The notes under the pieces: model-generated
Database searches by the model: none
What the model was told of the DNA's origin: nothing
What the model saw: the letters and a program-made list of their open reading frames with translations, nothing else
From: a virus
Lineage: Duplodnaviria; Caudoviricetes
Direction: 5' to 3' (one strand)
Length of the DNA stretch: 30,538 nt
Virus record (IMG/VR): IMGVR_UViG_3300049893_001639
Span: 1-30,538 of that record
Part shown: positions 1-30,538 of the stretch, piece after piece
Layout: each line of letters opens with the position of its first letter
Position numbering within the stretch: position 1 is the stretch's first letter
Translations under genes and position numbers: made by a program

Positions 1-19
1 GCACCAAAGTAGTCAGTAT

Positions 20-916
20 ATGCGTAAAGTTAGACTATATCTTTATCCGCATCGCAACCCGGAGATTTTGGCTCAGCATGGCTACCCTGATTGCGTGCCG
101 TTTAGCCCGGAGGGTATCGAGCGACATTGCGAGATGGTTGAGCCACAGGACGCCGAGATGTTCTACTGCGGTCAGTTTAATCAAGATACCAAGTGGTTGT
201 TGCACCCTAACCGCTTTGAATACTTAAGGGGCAATGAGGCGCGGCACGTGTTCGACCTAGAGGGCGACCACTCGGCGGACATCCCCGATTGGTTACGCCC
301 TTGCGTCATGACGGCTATGAATGCGCTGCCGCAGCATGGCGAATGGAACGTTATGGTGCGCCCGGCCTGCTCTAAGTTGCTGATGGATATGCTCAAGCGA
401 CAAATTGAGTACATCCCCCCGACCAAAGAAGGCTTTTATTTCAGAGGCCAACGCGATCCACACGGGTTAAGAGAGAAAGTTCAGCGGGCATTAAAGTTGG
501 CCGGGGTGCCACACCTGTTTGAGTTTACCGATCAGTGGCATGGTCCTACCGAGGCGACGGATGCCGTGGTGACGGGCTACGAGCAGGAACTAAAGGACTG
601 GTCGTGGATACTCTGCCCAGGCGGAGTGCGGAACATGATGACGACTAGGTTTTACGAAGCTTGCGCCGTGGGACGAGTGCCGTTAGCCATTTCTTATAAC
701 ATCTGGTTTGAGTATGCTCCTCACTATGAGTGTTCGCCGGACAGCAGCGTGGATGAATTGGCATCGTGGTTCAGGATTATGTCTCGTGATTATTTGACTG
801 ACAGGAACGAGGCGTCTAAGCGTTATTTTGACTTGTTTGTACGTGCTTACTTTAAGGATCCCACAGCGTATTTTTTGGGCTGGATGAAACGTAAGGGACT
901 GATAAAGTGGACGTAG
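20..916 (+). CDS. Exostosin/GT47-like glycosyltransferase domain protein
   Basis: C-terminal 'WILCPGGVRNMMTTRFYEACAVGRVP' matches the GT47/exostosin FCLxPxG...R(L/F)xEA...GxxP motif; 'GFYFRG' lies upstream. Confidence 0.6.
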   Translation: MRKVRLYLYPHRNPEILAQHGYPDCVPFSPEGIERHCEMVEPQDAEMFYCGQFNQDTKWLLHPNRFEYLRGNEARHVFDLEGDHSADIPDWLRPCVMTAMNALPQHGEWNVMVRPACSKLLMDMLKRQIEYIPPTKEGFYFRGQRDPHGLREKVQRALKLAGVPHLFEFTDQWHGPTEATDAVVTGYEQELKDWSWILCPGGVRNMMTTRFYEACAVGRVPLAISYNIWFEYAPHYECSPDSSVDELASWFRIMSRDYLTDRNEASKRYFDLFVRAYFKDPTAYFLGWMKRKGLIKWT

Positions 917-2373
917 TCTTAGTCAATCCTGGCGGACAGCCAGAGATATTCCAGTCGTTGTCAGCGGGCGGGTTGACCGCTTTGGAGCCGCCTATCTGGT
1001 GTCGCTTGCTCGCGTCGTATCTGATTAACAAGGGGATATCTTGTGAGATTGTAGACACCGAGGTCTCTGGCATGTCGCCCAGCGTAGCGGCTACGGCTGT
1101 TGGCTTGTTTGATCCCAAGTTAATAGTCGTCGTTGTTCACGGTCATCAGCCGAGTGCGTCTACTCAAAAGATGCCAGCTGCGGTAACGCTGGTCAAGGCG
1201 ATTAAGCGAGAGGTGAAGGATGTCCCCGTGTTGATAGTCGGAGGCCACCCTGCTGCTCTACCTGAGCAAACGTTGAAGGAGACTGGAGCCGACTATGTCT
1301 GTACGGGAGAGGGTTTTATAGCTATCGAGCGGCTCGCGCATGGCGCGCATCCTTGGGGCGTGATAGGGGGTGACGGTTATCATACGCCATCAGCGCCTAA
1401 CGTGTCAGACTTAGATCACGAAGTCCCAGGCGGTTGCTGGGATTTATTGCCAATGAGTGGTTATAGGTCGTATGCTCACCACGCTTGGTCGAATAATTTT
1501 GAACGGCAACCTTATGCGAGCATCTATACTAGCCTGGGGTGCCCGTGGCGCTGCTCATTTTGCATGATCCAGTCGCCGTTTAGGCGCGGTGACGAGCAGG
1601 CATTAAAAGGTAAGGCTAACAGTTACCGTATGTGGTCAGCGGATCATGTCTTGCGAGAGGTCGAGACGCTGGTAGAGCGCTATAACGTAGTTAATATCCG
1701 CATAGATGATGAGATGTTTGTGCTTAATGAGTCGCATGTGTTTTCTATCTGCGACAAGATCACGGAGCGGTATGGCGATCGGCTCAACTTTTGGTGCTAT
1801 GGGCGAGTGGATTGTACTAGGCCAAAGTTTTTATACAGGTTGCGGCGGGCCGGGTTTAAGTGGTTGTGCCTCGGCATCGAGAGCGTAAGCGACGAGGTGC
1901 GCGATGGCATAGACAAGAGCCAGTACGGCGCTACGGATATTATTAAGACTGTTAGGCAGGTGCAGCAAGCAGGCATCAACGTGATTGGTAACTATATGTT
2001 TGGGTTGCCTAAGGACACGTTGCGGTCGATGGAGAACACGCTTCAATTAGCGTTAGAGCTAAAAACGGAGTACGTGAACTTTTACGCCACGGTGGCTTAC
2101 CCAGGTAGCGCGTTGTGGGACGAGAAGATCATGGCCGGGTGGCAGCCGCCACAGAATTGGTTGGCGTGGAGTTTTCATTCTAAGGAGCACACGCCGTTAG
2201 GGACCGAGACGCTGTCGCCCGTCGAGGTGTTGAGGTTTAGGGACGAGGCGTTTAAGCGCTACTTTCTAGACGGCGGGTACCGCAATTATGTTTGGCAGAA
2301 GTTTGGGCAGCGGGCCATTGAGGAGATAGACGGCATGTTAAGTCATGATTTGAAAAGAGATTTGTTTAGTTGA
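907..2373 (+). CDS. Cobalamin-binding radical SAM protein (class B methyltransferase-like)
   Basis: N-terminal B12-binding domain ('VGGHPAALPE','DYVCTGEG'); CxxxCxxC 'GCPWRCSFC'; 'IDDEMF','LGIES','GNYMFGLP','YPGSALW'. GTG start overlaps the upstream gene. Confidence 0.9.
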   Translation: MDVVLVNPGGQPEIFQSLSAGGLTALEPPIWCRLLASYLINKGISCEIVDTEVSGMSPSVAATAVGLFDPKLIVVVVHGHQPSASTQKMPAAVTLVKAIKREVKDVPVLIVGGHPAALPEQTLKETGADYVCTGEGFIAIERLAHGAHPWGVIGGDGYHTPSAPNVSDLDHEVPGGCWDLLPMSGYRSYAHHAWSNNFERQPYASIYTSLGCPWRCSFCMIQSPFRRGDEQALKGKANSYRMWSADHVLREVETLVERYNVVNIRIDDEMFVLNESHVFSICDKITERYGDRLNFWCYGRVDCTRPKFLYRLRRAGFKWLCLGIESVSDEVRDGIDKSQYGATDIIKTVRQVQQAGINVIGNYMFGLPKDTLRSMENTLQLALELKTEYVNFYATVAYPGSALWDEKIMAGWQPPQNWLAWSFHSKEHTPLGTETLSPVEVLRFRDEAFKRYFLDGGYRNYVWQKFGQRAIEEIDGMLSHDLKRDLFS

Positions 2374-2388
2374 CTCGGTTAGGAGCTT

Positions 2389-2622
2389 ATGCACTACGCA
2401 GAAACAAAATACGGCCTCGATTGGGGTTCGGCAAAAATCACACGATGCTTCTCGGACTCCAAGAAGGGATGGGTGACTCTGCTGCTCGAAACCCCGAAGC
2501 ACAAAGAGGGCAAGTCGCTGCAAATCTACGTGACGAAATCCGGCAAGGTTCGGATTCACGACGCACACGGCGAATGGAAAGCGCCGAAGGCGTCCGAGTT
2601 GAGGCACAATTATGCGAGGTGA
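2389..2622 (+). CDS. Small hypothetical phage protein
   Basis: AGGAG Shine-Dalgarno before ATG; packed in the operon. Confidence 0.7.
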   Translation: MHYAETKYGLDWGSAKITRCFSDSKKGWVTLLLETPKHKEGKSLQIYVTKSGKVRIHDAHGEWKAPKASELRHNYAR

Positions 2623-2625
2623 TAA

Positions 2626-2883
2626 ATGAAAGAGATATACGAAGACCCGAAAACCGGGCGATACAAGTGGCGCGAGAAACAATCTGAGAGCGAGCCTCCG
2701 GTTCGTGTCCAGCGCCTTGTTAGTCGTCGTCGTAAAAACCAAATCGTGATGGTGCTGGCCGCTCTAATGCTCGGAATAATCGGAGCATTACAAGGATGGA
2801 AGATGGTGCTCATCACAGTCGGACTGGCCGTGCTGCTCCTGTGTTTTTGGGGCTTCCTCGGCTGGTATCACCAAGACGACTAA
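2626..2883 (+). CDS. Small two-TM membrane protein (reads through an attC half-site; cassette 1)
   Basis: GAGGTG SD; two hydrophobic helices; the TAA stop lies inside the GACTAAC inverse core. Confidence 0.65.
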   Translation: MKEIYEDPKTGRYKWREKQSESEPPVRVQRLVSRRRKNQIVMVLAALMLGIIGALQGWKMVLITVGLAVLLLCFWGFLGWYHQDD

Positions 2884-2930
2884 CGCCAAGGCTGAGTAGC
2901 GCGAAGCGGCTATCTCAAGCCGTGGTATTG
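2878..2930 (+). repeat. attC-like site (degenerate right core)
   Basis: GACTAAC-N5-GGCTGAG TAGC GCGAAGCG GCTA TCTC(A)AGCC hairpin; no clean GTTRRRY follows. Confidence 0.55.
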
Positions 2931-2951
2931 ATAAGCAACGATGAACAAGCG

Positions 2952-3005
2952 CTCTAACGTTGGAACTGTGCGGCGCGAAGCGTCCGCACCAGTGAAAAGT
3001 TAGGT
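2952..3005 (+). repeat. attC-like site
   Basis: CTCTAAC ... ACTGTGCGG CGCGAAGCG T CCGCAC(C)AGT ... GTTAGGT; extrahelical bases on the right arm. Confidence 0.8.
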
Positions 3006-3027
3006 TGCGTAACGAACAGGAGAAAAT

Positions 3028-3240
3028 ATGGAAAATGTTTATTTGTGGCGTGACAAATACGATGCAAACCAGTTTTGGGTTGGCGTGAAGAATAGAAACG
3101 GAACTTCTTATTCCGGGTGGTTCGCATGTTTTTGTGATTCGTTTTCCGACTGTTTCGGACGAGACGCATGGGAAGCGGTGAAGGATATAGTGCCAGGAAG
3201 TGAACCCGTTCAAGTGCGTCTAACGTTGCATCTGAAATGA
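3028..3240 (+). CDS. Hypothetical protein (cassette 2)
   Basis: AGGAG SD; fills the cassette between GTTAGGTTGC and GCAACCTAAC. Confidence 0.75.
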   Translation: MENVYLWRDKYDANQFWVGVKNRNGTSYSGWFACFCDSFSDCFGRDAWEAVKDIVPGSEPVQVRLTLHLK

Positions 3241-3250
3241 ACAATAAGCA

Positions 3251-3336
3251 ACCTAACGCTTCGGTTCAGGCGGCGGAGAGAAAGCTATGAGTTCAGAGAC
3301 GACGTTGATCCGCTCGCCTGCAACCGATTGTTATGC
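3251..3336 (+). repeat. attC-like site with RBS and ATG in its loop
   Basis: ACCTAAC..TCGGTT CAGGCG GCGGA-loop-TCCGC TCGCCTG(C)AACCGA..GTTATGC. Confidence 0.8.
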
Positions 3337-3859
3337 GGCGTTTCGTTGTGTGGTGGCTGATCCACCGTGGACACCATCACTGCACCGGAACACAGTAGGG
3401 AGACGGGAGCCGAAGAACGGATACCGAGCAGGGCCACAGAAGTATTACCGGACGCTGACCTTGCCGGAGATTTGTGAGTTGCAGCCAGTGACGGCAGACA
3501 AGTGCCATTTGTGGTTGTGGGTTCTGAGCCAGCACGTTGATTGGGGCTACGCGGTCGCAAGAGCCTGGGGCTTTGAACCGCAGCAGATGTTGACGTGGGC
3601 CAAGCCGACGTTGGGGACAGGACAGTTTCAGTGCAACACGGAACACGTCTTGATGTGCCGCAAGGGCGGGCCGGTGGATAATGCATTTGGGATGACTTGT
3701 GGCACATGGTTTGAGTGGCCGAGACGGGAGCACAGCGAGAAACCAGCGGAGTTCTTTTCGTTGGTTGAGCGGGTGAGTCCGGGGCCACGGTTGGAGATGT
3801 TTGCGAGGACGCGACGACAAGGCTGGGAGTCATGGGGCGACCAGATCGAAGCCGCATAA
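3287..3859 (+). CDS. MT-A70-family N6-adenine methyltransferase (cassette 3)
   Basis: 'VVADPPW', 'HLWLWV', 'AWGF', 'TWAK', 'TEHVL', 'HSEKP', 'LEMFAR...GWESWGDQ'. Confidence 0.9.
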   Translation: MSSETTLIRSPATDCYAAFRCVVADPPWTPSLHRNTVGRREPKNGYRAGPQKYYRTLTLPEICELQPVTADKCHLWLWVLSQHVDWGYAVARAWGFEPQQMLTWAKPTLGTGQFQCNTEHVLMCRKGGPVDNAFGMTCGTWFEWPRREHSEKPAEFFSLVERVSPGPRLEMFARTRRQGWESWGDQIEAA

Positions 3860-3934
3860 CGTGGAGCTAACCGGCGAGCCACGCAGTGGCGAGTCCAGTG
3901 AGCGAAGCGAACGAGGTTGAGCGTATGGTTAGAG
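3854..3934 (+). repeat. attC-like site
   Basis: GCATAAC..GCTAACC...GCCAC GCA GTGGC...GAGCGAAGCGA..GGTT(G)AGC..GTTAGAG. Confidence 0.75.
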
Positions 3935-3937
3935 GGC

Positions 3938-4155
3938 AGAACTATGGGCAGCACGGCATGTAGGGCGGCAGGGCTAACGGGGCGTGACAACCCTGAAACG
4001 CTCTCGCCTACCCGAAACGCAACTAGCTCCGGCAGGCGGCGAAGCGCGAGGGTTTGCGTCACGGCGATGACACGCGCAGAGCTTGGCCGAAAGGTGGGTA
4101 GAACCGAAGTTAACGCCACCCCCGGAGTAAACCTTCGGCTGCTGTCCATACCTGT
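3938..4155 (+). ncRNA. Putative structured non-coding RNA (cassette 4), family unknown
   Basis: Closing stem TATGGGCAGC/GCTGTCCATA with a G-U pair; nested stems CAGGG/CCCTG, CTACCC/GGGTAG, AGCTC/GAGCT, CCGAAG/CTTCGG; GCC-GAAA-GGT GNRA loop; no convincing ORF. Confidence 0.5.
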
Positions 4156-4158
4156 GCC

Positions 4159-4218
4159 CTCTAACGCTGGCGGTGAGGGGCGCGAAGTATGAGCGTACCC
4201 TCCACCGCTTTGTTGGCC
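4159..4218 (+). repeat. attC-like site with ATG in its loop
   Basis: CTCTAAC..GCGGTG AGGG-loop-CCCT(C)CACCGC..GTTGGCC. Confidence 0.8.
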
Positions 4219-4695
4219 GGTCTGCATCAGAGCCAGCTTGCCCCGGCTGACAACAAGTTCCACGTCGGCAACGGAGACGACGGCAAGCACTACTGGCTGA
4301 CGCCGCCGGACCTGTACGCCGCGCTGAACGCGGAGTTCGGACCGTTCGACTTCGATCCATGCCCGTGGCCAAAGCCGGAAGGATTCGACGGCCTAACCTG
4401 CGAATGGGGCCAGCGCAACTACGTCAACCCGCCGTTCGGATCCATCATGCACAACGGGAAGAAGAAGGGGCCGACCGCTTGGATGCGGAAGGCGATTGAG
4501 GAACAGCGCAAGGGCAAGCTGTCCGTGGTGGTGTACCCGGTGGACAAGTGGGTGCTGATGATGCTGGCCGCAACCGGAGCGGCCAACGTCCGCAACCTGG
4601 GCGACGTGCGGTGGATGGCCACCGAGGACGGATCCCAAGGCAAAGGCACCGGGCGGCACATAGCCGCGTTCATTCTGTATCCGGCCAACCATTGA
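4189..4695 (+). CDS. Phage Dam-like N6-adenine DNA methyltransferase (cassette 5)
   Basis: 'HYWLTPP', 'FDFDPCP', 'DGLTCEW', 'YVNPPF', 'WMRKAIEE' are typical of the small phage Dam family. Confidence 0.8.
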   Translation: MSVPSTALLAGLHQSQLAPADNKFHVGNGDDGKHYWLTPPDLYAALNAEFGPFDFDPCPWPKPEGFDGLTCEWGQRNYVNPPFGSIMHNGKKKGPTAWMRKAIEEQRKGKLSVVVYPVDKWVLMMLAATGAANVRNLGDVRWMATEDGSQGKGTGRHIAAFILYPANH

Positions 4696-4756
4696 TTATA
4701 CGGATCGGCTTTTGTCGATAATAATATCTGCAAATGCCGCCTGCAAAGGAAATGCC

Positions 4757-5077
4757 ATGATCCGTCGTAATAAATACGGCAACCGTAGAATCGCCTTCGA
4801 TGGACAAAACTTTGACTCCATGAAGGAGTACCGCAGGTATCAGCAGTTACGATTGTACGAGAAGGCAGCAGAGATTTCTCAGATAGAGATACACCCAAAA
4901 TTTGCGTTGTGGGTAAATGACAAATTCATTTGCTCTTACATTGCCGATTTCCGCTATTTAGACCACGGCACAGGCCAATGGGTCGTCGAAGACTCCAAGG
5001 GCGTGCGAACACCGGTCTATCGATTGAAAAGGAAATTGATGAAGGCGTGCCTGGGAATTGAAATTTTGGAGACGTGA
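4757..5077 (+). CDS. DUF1064-family PD-(D/E)xK protein
   Basis: 'NKYGNRR...FDSMKEYRRY...YIADFRY...VVEDSKG..TPVYRLKRKL'; start moved to ATG 4757 (AGGA SD). Confidence 0.85.
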   Translation: MIRRNKYGNRRIAFDGQNFDSMKEYRRYQQLRLYEKAAEISQIEIHPKFALWVNDKFICSYIADFRYLDHGTGQWVVEDSKGVRTPVYRLKRKLMKACLGIEILET

Positions 5078-5382
5078 AAATGAAGATCACAAAGGAGGCC
5101 GATATCCAGCGAATGATTGTCGAAACGCTGGAAACTCTCGCCGAGCAAAACAAGCTGCGCTATGTCAGTCATCCCCCAATGCGCACCATCATTGTGTTTT
5201 TGCCCCACGCGGTGTGGGTAATCGAAACCAAATCGCAGAAAGGAAAGTTCGGAGAGCATCAATTACTGTGGCAAAATTGGTTTCTCAACGCAGGAGACGC
5301 CGATCTGTATCACTATTCCATGCCGCGCACCGTGAAGGACGCTAACGCGTTAATTGATGCGCTGCTAAAGGAGTCGGGATGA
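5074..5382 (+). CDS. VRR-NUC-like protein
   Basis: 'EADIQ..I', 'IETKSQKGK...HQ..WQ', 'RTVKDA'. Confidence 0.6.
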   Translation: MKMKITKEADIQRMIVETLETLAEQNKLRYVSHPPMRTIIVFLPHAVWVIETKSQKGKFGEHQLLWQNWFLNAGDADLYHYSMPRTVKDANALIDALLKESG

Positions 5383-5792
5383 GTGAACCTGACTGGGCCG
5401 ATAGCCAGGCGGAAGAGTTGTGGATTGTTAATCATCCGTCTAAGGTGCAATTCCAAGTTTTGATAGATGCCATCGCCGCCGCGTTGCGTGAGGAGCGGGA
5501 GCAGTGCGCCAAAACCGCAGAAGATCATGAGTGCGTTTCGGTGCGTGCACTGGGTAGCAACTTACCTTGTCACTGTTCATCGTCAATAGCCGACGCCATT
5601 CGGCAAGGAAAGAAGGCTCCCCCGATCTTCTCACGCGATGAACTGATTGCCCGCGCAAGAGCTTTCATAGTCGATACCTACGGCCCCGTGCGGGAGTCTA
5701 AGGATGAGGATGGCTGGTATGAGAGACTAGGACTGCTGGTGTCATTTGCGCATGATATGACGGAGTTAAACCGAGGTGAATCCGATGTATGA
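5379..5792 (+). CDS. Hypothetical phage protein
   Basis: ATGA overlap with the upstream gene; 'EREQCAKTAE...IADAIR' is a common phage motif. Confidence 0.7.
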   Translation: MSEPDWADSQAEELWIVNHPSKVQFQVLIDAIAAALREEREQCAKTAEDHECVSVRALGSNLPCHCSSSIADAIRQGKKAPPIFSRDELIARARAFIVDTYGPVRESKDEDGWYERLGLLVSFAHDMTELNRGESDV

Positions 5793-5991
5793 TATTATTG
5801 TGCGGTTTCCATCGAAGGAACTGGCTGATGAGTGGTGCAGTCATATGAGTGACGGGTGGGGCGAAAACTTTTGCAATTTTAGCTACTGGCGCAAGAAAGA
5901 AGGCGCGAGAGATAGCAAGCCGTTTGAAGCGGTCACAAGTTCTGCCCCGGAAGGAACGCCGGTGTTTTTTGTGACTGAGATTTTTGATTAG
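5785..5991 (+). CDS. Hypothetical protein
   Basis: GAGGTG SD before ATG 5785; overlaps the upstream stop. Confidence 0.65.
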   Translation: MYDIIVRFPSKELADEWCSHMSDGWGENFCNFSYWRKKEGARDSKPFEAVTSSAPEGTPVFFVTEIFD

Positions 5992-6214
5992 CGGGTATTG
6001 TGAGAAGAATTGAAGGAAGGGGAGGTGATGCCAAGTGGGTTTTTGTACTTGCGACAATCCGGTATATTTGGGAGGCTGTCAGAAACATAATAAATCCGCG
6101 TCTTAGCCGGGGGCAGCGCATCCGGCCAAAAACACGCAAAGTTTTAGGTTTATTTTTTGATTGAAAGGTAATATAATAACGGCACGGGGGAGGGAGATAG
6201 GGGCAAGTGCTGAA

Positions 6215-7207
6215 GTGTTGGTGGTGAGGACGCCGTTTAGAGTTTCGTTTTGCGGGGGAGGCACCGACTTCCCAGCTTGGTTTGTCACCAGGCCGGGGGC
6301 CGTCGTCTCTGCCGCCATCAATCGTTATTGTTACCTCACGCTCCGTCACCTACCGCCGTTTTTTGACTACGACTCGCGTTTCGTTTGGTCCCGCATAGAG
6401 CAGGTCAGTTCTCTCGACGAAGTTTATCACCCCGCCATCAAGGGCTGCCTTAAGTTCTTAGGTTTAGAGAAACCATCTATTCAACTCCACCACGACGCCG
6501 ACCTACCGGCCCAGTCGGGCACGGGCAGCAGCGCGGCGTTTACCGTCAGCTTACTACACGCATTGTATGCCGAGAGGTGCCGTCTGGTCACGGCGGAACA
6601 GCTGGCGATTAACGCCATGCAGGTAGATCAAGACGTAGTGGGCGAGGTTACTGGTTGTCAGGACCACGTGGCGGTGGCCTGCGGGGGCGTCAATCATATC
6701 GATTTCGGCCCCGCCAGGCACGACTTCCGGGTAAAGATGCTGCCCGTAGACACTCAGGCGTTGGGGCATCACCTGATGATGTTCCACACCAAACAGTATA
6801 GGCAATCTACGGCAAGTGATATAGAGACTATTAAGTGGCAGGGCCGTCCTGACGAGCAGTTGTTGAGGGCGCAGTACGAGCTGACGCCCAGGTGCTTAAT
6901 GGCCTTGGCCGATGGTGATTATGCTGCGTTGGGCAAGGTGTTGAGCGAGAGTTGGTTGTTGAAGCGGGAGCTGGCCAAGGAGGTCAGCAACTCCCACGTA
7001 GACGATTGTTATTGGCGTGCGCTGGACGCCGGGGCCTATGGGGCCAAGCTGTGTGGCGCGGGAGGCGGGGGCATATTGTTGGTGGCCGCCCCGCCCGATA
7101 AGCGTGAGCGGTTGAGGCAGGCGCTGGCCGATTGTGTATATGTGCCGTTTGGCGTTGATCACGAGGGCAGCCGCCTGGTCTATCGCGGCGGGCAGGAGCT
7201 GGGGTGA
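6215..7207 (+). CDS. GHMP-family sugar kinase (HddA/heptose-7-phosphate kinase-like)
   Basis: 'RTPFRVSFCGGGTD', 'PAQSGTGSS', 'GCQDH', 'KLCGAGGGG'; start probably GTG near 6215 rather than 6161. Confidence 0.85.
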   Translation: MLVVRTPFRVSFCGGGTDFPAWFVTRPGAVVSAAINRYCYLTLRHLPPFFDYDSRFVWSRIEQVSSLDEVYHPAIKGCLKFLGLEKPSIQLHHDADLPAQSGTGSSAAFTVSLLHALYAERCRLVTAEQLAINAMQVDQDVVGEVTGCQDHVAVACGGVNHIDFGPARHDFRVKMLPVDTQALGHHLMMFHTKQYRQSTASDIETIKWQGRPDEQLLRAQYELTPRCLMALADGDYAALGKVLSESWLLKRELAKEVSNSHVDDCYWRALDAGAYGAKLCGAGGGGILLVAAPPDKRERLRQALADCVYVPFGVDHEGSRLVYRGGQELG

Positions 7208-7305
7208 TGTTGGCTGATACAGACTACTAATTACTATTACCCAGTTGTAAATCAGACCTGGGTTAACCAGGAGAAAGTCTGATACGTATCAGACAGATGT
7301 GAATC

Positions 7306-7797
7306 ATGGAACTAAAGCTAAGCGACTTAAAGCAAGACAAAAAGAATGCCCGTAAGCACACTTCTCGCAATATAGGCATGATAGAGGAGTCTTTACGAGC
7401 GGTCGGCGCGGCTAGAAGCGGGGTTATAGACGAAAATGGGACTATCTTAGCCGGCAATGGAACCTATGAGGCGCTTACTAATGTCGGAATAGATAAGGTC
7501 AAGGTGGTAGAAGCCGATGGTAATGAGTGGGTAGTCGTCAAGCGCAGCGGATTGACCGAGGAGCAAAAGCGCAAACTCGCACTGGCTGACAACCGAGCAA
7601 GCGACATAGCCGAATGGGATGCAATAGCACTGTCCGAGTTGGACATTGATTTATCTCCATTCTTTTCTGAGCAGGAACTTAAGGATATTGGTATAACCGT
7701 CCCAGACTTCAATGGATTAGACGGAGATTCTCAATCGCGATTAGATCAAAAGAAGCCAGTCGTTTGTCCAGCGTGCGGTCATGAGTTTACGACTTGA
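7306..7797 (+). CDS. ParB/Srx-like N-terminal domain protein with C-terminal Zn ribbon
   Basis: 'NARKH', 'VIDENGTILAGNG', 'LALADNR..DIAEWD', 'CPACGHEF'. Confidence 0.85.
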   Translation: MELKLSDLKQDKKNARKHTSRNIGMIEESLRAVGAARSGVIDENGTILAGNGTYEALTNVGIDKVKVVEADGNEWVVVKRSGLTEEQKRKLALADNRASDIAEWDAIALSELDIDLSPFFSEQELKDIGITVPDFNGLDGDSQSRLDQKKPVVCPACGHEFTT

Positions 7798-8464
7798 TTT
7801 TTGTAGCTATGATGCCGCAAAGTATGCGGTTGAACACTGGCACTATTCGCGGACAATGCCAGTAGGCAAGATGGTTAAGTTAGGAGTATGGGAGGAATCG
7901 GTATTTATTGGCGCAGTGATTTTTGGGCTCGGCGGCGGCAATGCGTGTAACGGCAAGCGTTATGGACTGGCGCGAAATTTTGAAATGGCAGAACTTGTGC
8001 GGATCGCACTACGTAAGCATAGGGCTCCGGTGAGTCGAATTATTGCTATAGCGTGCCGGTTGCTTCATCGGCAGTCACCCGGATTGCGTCTAATAATCTC
8101 ATATGCAGACCCGTCTCAGTCTCATCATGGTGGAGTTTATCAAGCTGCCGGCTGGATTTATACCGGACGCTCCAGCGCAAGTTGGAAGGCGGTATGGCCA
8201 GATGGGCGTCAGGCGCACGCTAGAATTGCATATGGTCACGTGCAATTTGGGATAAAGAAAACTGTAGACATTTCAAATGCTAAGAAAGTTTTAGTCCCCG
8301 GCAAGCACCGTTATTTGTACCCCTTGAATGACGAAATAAGGCAGCGAATCTTGCCGCTAGCCAAGCCATATCCCAAGCGCGCTGCAAGTGAAACCATCGA
8401 CACGCCGATCCACCAGATCGGAGAGGGCGGGGAAGCACCGACCGCAGCGCTCCAACCAATCTGA
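7781..8464 (+). CDS. mom: Mom-like DNA (adenine) modification protein, GNAT fold
   Basis: 'HWHYS', 'ELVRIAL', 'ISYADPSQSHHGGVYQAAGWIYTG', 'KHRYLYPL...PYPK'. Confidence 0.8.
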   Translation: MSLRLDFCSYDAAKYAVEHWHYSRTMPVGKMVKLGVWEESVFIGAVIFGLGGGNACNGKRYGLARNFEMAELVRIALRKHRAPVSRIIAIACRLLHRQSPGLRLIISYADPSQSHHGGVYQAAGWIYTGRSSASWKAVWPDGRQAHARIAYGHVQFGIKKTVDISNAKKVLVPGKHRYLYPLNDEIRQRILPLAKPYPKRAASETIDTPIHQIGEGGEAPTAALQPI

Positions 8465-8470
8465 TAAACA

Positions 8471-8989
8471 ATGAAAATTTCAACTAAGAACATTGATACC
8501 AAGTCTCCCCCCGGGCGAAAGCTATTCACTGGCCGTTGGCAAAAGGGCGAGAGCGGCAATCCTAAAGGCCGTCCCAAAAAGGAAGTCACTATCCGTAGTT
8601 GGCTCAAGGAGATGGAAGAAGAGTCCCCACCGATAAACCCGCAGACATTAGCTAAGCTCAAGGCGAGCGGACTGGATACCGACCATCCGACACGAGCCCA
8701 GTTGTTAGCCACTGTCATGTGGAATAGGGCACTCGGCGGGGATAGGGACGCCATGCGGATGGTGCTTGAATATACCGTAGGCAAGCCCGTGTCCTTGGCC
8801 GATATGCCGACTATTCAGATTGCCAATGTGGTATCGACAGGCGGCAATAATCAACAAGTTGAGAAGGCGGACCCTTATGTCCAGGTAGTCGGACTGGTGC
8901 GTAACCTTGTAACTGCGGGCATTATTCCGGCAGAAGTCTTATCTCGATTCGTCAAAGGCGCGGATGACATAGAGGTGGAACCGCAGTGA
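8471..8989 (+). CDS. terS: Terminase small subunit (DUF5681-type N-terminus)
   Basis: 'WQKGESGNPKGRPK', 'ALGGDRDAMR'; lies directly upstream of TerL. Confidence 0.7.
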   Translation: MKISTKNIDTKSPPGRKLFTGRWQKGESGNPKGRPKKEVTIRSWLKEMEEESPPINPQTLAKLKASGLDTDHPTRAQLLATVMWNRALGGDRDAMRMVLEYTVGKPVSLADMPTIQIANVVSTGGNNQQVEKADPYVQVVGLVRNLVTAGIIPAEVLSRFVKGADDIEVEPQ

Positions 8990-10536
8990 ACGCACCGGCC
9001 CTAAAATCGCAACCGATAGGGGTTGATGAAATAGACTGGGATGCCTTTGAGCATCATCTCCGTCAACGGTACAGCCCTAGTCGGGTCAAACGCGACCTTG
9101 TAGACAACCTAGTTCCGATCACACCGGGAGCAGATTCACCGCACGATTTTTTCTCTGGTCTTAACTGGATAGACGGGACCCCGCTACCTAAAGTTATTGA
9201 ACCCTATCGCATGCGGATTTTTAACGAGACACTATACAGCGTTGATGGTACGGGCCGGCAACGATACAACCTAGTGCTCTGCGGTAGGGCAAAAAAGAAT
9301 TGGAAATCTACCGACCTAGTGCTTGCGGCCATGTATAAGCTGTTAGCCTATGAATCGAAATGGGGCAATCAGGTTTATATTTTAGCTAATGACGGAGAGC
9401 AGGCGGGGGACGATCTTGAGATAGCGCGAAAGTTTATCGAGGTTAACCCGGATATCGCGGCTCAAGTAAGTGTTCTTAAACATAAGATACAAAGGGTTGA
9501 TGGCAAGGGTTTTATGGAAATCCTACCGGCCAAGGACGTTGCTGGAGCGCACGGAAAAACTTATTGCTTTTGCGGCTTTGACGAAATCCACGGCTATAAG
9601 AATTGGGATTTACTTGAAGCCATGCAGCTCGATCCGACTAGGCCCGACACGATGCAATGGCTCACGTCCTACGCAAGCATTCATCACAAGCCCGGAGTGC
9701 CACTTTTTGATTTGTTTGCCAAGGGGAAGAAGGCAGAAGATTCGCGGATGTTTTTTTCTTGGTATGCGGCAGACTATACCACCGACCCTACAGTGGAGAG
9801 TTTACCCGGAGAGCTAAAAGCTAACCCAAGTTGCGGACTGTGGTCGGATGCCGACTACTTAGAGCAACAGAAGCGCAGGCTCCCTGCCCACAAGTATCGG
9901 CGCCTGCATCTTAACCTCCCTGGCCTACCAGAGGGTGCTGCCTATAACGCCGATGTCATCATGAGCAGCATTGCTACGGGGACGAGTTTCAGAGCCTTCG
10001 ATCCCAATATCAAGTATCAGGCGTTTGTCGATATGTCCGGTGGCTCCAATGATGACGCTACTCTGGCTATTGCTCACAAGGATTATTCGGGTCGATCAAT
10101 CATTGACGTGTGTGTAAACCAGGGGCAGCCGCCACCATTCGACCCTCGCATGGCCGTTGAGCGGTTTGTCAGACTACTCAGGGAATATCAGTGCATGTCC
10201 GTAACAGGTGACAAGTTTGCCGGCGAGACATTTATTAACGACTTTGGTAGGCATGGTATCGGCTATCATGTTTCAGAACTCAGCAAGCACGAACTCTATG
10301 AGTCCTTTGAACCGTGGTTAAATAGCGATAAGGTTGTGTTGCTCGATAATTCCGAATGTGAAAGCCAGCTTCTTGGTCTTATGTGGCGGGGAAACAAGAT
10401 AGACCACAATCCAAGCGAACACGACGACTTCGCCAACTCGGTTGTCGGGGTGACGTATAGACTGCTTAACGGTAGTGGAGGTTTCCGCATTGGTGATATT
10501 CAATTGGTCGGCGAGCGGCTACAACTAGATTGGTGA
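8986..10536 (+). CDS. terL: Terminase large subunit
   Basis: Walker A-like 'GRAKKNWKST', Walker B 'CGFDEIH', RNase H-like nuclease 'FVDMSGG..DD', 'GDKFA', 'HDDFANS'. Confidence 0.9.
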   Translation: MNAPALKSQPIGVDEIDWDAFEHHLRQRYSPSRVKRDLVDNLVPITPGADSPHDFFSGLNWIDGTPLPKVIEPYRMRIFNETLYSVDGTGRQRYNLVLCGRAKKNWKSTDLVLAAMYKLLAYESKWGNQVYILANDGEQAGDDLEIARKFIEVNPDIAAQVSVLKHKIQRVDGKGFMEILPAKDVAGAHGKTYCFCGFDEIHGYKNWDLLEAMQLDPTRPDTMQWLTSYASIHHKPGVPLFDLFAKGKKAEDSRMFFSWYAADYTTDPTVESLPGELKANPSCGLWSDADYLEQQKRRLPAHKYRRLHLNLPGLPEGAAYNADVIMSSIATGTSFRAFDPNIKYQAFVDMSGGSNDDATLAIAHKDYSGRSIIDVCVNQGQPPPFDPRMAVERFVRLLREYQCMSVTGDKFAGETFINDFGRHGIGYHVSELSKHELYESFEPWLNSDKVVLLDNSECESQLLGLMWRGNKIDHNPSEHDDFANSVVGVTYRLLNGSGGFRIGDIQLVGERLQLDW

Positions 10537-10548
10537 GCGGATTTTATT

Positions 10549-10782
10549 ATGAATCCGAGTGTTCCATGCCCGTCATGCGAAGTGGAATTAAGCTTTCAAG
10601 TATCCGGGGATGCAAAGCGCATGACTGATTTTGTGCGCGGTCGTACTGCTGGTAAATCGGCCACATTTGGGCCGCTGTGCTGTTCGGATTGCGGCAGCGA
10701 TTATTTAATTATACTGACCAACGATGAAAGTTCTGGTGTGATTCATGCGACGGCGAATAAAATAGTTGGAGTGTATGCCTAA
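10549..10782 (+). CDS. Small Zn-ribbon protein
   Basis: CPSC...CSDC. Confidence 0.6.
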   Translation: MNPSVPCPSCEVELSFQVSGDAKRMTDFVRGRTAGKSATFGPLCCSDCGSDYLIILTNDESSGVIHATANKIVGVYA

Positions 10783-10809
10783 TTTTGGGAACGAGAAGCG
10801 GAGGTAATC

Positions 10810-10992
10810 ATGCCTGCATATTGTCCCAGTTGTGGCCTACCCTTAGTGCCGGTGGATTCGGGCACGGAGCTGGTGCCGACGTGTAATAACTGCAACAAGC
10901 GGTATTACGAGGGCGGCCTGGGCTGGGTTAAGAAGATGGTAGCTCAGGTAGAAACCAAGGTGGTGAGGGCCGAGAAAGAGGACGAGCCGTGA
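10810..10992 (+). CDS. Small Zn-ribbon protein
   Basis: GGAGG SD; CPSC...CNNC. Confidence 0.7.
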   Translation: MPAYCPSCGLPLVPVDSGTELVPTCNNCNKRYYEGGLGWVKKMVAQVETKVVRAEKEDEP

Positions 10993-11213
10993 AGACGTCG
11001 TTGATCAAGTTGGCCAGCGGGCTGATGTTGAAGGCGGCGGTTTGCCCTATATGCGGCGGGCGTATTTATCCTATCAAGGCGTTGAAGGCCCACCGCGAGC
11101 GCCACATTCAGAACTCCCTGCTCTTAAAGTGGATCAACCGCGAGGCCCCTCATTGGCCCAAGCGGCGGTTTCGTCACACTTGGGATTGGTCTTGTACGGG
11201 AGGTGAGCTATGA
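10989..11213 (+). CDS. Small C2H2-like zinc-finger protein
   Basis: CPIC-x12-H-x3-H; GTGA/ATGA overlaps at both ends. Confidence 0.6.
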   Translation: MKTSLIKLASGLMLKAAVCPICGGRIYPIKALKAHRERHIQNSLLLKWINREAPHWPKRRFRHTWDWSCTGGEL

Positions 11214-11527
11214 GGCGGGCTGTGTTGATATTGCTGGCGGGCTTAGCGCTGTTGGGCTGGTCAGTCGCTGACATCAACGCTGCGCAGGCCAAGCGAGGCA
11301 TTGAGTTGCGGTGGCAGGACAACAGCAATAACGAGGCGCAGTTCAACGTGTGGCGCATAGCCAGCAACAGCTCCTGGTGGTACCTGATCGGCAGGGTAGG
11401 GCCTAACGTGACGGTGTATCGTGACACGACGACGCGCAAGGGCCGCTTTTACTGCTACACGGTCACGGCGGCGAACGCCTCGGGAGAGAGTGCCGCTAGC
11501 AACGAGAGCTGCGATTATGGGCCATGA
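11210..11527 (+). CDS. Secreted single fibronectin type III domain protein
   Basis: Signal peptide; 'LRWQDNSNNEAQFNVWR', 'YRD', 'YCYTVTAANASGESAASN'. Confidence 0.8.
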   Translation: MRRAVLILLAGLALLGWSVADINAAQAKRGIELRWQDNSNNEAQFNVWRIASNSSWWYLIGRVGPNVTVYRDTTTRKGRFYCYTVTAANASGESAASNESCDYGP

Positions 11528-11627
11528 GGCATTAGAGTGGCTGGCGGCGTTATTTGTGGTAGCGTTAGCGGTCTTGGTAGCTGTATTGATATTGGCGTTT
11601 GTTTATTATGAAAGGGGGGCGGTATGA
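11517..11627 (+). CDS. Tiny single-TM protein
   Basis: MGHEALEWLAALFVVALAVLVAVLILAFVYY; overlaps both neighbours. Confidence 0.45.
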   Translation: MGHEALEWLAALFVVALAVLVAVLILAFVYYERGAV

Positions 11628-12208
11628 AACGATTACTATTGGCGGTGATGATGGTGTTGTGCGCAACGGTGGCGCAGGCGCAGACTGAGCAGCTGAGGCT
11701 GAACTGGACCGATAACGCTAGCAACGAGGACGGTACCAAGATAGAGCGCGGCTCTACCTCGTCAGGACCATTCTCGCAGATTTTTCTGCTGCAGGGGGCC
11801 AACCTGGTGACCTTCACGGATAATAATTTAGCTCCTGCCACGTCGTTTTGCTACCGGGTGAGGGCTTTCAACGCGGGGGGCGACTCGCCGTACTCTAACG
11901 TGGCCTGTGCGGTGACGCCCGCTACCATGACGGTAACGGTGAACGGGGCAGGCACGGTAACGTCCAGCCCCGTAGGTATTAGCTGCCCTGGCACCTGTAG
12001 CGTTAAGTTTGACGGCAAGTCGACGGTGATGTTGACGGCGGCGGCCGCCGTGGGGTCTACGTTTACGGGATGGGCTGGGGGGTGTACAGGGGCCGCTGCT
12101 ACCTGTAGCGTGACGATGGATGGCGTGAAGTCGGTAACGGCTACGTTCACGGCCATAGCGGTGCCCGCTGCGCCAAGCAACTTGACCACTACGCCCATCA
12201 GCCAATGA
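11624..12208 (+). CDS. Secreted FN3 plus InlB-B-repeat-like (divergent bacterial repeat) protein
   Basis: Signal peptide; 'LNWTDNASNEDG...YRVRAFNAGGDSPYSN'; 'GAGTVTSSPVGISC...FTGWAGGC...VTATF'. Confidence 0.85.
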   Translation: MKRLLLAVMMVLCATVAQAQTEQLRLNWTDNASNEDGTKIERGSTSSGPFSQIFLLQGANLVTFTDNNLAPATSFCYRVRAFNAGGDSPYSNVACAVTPATMTVTVNGAGTVTSSPVGISCPGTCSVKFDGKSTVMLTAAAAVGSTFTGWAGGCTGAAATCSVTMDGVKSVTATFTAIAVPAAPSNLTTTPISQ

Positions 12209-13578
12209 TTAGCTCGCGACAACTCAAGCTCAAGCGTCTCTTGAAGCTCAAGCATCTCTTTGACGAGACGGTGTTTGTCTGGTGGCTACTGCTGCTGATG
12301 TTGGTCGGCGCGTTGTTGGCGATTGTTTTGGCGCTGTCTATAGTCGAGGCGGCTCAAGCTAAAAAGGTCAGAATCAGGGGCAAGGCCGAGGTGATTCACA
12401 TAGATCGGTTGGGGAACCAGAGCGAGTTCCGCTACTTCGTACACGATCAGGGCAAGCGGCGTGAATTGAAGTTTAAGAAAGAGCCCAATTTCAAGACCGA
12501 CGACGAGATAGATGTTGAGGGCGAGGAAAACGCCGACGGTAGCGTCAACGTGGAGACGGCCTTTTTAACTAGCGTGTTACCTAATGTTCTTGGCGAGCAA
12601 CGGACCATCGTCATCATGGTTAATTTTACCGACAACACCGGGCAGCCGCTCACCGCAGCAGGTATCAAGACCGTGTTTGGGCGCGTTAGCCAGTTTAAGC
12701 GCGAGAACTCATTCAACCAGACTTGGTTGGCCAGCGGGGTTGGCGTGGCCGATACGGTGGACGTGTTTGGCTGGTTTACCTTGAGCTTGGCTGCGGCGGC
12801 TTGCTCTAATAATTATTTCGCGATGGCGGAAGAGGCCGACAAGCTAGCCGCGACGGCCGGGGCGGTGTTAAGCCAGTACCGGCGCAAGGTGTATGTGTTT
12901 CCTACTTCTAGCTGTGGTTATTCGGGCATGGGAACGGTGGGAGGTTCTCCCTCAAGGGCCTGGCTGAACGGTAGCGGCGGTGCTGATTTTGGCACTACCA
13001 GTCACGAGCTGGGTCATAACCTTGGGTTGTTTCACTCGCGGTCTTTATGCTCGCCTAACTGTTCTTCCTCTGAGTACGGGGACGTTTATGACGTGATGGG
13101 CAACTCTAACGGCGGCGGCCACTTTAATCCGTACCAAAAAGAGCGGTTGGGGTGGTTGGACTACGGCCAAAACCCGCCCATCACTATGGTAACTGCTGAC
13201 GGGCGTTACCGAGTGGGTAATTACGAGAGCAACGTCAACGAACCTAAGGCGCTTAAGATATTCAAGGACGTCAGCCCCGTGAGCGGCTTAAGGCGCTTTT
13301 TTTATATCCATAAGCTCAGCTCGTCTCAGTTTTACTCCGGCATCGGAAACGCCGTGGTGGTCCACGTGGGGGAGGAAAATTCGGCGAGGGAGATCTACCT
13401 GTGGGACCTGGATCAGCAGAGCACCAATACCGATTGGGTGCTGAACGTGGGGCAGACGTACAGCGAGAGCGGTGCGAGCTTCACGTTGGTTAACCAGCAG
13501 GCTGATTTTATCGAGGTCGACGTGTCGTTGAGCGGAATGGCTGTTCCGCCTGCGCCGACCAGCTTAGTGGTGCGGTGA
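12205..13578 (+). CDS. Membrane-anchored/secreted metzincin metalloprotease (M11 gametolysin-like)
   Basis: N-terminal TM; 'HELGHNLGLFH' (HExxHxxGxxH); Met-turn 'EYGDVYDVMG'; 'KERLGWL'. Confidence 0.85.
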   Translation: MISSRQLKLKRLLKLKHLFDETVFVWWLLLLMLVGALLAIVLALSIVEAAQAKKVRIRGKAEVIHIDRLGNQSEFRYFVHDQGKRRELKFKKEPNFKTDDEIDVEGEENADGSVNVETAFLTSVLPNVLGEQRTIVIMVNFTDNTGQPLTAAGIKTVFGRVSQFKRENSFNQTWLASGVGVADTVDVFGWFTLSLAAAACSNNYFAMAEEADKLAATAGAVLSQYRRKVYVFPTSSCGYSGMGTVGGSPSRAWLNGSGGADFGTTSHELGHNLGLFHSRSLCSPNCSSSEYGDVYDVMGNSNGGGHFNPYQKERLGWLDYGQNPPITMVTADGRYRVGNYESNVNEPKALKIFKDVSPVSGLRRFFYIHKLSSSQFYSGIGNAVVVHVGEENSAREIYLWDLDQQSTNTDWVLNVGQTYSESGASFTLVNQQADFIEVDVSLSGMAVPPAPTSLVVR

Positions 13579-13581
13579 GTT

Positions 13582-13851
13582 ATGGGCTTTATAGGGCCAA
13601 AGAGCAGGCTTCACTTATCGCCTAAGCAGCTGAGGGAGCTGTGGCAGCTAAAGCATACCTTGTCGTTGGTTAGCTTAGAGGATAGCGAGATGACGGTAGA
13701 AAAATTGACGCGATGGGTAGCTATCGTCAAGGTGACCACTGAGAAGCTGCAAGCGATATTGTACGATATCCCCAACAGCTCCAAGTACAACCCTTACAGG
13801 GAAGATTGCGTGGTGGTGGGTGATAACGAGGACATAGGGGCGTTGAAATGA
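13582..13851 (+). CDS. Hypothetical protein
   Basis: Packed ORF with ATGA coupling to the next gene. Confidence 0.6.
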   Translation: MGFIGPKSRLHLSPKQLRELWQLKHTLSLVSLEDSEMTVEKLTRWVAIVKVTTEKLQAILYDIPNSSKYNPYREDCVVVGDNEDIGALK

Positions 13852-14207
13852 GTGGTATACTGATGGCGCCAAAAGCCAAGTTAGAGATCGCCGAGCAGGT
13901 ACAGGAGCAGGTGAGGCGGTTTAAGCAAAAACAGCAGAAATATGCTTCCGCCGTGTCTACGACTACTCCTCAAGAGCGGGCCGAGGCCTTTGTGCGGGCT
14001 TGGCAGACGTCGGCCTCGGTAGACGAGGTTAGTAGGAAGCTCCAACTCAAGTTGCAATCTTGCAGGACCACGGCGGGTAAGCTCCGTCGCAGGGGCGTCA
14101 AGCTGAAGAAGATGCCAATCATCCCTGAGTGGGACGTGGCGGCGCTGAATAGGATAATCGATGACCTGGAGTGCGACCAGGTCAGGAAAGAGATTGAAGC
14201 AGGCTAA
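13848..14207 (+). CDS. Putative helix-turn-helix protein
   Basis: 'FVRAWQTSASVDEVSRKLQL...AGKLRRRGVKLKKM'. Confidence 0.55.
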   Translation: MSGILMAPKAKLEIAEQVQEQVRRFKQKQQKYASAVSTTTPQERAEAFVRAWQTSASVDEVSRKLQLKLQSCRTTAGKLRRRGVKLKKMPIIPEWDVAALNRIIDDLECDQVRKEIEAG

Positions 14208-14213
14208 AGATTT

Positions 14214-17090
14214 ATGCCTATTATAGAACACTTATTGAGACTCGCTGGGTACGCTAAGACGCCCTCAGCCAACAGGCAGGTGGCAGTTGCCGATCCAGGT
14301 AAGAGCCAAGAGCCGCCTACTATAAGTTCGGCGGGTAGCTTTTTTGGCTTCTACGGCAGGCCACATCTCGGCTCGGCTTTTTTACCCACCCCGTATAATC
14401 CTGATACGCTTGTTCAGCGTAAGGGGCTGAAGACCTACCGCACCATGCTCACCGACGAGCAGGTGAAGGCGGCGCTATTGGCCAAGAAGTACGCCGTGCT
14501 CAGTAACGGGTACGAGATACAGCTGGCGCAGCTGCCCGAGAGCAAGACGCAGCCGGGGCAGCCGCCAGCTAAGCCCGGCGAGAAGAAGCCGCCGTTTGGC
14601 CAACCGTTATCTGAAGAAAGCGAAGAGGCAAACGGCGAGGAGGCTGGCAACGAGGATGAGTTGTTCTCCCGTCGTTATCTGTCCCCTGGTCAAAACGGCA
14701 ATGGTAATAAGGTGAGTAATGGGCGTGACCTCGGAGGCAACGGCTTTAACGCCGAGCCGCCGTTCAACGGGGCAAGCGGCGAGGGCGAGCAGTTTCTAGG
14801 GGGCAACGGAGCAGAGGAGCCGGTTGAGGAAGAGGAGGAGCCGCGTGATCCCTTGTTGGAGGCCGCCGAGGAGCACAAGGAATTTATCGAGTTCGTGTTT
14901 GAGGAGATGAAGGGCAGCTTTAACAGCAAGCTGTTGAACATCATGTCGGCGGTGGAGTTCGGCTACTCAGTCAGCGAGAAGGTTCTGCAGAAGATCGACT
15001 TTGGGGACTTTGAGGGCAAGTGGGGGCTGCAGGACATCTTGACGCGCCCGCCCGAGGACATCGAGTTTCAAATAGACGCCTACGGGCGATTAACTCCCAA
15101 TGGCGTGATGCAGTTTGGCGATTACCTACCGGCTGACAAGTTTGTTATTTACTCCCATGCGCAGCAGTTTGGTAACCTATATGGCAACAGCGACTTGCGA
15201 GCGGCTTATAGATGCTACAGCGATGATACTGAAATTTTAACCGAATATGGCTGGAAGATGTTGTCTGCGGTGACGATAGAAGATCGAGTTGCGACACTGA
15301 ATCCGAAAACCGACACGCTAGAATATCAATATCCCAGCAAGCTGTATGCATATAGACATCAAGGCAAGATGTTTCATCAGGGCGGTCGATTTATCGATTT
15401 TTTAGTTACGCCCAATCATGAAATGTGGGCTAAGGGAGAAAATGAATCGAAATTCAGAACAATTCCGGTTCAAGATCTGCCGAGGCATGCCAACTATAAA
15501 CGCAATGCTAGATGGATTGGCGTAGAACCGTCAACGTTCGATTTGCCTGATTTTTTCGTTGACCAGATTGTAGCTAATCAATTTGGCCGATATAGAGAAC
15601 GTAGAAATTATCAATCGATGCGTCATATTCCGATAGAATCGTGGCTGAGTTTCTTTGGAGTATGGTTAGCAGAGGGCCATACTTGGCAACGTAAGGATGG
15701 TAACAAGCAGCGCATCGTGGGTATTACGCAAAATCCCGGTCCCAAATTAGAGTTGATAAAGAAGTGGGTAACCGACTGTGGCTTTGCCTACTACGAACAC
15801 AAAGGAACAGAGACTCATAAAGCCAGTATTATTGAGATATGCAATGTTCAACTATTCGAGTATTTAAAGAGGTTTGGCGGTTCTTATGATAAGTTTATCC
15901 CGCATGAACTTAAGCAGCTATCACCGCGATTGCTACGCATACTTTACGATGCATTGATGCTTGGAGACGGTAGGCACAATAGGGAATATTGTACAGTGTC
16001 ACGTCGGCTCGCTGATGATGTGGCCGAAATTATTTTCAAGATGGGATATGCTGCTACAATTAGTGTCGAAAAATTAAAACGATTCGGCCCCATCTTTGTA
16101 ATAGGCAGAAATGAGCGCCGAATTGGCAATACGCGAGTCAATGAACATATAGATAGACGAGAATGGATTGATTATGACGGGATGGTTTATTGCTTAGAAG
16201 TGCCCAATCATATTGTCTATGTCCGTCGAGATGGAAAAGCGGCGTGGTCGAGGAATAGCTATTGGGCCAAGGATAACATGCTGAAGCTGATGGCGGTGTC
16301 GCTAGAGCGCTATGCCGAGCCGATAGCCGTGGCCACGTACAAGGGCCTGTTGGACGGCGACCAGCGCGACGATTTGCAAGGCTTTTTGAAGAACCTGCAG
16401 AGCCGGTCGGGCATCATCTTGCCTGAGTCGGTTGTGTTGGATTTTAAGTCCCCGCCGCCCAGGGCCGCTGAGGCGTTCATCCCGGCCATTAACCTGTATG
16501 ACCAGCACATCCGCATGGCCATCCTGATGCCAGGTCTGATCGGGCTGAGCGGTGAGCAGACCACTGGTAGCTTTGCGCGGGCCGTCAAGGAGTTTGACGT
16601 CTTCTTGTGGATACTTGGCCATCTGCGCAAGGACATAGAGACCGTCGTCAACGAGCAGATCATTAAGCCGCTGATCGATATGAACTACGAGGTCGAGCAT
16701 GGGCAATACCCCAAGTTCAAGTTCAAGGAGATCACCGAGGAGGCGCGGCGAGCGCAGTTCGAGTTGTTTATAACGGGCTTAGGCAGCGGGGCCTTGACCA
16801 AGGGGCCAGAGGATGAGGACAAGCTGCGAGAGCTGATAGGGTTTGAGCCGCTGCCGGAGGACTTTGAGCCACCAGAGCAGCCTAGTCCGTTCGGTAACCT
16901 GCCCTTTGGCGGGCCTCAGCCTCCTGAGCAGCAGCCGCCGCAGTTTGGCGGGCCGCCTAACGGCAATGGTAACGGCGGGTGGCCGCCAGCTGAGGAGGAG
17001 CCTGTTGACGAAGACGAGTTCCAGTTCAGCGCTGATCAAGAGGCGCGGCTGGTGGAGTTCGTGAACAAGATGAGGAGTAAGACGGTATAG
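14214..17090 (+). CDS. Portal protein (DUF935/Mu gp29-like), intein-containing
   Basis: 'YRTMLTDEQVKAAL', 'AVEFGYSVSEKV', 'GNLYGNSDLRAAY', 'ERYAEP', 'VNEQIIKPLIDMN'; position after TerL. Confidence 0.9.
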   Translation: MPIIEHLLRLAGYAKTPSANRQVAVADPGKSQEPPTISSAGSFFGFYGRPHLGSAFLPTPYNPDTLVQRKGLKTYRTMLTDEQVKAALLAKKYAVLSNGYEIQLAQLPESKTQPGQPPAKPGEKKPPFGQPLSEESEEANGEEAGNEDELFSRRYLSPGQNGNGNKVSNGRDLGGNGFNAEPPFNGASGEGEQFLGGNGAEEPVEEEEEPRDPLLEAAEEHKEFIEFVFEEMKGSFNSKLLNIMSAVEFGYSVSEKVLQKIDFGDFEGKWGLQDILTRPPEDIEFQIDAYGRLTPNGVMQFGDYLPADKFVIYSHAQQFGNLYGNSDLRAAYRCYSDDTEILTEYGWKMLSAVTIEDRVATLNPKTDTLEYQYPSKLYAYRHQGKMFHQGGRFIDFLVTPNHEMWAKGENESKFRTIPVQDLPRHANYKRNARWIGVEPSTFDLPDFFVDQIVANQFGRYRERRNYQSMRHIPIESWLSFFGVWLAEGHTWQRKDGNKQRIVGITQNPGPKLELIKKWVTDCGFAYYEHKGTETHKASIIEICNVQLFEYLKRFGGSYDKFIPHELKQLSPRLLRILYDALMLGDGRHNREYCTVSRRLADDVAEIIFKMGYAATISVEKLKRFGPIFVIGRNERRIGNTRVNEHIDRREWIDYDGMVYCLEVPNHIVYVRRDGKAAWSRNSYWAKDNMLKLMAVSLERYAEPIAVATYKGLLDGDQRDDLQGFLKNLQSRSGIILPESVVLDFKSPPPRAAEAFIPAINLYDQHIRMAILMPGLIGLSGEQTTGSFARAVKEFDVFLWILGHLRKDIETVVNEQIIKPLIDMNYEVEHGQYPKFKFKEITEEARRAQFELFITGLGSGALTKGPEDEDKLRELIGFEPLPEDFEPPEQPSPFGNLPFGGPQPPEQQPPQFGGPPNGNGNGGWPPAEEEPVDEDEFQFSADQEARLVEFVNKMRSKTV
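15213..16256 (+). mobile_element. Intein with LAGLIDADG homing endonuclease in the portal (348 aa)
   Basis: Block A 'CYSDDTEILTEYGW', block B 'VTPNH', 'FFGVWLAEG' and 'DALMLGDG', block F 'VYCLEVPNH', end 'WSRN|S'; visibly AT-richer than the flanks. Confidence 0.93.
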
Positions 17091-17094
17091 GCCA

Positions 17095-19479
17095 ATGACG
17101 CCTAGCTCTTCTAACCGCTTAGAATTCTTAGACAGGCTGATCAAGCTGATGCAGCTGAGGCAGACGGCGGCGCGTCGGTATCACCTGCCGGGTGAACACG
17201 AGCAGGAATCGCATGGTGGGGGTGGAGAGCATCAAGAGAAGCCGATTGGTAGCGGCGGCAAGATTCATTTAACCAATGAACAGCTTGATAAGAAATTTGG
17301 CAAGCGCGGCACTAAGAATAAAGTTCCACCCGGCACTCAATTCGGTTCGATACTTGCCATTAAATTAAAGTCTGGCGGACTGGTCATGGGCCAAGTGACT
17401 CCGCATGAGAATTGGGCAAAAGGTGGGAAAGACACTGGCAAGTTGATATTGACGACCAGCAAAGGCGAGCGTATCGAGATAGACCGCGGCATGAAGTATG
17501 TCCCGGCTATAGGTGAAAATGCGGTAGGCGGCTTGTGGCAACACGATCCTGACAAAAAAGGCGGAGATATAGAAAGATCGTGGCGTCTAACTCGCGCTGT
17601 TGCTGAACACGCTGAACAAGCCATAGCCAAAGAATATCACCTGCCCGGCCAGCACGAGCAGCAGAGTCATGCAGGCGGTGCATCTGATAATCGTGATCGA
17701 GATTCAAAGGATAGATACAACCATGCTGAAGCGGTTGCGACAGACCCTCATGCCATAGCTCATGTAAGTCTTACGCCTGGCCAACGCAAACAACCGTGGC
17801 AAATGAGCCAACAAGAATACGAATCGTTGCCGGTCGTATATCGCGGAGGCAAAGTAGGTACTGGCTTCATGTTTGTCACTCAAGATAGGCGGTTAGCGGA
17901 AATTCACGGGCAAGGTAGAATCACCGCATTTAAAGTGCTGCCGTCGTCCAAAGTATTCGCCGACCCAGAGATTGAGGGCGAACAGGATAGGGCGTTGAAT
18001 GGATTGGAATCGTTAAAGATAGCGTCAGCCGTGGTTCACGCCAACGACTTGATTCCTAATTTTAGCTATGGCGCATGGAAGCATGAGAGCGGTAAACGCT
18101 ATCATCTCCCTGGTGAACACGACCAAGAGGCCCACGGCAACCGAGATGGCGCAAGCGAGGACAAGCCTGGTGGCAAGGCGGATGTGACTCGGACGCCTGA
18201 GTTCAAGAAATGGTTTTCTGGGTCAAAAGTTGTTGACGCTAAGGGCGAGCCGCTGGTTGTGTATCATGGGACATTCAGAGGGAACAATTTCGAAGAGTTC
18301 AGGTCGACTAAATTCCCAGGTGTCGCCGGTTACTTTTCTACAAGTCCAGAGCTCGCGAGCCTAGCTGCTGAACCGATGTTTAGGAGCGAAGAGGAAAACG
18401 CCAACCCGCACGTTATCCCAGCTTATCTCAGTCTCAAGAATCCATTAGACGCTACGAGTCTAGGCGGCGACCCTGGCGGCCACATAAATTCCTACACGTT
18501 CAGGGAGATCATTTCTAAGCTAGGGTTAAAGGCGAAGGAGCACGAGATCACCGACGTAGACGAGTTTCGCTGGGAGGGCAGAAAGAACCCAGTATGGTCG
18601 GCGCTAGCTACGCCACAATTTATAGAAATTGTTAAGCGCAACGGTTACGACGGGGTTAAATTTCACGATGTGCAATTGCCTGAATATGTCTCAGGACCAA
18701 CTGTCGAATATGTAGCGTTCGCATCTAACCAAGTCAAATCCAAATTCAATCGCGGAACCTTTGACCCCAAAGACCCCCGCATCAGCTACGACCGTTCATC
18801 CAATCAAGTCCATGTTTGCGCTAATGGCAACGGCTACCGCCTGGCCTTGATGGGGTTCGACTTCACCGAACGATCATATCACTTGCCAGGGGAGCATGAT
18901 CAGGAGAGCCATGCAGGAGATGATAAGCCGAGCAGTCGTATTAGCAAACGGCGCGAGTTTTCAGGCAGTCCTGTTCATACTCGTACCCGTTGGACTAAGC
19001 TGGAAACTGGCGAGCGCGGCGAGAGCATAGCGATAAATTACTTACGTAAGCTTGGGTTTAAAGATGCACGCAAGTTCGAGTTTAGCGGGCGCAATAATTT
19101 GCCGGTAGATTTAATTCACGATCATGAAATATACGAAGTTAAGGCGGGCATGATTTACAATCAACCCGACGCGCAAAAGTGGCGCTTGACATTAGGGCAA
19201 CCAGGGAAAAAAGAAACCGAGTGGTTGCATAAAGCGCGAGATTCAGAGCGAGCGGCTTGGAATAAGCGCAAGGCGCAACTAGTTATAAAGCGTAAGCGCG
19301 AATTAGTGCAGAAATTGTCCAAAGAGTTAGGTAGGCCGGTTAAGTTAAAGACCCTTACGATGGTCATAAACCCAGATACGCAGCGCGCCGATTTGCACGT
19401 ATTTGATGGCACGCATCCTATTATCAGGTGGCGGTCGCCAGAAGCGCAAAAGGCGTATGTGGGTACGATTAAATTTTAA
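17095..19479 (+). CDS. Head-associated polyvalent protein: four YHLPGxHxQxxH-tagged modules (unknown, ART-like, ART-PolyVal-like, PD-(D/E)xK nuclease)
   Basis: 'VVYRGG..FVTQDRRLA'; 'FKKWFSGSKVVDAKGEPLVVYHGT..YFST..YLSLKNP..GYDGV'; 'GERGE..VDLIHDHEIYEVK'. Confidence 0.75.
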   Translation: MTPSSSNRLEFLDRLIKLMQLRQTAARRYHLPGEHEQESHGGGGEHQEKPIGSGGKIHLTNEQLDKKFGKRGTKNKVPPGTQFGSILAIKLKSGGLVMGQVTPHENWAKGGKDTGKLILTTSKGERIEIDRGMKYVPAIGENAVGGLWQHDPDKKGGDIERSWRLTRAVAEHAEQAIAKEYHLPGQHEQQSHAGGASDNRDRDSKDRYNHAEAVATDPHAIAHVSLTPGQRKQPWQMSQQEYESLPVVYRGGKVGTGFMFVTQDRRLAEIHGQGRITAFKVLPSSKVFADPEIEGEQDRALNGLESLKIASAVVHANDLIPNFSYGAWKHESGKRYHLPGEHDQEAHGNRDGASEDKPGGKADVTRTPEFKKWFSGSKVVDAKGEPLVVYHGTFRGNNFEEFRSTKFPGVAGYFSTSPELASLAAEPMFRSEEENANPHVIPAYLSLKNPLDATSLGGDPGGHINSYTFREIISKLGLKAKEHEITDVDEFRWEGRKNPVWSALATPQFIEIVKRNGYDGVKFHDVQLPEYVSGPTVEYVAFASNQVKSKFNRGTFDPKDPRISYDRSSNQVHVCANGNGYRLALMGFDFTERSYHLPGEHDQESHAGDDKPSSRISKRREFSGSPVHTRTRWTKLETGERGESIAINYLRKLGFKDARKFEFSGRNNLPVDLIHDHEIYEVKAGMIYNQPDAQKWRLTLGQPGKKETEWLHKARDSERAAWNKRKAQLVIKRKRELVQKLSKELGRPVKLKTLTMVINPDTQRADLHVFDGTHPIIRWRSPEAQKAYVGTIKF

Positions 19480-21201
19480 AGCAGTATGGATTATCCGCTG
19501 AAAGAAGTAGAAGCAGAATTTTTAGCCGCGCTAGATAGTGAAGGCGAGGCATGGTTACGCGAAATGACGGAGCGATTACGCAACGTGCCGAAGAGTCCGC
19601 GCTACGCCTACGCGCGCGCCAATGGTAACGGCTACCGCCTGGCCCTGATGGGCTTCGACTTCACCGACCTGCCGCTGCGCCGTAAGCAGTTCGCGGCTTA
19701 CTTGAGACGTAACGGGGTTGCGCGAGACGTAGCGGAACGGGAAGCGGCGGGGCTTAGGCACTCGTGGGAGTTTGCGGCGTCCACTAGCGGCAAATCCTTC
19801 TTTCAGACTCTTCCCGCATGGCGCGGCACATTGGACCTAACCCCCGGCAGCGATGGGCTTAAGCTGTTCGATGAGTACCAGCATGTGAGGGGATACCATT
19901 TGCCTGGGGAGCACGATCAGCAGAGCCATGCTGGGGAAGATCAGCGTGTTGATGATGATAAGAACTATTTAGGCGGAGGTTCGCGATTGCCTTCGATGGT
20001 TTATCGAGGCGGAAGTAATCAAAATACGTCTGAAAGTTTTCCAGCCGGGGTATATGTTTCAACTAATCGAGATGCGGCTAAGCAATGGGGGCCAGTAGTC
20101 GAGCATAAGATAGTGAAACAACCTAGATTACTTGACCTTGGTAACTGGCACAGCCTTGGCGCTAAGAGCATCGTAGCGCGGCTCACTGGCCAAAGACCTG
20201 GCGGCATGGATTTTAATGACTATGATCAGGCGGCTGCTGAATTATTTATTCAAATGCCAGACGAGCTGGTACGAGTGCTGCGTAAGAATGGGTTTGATGG
20301 CGCGCGGTTCGGTCAAGATGCCTTTTTGATCGGGAAGTTAGATGATTATACTAAGAACGTGAGGCGGCACGAAGCCTATCAGCCGAACGATGACGAGGCG
20401 ATTAAGGTACATCACCAACGCGAGATGACCAAGGCCGAGCGCCGGTGCGACTTCGCGGCTATTAAGAAGCAGTTCGACGAGGATGCCTTAAAGATAGACT
20501 TGGCCATGCGTGAGCCGATCAAGACCGCTCGTGACGCCCTGTTGGCCATGATCCGGCAGTGGGGGCCTAACGAGGTAACGCCTGAGTTCATCCAGTCGGT
20601 TAAGTTAACGACGGGGCCGGAGCTGGGGCAGCTGCTGAACGAATACCTGCTAGCTACGTGGCGCAAGAACAGGGACTTGGCGCTGGCTGAGCTGCCTGAG
20701 GGAACGCAAGCTAGGTTAGCTGGGATGAGAAAGTACCATCTGCCGGGGCAGCATGATCAGCAAACGCACGCCGGGGATGATGAGGGTAACGGCGGCGAGT
20801 ATAATCGCGCAGGCAAGGTAGTCAGTGGGCTAAAGGTACGGTCTTTTGTGCCCAATCAAGATTCTATTGCTGCCTCGCTTACTGATTATGAGATTTTGCC
20901 GGGTATACGCGAGGTGCCATTGGCGTCGTTTGATCCTCAGTATCAGCCGGTACGCGATGATCGCACAAAAGCATTGGCTGAGCAGATTAAGGCCAGTGGT
21001 GAAATTAACCCGTTAATAGTCGCGGTGGATTCTAAGGGGCCTTACATCATCGAGGGCGGTCATCGCTTTGATGCCATGTATTTGTTGGGTGTGAGGTCGT
21101 TTCCAGCGATGGTAGTGATTGATAAAGAAGCTGATGTGCCGAGATTTAAATATGCCCATAAGTATCACTTACCTGGCGAGCATGATCAGCAGAGTCATGC
21201 C
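17179..21201 (+). repeat. Seven dispersed in-frame repeats encoding YHLPG(E/Q)H(D/E)Q(E/Q)(S/A/T)H(G/A)
   Basis: Copies start at 17179, 17635, 18100, 18877, 19894, 20734 and 21163; codons differ synonymously. Confidence 0.95.
18820..19667 (+). repeat. 50-bp direct repeat (18820-18869 and 19618-19667) encoding ANGNGYRLALMGFDFT
   Basis: 46/50 identical, and all four differences are synonymous. Confidence 0.9.
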
Positions 21202-23583
21202 GGAGATAGGGAAGTTGACGATTATAAACGAGAACTGCAGGCTGATGTAGACCAAGCTCCGATAGTTAAACGATTACGCGACGCCATAGTGGCGAAGGAA
21301 GATCACGTTTATAGAATAATAACTGGGCGCGAGTATGATAACGCGCTAAAATCTGGCGTCTTGGTGCCTGGGTACGCGGCGGATACCGGCGGGACGGTTA
21401 ATTTTTCTAAAGAGCCGATTCCATTGTACGGTGGTAGCGCTGTACTGTCTCACGGAATGGTTGTGGAGGTGCCAGAATCGGCTTTTGATTCTCCTAAGAT
21501 TTATCCAGGGTCTAAGGATTTGTACCTTTCTTCCGCCGTTAATGTGCCGTTAAATAAAGCCTCTCGTGCTTGGGGCATTCAATTTGTCAAAGAAGGCATC
21601 AAGGTGGCCTTGCTTGACAGGGTTATAACTAAAAAATATGCCTCTGCTTTCAAGCCCGACGTAGCCGAGCGTTACTTGAAAAACAGAGCGTTAGCTATCC
21701 AAGGCATCGTAGACGACGACCTAACCAAGCAGGTCAAGCTAATCCTGTTCAATGCTTTAAAGGCCGGCCGCCACGCGCAAGAGACGATGGGCGAGCTAGC
21801 CGAGGCGTTCTTTCCGTGGGTGGGCGATCCCGAAAAGATAGTGCCTAGCGGCGTGACCGGAACGCAAGAGGATATATTACAAGCTTATCGGCTAGAGAAC
21901 ATCGTACGCACTGAGACCAGCACGGCTATGAGCGAGGGCAGGGCAGCCGTGGCCGATGCGGCGGCTGACTACGTGAGAGGCTACGAGTTGTCGGCGATTT
22001 TAGACGAAAGGACTTGTTTCAGAAAGGGTGCATTGATAAAACTTGGAAATGGCAAATATGCACCTATCGAAACGATCACTCCCGGCACAACAATTATTTC
22101 CGGTGCCGGTCATCAAAAACGAGTCATCGCAGCTTGGCGATATCCAGCAAGGCACTGGCGCAAGATTACAGTCGCCGATGGTAGATCGGTCATCTGTACA
22201 TACACGCACCCATTCTGGACGCAATCAGGATGGCGCGAAGCCGTGGACTGTACGCCGATTGAAACTCATATCGGAACAGAATCTTGGGAGAGGGTCGAGT
22301 TGGAGGGACTGCCTACAATGTGGCCAGAAGTTTCACCAATTCAACAGCAATCCGCGCAAGTTTTGCTCAAATCGATGTTGTATTGCGTGGGCACAAATCC
22401 ACTTGCGCAAAATCAAACCATGTCGGCATTGCGGTCGTCCTCTTTGCAAAAAAGCTGGAACAAAGAAGATATTTTGCAGCCGAAAGTGCTGGATTGCGTC
22501 CAAGGGAGCCTGGATAGAGATGGTATGCATCCAATGCAAGACCACGTTTCGTCGGATGCACAAGGAAATACAGCGAAAGGGGCACGTAGGAAAATATTGC
22601 AGCCGAAAGTGCTACTTGGCACAGAAGGCAAATCGGACAAAGAAGACATGTCCTATTTGCAAGAAGGGGTTTTCAGTTCCTACCTCCAATGCCAATCGTT
22701 ATATGGCGTGTTCGAAAAAATGTGGAAGGCTAAGACGTCGAAAGGGAATGCCGCTAAAAACAATACGTCGCAAATGCCCAGGATGCAGCAAGGGTGTTGT
22801 ACGTATTCCAACGCCAAGTCGGACAAAGATCAAGAAAGCGTGGTGCAGTATGCGATGTCTAGCGGCATGGCGAATCAAACAAAGAATAGATACTCCATGC
22901 GCTACATGCCACAAAATCATGACACATCCGCTGGGGCAACATCCGATTTTTTGTTCGACTGCATGTTATATGAAAAGCAGCACGCCTACACGCACAGAGC
23001 AAATGGCAGAGAATGTGTTGATATCAATGAACATCCCATATCAAAGAGAGGTCAGACTCAAGAATTATTCGTTAGATTTTCTGATAGACGGATGGCTCGC
23101 ACTAGAGATGGATGGAGTCTTTTGGCACAGCAAGAGCAAGGAGAGGGATGCAAAAAAGAATATTGCGATAAAGAGTGCGGGGTACGAGTTATTGAGATAC
23201 CAATGCAACAACGCCACACCGAGGGCCGCCGTATCACTTCGTCGCATATTGACCATGCGGTTAAACCGACGGCTACGAAGTTTATCGCAGTCGTTGCCAA
23301 CGAAGCAATCGAAGAACCCGAATGGGCCTATGATATCGAAGTCGAGTGCGATCATACATACATCGCCAACGGTTTGATTGTCCACAATACAACTGCTTGT
23401 GAACTAGCCGATGGCGAGAAATTTATGATTAACGACCCGCGAGCCAAGCAGTTAATGCCTCCTCTTCACTGGAATTGCCGCACCGTACCAATTTTTTTGA
23501 CTACCGACGATGAGCCGATAGACTGGTCGTCAGACGAAGAGCTAGATGCCGTGATAGACGCCATCCCAAAAGGGTTTAAGTAA
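19486..23583 (+). CDS. MuF (Mu gp30/SPP1 gp7-like) minor head protein with three tagged inserts (ART-like, ParB-like, ART-like) and an intein
   Basis: 'RLENIVRTETSTA', 'SAILDERT|T..C', 'PPLHWNCRT'; ParB-like 'INPLIV..YIIEGGHRF'; ART-like 'VYRGG..GVYVSTN..A' and 'VYRI..VNFS'. Confidence 0.85.
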   Translation: MDYPLKEVEAEFLAALDSEGEAWLREMTERLRNVPKSPRYAYARANGNGYRLALMGFDFTDLPLRRKQFAAYLRRNGVARDVAEREAAGLRHSWEFAASTSGKSFFQTLPAWRGTLDLTPGSDGLKLFDEYQHVRGYHLPGEHDQQSHAGEDQRVDDDKNYLGGGSRLPSMVYRGGSNQNTSESFPAGVYVSTNRDAAKQWGPVVEHKIVKQPRLLDLGNWHSLGAKSIVARLTGQRPGGMDFNDYDQAAAELFIQMPDELVRVLRKNGFDGARFGQDAFLIGKLDDYTKNVRRHEAYQPNDDEAIKVHHQREMTKAERRCDFAAIKKQFDEDALKIDLAMREPIKTARDALLAMIRQWGPNEVTPEFIQSVKLTTGPELGQLLNEYLLATWRKNRDLALAELPEGTQARLAGMRKYHLPGQHDQQTHAGDDEGNGGEYNRAGKVVSGLKVRSFVPNQDSIAASLTDYEILPGIREVPLASFDPQYQPVRDDRTKALAEQIKASGEINPLIVAVDSKGPYIIEGGHRFDAMYLLGVRSFPAMVVIDKEADVPRFKYAHKYHLPGEHDQQSHAGDREVDDYKRELQADVDQAPIVKRLRDAIVAKEDHVYRIITGREYDNALKSGVLVPGYAADTGGTVNFSKEPIPLYGGSAVLSHGMVVEVPESAFDSPKIYPGSKDLYLSSAVNVPLNKASRAWGIQFVKEGIKVALLDRVITKKYASAFKPDVAERYLKNRALAIQGIVDDDLTKQVKLILFNALKAGRHAQETMGELAEAFFPWVGDPEKIVPSGVTGTQEDILQAYRLENIVRTETSTAMSEGRAAVADAAADYVRGYELSAILDERTCFRKGALIKLGNGKYAPIETITPGTTIISGAGHQKRVIAAWRYPARHWRKITVADGRSVICTYTHPFWTQSGWREAVDCTPIETHIGTESWERVELEGLPTMWPEVSPIQQQSAQVLLKSMLYCVGTNPLAQNQTMSALRSSSLQKSWNKEDILQPKVLDCVQGSLDRDGMHPMQDHVSSDAQGNTAKGARRKILQPKVLLGTEGKSDKEDMSYLQEGVFSSYLQCQSLYGVFEKMWKAKTSKGNAAKNNTSQMPRMQQGCCTYSNAKSDKDQESVVQYAMSSGMANQTKNRYSMRYMPQNHDTSAGATSDFLFDCMLYEKQHAYTHRANGRECVDINEHPISKRGQTQELFVRFSDRRMARTRDGWSLLAQQEQGEGCKKEYCDKECGVRVIEIPMQQRHTEGRRITSSHIDHAVKPTATKFIAVVANEAIEEPEWAYDIEVECDHTYIANGLIVHNTTACELADGEKFMINDPRAKQLMPPLHWNCRTVPIFLTTDDEPIDWSSDEELDAVIDAIPKGFK
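22015..23388 (+). mobile_element. Intein in the MuF domain (458 aa) with an out-of-frame endonuclease
   Basis: 'CFRKGALI', 'CTYTHPF', 'AYDIEVECDHTYIANGLIVHN|T'; removing it restores DERT-TTAC. Confidence 0.92.
22043..23377 (+). CDS. Nested +1-frame ORF: six CxxC...CSxxC zinc-finger repeats plus DUF559/Vsr-like endonuclease (true start uncertain, perhaps near 22259)
   Basis: 'PTRTE...YSLDFLIDGWLALEMDGVFWH...RDAKKN...GYELLR'; repeats FCSNRC, FCSRKC, YCSRKC, ACSKKC, WCSMRC, FCSTAC. Confidence 0.85.
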   Translation: MEMANMHLSKRSLPAQQLFPVPVIKNESSQLGDIQQGTGARLQSPMVDRSSVHTRTHSGRNQDGAKPWTVRRLKLISEQNLGRGSSWRDCLQCGQKFHQFNSNPRKFCSNRCCIAWAQIHLRKIKPCRHCGRPLCKKAGTKKIFCSRKCWIASKGAWIEMVCIQCKTTFRRMHKEIQRKGHVGKYCSRKCYLAQKANRTKKTCPICKKGFSVPTSNANRYMACSKKCGRLRRRKGMPLKTIRRKCPGCSKGVVRIPTPSRTKIKKAWCSMRCLAAWRIKQRIDTPCATCHKIMTHPLGQHPIFCSTACYMKSSTPTRTEQMAENVLISMNIPYQREVRLKNYSLDFLIDGWLALEMDGVFWHSKSKERDAKKNIAIKSAGYELLRYQCNNATPRAAVSLRRILTMRLNRRLRSLSQSLPTKQSKNPNGPMISKSSAIIHTSPTV

Positions 23584-23590
23584 TGGGCCG

Positions 23591-23773
23591 ATGGAAACGA
23601 TTCGGAGGAAAATTCAGCACGAGGACAAGGTCAACGTAGCTTTGGCTAATCTAACTCGCATAGAGGAACTTATCGCTCTCAATAAGCTCAGGCGGACATA
23701 CCCCCATATGGACACGTCGGCGACGGACAAGGAAATTGAGCGGCTGCTGAGAGAAGAGGCTAAAGGCGGGTAA
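23591..23773 (+). CDS. Hypothetical protein
   Basis: Packed helical ORF. Confidence 0.55.
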   Translation: METIRRKIQHEDKVNVALANLTRIEELIALNKLRRTYPHMDTSATDKEIERLLREEAKGG

Positions 23774-23779
23774 TAATCA

Positions 23780-24121
23780 ATGATCAAGTTTTTCTTGCAG
23801 CTGCTGCTTTGCTGGGTCGTGTTGGCGGACAAGCCGCTGTACGTGGTCGACGGCGATACCTTTGACGTGCAGCTCCAGGTTTGGCACAACTTATCGATCA
23901 AGGAGCGCGTGCGCGTGTTGGGTATAGATACGCCGGAGCTGAAGGGCGCTAGCCGTGATAAGGCATTAGAGGCTAAGGCATTTACTCAAAAGTGGTTGGC
24001 CCAAGGACCGTTTAGTTTAGAGACCTGTCAGCGAGACGTCTTTGGCCGTATATTAGCCAAGGTTAGTCGGGGCAGCAGCGTGTTGGCTGAGGAGCTGCGC
24101 AGCGCTGGTCATGTTAAGTGA
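23780..24121 (+). CDS. Thermonuclease (SNase-like) with signal peptide
   Basis: 'VVDGDTF', 'RVRVLGIDTPE', 'DVFGRILA'. Confidence 0.9.
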   Translation: MIKFFLQLLLCWVVLADKPLYVVDGDTFDVQLQVWHNLSIKERVRVLGIDTPELKGASRDKALEAKAFTQKWLAQGPFSLETCQRDVFGRILAKVSRGSSVLAEELRSAGHVK

Positions 24122-24285
24122 TTTGTCGCCGTGTGGAGGGGGTTCCTACGGTTTCCTGCTCGTGTACCAGCAACAATGGCGTGCTTAGAGTCCCTGGGCA
24201 CACGTAATAATGAGGAGAACAGGAAGCACTATACATACGGATTCGAGGCTCACTTGGGCACGGGCGGGAAAATTAACTCCCTTCT

Positions 24286-24495
24286 ATGTCAGCTAAAAAG
24301 ACGATGGTGTTTGAGATCACGTACGAGGTCGCTGAGAAGCTCTTAGAGGCCCACGGCACCTGTTATGGCGAGGGGCAGGCTGGAGTGCCTGAGGAGCTAT
24401 TGGCGGCGATTAGGCAGGAGTACCCGGAGTTAGGCGAGAAGTATTCATGGCTGTATGATCAACAACGTAGGGGGAGGGTAGGGCAAGGTGAGTAA
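24286..24495 (+). CDS. Hypothetical protein
   Basis: Acidic small ORF overlapping the next start. Confidence 0.55.
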   Translation: MSAKKTMVFEITYEVAEKLLEAHGTCYGEGQAGVPEELLAAIRQEYPELGEKYSWLYDQQRRGRVGQGE

Positions 24496-25060
24496 ATTTA
24501 TCGACTTAGGGACGGTGATGGGCAAGCTGGGCAGGCATCCTGGGCTGCTATCATATGAGCAGTCGCAGGCTCTGTTTAACTTTGTTTTAGAGCTAAAGCC
24601 GGGTGACGTTGTGGCGGAGTACGACCCTGACGGCGGCAGGAGTACGGTGATACTGGCGGCTGCGGCAGCCAATATTGGGGCCAAGCTATACGTGTTTACC
24701 GACTGGGAGATGGCTCCTCCACGGGCTGAGGTATATTTTGACCGGGCCGTTAAGACCCACCACCTAGGCGGGGTAGCTACCGTGCTGCCGTGGCAAGGGC
24801 AATTTGCGAATACTAACAACAGCGGGGAGTTGCCCGAGGAGGTAGCCTTGGCTGTAGTTAGGAAGCCCTTGGGAGTTTGGCGAGGCAATAGCCGGGGATT
24901 AAAGCCGCGCAAGGTGCTATTTTTAGGCGACCCGGCCACTAAGTTGGATGGTTGGGAACAAAAGCGGCAGGGGCGTGGCTGGGCCGTGTTAGAGCCGTTG
25001 CCGGTGGTTGCTGTGCCGTTACCTGCGGCGGCCGAGGAGGCCGATGAGTGTCAGCAATAA
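24488..25060 (+). CDS. Divergent class I SAM-methyltransferase-like protein
   Basis: 'GLLSYEQSQALF...VVAEYDPDGGRSTVILA...LYVFTDW' resembles the Methyltransf_24 N-terminus (ExGxxxGxST) in degenerate form. Confidence 0.5.
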   Translation: MSKFIDLGTVMGKLGRHPGLLSYEQSQALFNFVLELKPGDVVAEYDPDGGRSTVILAAAAANIGAKLYVFTDWEMAPPRAEVYFDRAVKTHHLGGVATVLPWQGQFANTNNSGELPEEVALAVVRKPLGVWRGNSRGLKPRKVLFLGDPATKLDGWEQKRQGRGWAVLEPLPVVAVPLPAAAEEADECQQ

Positions 25061-25247
25061 CGGGGCGAGCTATCTGCTGTCCGACGACCAGCGTATCCGG
25101 GACTTGCTGAGGCAGTTTGAGGAGCTGATTGCTCGGTGTCCGGCTGACTTTCGGGGCTGGCAGACAGTTAGCACTACGCGCCGGACCGATTCGGTGCTAG
25201 TGGAGATAGTTTCGAGCTTTAAGCTGGACTTGTTAGAGCCTAAGTAA
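25044..25247 (+). CDS. Hypothetical protein
   Basis: GAGGAGG SD before ATG 25044. Confidence 0.6.
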   Translation: MSVSNNGASYLLSDDQRIRDLLRQFEELIARCPADFRGWQTVSTTRRTDSVLVEIVSSFKLDLLEPK

Positions 25248-25266
25248 AGGCAGGTTAAAATAACTG

Positions 25267-25295
25267 TTTACTTTTTTTATTCGGTAGTGTATAAA
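25267..25295 (+). promoter_or_regulatory. Sigma70-like promoter for the protease-capsid operon
   Basis: TTTACT-17 bp-TATAAA in an AT-rich intergenic stretch. Confidence 0.55.
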
Positions 25296-25361
25296 TAAGA
25301 TTAGTTGTAGTTCGGGGGTGCGGAAACGTCCTCTGCCTGGGCGGGCAGAGTGGGAGCGGTG

Positions 25362-25409
25362 AAGGCCCCGAATAATCGGCTGCAGAGCTGTTTATTCGGG
25401 GCCTTTTTT
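25362..25409 (+). terminator. Intrinsic terminator-like hairpin in the leader
   Basis: AAGGCCCCGAATAA/TTATTCGGGGCCTT 14-bp stem followed by a T tract. Confidence 0.75.
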
Positions 25410-25432
25410 ATTATGCAAGACAAGAACTAGCT

Positions 25433-27427
25433 ATGCCTGATTTACCCACGGTAAGCATAAACGGTCTTGAAGTGTTTTCGTCGGGGTCGTTTAACGGCGA
25501 CAAATATTCCGAAGCCGATCTTGACTTGATGGTTGATGCCTTTGACAAGGTCGGGTTTCAGCCTACCATCAAAGCCGGTCACGCTGATGGCCAAGAGGAC
25601 GCTAAGGCGGCGCGCAAGGTCTTTGGCGAACCATCTCTTGGTTATGTGTCTCGTCTTTATCGTAATGGCAAAAAGCTGATGGCCGATATCACCAGCGTGC
25701 CGCGCCGGTTTGCCGACTTGATTAAAGCCCGCAGCTTTAGCCGCGTGTCGTCAGAAATTTACTGGAACTACAAAAACGACTCTGATCATAAGACCTACCC
25801 TCGCGTGCTTAAAGCCGTAGCCTTCTTAGGCGCTGATATCCCCGCCATTACTTCCTTGAAAGAGATTGAAGCTCTCTTCAGCCGCAACGACGAAGGCAGC
25901 CTGTTTGCCTATGACGAGAACAAGAACGAGTTCCGCGTGTATGACGTTCAGGCGTATAAGGAAGAGGGCACGTTCGTCATCAAGCAGGAGGCCGAGGGCT
26001 ATTGCGTTTACAACCCGCAAGGCGAAAAGGTCAAGGCTTGGCCCACGCTAGAAGCCGCGCAAAAATCGCTTGAAGGCTACAACTTCAAGGTTGAGGGAAA
26101 AGACGAGCCGCCTGCTGATAAGCCGCCGGAGACTTTTGCCGCCGTCACCGAGGTGCATATCTACACCATCGTGCAGCGGGGCGACCAGTGGTGCGTAACG
26201 ACTGCCGATGGTTCTAAGACGCTCGGTTGTCACCCGTCCAAGGAAGAGGCCTTGAATCAATTAAGGGCCGTAGAGGCTAACAAGCACTCCAATTCTACCG
26301 ACCTGCCCGTTCGCCTAGTGGCTAAGTTCTGCCAGAGCTGTGCTGAAAAAGCCAGAAGTTTATCAGTTACGGAGCTGCGGTTTGACTTAGACAAAGTTCC
26401 CCAAAAGGCCGTTCAGTGGCTGTTGGCCAAACGGTATTTAGACACCAGCGATCCCGGTATGTTCCGCAACTGCATGGACGACAATGAGATGGTAGACCGC
26501 TACCCCGAAGAGGAGACACGCGCTAAGGTATGCGCCTCGGTCCACCAAAAGGTCACCGGCGAGTGGCCCGGTGAGCACCGCAGCGAGCATAGTTCTAAAA
26601 CCCCGCACAGGAGGTACCAGATGAGAATTACGCAAGACGGCATGGACTATTGCGTCGAGGACGACAATGGTCAAGTGGTGAAGAAGTTCCCCTCCAAGAA
26701 GGAGGCCGAGGACTACATGAACAGCATGAGTGGCGGTAGCCCAGCTGACGATCAGGGCAAGTCTTCTGGGTATAAGAGCAAGGAGCCCGATCGTCAATAC
26801 AGAAAGGGGGGTCAAGGCATGACTCAAGAGGAATTTGACGAGCAGTTGAAAGCAAAGCTCGACGCGTTGAAGTCTGAGATGACACGCGAGTACGAGTACC
26901 GCATCCACAAGGCGCGGGAAGACGGCAGGGCGGAGGCTGAACGCGACAGCGACGCCCTCCGCGAGGAGGTCCGCAAGCTGCAAGCCGAAAAGCGGTCAGA
27001 GCGGATCGAGAGCTGGATCAAGCGGGTGAAGGCTGAGGGCAAGCTGGCCCCGGCGGAGGAGTCCAAGGTGCGGGCACTGCGCGAGTGGATTCCCGACAAC
27101 GAGGGGTCGCTCAAGTACTTCACCCTAGCGGCAGGGGGAAAGACCAAGGAGCACACCGAGTCGCCCGCCGACATCTTCGAGTCGCTCTTCGAGCAGCGCA
27201 CCAGCATGTTCAAGCTGCTGAGCAAGCCGGGCAGCGAGGGCGAGAGCTACGAGGAGACGGGTCAGGAGCTGGACGATCCGGGGCAGGAAGTCGACAGGCG
27301 GGCCAAGGTGTATCAGCAGGCGCAGCGCACCAAGGGCACCGACGTCAGTTACGGCACAGCGGTCAATCACGTGCTGAAGCAAGACCAGCAGCTGGCTAAC
27401 AAGTACCACGAGTTGAGCCGGCACTAA
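25433..27427 (+). CDS. Mu gpI-like prohead protease fused to scaffold, with inserted small domains
   Basis: 'EVFSSG', 'PTIKAGH', 'PSLGYV', 'FSRVSSEIY', 'LKAVAFLGADIPA'; coiled-coil C-terminus ending 'VSYGTAV'. Confidence 0.85.
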   Translation: MPDLPTVSINGLEVFSSGSFNGDKYSEADLDLMVDAFDKVGFQPTIKAGHADGQEDAKAARKVFGEPSLGYVSRLYRNGKKLMADITSVPRRFADLIKARSFSRVSSEIYWNYKNDSDHKTYPRVLKAVAFLGADIPAITSLKEIEALFSRNDEGSLFAYDENKNEFRVYDVQAYKEEGTFVIKQEAEGYCVYNPQGEKVKAWPTLEAAQKSLEGYNFKVEGKDEPPADKPPETFAAVTEVHIYTIVQRGDQWCVTTADGSKTLGCHPSKEEALNQLRAVEANKHSNSTDLPVRLVAKFCQSCAEKARSLSVTELRFDLDKVPQKAVQWLLAKRYLDTSDPGMFRNCMDDNEMVDRYPEEETRAKVCASVHQKVTGEWPGEHRSEHSSKTPHRRYQMRITQDGMDYCVEDDNGQVVKKFPSKKEAEDYMNSMSGGSPADDQGKSSGYKSKEPDRQYRKGGQGMTQEEFDEQLKAKLDALKSEMTREYEYRIHKAREDGRAEAERDSDALREEVRKLQAEKRSERIESWIKRVKAEGKLAPAEESKVRALREWIPDNEGSLKYFTLAAGGKTKEHTESPADIFESLFEQRTSMFKLLSKPGSEGESYEETGQELDDPGQEVDRRAKVYQQAQRTKGTDVSYGTAVNHVLKQDQQLANKYHELSRH

Positions 27428-27459
27428 GAGATAAAGGCTCTCAAAGGAGGTAAAATTTT

Positions 27460-27825
27460 ATGGCTGAGAAAAGAGGCGGAGATTTTGGGGCGAGCTGGGT
27501 GGCTTCGGGCGACTTGAGCGGGTCTCAATTTCGGTTAGTGACCTTTGTCGGTAACGATTGCTACCTGCCGGGTTCAGGGGCGTTTTGCGCTGGGGTGTTG
27601 CAGAACAAGCCCAAAGACAACGAGCACGCGGCGGTTATCCACCAGGGGTTCAGCAAGCTGTTCCTTGGTACATCTTTAGGTGCTCAGCAAGAAGTGATGG
27701 CTGGTCCTAACGGCGGAGGGATATTAGCTTCGTCAGGTCAAATGGTGCATGCGATTACCTTGACGGCTGGCAACAGCGGTGAGATCATCGATGCCGAGGT
27801 CGTCAAGTACAGGAAGTACGCGTAA
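27460..27825 (+). CDS. Head decoration/capsid cement protein (DUF2190-like)
   Basis: GGAGG SD; 'QFRLV...GVLQNKP...GEII'; lies between scaffold and MCP. Confidence 0.7.
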   Translation: MAEKRGGDFGASWVASGDLSGSQFRLVTFVGNDCYLPGSGAFCAGVLQNKPKDNEHAAVIHQGFSKLFLGTSLGAQQEVMAGPNGGGILASSGQMVHAITLTAGNSGEIIDAEVVKYRKYA

Positions 27826-27840
27826 GGAGGTGTTTGGACT

Positions 27841-28836
27841 ATGGACGGAATACTAGACAGCAACATTACCATCGGCCGAAGCGTCAAGCAGTACGCCGGG
27901 GCAACGGGGCGCGACCTCCATATCGACACCCCTTTGACAAACTTGACCATCGGGTACGAGCCGCAAGGGCTCATTGCTCCGATGATCTACCCCATCGTGC
28001 CGGTCGACAAAGAAACGAACAACTACTACATCTGGGCCAAGAACGAGACCCTGCGGCTGTTCGACAGCTACCGGGCGCGTGGCCGTGCGGCTAACCGCAT
28101 CAACTTTGACGTCAGCTCCGACACCTACGCGGTGAAGAACTACGCCTTGGCGATTGATATTCCTCTTGAGGATATCGACAACGCTGACGCGCCGTTAGAC
28201 ATCCGGGGCAGCGGTGCCCGGCGGGTGACTAACGCCTTGAACCTGGCGTGGGAAGACCGGCTGGCCGTCACGTTGACGACCACGACCAACATGACGTCGT
28301 CAACGGCGTTGGCGTCGGCGTGGAACGACTTGACCAACAGCAACCCGGTAGACGACCTGTACGTGGGGCGCGATGCCATCCGCAAGGCGACGGGGTTTAC
28401 CCCGAACGTGGGCGTGTTTGGTGACCATGCGTGGTCTCGTTTTAGCCGGCACCCTGATGTCATTGAATTCATCAGAGGTAAGGGTGACTCAACGGGTGGC
28501 GGCCCGGTGACCGAAGCCCAAGTGGCTACGGCTTTTGGCCTTGGCCGTGTACTGATCGGTAAGGGGCTGAAGAACACGGCGGGTGAAGGCTTGACTGGTG
28601 TCTATACCGACATCTGGTCGACGGCAGCGGTGTTGCTGTACGTGGCCCCGACCCCTGGCTTGATGGAGCCGTCACACGGTTACACTTTCCGCTGGACGCC
28701 GGCTGGGCTGCCTGGCCCGTTGGCCGTTGAACGATACGTGAACCAACGCGAGAAGACAGAATCGGTCGAGGTGCACATGTTCCAGGACGAGAAGGTGACC
28801 GGTACCGATTTGGGCTACCTCATCGTGGGGTGCTAG
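27841..28836 (+). CDS. Major capsid protein
   Basis: AGGAGG SD; 331 aa; 'DLHIDTPLTNLTIGY', 'IYPIVPVDK', 'W....SNPVDD', 'PSHGYTF'. Confidence 0.88.
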   Translation: MDGILDSNITIGRSVKQYAGATGRDLHIDTPLTNLTIGYEPQGLIAPMIYPIVPVDKETNNYYIWAKNETLRLFDSYRARGRAANRINFDVSSDTYAVKNYALAIDIPLEDIDNADAPLDIRGSGARRVTNALNLAWEDRLAVTLTTTTNMTSSTALASAWNDLTNSNPVDDLYVGRDAIRKATGFTPNVGVFGDHAWSRFSRHPDVIEFIRGKGDSTGGGPVTEAQVATAFGLGRVLIGKGLKNTAGEGLTGVYTDIWSTAAVLLYVAPTPGLMEPSHGYTFRWTPAGLPGPLAVERYVNQREKTESVEVHMFQDEKVTGTDLGYLIVGC

Positions 28837-28840
28837 GCTT

Positions 28841-29152
28841 ATGCATATCTTTACGCGAGAGCTAGAGACCACCCGCTTTAAGGCCGTACCGGGTATGCCG
28901 TTACCGGCTCGTCTAGACACGGCCTATGGGCGTAGGTTTTTGCGCGAGCAGTACGGAGATGACATCATCACGGAGCTGGACTACCGTCAACCGGAGAACT
29001 TTTTGAAGTTGATCAGCAAGGACTCCGACGTGCGCGACCAGTTCGCCAAGCTCAAGATGGTGGCTGACGCTCAGGCAAAGACCATACGCGACCTAGAGCG
29101 GGAGAACGAAGGCTTGAAGAAGCAGCTCCGCCGCCTGGCTCCGCAGGCGTAG
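28841..29152 (+). CDS. Hypothetical protein with C-terminal coiled coil
   Basis: Packed ORF after the MCP. Confidence 0.65.
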   Translation: MHIFTRELETTRFKAVPGMPLPARLDTAYGRRFLREQYGDDIITELDYRQPENFLKLISKDSDVRDQFAKLKMVADAQAKTIRDLERENEGLKKQLRRLAPQA

Positions 29153-29173
29153 GGCGAAGGGAGGTAGCTTCTA

Positions 29174-29488
29174 ATGAGAATCAAAGAGCGGTTTGCCAGC
29201 GCGACCGTTAAGCAACTGACGGCGGGTAACGACAGTTATTTGTCGGGCATAGCGATCGTTGCGTCAGGCACAGTGGTAGCGTCGGTCGCCTGTACGGGAT
29301 TAAATTCAGGCGACACCGTATTTACGCAGCCATATATGTACGCAGGTAACGTTTTCACTCAGTCGGCCTCGAAGTTCTTGAATACTGCGGTCATGTCAGT
29401 ACGGGCCGGAGCATTTGAGATCGCAATGGTAGGCTCGGCGGCCCCAGCGGATACGCTGCCTGTGGCGTGGTTCGTGATCCGTCGTTAA
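29174..29488 (+). CDS. Small beta-rich putative virion protein
   Basis: GGAGG SD; A/S/T/V-rich; ends 'VAWFVIR'. Confidence 0.65.
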   Translation: MRIKERFASATVKQLTAGNDSYLSGIAIVASGTVVASVACTGLNSGDTVFTQPYMYAGNVFTQSASKFLNTAVMSVRAGAFEIAMVGSAAPADTLPVAWFVIRR

Positions 29489-29515
29489 TTGCGGGCGACA
29501 GGGAGGGACTCTCAG

Positions 29516-29863
29516 ATGCCAGGTTCCACTGTCTTAAAGGGTCAGGCCAGGACGGCCTACGTCTCGCAAAATCTTTATACGGTGCCAGGGTCTTGGAGCC
29601 TGGGGGCATTTCTAACGGGCAGAGCGGCTCGCTTTGCGGGCATACTGTCCGTCACCGGCTCCGTGACCTTTAACTACCGCATGGCTGCCAACAGCACGTC
29701 GGTGGGCAGCTCTACTTTTTGCGTGACGTCGAGCTTCGTGGTTAATAGCGGCATGTCTACTTTTGACGTGCTGAACTATGGCCACGCGGCGGAGTTCTTT
29801 TTCAGCGCCGCCAATAGCCAAATAGCCAATACTATTCTGGTTTATGGCGAGGGGATTCGTTGA
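29516..29863 (+). CDS. Small beta-rich putative virion protein
   Basis: GGAGG SD before ATG 29516; S/T/V-rich. Confidence 0.6.
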   Translation: MPGSTVLKGQARTAYVSQNLYTVPGSWSLGAFLTGRAARFAGILSVTGSVTFNYRMAANSTSVGSSTFCVTSSFVVNSGMSTFDVLNYGHAAEFFFSAANSQIANTILVYGEGIR

Positions 29864-29916
29864 TGATGACAGCGCCTGGGTTAACGGCGCTAAAACTAGA
29901 GGGGTAGGGGAAGTAC

Positions 29917-30538
29917 ATGAAGCGTTATGAGTTGGATATTACCTTAGTATGCCTCGGCATGCCGATGAGCGCCGAGACGATCTCGTCGGGTCAGTCTCTC
30001 GGCGGTTCAGAAACGGCAGCTGCACAAGCCGCTGCGGCGCTGGCTAAGTTGGGTCATCGCGTCACTCTGTTCTGCAATACCGAAAAGCTCCAGACCGACA
30101 GTGGCGTCACTTATACGCCTATGGGCTGGGTGACGGGGATGGACGGTACTGCACAATTTCCGAAGGGTTTGTTTGACCACGCTCGCACCGCGCCTAGCGA
30201 CGTGATGCTGGTGCAGCGGCAGCCCGTGTTGTTGCAATTCGATTATCCGAGCAAGGCTAATATCTTGTGGCAGCACGACCTGGCTACCCACACCGGACCG
30301 AGCCAGTTCGGCGCGGTGATTTGGAACATTGATAAGATACTGGTGCTCAGCCAGTTTATGAAGAAGCAGTACCAGTCGGTCCATGGCGGGGTTGATGCCT
30401 TATATCACGTTACGCGCAACGGGATCGACCTGGGCCTCATTGACAAGGTGCCTGCTCAGCAGCGTGATCGCTTTAAGCTGATGTTCACGGCTAGGCCCGA
30501 GCGCGGACTAGATATCTTGTTGACGCGAGTATGGCCAG
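29917..30538 (+). CDS. GT-B (GT4-like) glycosyltransferase, truncated by the window end (absent from the ORF track)
   Basis: Manual translation: MKRYELDI...'SLGGSETAA..LAKLGHRVTLFCN','ILWQHD','VLSQF','TRNGID','FTARPERGL'. Confidence 0.88.
   Translation, partial: MKRYELDITLVCLGMPMSAETISSGQSLGGSETAAAQAAAALAKLGHRVTLFCNTEKLQTDSGVTYTPMGWVTGMDGTAQFPKGLFDHARTAPSDVMLVQRQPVLLQFDYPSKANILWQHDLATHTGPSQFGAVIWNIDKILVLSQFMKKQYQSVHGGVDALYHVTRNGIDLGLIDKVPAQQRDRFKLMFTARPERGLDILLTRVWP

Follow-up and report, generated by a model that had tools for sequence, protein, structure and literature searches.

A phage attC array with an attI-type site, reversed gene polarity and a candidate RNA cassette

The array and its cargo

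The window analysed is the whole of a 30,538-bp virus record that is approximately 31% complete. Its plus strand carries almost all of the genes, and G exceeds C throughout (9,206 versus 7,059). These include radical SAM and sugar-kinase genes; a DUF1064/resolvase gene lies directly after the array described here (Table 1), followed by the genes for Mom, terminase, portal and capsid. A preliminary description of this DNA had reported five segments with complementary ends, and all five pairs proved exact over 9-11 nt (2719/2884, 10 nt; 2999/3257, 10 nt; 3330/3860, 10 nt; 3928/4165, 11 nt; 4212/4689, 9 nt). Among 1,000 dinucleotide shuffles of positions 2683-4689, 898 contained no such pair, 99 contained one and three contained two, giving a maximum of two against the five of the real sequence. 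A single chance complementary pair was found elsewhere in the window, at 14933/15852. The segments are not all consecutive, as had been thought, since the first and second are separated by a degenerate hairpin and a short remnant, making six units. The final segment has no hairpin 3' of its last gene.

Table 1. Positions of the attC sites, cassettes, cargo and attI-type site.
Feature	Positions	Strand	Description
Cassette 1 gene	2626-2883	+	85-aa protein, hydrophobic C-terminal half
H0	2678-2721	-	Eroded attC; recognisable part is the right arm (plus strand), GTT at 2719
H1a	2882-2926		Degenerate hairpin; closing GTT lost
Remnant sixth cassette	2884-2957	-	H1a plus about 30 bp ending CTCTAA
H1b	2956-3001	-	Intact attC of cassette 2; unpaired C
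Cassette 2	2958-3256		Cassette unit
Cassette 2 gene	3028-3240	+	70-aa protein; GGAG at 3019, start 3' of the hairpin
H2	3255-3332	-	Intact attC of cassette 3; unpaired C
Cassette 3	3257-3859		Cassette unit
Cassette 3 gene	3287-3859	+	MT-A70-family methyltransferase, 190 aa; PF05063 E 8.8e-20, phrog_359 E 4e-36
H3	3858-3930	-	Intact attC of cassette 4; unpaired G
Cassette 4	3860-4164		Cassette unit
Cassette 4 cargo	3943-4150	+	Candidate structured noncoding RNA
H4	4163-4214	-	Intact attC of cassette 5; unpaired C
Cassette 5	4165-4688		Cassette unit
Cassette 5 gene	4189-4695	+	Dam-type adenine methyltransferase, 168 aa; PF05869 E 4.1e-7, phrog_111
attI-type site	4687-4704	-	Candidate double-stranded insertion site, with R and L boxes 6 bp apart; crossover predicted between 4688 and 4689

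The hairpins between the segments had been taken for attC-type sites, each with one unpaired base on its right arm. Four intact hairpins (H1b, H2, H3 and H4) bear this out in both geometry and covariance, with AAC...GTT R'' and R' boxes, unpaired spacers of 5 and 6 nt, and paired L boxes; the first hairpin, H0, is only a right arm. H0 failed the geometry score on both strands, with a core of 3/7, and one contig of run X2 matches just approximately 2690-2722. H1a folds as a hairpin yet also fails the geometry score, and the ends of the remnant cassette to which it belongs are not complementary. Matches to the H1b loop motif were for the most part due to chance, with 7 of 128 loci passing a loose spacing pattern and no host indicated.

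The cargo is of phage type, as previously described; it comprises two orphan methyltransferases, which are likely to serve in anti-restriction, two small proteins and one likely structured RNA. The small proteins of cassettes 1 and 2 gave no Pfam or PHROG match, and their Atlas matches (below 0.9 and at 0.80, respectively) are leads only. The cassette 1 gene spans the right arm of H0, and its stop codon, like that of the cassette 3 gene, is the TAA of a core box. The cassette 3 gene starts inside the loop of H2, which contains both a GGAG (3275) and the ATG (3287), and the loop of H4 likewise contains the ATG of the cassette 5 gene (4189), which runs across the predicted crossover to a stop codon inside the attI-type site.

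Polarity of the attC sites

The complementary segment ends are compatible with either polarity of the sites and are not decisive. In attC sites the extrahelical bases are described as lying on the R''-L'' arm, with the first of them setting strand choice and crossover box (Bouvier 2009, PMC2727003). In the four intact hairpins the unpaired base is the fourth of the L box on the right arm. As these extra bases are on the plus-strand right arm, the canonical attC site lies on the minus strand, which predicts crossover at AA/C on the plus strand. On the bottom strand three sites have C as the extrahelical base and one has G, the usual base.

With the plus strand taken as bottom strand all four intact sites had a core of 7/7, against 4/7 (H1b), 4/7 (H2), 2.5/7 (H3) and 5/7 (H4). 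Comparison with an attC covariance model had been proposed as a check, and for this we used our own model, R2, built from 10 canonical sites (three from phage TJE1 and seven from Desulfobacterales MAGs), and not that of IntegronFinder. R2 matched all four intact sites, on the minus strand only: H3 with 30.4 bits (E 5e-5), H1b with 26.2 bits (E 4.7e-4), H2 with 22.9 bits (E 0.0026) and, weakly, H4 with 15.1 bits (E 0.17). The next matches elsewhere had E values of at least 3.3, and H0 was unmatched. The foldable bottom strand of the sites is the plus, or sense, strand. Each of the four genes points away from its attC site and two begin within it, the reverse of the usual cassette.

The same polarity was the commoner one in viral loci with a homologue of the Dam gene. 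In 80 such loci a geometry detector found at least 46 sites whose bottom strand is the sense strand, against at least 6 of the opposite kind, and in 15 Dam loci chosen for having sites R2 gave 36 matches in 11 loci, 35 of them antisense to the Dam gene. A count of longest-ORF orientations in Dam loci (11 inverted, 5 canonical, 4 with no ORF) was noisy owing to GC-rich shadow frames and did not serve as the main test.

Cassette boundaries in homologous loci

A cassette unit begins with the C of an AAC and ends with the AA of the following one, which puts a hairpin ahead of its own gene. The boundaries were compared in 19 of the 80 Dam loci together with the window, which left 31 pairs past an identity filter, some with misplaced anchors. 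Three pairs with near-identical Dam cassettes, L017/L018, L021/L028 and L023/L036, had identities of 0.36, 0.44 and 0.04 before the upstream AAC and of 1.00, 1.00 and 0.95 after it; before the closing AAC the identities were 0.97, 0.97 and 0.88, and after it 0.15, 0.15 and 0.35. Over all 31 pairs the means at the same four positions were 0.29, 0.52, 0.79 and 0.32. In L028/L030 the similarity extends past the closing AAC (0.75), since both loci terminate at the attI motif described below.

Cassette 4 behaves in the same manner. Nine copies of it have nine different hairpins directly after the closing AAC; two copies (L282 and L284) have the upstream hairpin in common although the DNA ahead of it differs, and L288, the closest copy, has an H3-like hairpin. 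The idea that the cassettes are mobile is strengthened by these comparisons, as homologues of cassettes 4 and 5 break at the crossover point. Crossover at G/TT is not supported, homologous cassettes having the hairpin ahead of the gene in common and diverging immediately beyond the closing AAC. Cassettes that are 92-100% alike at their ends, lie in different neighbourhoods and have base-exact breakpoints point to recent movement within a pool. Speaking against a general pattern, none of eight homologues of the MT-A70 gene of cassette 3 lies in a cassette, and most Dam homologues are free genes.

Direct traces of movement in this phage were also sought. At 85% identity the contigs of two runs contained no recombination joints at attC sites, and contigs drop rare forms. 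The single contig joint lies inside the Dam gene, at 4313-4443, where the short side is likely to come from another organism. The search for near relatives lacking the cassettes gave no empty site: a terminase search confirmed no such relative, and blastn of positions 2300-5100 against annotated phages returned a Dam match only.

These data bear on a canonical reading of the array, in which crossover would occur at G/TT on the plus strand, as first proposed, and each hairpin would belong to the preceding gene. Complementary ends fit this arrangement as well as the other, and the array of phage TJE1 is so arranged. Here, however, the extra bases are on the wrong arm and R2 matches the minus strand only; it is the upstream hairpin that homologues share and that moves with the gene; the last gene is followed by the attI-type site with no hairpin; and start codons would have to come from the neighbouring cassette. 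The canonical reading is largely refuted and retains very little probability.

An attI-type site at the right end

The preliminary description overlooked the attI-type site at 4687-4704, as it did the probable noncoding nature of cassette 4. On the minus strand this site reads TAA, six bases, GTT, with the spacing of a Shewanella attI (Qi 2023, PMC9892861). A degenerate 18-mer motif made for it matched 17 viral and 28 bacterial loci. In eight of the 17 viral loci, attC sites with this polarity lie immediately upstream, while these eight have no such sites downstream. Of the remainder, three have less than 125 bp upstream, with flanks in common with those eight, and six have nothing, four of these being one sequence. 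The eight array-bearing loci represent approximately five independent lineages (L242 is the contig of L028).

Among the 28 bacterial loci a divergent IntI lies within 3 kb in two, from Chthoniobacter (L258, 335.5 bits) and from Desulfobacterales (L249, 370.8 bits; TIGR02249, cut-off 265). Four Desulfobacterales loci have attC upstream and no adjacent intI, and most of the other bacterial loci look like chance matches. On the motif that it has in common with the IntI-linked L249 and L258, the site at 4687-4704 can be classed as a putative attI at the head of the array.

Cassettes behind the motif differ in gene orientation between the two groups. Of the viral cassettes (n = 12), eight have their longest ORF on the plus strand, three are ambiguous and one has it on the minus strand; in the bacterial cassettes (n = 7) it is on the minus strand in six and ambiguous in one. 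This test uses longest ORFs and small numbers, its viral loci are partly non-independent, and no cassette was found in 6 of 18 loci. The counts suggest a single attI family whose cassettes are canonical in bacteria and flipped in phages. A scan for Pc-type promoters gave one weak match, on the minus strand at 4747-4718, where 1.4 would be expected by chance.

The hairpins might instead be elements that act in RNA, as terminators or in processing, with no role in recombination, given that they fold on the sense strand and two of them contain a start codon. Such elements would leave unexplained the complementary ends across each gene, the 5/6-nt spacers with their extra base, the attI motif common to IntI-linked bacterial loci and the base-exact breakpoints, and we attach next to no probability to this alternative. 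The array is a real attC array with an attI-type site and no adjacent integrase, and it would work like an integron platform.

A candidate structured RNA in cassette 4

The cargo of cassette 4 can be drawn with a closing helix between 3943-3953 and 4140-4150 and a loop-loop pairing between 3983-3988 and 4058-4063. Homologues were found at 13 loci, comprising six of ten metagenome matches and all seven viral matches; five of the seven viral homologues (L301-L305) have no upstream attC site. In a seven-row alignment, a hand-drawn model of 46 pairs is kept in all seven rows and seven pairs are changed on both sides, with every wobble a G-U on the plus strand, although the model was drawn from these same rows, which represent approximately five lineages. 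For this reason a blind search was run on five rows. It found seven doubly changed pairs in helices of at least 5 bp, equalled in one of 1,000 permutations (p approximately 0.001), and recovered both the closing helix and the crossing pairing 3983-3988/4058-4063.

An 82-aa protein was considered as an alternative product of cassette 4 and rejected with moderate confidence. Its frame is open in four of the seven rows, with in-frame indels, and broken in L301, L303 and L305. Rfam 15 gave no match to a known RNA family, either at the gathering score or at E values up to 10, and ARAGORN found nothing. Two exact motifs of cassette 4 gave no match and two chance matches, respectively, in bacterial genomes, one exact motif gave none in viruses, and a search of 54 sources with model R1 added no copy.

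Cassette 4 is likely to be a structured noncoding RNA with a loop-loop pairing, judging from the covariation of its predicted helices. It may alternatively be a folded single-stranded DNA element. Our best guess is that the operon transcript is processed to release a stable RNA.

The integrase and the proposed mechanism

Taken together, the observations are probably best explained by an attI-type site and a minus-strand attC array carrying plus-strand genes, filled and shuffled by a host IntI acting in trans. IntI would cut the folded plus strand at AA/C, excise a circle and insert it at attI, and the phage operon transcript would read the cassette genes. Given insertion at attI, the newest cassette, with the Dam gene, would lie at the far end of the phage transcript and not beside a cassette promoter. 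Because attI faces against the operon and the phage transcript reads the genes, a cassette would be of use here only if its gene is flipped. The plus strand would be the leading strand, judging from the skew, and the bottom strand would lie on the lagging template, a position described as favouring recombination (PMC5371416). Two of the six sites are eroded, and part of the array may be frozen.

The absence of an integrase, noted previously, is confirmed in that no tyrosine recombinase is encoded on the contig (no PF00589 match). The slot beside attI that is used by intI in L036, L249 and L258 is occupied here by the DUF1064/resolvase gene, and TIGR02249 matched in none of 11 viral records with the attI motif, including two complete phages, G031 and G035. 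The contig is just 31% complete, so the phage's own enzyme, acting on the same inverted array, is conceivable, either as an IntI encoded in the two thirds of the genome that the contig lacks or as an ordinary phage tyrosine integrase. Some phage contigs do have IntI beside such arrays. Among the 28 records behind the Dam and motif loci, seven have a PF00589 match; of three that were checked against NCBIfam one is a true IntI (291 bits), encoded on viral contig G018 approximately 700 bp after a homologous inverted Dam cassette, that of L036. All four array-bearing phage records that were searched (G031, G035, G033 and G003) encode a tyrosine recombinase of 300-400 aa elsewhere. These are phrog_1 integrases, however, and in the complete phages G031 and G035 they lie approximately 8 kb or more from the array; together with the occupied slot and the TIGR02249 result, this makes an enzyme of the phage's own unlikely. 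If the rest of our reading is accepted, the enzyme is probably a host IntI in trans, with an enzyme of the phage's own as its chief competitor. IntI1 recombines the strand of a PH101 attC site that, by our strand assignment, is the sense strand of the flanking genes (Qi 2023, PMC9892861).

A frozen relic, built once by IntI and now a fixed, decaying operon segment that moves by homologous or illegitimate recombination, would account for the erosion of H0 and H1a, the cassette reduced to a remnant, the lack of excision joints in the contigs of two runs, and the occurrence of the cassette 4 RNA in L301-L305 with no upstream site. It sits poorly with the four sites, five end pairs and attI that are intact, and with the near-identical cassette ends in different neighbourhoods with their base-exact breakpoints, and we consider it distinctly improbable. 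The host-IntI reading can be taken further, to a mirror-image, integrase-free integron in which a host-type attI in the operon is served by host IntI during infection or lysogeny and draws on a phage-made pool in which ordinary phage genes, and also a new pseudoknotted RNA, are fronted by an attC hairpin containing their start signals; we put this forward tentatively, as a possibility that falls short of an even chance.

Comparison with known systems

Phage attC arrays are already known (PMC9892861). Seventeen phage CALINs with methyltransferase cargo have been reported, and five of six tested phage attC sites were recombined with attI1 by IntI1 (Qi 2023, PMC9892861). The present array falls within the CALIN definition, with at least two attC sites and no integron integrase nearby; it lacks two features of an integron, an intI gene beside attI and the usual gene orientation. 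It resembles those phage CALINs in having attC clusters with no integrase and DNA methyltransferase cargo, and the Shewanella prophage CALIN of the same study in having its own attI. Unlike here, the main text of that paper describes no genes that are antisense to attC or start inside a site, and no RNA cassette. Of three of its phages that we examined, TJE1 is canonical, and PH101 and MW202573 are inverted like the present array: the bottom strand of attC2, the one PH101 site examined, is the sense strand of the flanking genes, and the model gave four matches antisense to the genes in MW202573. Not every phage array is inverted, given the canonical arrangement of TJE1. Our literature searches, whose scope took in few subscription journals, found no publication that describes such an RNA cassette or the inverted layout. 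What is new here relative to known work is the attI family together with the RNA cassette.

Chromosomal integrons of the Chthoniobacter MAG (L258) and of the Desulfobacterales MAGs (L249 and others) have the attI motif, attC geometry and array side in common with the phage array. They differ from it in that IntI follows attI (2 of 28 motif loci) and in that the genes are canonical (six of seven, one ambiguous). In print, the bottom-strand rule of integrons is explained as aligning genes with the Pc promoter. If a single attI family serves canonical cassettes in bacteria and flipped ones in phages, one family of enzymes would have two pools of cassettes to act on, opposite in polarity. A host integron that took up a flipped cassette would not express it, and a phage that took up a host defence cassette would have its gene in antisense. 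The attI motif provides a direct search handle for such platforms. SALIN/attG insertions (bioRxiv 10.1101/2022.09.11.507474) are similar in that IntI places cassettes outside a complete integron, in trans; their targets are short GWT sites, whereas the site here is a conserved member of an attI family with several cassettes in a row.

The first origin of cassettes has been described as largely unknown (PMC5371416). Phages contain these genes in free form as well as in cassettes; on the mirror-image reading they would be one setting in which new cassettes are made, and the phage gene families seen in both forms are matched pairs for studying that origin. Integron cassettes with no ORF exist, and regulatory RNAs or promoters have been attributed to some of them (PMC8876359). 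Cassette 4 differs in its multi-helix fold, its covarying loop-loop pairing, its detection in viral and metagenome contigs only and its lack of an Rfam family; it is a candidate new RNA for which a structural model is ready.

attI copies and cassettes of opposite polarity

Desulfobacterales MAGs carry two or three copies per genome of the attI motif of the window (loci L247, L249, L252, L254, L257, L262, L266, L271 and L274). Several of these copies have arrays without an adjacent intI, and service by IntI in trans may therefore be normal in Desulfobacterales hosts.

In the viral contig L036, a single cassette of polarity opposite to that of the inverted array lies between this array and the true intI. 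It contains a match to the attC covariance model and adjoins the attI-like site on its L-box side. This cassette may represent a natural L-box insertion, an event described as rare in PMC4792948.

Possible cassette remnants, and relatives

Upstream of the array in the window, a GTTAG motif stands immediately 5' of a short ORF, near the end of which attC-like scraps are found; the region may be an older, more eroded cassette.

In three loci with homologues of cassette 4 (L281, L289 and L290), the hairpin ahead of the cassette is reduced to its right arm, with the same cut point in each. The cut comes after a 12-base stretch common to all three, possibly an insertion-sequence terminus. In L301-L305 the candidate RNA of cassette 4 has no upstream attC and lies directly 3' of a transglycosylase (SLT) gene; it is likely a domesticated copy. 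The cassette body in locus L091 is unrelated, and the 11-base boxes at both its ends are identical to those of cassette 4, with a different interior.

Other genes of the window

The portal protein is very long, and its stretch 328-441, also matched by thymidylate synthase and reductase profiles, is perhaps an intein. By their predicted products, the genes flanking the array form a DNA- or surface-modification cluster.

Coordinates of features in the window and in the compared loci
Feature	Location	Details
Possible eroded cassette	window 2360-2625	GTTAG at 2378
ORF	window 2389-2622	77 aa
Opposite-polarity cassette	L036:3810-4185	
attC model match	L036:4090-4150	plus strand
Reduced hairpin	L281:995-1030	
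Cassette-4 RNA (candidate)	L301-L305, ~2312-2545	
Look-alike cassette	L091, ~2160-2490	
Portal protein	within window 14214-23583	958 aa
ART-PolyVal protein	within window 14214-23583	794 aa
Mu-F protein	within window 14214-23583	1,365 aa, with intein and ParB domain
Array flanks	window 20-2373 and 6161-8464	glycosyltransferase-like, B12 radical SAM, GHMP kinase, ParB-like, Mom
PH101	L317:1501-1551	
MW202573	L316:2069-3738	

Comparison with published phages

The main text of Qi 2023 (PMC9892861), which describes phage attC clusters without integrase, makes no mention of an inverted layout in PH101 or MW202573. Both of these phages of the published set have the inverted layout.

Follow-up and report, generated by a model that had tools for sequence, protein, structure and literature searches.

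The window analysed here, a 30.5-kb (30,538-nt) stretch of DNA making up one virus record, contains terminase, portal, MuF, Mu-like protease–scaffold and capsid genes. The portal gene (14214..17090, + strand; PF06074, phrog_113) harbors an intein-like insert at 15213–16256 (+; Cys...Asn|Ser, GC3 0.40), which is absent from six related portals. Downstream of it lie two open reading frames of the same strand, ORF1 (17095–19479, 794 aa) and ORF2 (19486–23583, 1365 aa), followed by a 60-aa ORF at 23591. Secreted-looking genes, including one for an M11 metallopeptidase, occupy positions 11210–13578 (+) between the terminase and the portal; comparable small genes are located between the portal and MuF in the related phage L163. 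Upstream of the packaging genes are two ORFs that we take to be radical-SAM-like (20–2373, +) and GHMP-kinase-like (6161–7207, +), possibly involved in sugar or base modification.

ORF1 and ORF2 contain, in frame, seven copies of an 11-residue peptide, HLPG[EQ]H[DE]QxxH (hereafter the tag), four in ORF1 (tags 1–4) and three in ORF2 (tags 5–7). Their first histidine codons (His1) start at positions 17182, 17638, 18103, 18880, 19897, 20737 and 21166, and each is preceded by a tyrosine codon, which is where the initial annotation, correct as to the number of copies, had placed the tags. No eighth copy was found in a six-frame search of the window, and even the loose pattern H.PG.H was present in merely 190 of 20000 residue shuffles. 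Pairs of tags share 23–31 of 36 nucleotides and display, out of 12 codons, 3–9 synonymous versus 0–4 non-synonymous differences, which confirms that the peptide is conserved in protein and not in codons. The scrambled codons and preserved residues indicate selection on the peptide, so that the seven tags are genuine and selected as protein. No coverage of the tag was found in any family model of Pfam, PHROGs or NCBIfam, and a tag profile gave no match at E 10 against PDB sequences.

Each tag heads a different module. ORF1 (all features +) opens with a 29-aa leader (17095..17181) that ends in RRY, resembles a leader helix in L163 (phmmer E 0.009) and is a candidate removable targeting propeptide. 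Tag 1 and module 1 (17182..17637, ending KEY) could not be assigned to a family in Pfam or PHROGs and had no Atlas match; two homologs of this module were found, and one contig appears to lack it. Tag 3 is followed by an ART-PolyVal domain (18103..18789, ending ISY; PF18760, E 3.3e-18, above cut-off), as proposed in the initial annotation, and tag 6 by a ParB/Srx-like domain (20737..21165, ending HKY; PF02195, E 6.6e-6), a proposal that likewise stands, with a ParB_N score of 26.5 bits for a cut-off of 26.3 and additional matches to ParB-like PHROGs. The other assignments stand in part. Modules 2 (with tag 2, 17638..18102, ending KRY) and 7 (with tag 7, 21166..21639, ending KKY where MuF resumes) are predicted to adopt ART folds, minimal in the case of module 2: all their top structural rows belong to the ART family (Arr, Tpt1, CC0527, DarT), with weak scores (Z 3.9–5.9, Foldseek E 0.01–0.1). 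More specifically, the model of module 2 (pLDDT 88, from 16 sequences) best matches Arr and Tpt1, weakly (Foldseek E 0.11, Z 3.9, rmsd 3.3, 71 aligned), and that of module 7 (pLDDT 68, from 4 sequences) matches CC0527 (Z 5.9, rmsd 3.1, 91 aligned) and Tpt1 (Z 5.6), again weakly, with Atlas leads as well; a homolog search with the module 2 region returned the self-match only. Module 5 (with tag 5, 19897..20379, ending EAY), also annotated as ART-like, is likely a divergent ART-PolyVal-like domain, on the strength of a weak, profile-only alignment (hhalign P 2.4e-4, probability 44%); a search for its homologs found none. Module 4 (with tag 4, 18880..19479), which runs to the stop codon, is a predicted PD-(D/E)xK nuclease: E48, D77 and E86-x-K88 are invariant in 4/4 aligned sequences and constitute what we take to be the signature of that family, without a Pfam match. 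Modules 3 and 4 are separated by a linker (18790..18879, ending RSY) that partially duplicates the A element described below, with a 52-nt repeat 92% identical to 19616–19667, which marks, to judge from this identity, a recent duplication.

The initial annotation viewed ORF2 as a plain chain of modules. Comparison with relatives having the same protease indicates otherwise: ORF2 is a MuF gene with modules at two internal sites and an intein. The MuF N-terminal helix (19486..19605, +), which by inspection matches the uninterrupted MuF start in L163, ends in PRY at insertion site 1. It is followed by an A–B element of ~97 aa (19606..19896, +; ending RGY), to which no function could be assigned, and then by tag 5 and module 5. 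This A–B element is conserved and two-part, and relatives carry cargo between A and B, after the WEFAxY end of A; in the window, the Tyr of this end is lost and no cargo is present there. MuF segment a (20380..20736, +), which BLASTP aligns with the uninterrupted MuF proteins of L124, L125 and L163, ends in RKY at insertion site 2, occupied by modules 6 and 7. Segments b and c (21640..23583, +) match PF04233 (E 4e-9), PF14890, TIGR01641 and TIGR01443 and contain the intein (22015–23388, +), whose frame is open over ~458 codons. Note that a shifted frame inside the intein (22043–23377, +) is coding as well, its 444-aa product having Cys-rich repeats and a DUF559 endonuclease domain; this makes up a long double-coding stretch. 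At site 2, the empty alleles of L124 and L125 read RKF|A where the window holds modules 6–7 between RKY and KKY|A; the site is filled by another tag family in L123, and MuF is split there in L126. These alleles show that cassettes are inserted in MuF at an aromatic site that is conserved. The window MuF ends at the usual C-terminus of the family, so that the cassettes are internal and not a C-terminal extension. The tag was not found in the close relatives L164–L174.

Using the exact degenerate pattern, we found 117 tagged stretches on 83 IMG/VR contigs, with 145 distinct contexts; one match (L093) was set aside as chance or off-frame. The broader pattern shared across phages is HLPGxHxQxxH. 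In a pattern search of GTDB, 13 of 76 hits were judged genuine by eye, the other 63 being discarded as chance or off-frame, and the genuine hits fall in 12 regions, all of them within head modules. Head genes adjoin the tag in 34 of the 37 IMG/VR contigs scanned and in the 12 prophage regions, which bears out the proposal of a modular cargo among head genes. The expectation that the tag marks domain boundaries elsewhere held in many phages as well, where it precedes ARTs, kinases, GNATs, nucleases and domains without assignment: among 142 tag-following segments, 41 match Pfam at E 0.01, of which 18 match ART families and others kinases, GNATs, peptidases and ParB, and 101 have no Pfam match. 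Proteins with up to ten tags exist. Three proteins of 2272–2745 aa (P0010, P0012 and P0033) carry 4–10 tags of the form HLQGxHDQxxH, nearly all after Phe. In a further variant (L016, L017, L041, L069, L085, L086 and L241), a CxxC immediately precedes the putative cut, and the tag itself contains two Cys (HDQCDHSPTGxC) and ends like the CPTG tag family mentioned below; it may be a chimera or a metal site across the cut. The prophages that bear the tag belong to Actinomycetota, Chloroflexota and other groups, so that hosts come from several phyla, and the tag occurs together with capsid, portal and protease families that are unrelated to one another.

The residue before the tag turned out to be informative. 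The initial annotation had included the Tyr in the tag (YHLPG); across phages, however, this position is lineage-specific, with, by context, K 99, R 13, E 11, Y 7, A 6 and F 6. Of the 29 contigs with several tags, which are not phylogenetically independent, 27 have the same residue before every copy (permutations gave a mean of 11.6 and a maximum of 18), as do 8 of 10 multi-tag proteins, yet the residue differs from phage to phage. A uniform residue could also result from the common ancestry of the copies, and tag-independent positions were tested for that reason. The last residue of ART-PolyVal domains is of the phage's pre-tag class in 9/9 ends from 6 phages, and 8 of these ends have no tag immediately after them. 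When HK97-like capsid proteins are aligned, their mature start, a position that presumably corresponds to the HK97 cut, is R in 4/4 R-type and K in 2/2 K-type phages; of two A-type capsid starts, one is plausible and the other (L137) is a mismatch, since in this phage Ala precedes the tag whereas the capsid site and the protease sites have Lys. Altogether, the pre-tag residue tracks what appears to be the prohead-protease site of each phage, and the simplest reading is that it is the P1 residue of that protease. Self-cleavage by the tag was rejected on the same grounds, as what stands before the tag depends on the phage rather than on the tag.

In the window, the putative cutting enzyme is a Mu-like prohead protease fused to the scaffold (25433..27427, +; phrog_976, E 1.5e-34), whose His50 and Ser106 are invariant in 9/9 aligned sequences. 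Its protease domain spans 25433–25957. The fusion protein also contains small inserted domains (phrog_3684-like repeats, phrog_6439), several of which start right after a Tyr. The capsid protein carries an 18-residue N-terminal extension (27841..27894, +), a putative propeptide with KQY before Ala, which ends exactly where the capsid proteins of 8/11 relatives start with Met; the extensions of the other 3/11 end in KKY|A, KRF|A and RTY|A ([KR]x[YF]). The same short motif thus recurs at head sites, namely KQY|A in the capsid extension, RKF|A in the empty MuF and [KRH]xY before the tags (7/7 in the window), from which we infer that the window protease cuts at [K/R/H]-x-Y.

Tag-free protease and scaffold proteins were scored for [VILFM]-x-P1-[SAG], a motif whose small residue after the cut was picked after viewing the sequences: the tag's class ranked first of five in 14/28 phages (K 9/11; E 2/2, z 6–7; A 2/4; R 0/6; Y/F 1/5), and first in 3 of 13 control proteins (z at most 1.7). 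By this comparison, the agreement appears strong for K and E only. The window scaffold contains 7 [RKH]xY where 3.6 would be expected (z 2.0), an excess not above that of a non-head control (z 2.5). Neither the generic hydrophobic-P3 motif, which does not fit the window, nor a basic-P3 motif derived from the window, which is not above controls, was retained. As for protease families, which we surveyed in 50 of the 83 contigs, PF14550 occurs with the K type only (9 matches) and phrog_976 with the Y/F type only (3), and PF04586 with R (6), A (3) and K (5). When prophages are included, the A class co-occurs with three protease families; therefore, the residue is not determined by which protease family is present. 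A search of the 50 contigs for a T4-type S77 protease gave no match, nor did its control, and a tie between the S77 family and the likeness of the E type to L/I-x-E was dropped.

Proteolytic release with HLPG neo-termini, as put forward in the initial annotation, is thus supported as likely by a pre-tag residue that co-varies with capsid, cargo-end and scaffold motifs; cleavage appears well supported by comparison, and we consider cleavage by the prohead protease highly probable. If the chains instead remained uncut and acted as intact polyvalent proteins, with the tag as an uncut docking repeat, there would be no account of why pre-tag and cargo-end residues change from phage to phage together with the motif in capsid and scaffold, which makes this reading very improbable.

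Parts of the picture are familiar: polyvalent and MuF-fused effectors and maturation by proteases are already known. The two ORFs resemble the phage-type polyvalent proteins of Iyer et al. (2017, PMC5512222), described, in the part of that paper drawn upon here, as virion-associated multi-domain proteins with ART-PolyVal, ParB, GNAT, kinase and peptidase domains, for which proteolytic release was proposed, mainly by built-in metallopeptidase or assemblin domains. Like them, they combine at least two unrelated conflict domains per polypeptide (four modules in ORF1, three plus MuF in ORF2), include hallmark domains above cut-off as single modules (PF18760 and PF02195) and are encoded among virion head genes (terminase, portal, MuF, protease, capsid). 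In contrast, neither a tag recurring at the junctions nor a site matched to the protease is named in the same part of that paper (PMC5512222). MuF polymorphic toxins (Jamet et al. 2017, PMC5576092; Zhang et al. 2012, PMC3482391) are, in the portions of these papers used here, also head-module MuF proteins with variable toxin-like domains, but there a single C-terminal toxin is usually followed by a small immunity gene, whereas the window has three cassettes inside the N-terminal part of MuF and another four in a chain of their own; neither 'motif' nor 'cleav' occurs in the main text of Jamet et al. (PMC5576092). Actinophage protease/MuF/VIP2 fusions (PMC7302621) similarly join an ART toxin to MuF in a predicted virion component, with no tag described in the passages concerned.

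Processing by prohead proteases provides closer parallels, as far as the relevant sections of the papers go. Internal proteins are cut at three-residue motifs, after L/I-x-E by T4 gp21 and after A-x-E by SPN3US gp245 (PMC9026906, PMC10052503), and P2 gpO takes 31 residues off its capsid protein (PMC7552001). The processing of IPI–III and Alt by gp21, and that by gp245, share with our case cleavage at a short motif and an ART among the ejected cargo (PMC9026906, PMC10052503). The analogy drawn in the initial annotation with the T4 capsid-targeting leader is not supported, however: that sequence precedes the cut and is removed (PMC9026906, in the part consulted), whereas the tag lies C-terminal to the inferred site and would be retained on the cargo. 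Moreover, the tag is repeated within one chain and common to unrelated head lineages, unlike the T4 signal. Because it would remain attached, the tag probably still has a function once the head is mature.

The leaders that precede the tag are diverse, unlike the tag itself, and can be short: they have 20 residues or fewer in 13 of 128 tagged ORFs, the shortest (6–9 residues) belonging to stand-alone genes. Short, diverse leaders before an invariant tag favor an address for retention and ejection, and we give a role of the tag as a protein-read address a little less than an even chance. The closest working analogy may be encapsulin cargo-loading peptides, conserved peptides of 10–20 residues that direct enzymes of unrelated kinds into a shell of the HK97 fold and, in Family 1, nearly always lie at the C-terminus and work without a protease, according to the sections used of PMC11664910; a capsid–encapsulin link is known (PMC13669383, in part). 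The likeness is by analogy, with no sequence resemblance seen between the tag and these peptides. On the other hand, the spread over unrelated capsid, portal and protease families is a poor fit to a single protein receptor. A complex prediction for the capsid protein and the tag, scored 0.00, speaks neither way. Note also that native cut sites prefer Ser or Ala after the cut, so that His at this position may be cut less well.

A partner-free role would suit this spread. The main rival is that the tag, cut as above, forms a self-contained metal cap, with the amine and ring of His1, His6 and His11 binding Zn, Cu or Ni, which would protect or fold the new N-terminus without a receptor protein. 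The three His, together with Gly4 and Gln8, are indeed kept in all listed variants of the tag, including shortened ones, and one lineage has Cys residues flanking the tag; but the three His were written into the search patterns, so that their invariance is partly by construction, and the tag region is modeled with low confidence (pLDDT 41–54, in the models of modules 2 and 7). Furthermore, homologs of modules 2 and 7 ride behind other tag families (xDPxQPRDxxGxW, HxGRPGxxGGS, CPTGxGGGxDxxC and HPFRGNQ), some of them in the same genomes. By this comparison, the HLPG tag appears to be one of several interchangeable families that fill the same slots, and the slot thus seems to matter more than the three His. 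Since these families occupy the same slots before the same cargo without an N-terminal His, we regard a metal cap as unlikely. Among five cultured actinophage regions checked, none has the HLPG tag and three contain a QxRDxxGx[WF] motif; these are head-region genes of A3Wally, Racecar and DSL-LC01 (L251, L252 and L254), with a sister tag family. Searches of cultured phages by tblastn gave no match with ORF2 or with a 20-aa tag, a query so short as to be weak.

Alternatively, the tag might be read in the host after ejection, by a chaperone, an unfoldase, DNA or the ribosome, and stabilize or localize the enzymes. This would be independent of the head family and consistent with the presence of the tag in prophages of Actinomycetota, Chloroflexota and others, but the cargo is too varied for one target, the hosts span several phyla, and all genuine hits lie in head modules, with no host protein carrying the motif; we find this reading improbable.

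Do the tags serve as joints between exchangeable pieces? The GC3 of the modules (0.44–0.55) is lower than that of the portal, capsid, scaffold and first two MuF segments (0.66–0.77), with two exceptions, a terminase at 0.53 and a final MuF segment at 0.52; being below most head genes, it suggests that the modules are acquired cassettes. A 151-nt contig from run X3 (depth 4) matches 17635–17775, and its 10 loose bases are identical to 17169–17178, a sequence unique in the window; read in this way, the contig lacks module 1 through an in-frame loss of 152 codons at 11 shared bases, and another X3 contig carries module 1. In an X1 contig, a different leader ending in ARR is joined to tag 3. Because the 10-base overlap is below the bridging threshold, so that no formal joint was called, and X1 is possibly the source sample of the window, these contigs amount to a hint of tag-to-tag recombination, and the idea of the tag as a recombination joint stands to that extent. 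The 11 identical nucleotides at the start of tags 1 and 2, the in-frame fusion of tag 2 to the 10 nt that precede tag 1 and the fusion of tag 3 to another leader would also suit a tag that is a mere portable joint, i.e. a spacer exposing the chain to the protease and a recombination handle, which would have spread as cassettes were duplicated and would have no address function. Yet scrambled codons with kept residues point to selection on the peptide, and a spacer would not need 11 conserved residues over five protease specificities; a joint devoid of address is thus quite improbable.

We propose the following model. The product of both genes would be a chain of exchangeable, enzyme-like cassettes, every one of which starts with the tag. 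The chains would likely be loaded into the prohead via MuF and the N-terminal leader, and the protease of the phage itself would probably separate the cassettes by cutting after [K/R/H]-x-Y, which would free seven modules of 15–25 kDa, each starting with His. The tag, now the new N-terminus, would likely dock the cargo inside the head until ejection. As a side effect, the repeated tag DNA would be a likely crossover point at which cassettes are added or dropped in frame. That the enzymes are packaged in virions and reach the host, for counter-defence or take-over, seems to us quite probable, and the whole model, i.e. loaded cassette chains, cutting by the phage's own protease and a tag docking as a free N-terminus, reasonably so.

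The tag is real and widespread and marks an apparently undescribed variant of phage head cargo: no description was found in the literature searched, which comprised few subscription journals and no supplements, and the FTP alignments of Iyer et al. could contain it within a larger domain model. It places domain boundaries exactly in a large set of enzymes that are likely injected, and the residue before it would predict, from sequence, the cleavage specificity of uncharacterised prohead proteases. In few systems is it understood how tailed phages choose, retain and eject their internal proteins; a tag that is kept behind a cut site specific to the phage lends itself to direct testing with peptide and protease, and prophages of four cultured actinomycete strains carry it, namely Streptosporangium longisporum JCM 3106 (L178), Dactylosporangium sucinum JCM 19831 (L234), Actinoplanes sp. 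CA-054009 (L220) and Micromonospora sp. CPCC 205371 (L198). More tentatively, and as a possibility that we rate well short of even, the tag may belong to a general portable grammar of virion addressing, made of a protease site, a retained tag of 11–20 residues and any enzyme, in which several unrelated tag families would be counterparts of encapsulin peptides or ejection signals, the flanking residue would be re-tuned for each protease and the injected arsenal would be shuffled tag to tag. If so, the tag would enumerate thousands of injected counter-defence enzymes that lack an assignment, and chosen proteins could be loaded into capsids by means of it.

Follow-up and report, generated by a model that had tools for sequence, protein, structure and literature searches.

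The closest described relatives of the element reported here are full inteins of actinobacteriophages whose nuclease is encoded out of frame or antisense (Gosselin, Arsenault, and Gogarten, bioRxiv 10.1101/2025.01.02.630785). The nucleases reported there are endonuclease VII-like in frame 3 or, on the antisense strand, LAGLIDADG and VSR-like, the latter with an HHpred match to 3R3P, and the inteins of the minor capsid protein (IPR006528) held only non-canonical nucleases. A cyanobacterial DnaX intein with an out-of-frame LAGLIDADG nuclease was described by Phillips, DeSimone, and Gogarten (bioRxiv 10.64898/2026.09.14.751524), who credit Gorbalenya 1998. Three further systems are relevant: I-Bth0305I, an EDxHD homing endonuclease encoded in a group I intron and carrying NUMOD/HTH modules (Taylor et al. 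2011, PMC3239194); the fractured genes, in which a nuclease lies between split intein halves (Dassa et al. 2009, PMC2677866); and the ShiLan insertion, a hidden out-of-frame HNH nuclease in a methylase gene (Arsenault et al. 2025, PMC11855218).

The locus described here lies in a 30,538-nucleotide stretch of tailed-phage DNA (IMG/VR record IMGVR_UViG_3300049893_001639), referred to below as the window; its features are collected in Table 1. With an intact nuclease ORF between the splicing halves and an open intein frame, the window intein fits the out-of-frame-nuclease type (Gosselin 2025; Phillips 2026), and an earlier note on this DNA had rightly supposed that such architectures might already be reported in phage inteins. 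The same origin, a free-standing gene that invaded, was proposed for the actinobacteriophage inteins, but their VSR-like nuclease is antisense, while the present one is on the same strand in the +1 frame and belongs to a family with 3 to 9 Cys4 repeats; the words "zinc" and "DUF559" are absent from the main text of that preprint. Its VSR-like protein has an unexplained turn/helix stretch, so our antisense group (below) may overlap with it. The DnaX intein resembles the window in its same-strand overlap, disordered filler, purifying selection on the nuclease frame, and putative internal Shine-Dalgarno site, but it differs in its LAGLIDADG nuclease, its location in a bacterial replication gene, and its known mini-intein alleles. 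I-Bth0305I has a comparable design, with N-terminal DNA-binding modules and a C-terminal Vsr-like domain (D196, H213, D222), although its modules are NUMOD/HTH and its setting is an intron, as opposed to tandem Cys4 repeats in a contiguous intein frame. That contiguous frame likewise sets the window apart from the split halves of fractured genes, but EDxHD nucleases and fractured genes, like the window element, are associated with phage introns and inteins. In ShiLan, as here, an out-of-frame nuclease coexists with a host frame kept open, but there is no splicing domain. Searches of the literature, covering openly available papers and the main texts of preprints, gave no account of MuF inteins with a zinc-repeat, Vsr-like nuclease on the same strand. 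The layout is thus already in print, and what is new is a zinc-repeat nuclease family found at MuF in three arrangements.

Table 1. Features of the MuF locus, its intein, and the overlapping nuclease gene (window coordinates)
Feature	Position	Strand	Details
MuF (SPP1 gp7-like) head morphogenesis gene	19486..23583	+	1365 aa unspliced; 907 aa predicted after splicing
N-extein flank of MuF domain	21685..22014	+	ends ...ILDERT
Predicted cis intein	22015..23388	+	458 aa; C1, block B T62/H65, H457-N458 (23383-23388), then Thr
N-terminal splicing half (Hint)	22015..22280	+	pLDDT 90-97 over residues 1-80; Foldseek matches are inteins
Intein-frame filler	22281..23275	+	~330 aa; pLDDT mostly <50; stop-free
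C-terminal splicing half	23276..23388	+	TIGR01443 intein_Cterm, E 4.3e-7
C-extein of MuF	23389..23583	+	T-x-x-C...PPLHWNCR
+1 open frame, stop to stop	22040..23377	+	445 codons; protein-like part ~22300-23250
Putative start TTG, best candidate by position	22259..22261	+	intein codon 82; weak ribosome site only
Other candidate starts	22043, 22049, 22058, 22103, 22178	+	
Purine-rich Shine-Dalgarno-like run (22286-22294), 5 nt, then TTG	22286..22302	+	TTG in intein frame, not nuclease frame
Six tandem Cys4 repeats	22310..22966	+ (+1 frame)	CxxC-x12..20-CSxxC; all 24 cysteines intact
Vsr/EDxHD-type nuclease domain	22985..23250	+ (+1 frame)	D 23075, E 23105, D 23111, H 23126, D 23147

The host ORF contains Phage_Mu_F (Pfam E 4.3e-9) and Intein_splicing (39.1 bits against a cut-off of 35.8), preceded by a long N-terminal region containing a ParB_N-like domain. 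Class 1 cis-splicing inteins are recognized by an N-terminal Cys or Ser, a block B TxxH, a C-terminal His-Asn, and Cys, Ser, or Thr at C+1. The set is complete here, and a Hint fold was predicted from the N- and C-terminal halves only (Foldseek E 9e-6 to the gp41-1 intein); on these motifs and models, the element is predicted to be a cis intein that would splice itself out. The 458 codons are free of stops, as the earlier note had read them, and the central residues that it found unrecognizable indeed have low model confidence and no sequence relatives in a word-index protein search of the intein frame. No nuclease family was found in the intein frame, so this is not the canonical in-frame homing endonuclease layout. 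The deposited protein at this locus is the 1365-residue host including the filler. The insertion site is empty in all 16 closest non-self MuF relatives (49-73% identity), and no empty-allele joint was found in eight sequencing runs. A ribozyme search of positions 21500-24000 gave no Rfam match at E≤0.1; a group I intron would not require an open host frame either. The MuF frame is continuous across the insert, unlike a fractured gene, in which two ORFs surround a free-standing nuclease.

Stops in the +1 frame within the intein occur only at 22034, 22037, and 23375, compared to 21 in the +2 frame. The note's statement that both frames are open for more than 1.3 kb stands as far as the lengths go (458 and 445 codons), but protein-like sequence in the +1 frame is confined to about 22300-23250. 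That part encodes the six zinc-finger-like repeats and the DUF559/Vsr-like nuclease that had been read there, DUF559 matching at ~23033-23233 (E 5.9e-6). PDB 3R3P is the top match of the +1 nuclease by sequence (E 1.3e-4) and of its nuclease domain model (pLDDT 91) by both Foldseek (E 3.1e-4) and VIA-align (Z 11.2, rmsd 3.2, 92 aligned). D196, H213, and D222 of I-Bth0305I correspond to 23075, 23126, and 23147, and all three are kept, while its N-terminal NUMOD2/HTH region is replaced by the Cys4 repeats; no NUMOD family is among the best 25 of 51 families for 106 nuclease-family members. For the repeat fold the leads come from Pfam, the fold searches having used the nuclease domain alone; zf-FCS (MYM-type) matches 12 of the 106 members, and the repeat number varies between relatives. 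HMMER over representatives with the +1 protein gave 1392 relatives at E≤0.001, and a word-index protein search gave none. Among annotated phages, the window nuclease had only weak partial matches, in four records; an antisense relative matched 18 records, mostly mycobacteriophages, with the gene free-standing beside a methylase. DUF559/Vsr folds serve several uses.

The two frames are open far beyond chance. When the +1 protein was kept and its codons were redrawn synonymously, 16.3 to 18.7 intein-frame stops were expected over 310 codons; none is observed, and zero was reached in none of 5000 redraws under each of three codon models. Keeping the intein-frame protein instead gave 6.9 expected +1 stops (P of zero, 0.0002). 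The open +1 tails over the two splicing halves are only mildly unusual (P0 0.012 and 0.037) and lack conservation: between the window and L089 they are 18% identical in the +1 frame and 61% in the intein frame. The avoidance has a simple signature: third-position T before AA, AG, or GA occurs at 0 of 81 positions in the window, compared to 66 of 221 elsewhere, and at 0/982 versus 623/2602 in the 14 sense loci, while in 14 antisense loci it occurs at 195/825. Conversely, the three codons whose reverse complements are stops occur at 0/367 in antisense loci and 77/414 in sense loci. The zeros of L007, L017, L019, and the antisense set are partly circular, since these loci were chosen for open frames. 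Only T-ending nuclease codons before AA, AG, or GA are barred and a synonymous change always suffices, so an open intein frame costs the nuclease nothing.

Frame-specific dN/dS, which the earlier note had proposed as a check, bears out the nuclease frame in relatives. For L019 and L099 the nuclease frame has dN 0.168 and dS 1.24 (dN/dS 0.14), and the intein frame has dN 0.311 and dS 0.265 (dN/dS 1.2). In the nuclease frame pN is below pS in six of six pairs tested. Of the two frames, that of the nuclease has the higher identity in 91 of 91 pairs; within the splicing half, the intein frame takes over the third-position signal. The pairs were aligned in the nuclease frame, a choice that is biased toward it. 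The nearest relatives' nucleases are 35-38% identical to the window copy, for which dS is saturated for lack of a close relative. Among relatives the nuclease frame is under purifying selection and the intein frame is relaxed, and the +1 nuclease is a real, selected gene.

The +1 layout recurs at 13 further distinct MuF loci. The same nuclease family lies antisense in an intein at the same MuF site in 13 loci, and as a separate gene beside MuF in 13 distinct loci (14 of 78 rows); all 13 of the latter have ordinary -1-frame stop counts. Frame-blind scans yielded 20 rows, with 14 nucleases in +1, all with open intein frames, 4 in frame, and 2 in +2, both of these with an interrupted host frame. 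In a quick midpoint-rooted tree, 10 of the 13 free-standing loci group together as sister to the nested forms, which fits entry of a free-standing gene into an intein; we infer that a free-standing MuF-associated nuclease gene entered a MuF intein. The earlier note had likewise proposed such an invasion, of a mini-intein; a mini-intein allele of this site did not turn up in the searches made here for other forms. Most of the multi-repeat top matches are inside or beside MuF and some relatives are away from it, one (L040) in an intein of another gene; in L091 a host gene is split into two ORFs around a free-standing nuclease, the fractured-gene layout. Presence is patchy. As to horizontal spread, which would set extein and intein histories at odds, the exteins of the window and L089 were sisters in 0 of 200 bootstrap trees, yet an AU test does not reject their monophyly (p 0.166). 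Viral contigs scanned with single proteins yielded no relative that could be used (L001, an unrelated multi-Hint protein, was rejected), and pattern scans of genome contigs found none in three of three.

We consider it probable, at about 60%, that the element is a two-gene mobile element, a splicing intein plus a +1 nuclease translated separately from a weak internal start and cutting intein-free MuF. The intein would splice out of MuF together with the filler of some 330 residues, the zinc-repeat Vsr/EDxHD-type nuclease would be translated from the MuF transcript, and cleavage of intein-free alleles would lead to copying of the whole insert. The nuclease has the same strand as MuF, and a search of the window upstream of its gene gave no sigma-70-like promoter, so it likely rides the MuF transcript; the suggestion that homing is decoupled from late-gene expression is accordingly unsupported for the same-strand form. 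It is in the antisense form that a start codon of its own is present, in many cases along with a -10-like site.

Separate production by initiation or frameshift had also been proposed, and here the relatives favor internal initiation, although this comes from them and not from the window copy. Starts in the family fall at intein codons 80-90. Scoring ribosome sites by purine runs and four-base motifs, we found that 6 of the 14 sense loci have a purine-rich site that precedes, by 5-6 nt, a TTG at intein codon 84-85. These six are not independent, being a single clade with the window outside it; in L083, L084, and L096 this TTG is the sole ATG, GTG, or TTG between an in-frame stop and the first cysteine. 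Near the first repeat, six of the 14 sense loci, including the window, fail the test for a good start, which 4 of 18 control inteins pass.

The window copy itself may be silent or nearly so, its start signal lost as a first step of decay in an otherwise functional family, but this we regard as doubtful. Around its first repeat no ATG, GTG, or TTG is preceded by a good ribosome site, its strong purine run points to an intein-frame TTG, three other runs have the same bases at the start region, and nuclease genes of sense loci do decay, as the nonsense codon before the nuclease domain of L017 indicates. Against this, the cysteines and catalytic positions are intact, the 6.9 expected +1 stops are absent, and the sole listed variant in the nuclease gene, at 22837 (one contig at depth 4, possibly an error), leaves the nuclease-frame protein unchanged but not the intein-frame one. 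The nearest relatives, L081 and L089, likewise combine weak starts with intact genes, so weak initiation may be the norm of the clade.

Those weak starts would also suit a +1 ribosomal frameshift inside the intein, giving an unspliceable MuF(N)-intein(N)-nuclease fusion that might be virion-borne, and the open stretch of the +1 frame begins at intein codon 9 in the window (the P0 of 0.012 above) and codon 11 in L081. We consider this unlikely: L083, L085, and L096 have a +1 stop at codons 76-80, directly before the aligned start and ribosome site; no common slippery site is seen by eye across 14 aligned junctions; positions 22215-22335 have no stable RNA fold (z -0.33); and antisense and free-standing relatives, which encode the same protein from their own start, could not use it. 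Still less probable is that the nuclease is expressed for a purpose other than intein homing, such as attack on the DNA of rival phages or of the host or, like Vsr, action at mismatches. The versatility of DUF559/Vsr folds and the relatives away from MuF, L040 included, are compatible with such a role, but the concentration of multi-repeat matches at MuF and the bipartite DNA-binding and EDxHD design shared with I-Bth0305I argue for homing.

An assembly artefact, in which two indel errors pushed an in-frame nuclease out of frame, can be dismissed even though none of the independent records covers the intein from end to end and the likely source run contributed no piece, since short contigs from six other runs, nine gap-free pieces in all, cross both junction zones without the compensating indels that the earlier note had asked to exclude (22196-22383 three times, 23038-23412 via three pieces; 22015-22195, 22384-22451, 22603-22613, 22765-22805, and 22957-23037 lie outside this cover), the layout is common to thirteen other loci, and the other frame would not have lost its roughly 17 expected stops through indels. 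Three short partial matches with loose ends in run X8 were dropped as unrelated DNA.

More speculatively, these proteins could be natural zinc-finger nucleases, an array of 3 to 9 Cys4 repeats reading the MuF target modularly and fused to a Vsr-like cutter. A family so dedicated to MuF might cycle between free, antisense, and +1 forms and sometimes escape, keeping a fossil stop avoidance as perhaps in L012, which has no antisense stops against 6.5 expected (0/500).

The findings add a common phage case to a layout previously called rare. Out-of-frame intein nucleases escape gene callers, as the deposited protein illustrates. One nuclease family at one site in two orientations amounts to a natural experiment, in which precisely those codons that would stop the intein frame have been removed in each orientation, through synonymous changes alone. 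The entry of free-standing nucleases into inteins (the "splicing first" model) becomes testable, as does the gain of a start signal by an overlapped gene; the ribosome site and TTG of one clade come from the G-D-x-L codons of the intein itself. Should the finger array prove to read DNA module by module, nature would have provided a compact scaffold for targeting.

The window is a phage contig with terminase, portal, MuF and capsid genes, and its MuF domain is broken by an intein (see the table). A structure model of the intein frame reached pLDDT 90-97 over residues 1-80 and 84-96 over residues about 421-458, with most of the middle below 50, and a Foldseek search with this model returned inteins (best E 9e-6). 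The +1 frame over the intein encodes six repeats and a DUF559 domain, in a protein modeled at pLDDT 91. By sequence, Foldseek and VIA-align, the best match of its C-terminal domain is the catalytic domain of the EDxHD homing endonuclease I-Bth0305I. Inactivation of that enzyme was achieved by mutating D196, H213 and D222 (PMC3239194), and these residues align to D, H and D of the window nuclease. At E<=0.001 the family comprises 1392 representatives, with identity of about 41% at most, and its Atlas clusters are mostly viral. The MYM-type zf-FCS family was matched by 12/106 aligned members, which is a lead only for the nature of the repeats.

Coordinates of features in the window and in related loci
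Feature	Sequence	Position	Strand or frame	Observation
DNA- and sugar-modifying genes	window	20-8464; 29917-30538		many: radical SAM/B12, MT-A70, Dam, GHMP kinase, Mom, glycosyltransferases
Portal gene	window	14214-17090		Pfam match falls in two stretches
Second intein-like insert, in portal	window	15213-16256	+	348 residues; first residue Cys; last residues R-N, then Ser
Gene ahead of MuF	window	17095-19479		ART-PolyVal domain
MuF gene	window	19486-23583		MuF domain broken by intein after ...ILDERT
MuF before the intein	window	19486-22014		ParB_N-like domain; short motifs, repeated
Intein	window	22015 (C) to 23388 (HN)		458 codons; Thr comes next
Open nuclease frame	window	22040 to 23374	+1
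Six CxxC...CSxxC repeats	window	22310-22966	+1
Free-standing nuclease	L012	2929-3702		beside intein-free MuF
Antisense nested nuclease	L040	2488-4275	-	in intein of a non-MuF gene
DnaE broken by split intein	L091	601-3572	-	free-standing zinc-repeat nuclease gene between halves
Portal-MuF fusion	L095	3-2373	+	zinc-repeat nuclease of intein in frame with N half; C half in different frame, own ATG
Antisense nuclease relative	L102 (mycobacteriophage KilKor, NC_053209.1)	1405-2262		unannotated, between methylase genes

Elsewhere in the window, the gene ahead of MuF and the part of MuF before the intein form a head module of polyvalent-protein type. The portal insert was found at E 2.3e-5 by an intein profile of our own, had no Pfam match at E<=0.001 and reached only E 0.1 at best in NCBIfam; it has two putative in-frame LAGLIDADG motifs.

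The factual statements of the earlier note, which described the two long open frames, all held, with the limit that the +1 frame is protein-like in only about 950 of its 1335 open bases. The +2 frame has 21 stops. Redrawing the synonymous codons of the +1 protein gave 16-19 intein-frame stops, against 0 observed, and 0/5000 redraws were stop-free in each of three codon models. In this overlap the only source of an intein-frame stop is a nuclease codon with T in third position followed by AA, AG or GA; in that context, T was found at 0/81 third positions in the window versus 66/221 elsewhere, and at 0/982 versus 623/2602 over the 14 sense loci, those with the nuclease in the +1 frame. Antisense loci, with the nuclease on the opposite strand of the intein, do not avoid it (195/825). 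They lack the three Leu/Ser codons whose reverse complements are stop codons (0/367), which sense loci use (77/414). The zero counts express the open frames in another form and, where loci were picked by open frames, are partly circular; frame-blind scans and free-standing genes served as controls, and the -1 frames of the latter had the expected numbers of stops in 13/13. Both avoidances can be achieved by synonymous change only.

Nuclease-frame identity exceeds intein-frame identity in the three closest pairs (74 vs 52%, 64 vs 33% and 57 vs 29%), and differences concentrate at nuclease-frame third positions, a pattern that flips within the splicing half. The frame-specific dN/dS comparison that the earlier note had suggested gave 0.14 for the nuclease frame and 1.2 for the intein frame in one pair of relatives (L019/L099). 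At the level of the family, selection thus tracks the nuclease frame; the window itself has no close partner.

A viral scan of 17/64 collection parts confirmed 163 of 606 stretches, and the best 80 of these gave 79 loci. Among the 78 loci bearing the search motif, the +1 layout was present in 3, and the codon-aligned antisense frame was open in 20, of which 15 are nested in inteins (MuF inteins in 14, three of them being one sequence, and an intein of another gene in 1). With one further antisense locus, L037, this makes 13 distinct MuF loci plus L040 from that best 80. In 14/78 rows of the same set (13 distinct), the nuclease is a separate gene <=400 bases from MuF, in either orientation; the three MuF genes examined were empty at the site. 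Of the 20 rows from pattern scans with the distance fixed and the frame free, 14 were in +1, all of them in MuF and with an open intein frame; 4 were in frame, at a different MuF site and with 0-1 repeats; and 2 were in +2, both with a broken host frame. Besides the window there are 13 distinct +1 loci, one from another search.

A second MuF intein site with an in-frame DUF559 was seen in L037, which holds one antisense and one in-frame intein, and in L056, L057, L060, L073, L079, L092, L097, L098, L100, P0156 and P0165. L091 is a fractured gene with the zinc-repeat nuclease type, and L095 is either a split intein or a break. L017, with a nonsense codon at +1 codon 263 directly ahead of the nuclease domain and its intein frame still open, is a decaying copy. 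Matches similar to the KilKor relative occur in 17 mycobacteriophage records.

The intein site is empty in 16/16 non-self MuF relatives (49-73%), two of which have another intein, with an in-frame DUF559, roughly 29 residues further downstream. Sense and antisense nucleases form one family, separate from the in-frame group (support 100/99), and the nuclease tree requires 2 changes per layout. The window clusters with L089 and L081 in both the nuclease tree and the splicing tree (computed without L006); the exteins of the window and L089 were sisters in 0/200 bootstrap trees, although the AU test did not reject sisterhood (p 0.166). The earlier note had a free-standing gene invading the intein. 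In a quick midpoint-rooted tree, 10/13 free-standing genes are the sister group of the nested forms, but L005, L012 and L014 fall among them, and the L012 gene, with 0 antisense stops versus 6.5 expected, is possibly an escapee from an intein. Since support is modest and the root was not inferred, the direction of movement is offered as a hypothesis.

The suggestion that similar phage-intein architectures had been reported proved right. In phage inteins, Gosselin et al. (bioRxiv 10.1101/2025.01.02.630785) describe VSR-like nucleases encoded antisense and endonuclease VII nucleases encoded in frame 3, with only non-canonical nucleases in minor capsid inteins, and propose an origin by free-standing gene invasion. 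Phillips et al. (bioRxiv 10.64898/2026.09.14.751524), who credit Gorbalenya 1998, report that DnaX has a same-strand overlap in which selection is frame-specific. Kind, host gene and proposed origin are therefore already published. Unlike the antisense VSR-like nuclease of Gosselin et al., the window nuclease is a same-strand, +1, zinc-repeat Vsr-like enzyme. A literature search that covered the main texts of the preprints found no description of such a nuclease, of codon avoidance mirrored between the two orientations, or of a nuclease occurring in three states around MuF; the preprint supplements may hold our antisense group.

We regard the intein and its +1 nuclease as real, selected (on family evidence) and well explained. 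Our preferred reading, at a probability of roughly 0.6, is that the MuF intein would splice, the nuclease would be produced separately, and it would home into MuF alleles without the intein. In 6/14 sense loci, all in one clade, there is a TTG at codon 84-85 of the intein, preceded at a distance of 5-6 bases by a purine-rich site that is built from the intein's G-D/G/T-x-L/V codons. For L083, L084 and L096, no other common start lies between an in-frame stop and the first cysteine. A looser start-site test was passed by 8/14 sense loci, 4/14 antisense loci and 0/4 in-frame controls. The window did not pass it: its best candidate, TTG 22259, has a weak site, and the TTG that follows the strong purine run at 22286-22294 belongs to the intein frame. 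This favors a silent copy in the window, which we nevertheless consider unlikely. Production as a frameshift fusion is less probable still. Action of the nuclease on another target seems quite improbable. An assembly artefact, the compensating indel errors raised earlier, is negligible, since stops would still litter the other frame after two such errors. Of eight runs compared, the likely source run gave no match, and six others supplied nine pieces of 151-266 bases within the intein, with 0 gaps and 2 differences in total. The 5' switch zone (22196-22383) is covered by three of them and the 3' zone (23038-23412) by another three; all are short contigs of depth 2-7, and five intein stretches stay uncovered.

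Antisense loci have an ATG or GTG <=14 codons from the first cysteine in 13/14 and a -10-like hexamer (a loose motif) within 90 bases in 10/14; within 150 bases, that motif was found in 4/14 sense loci, the window not among them. The proposed decoupling of homing from late expression thus suits the antisense form better, and the same-strand nuclease likely depends on the MuF transcript.
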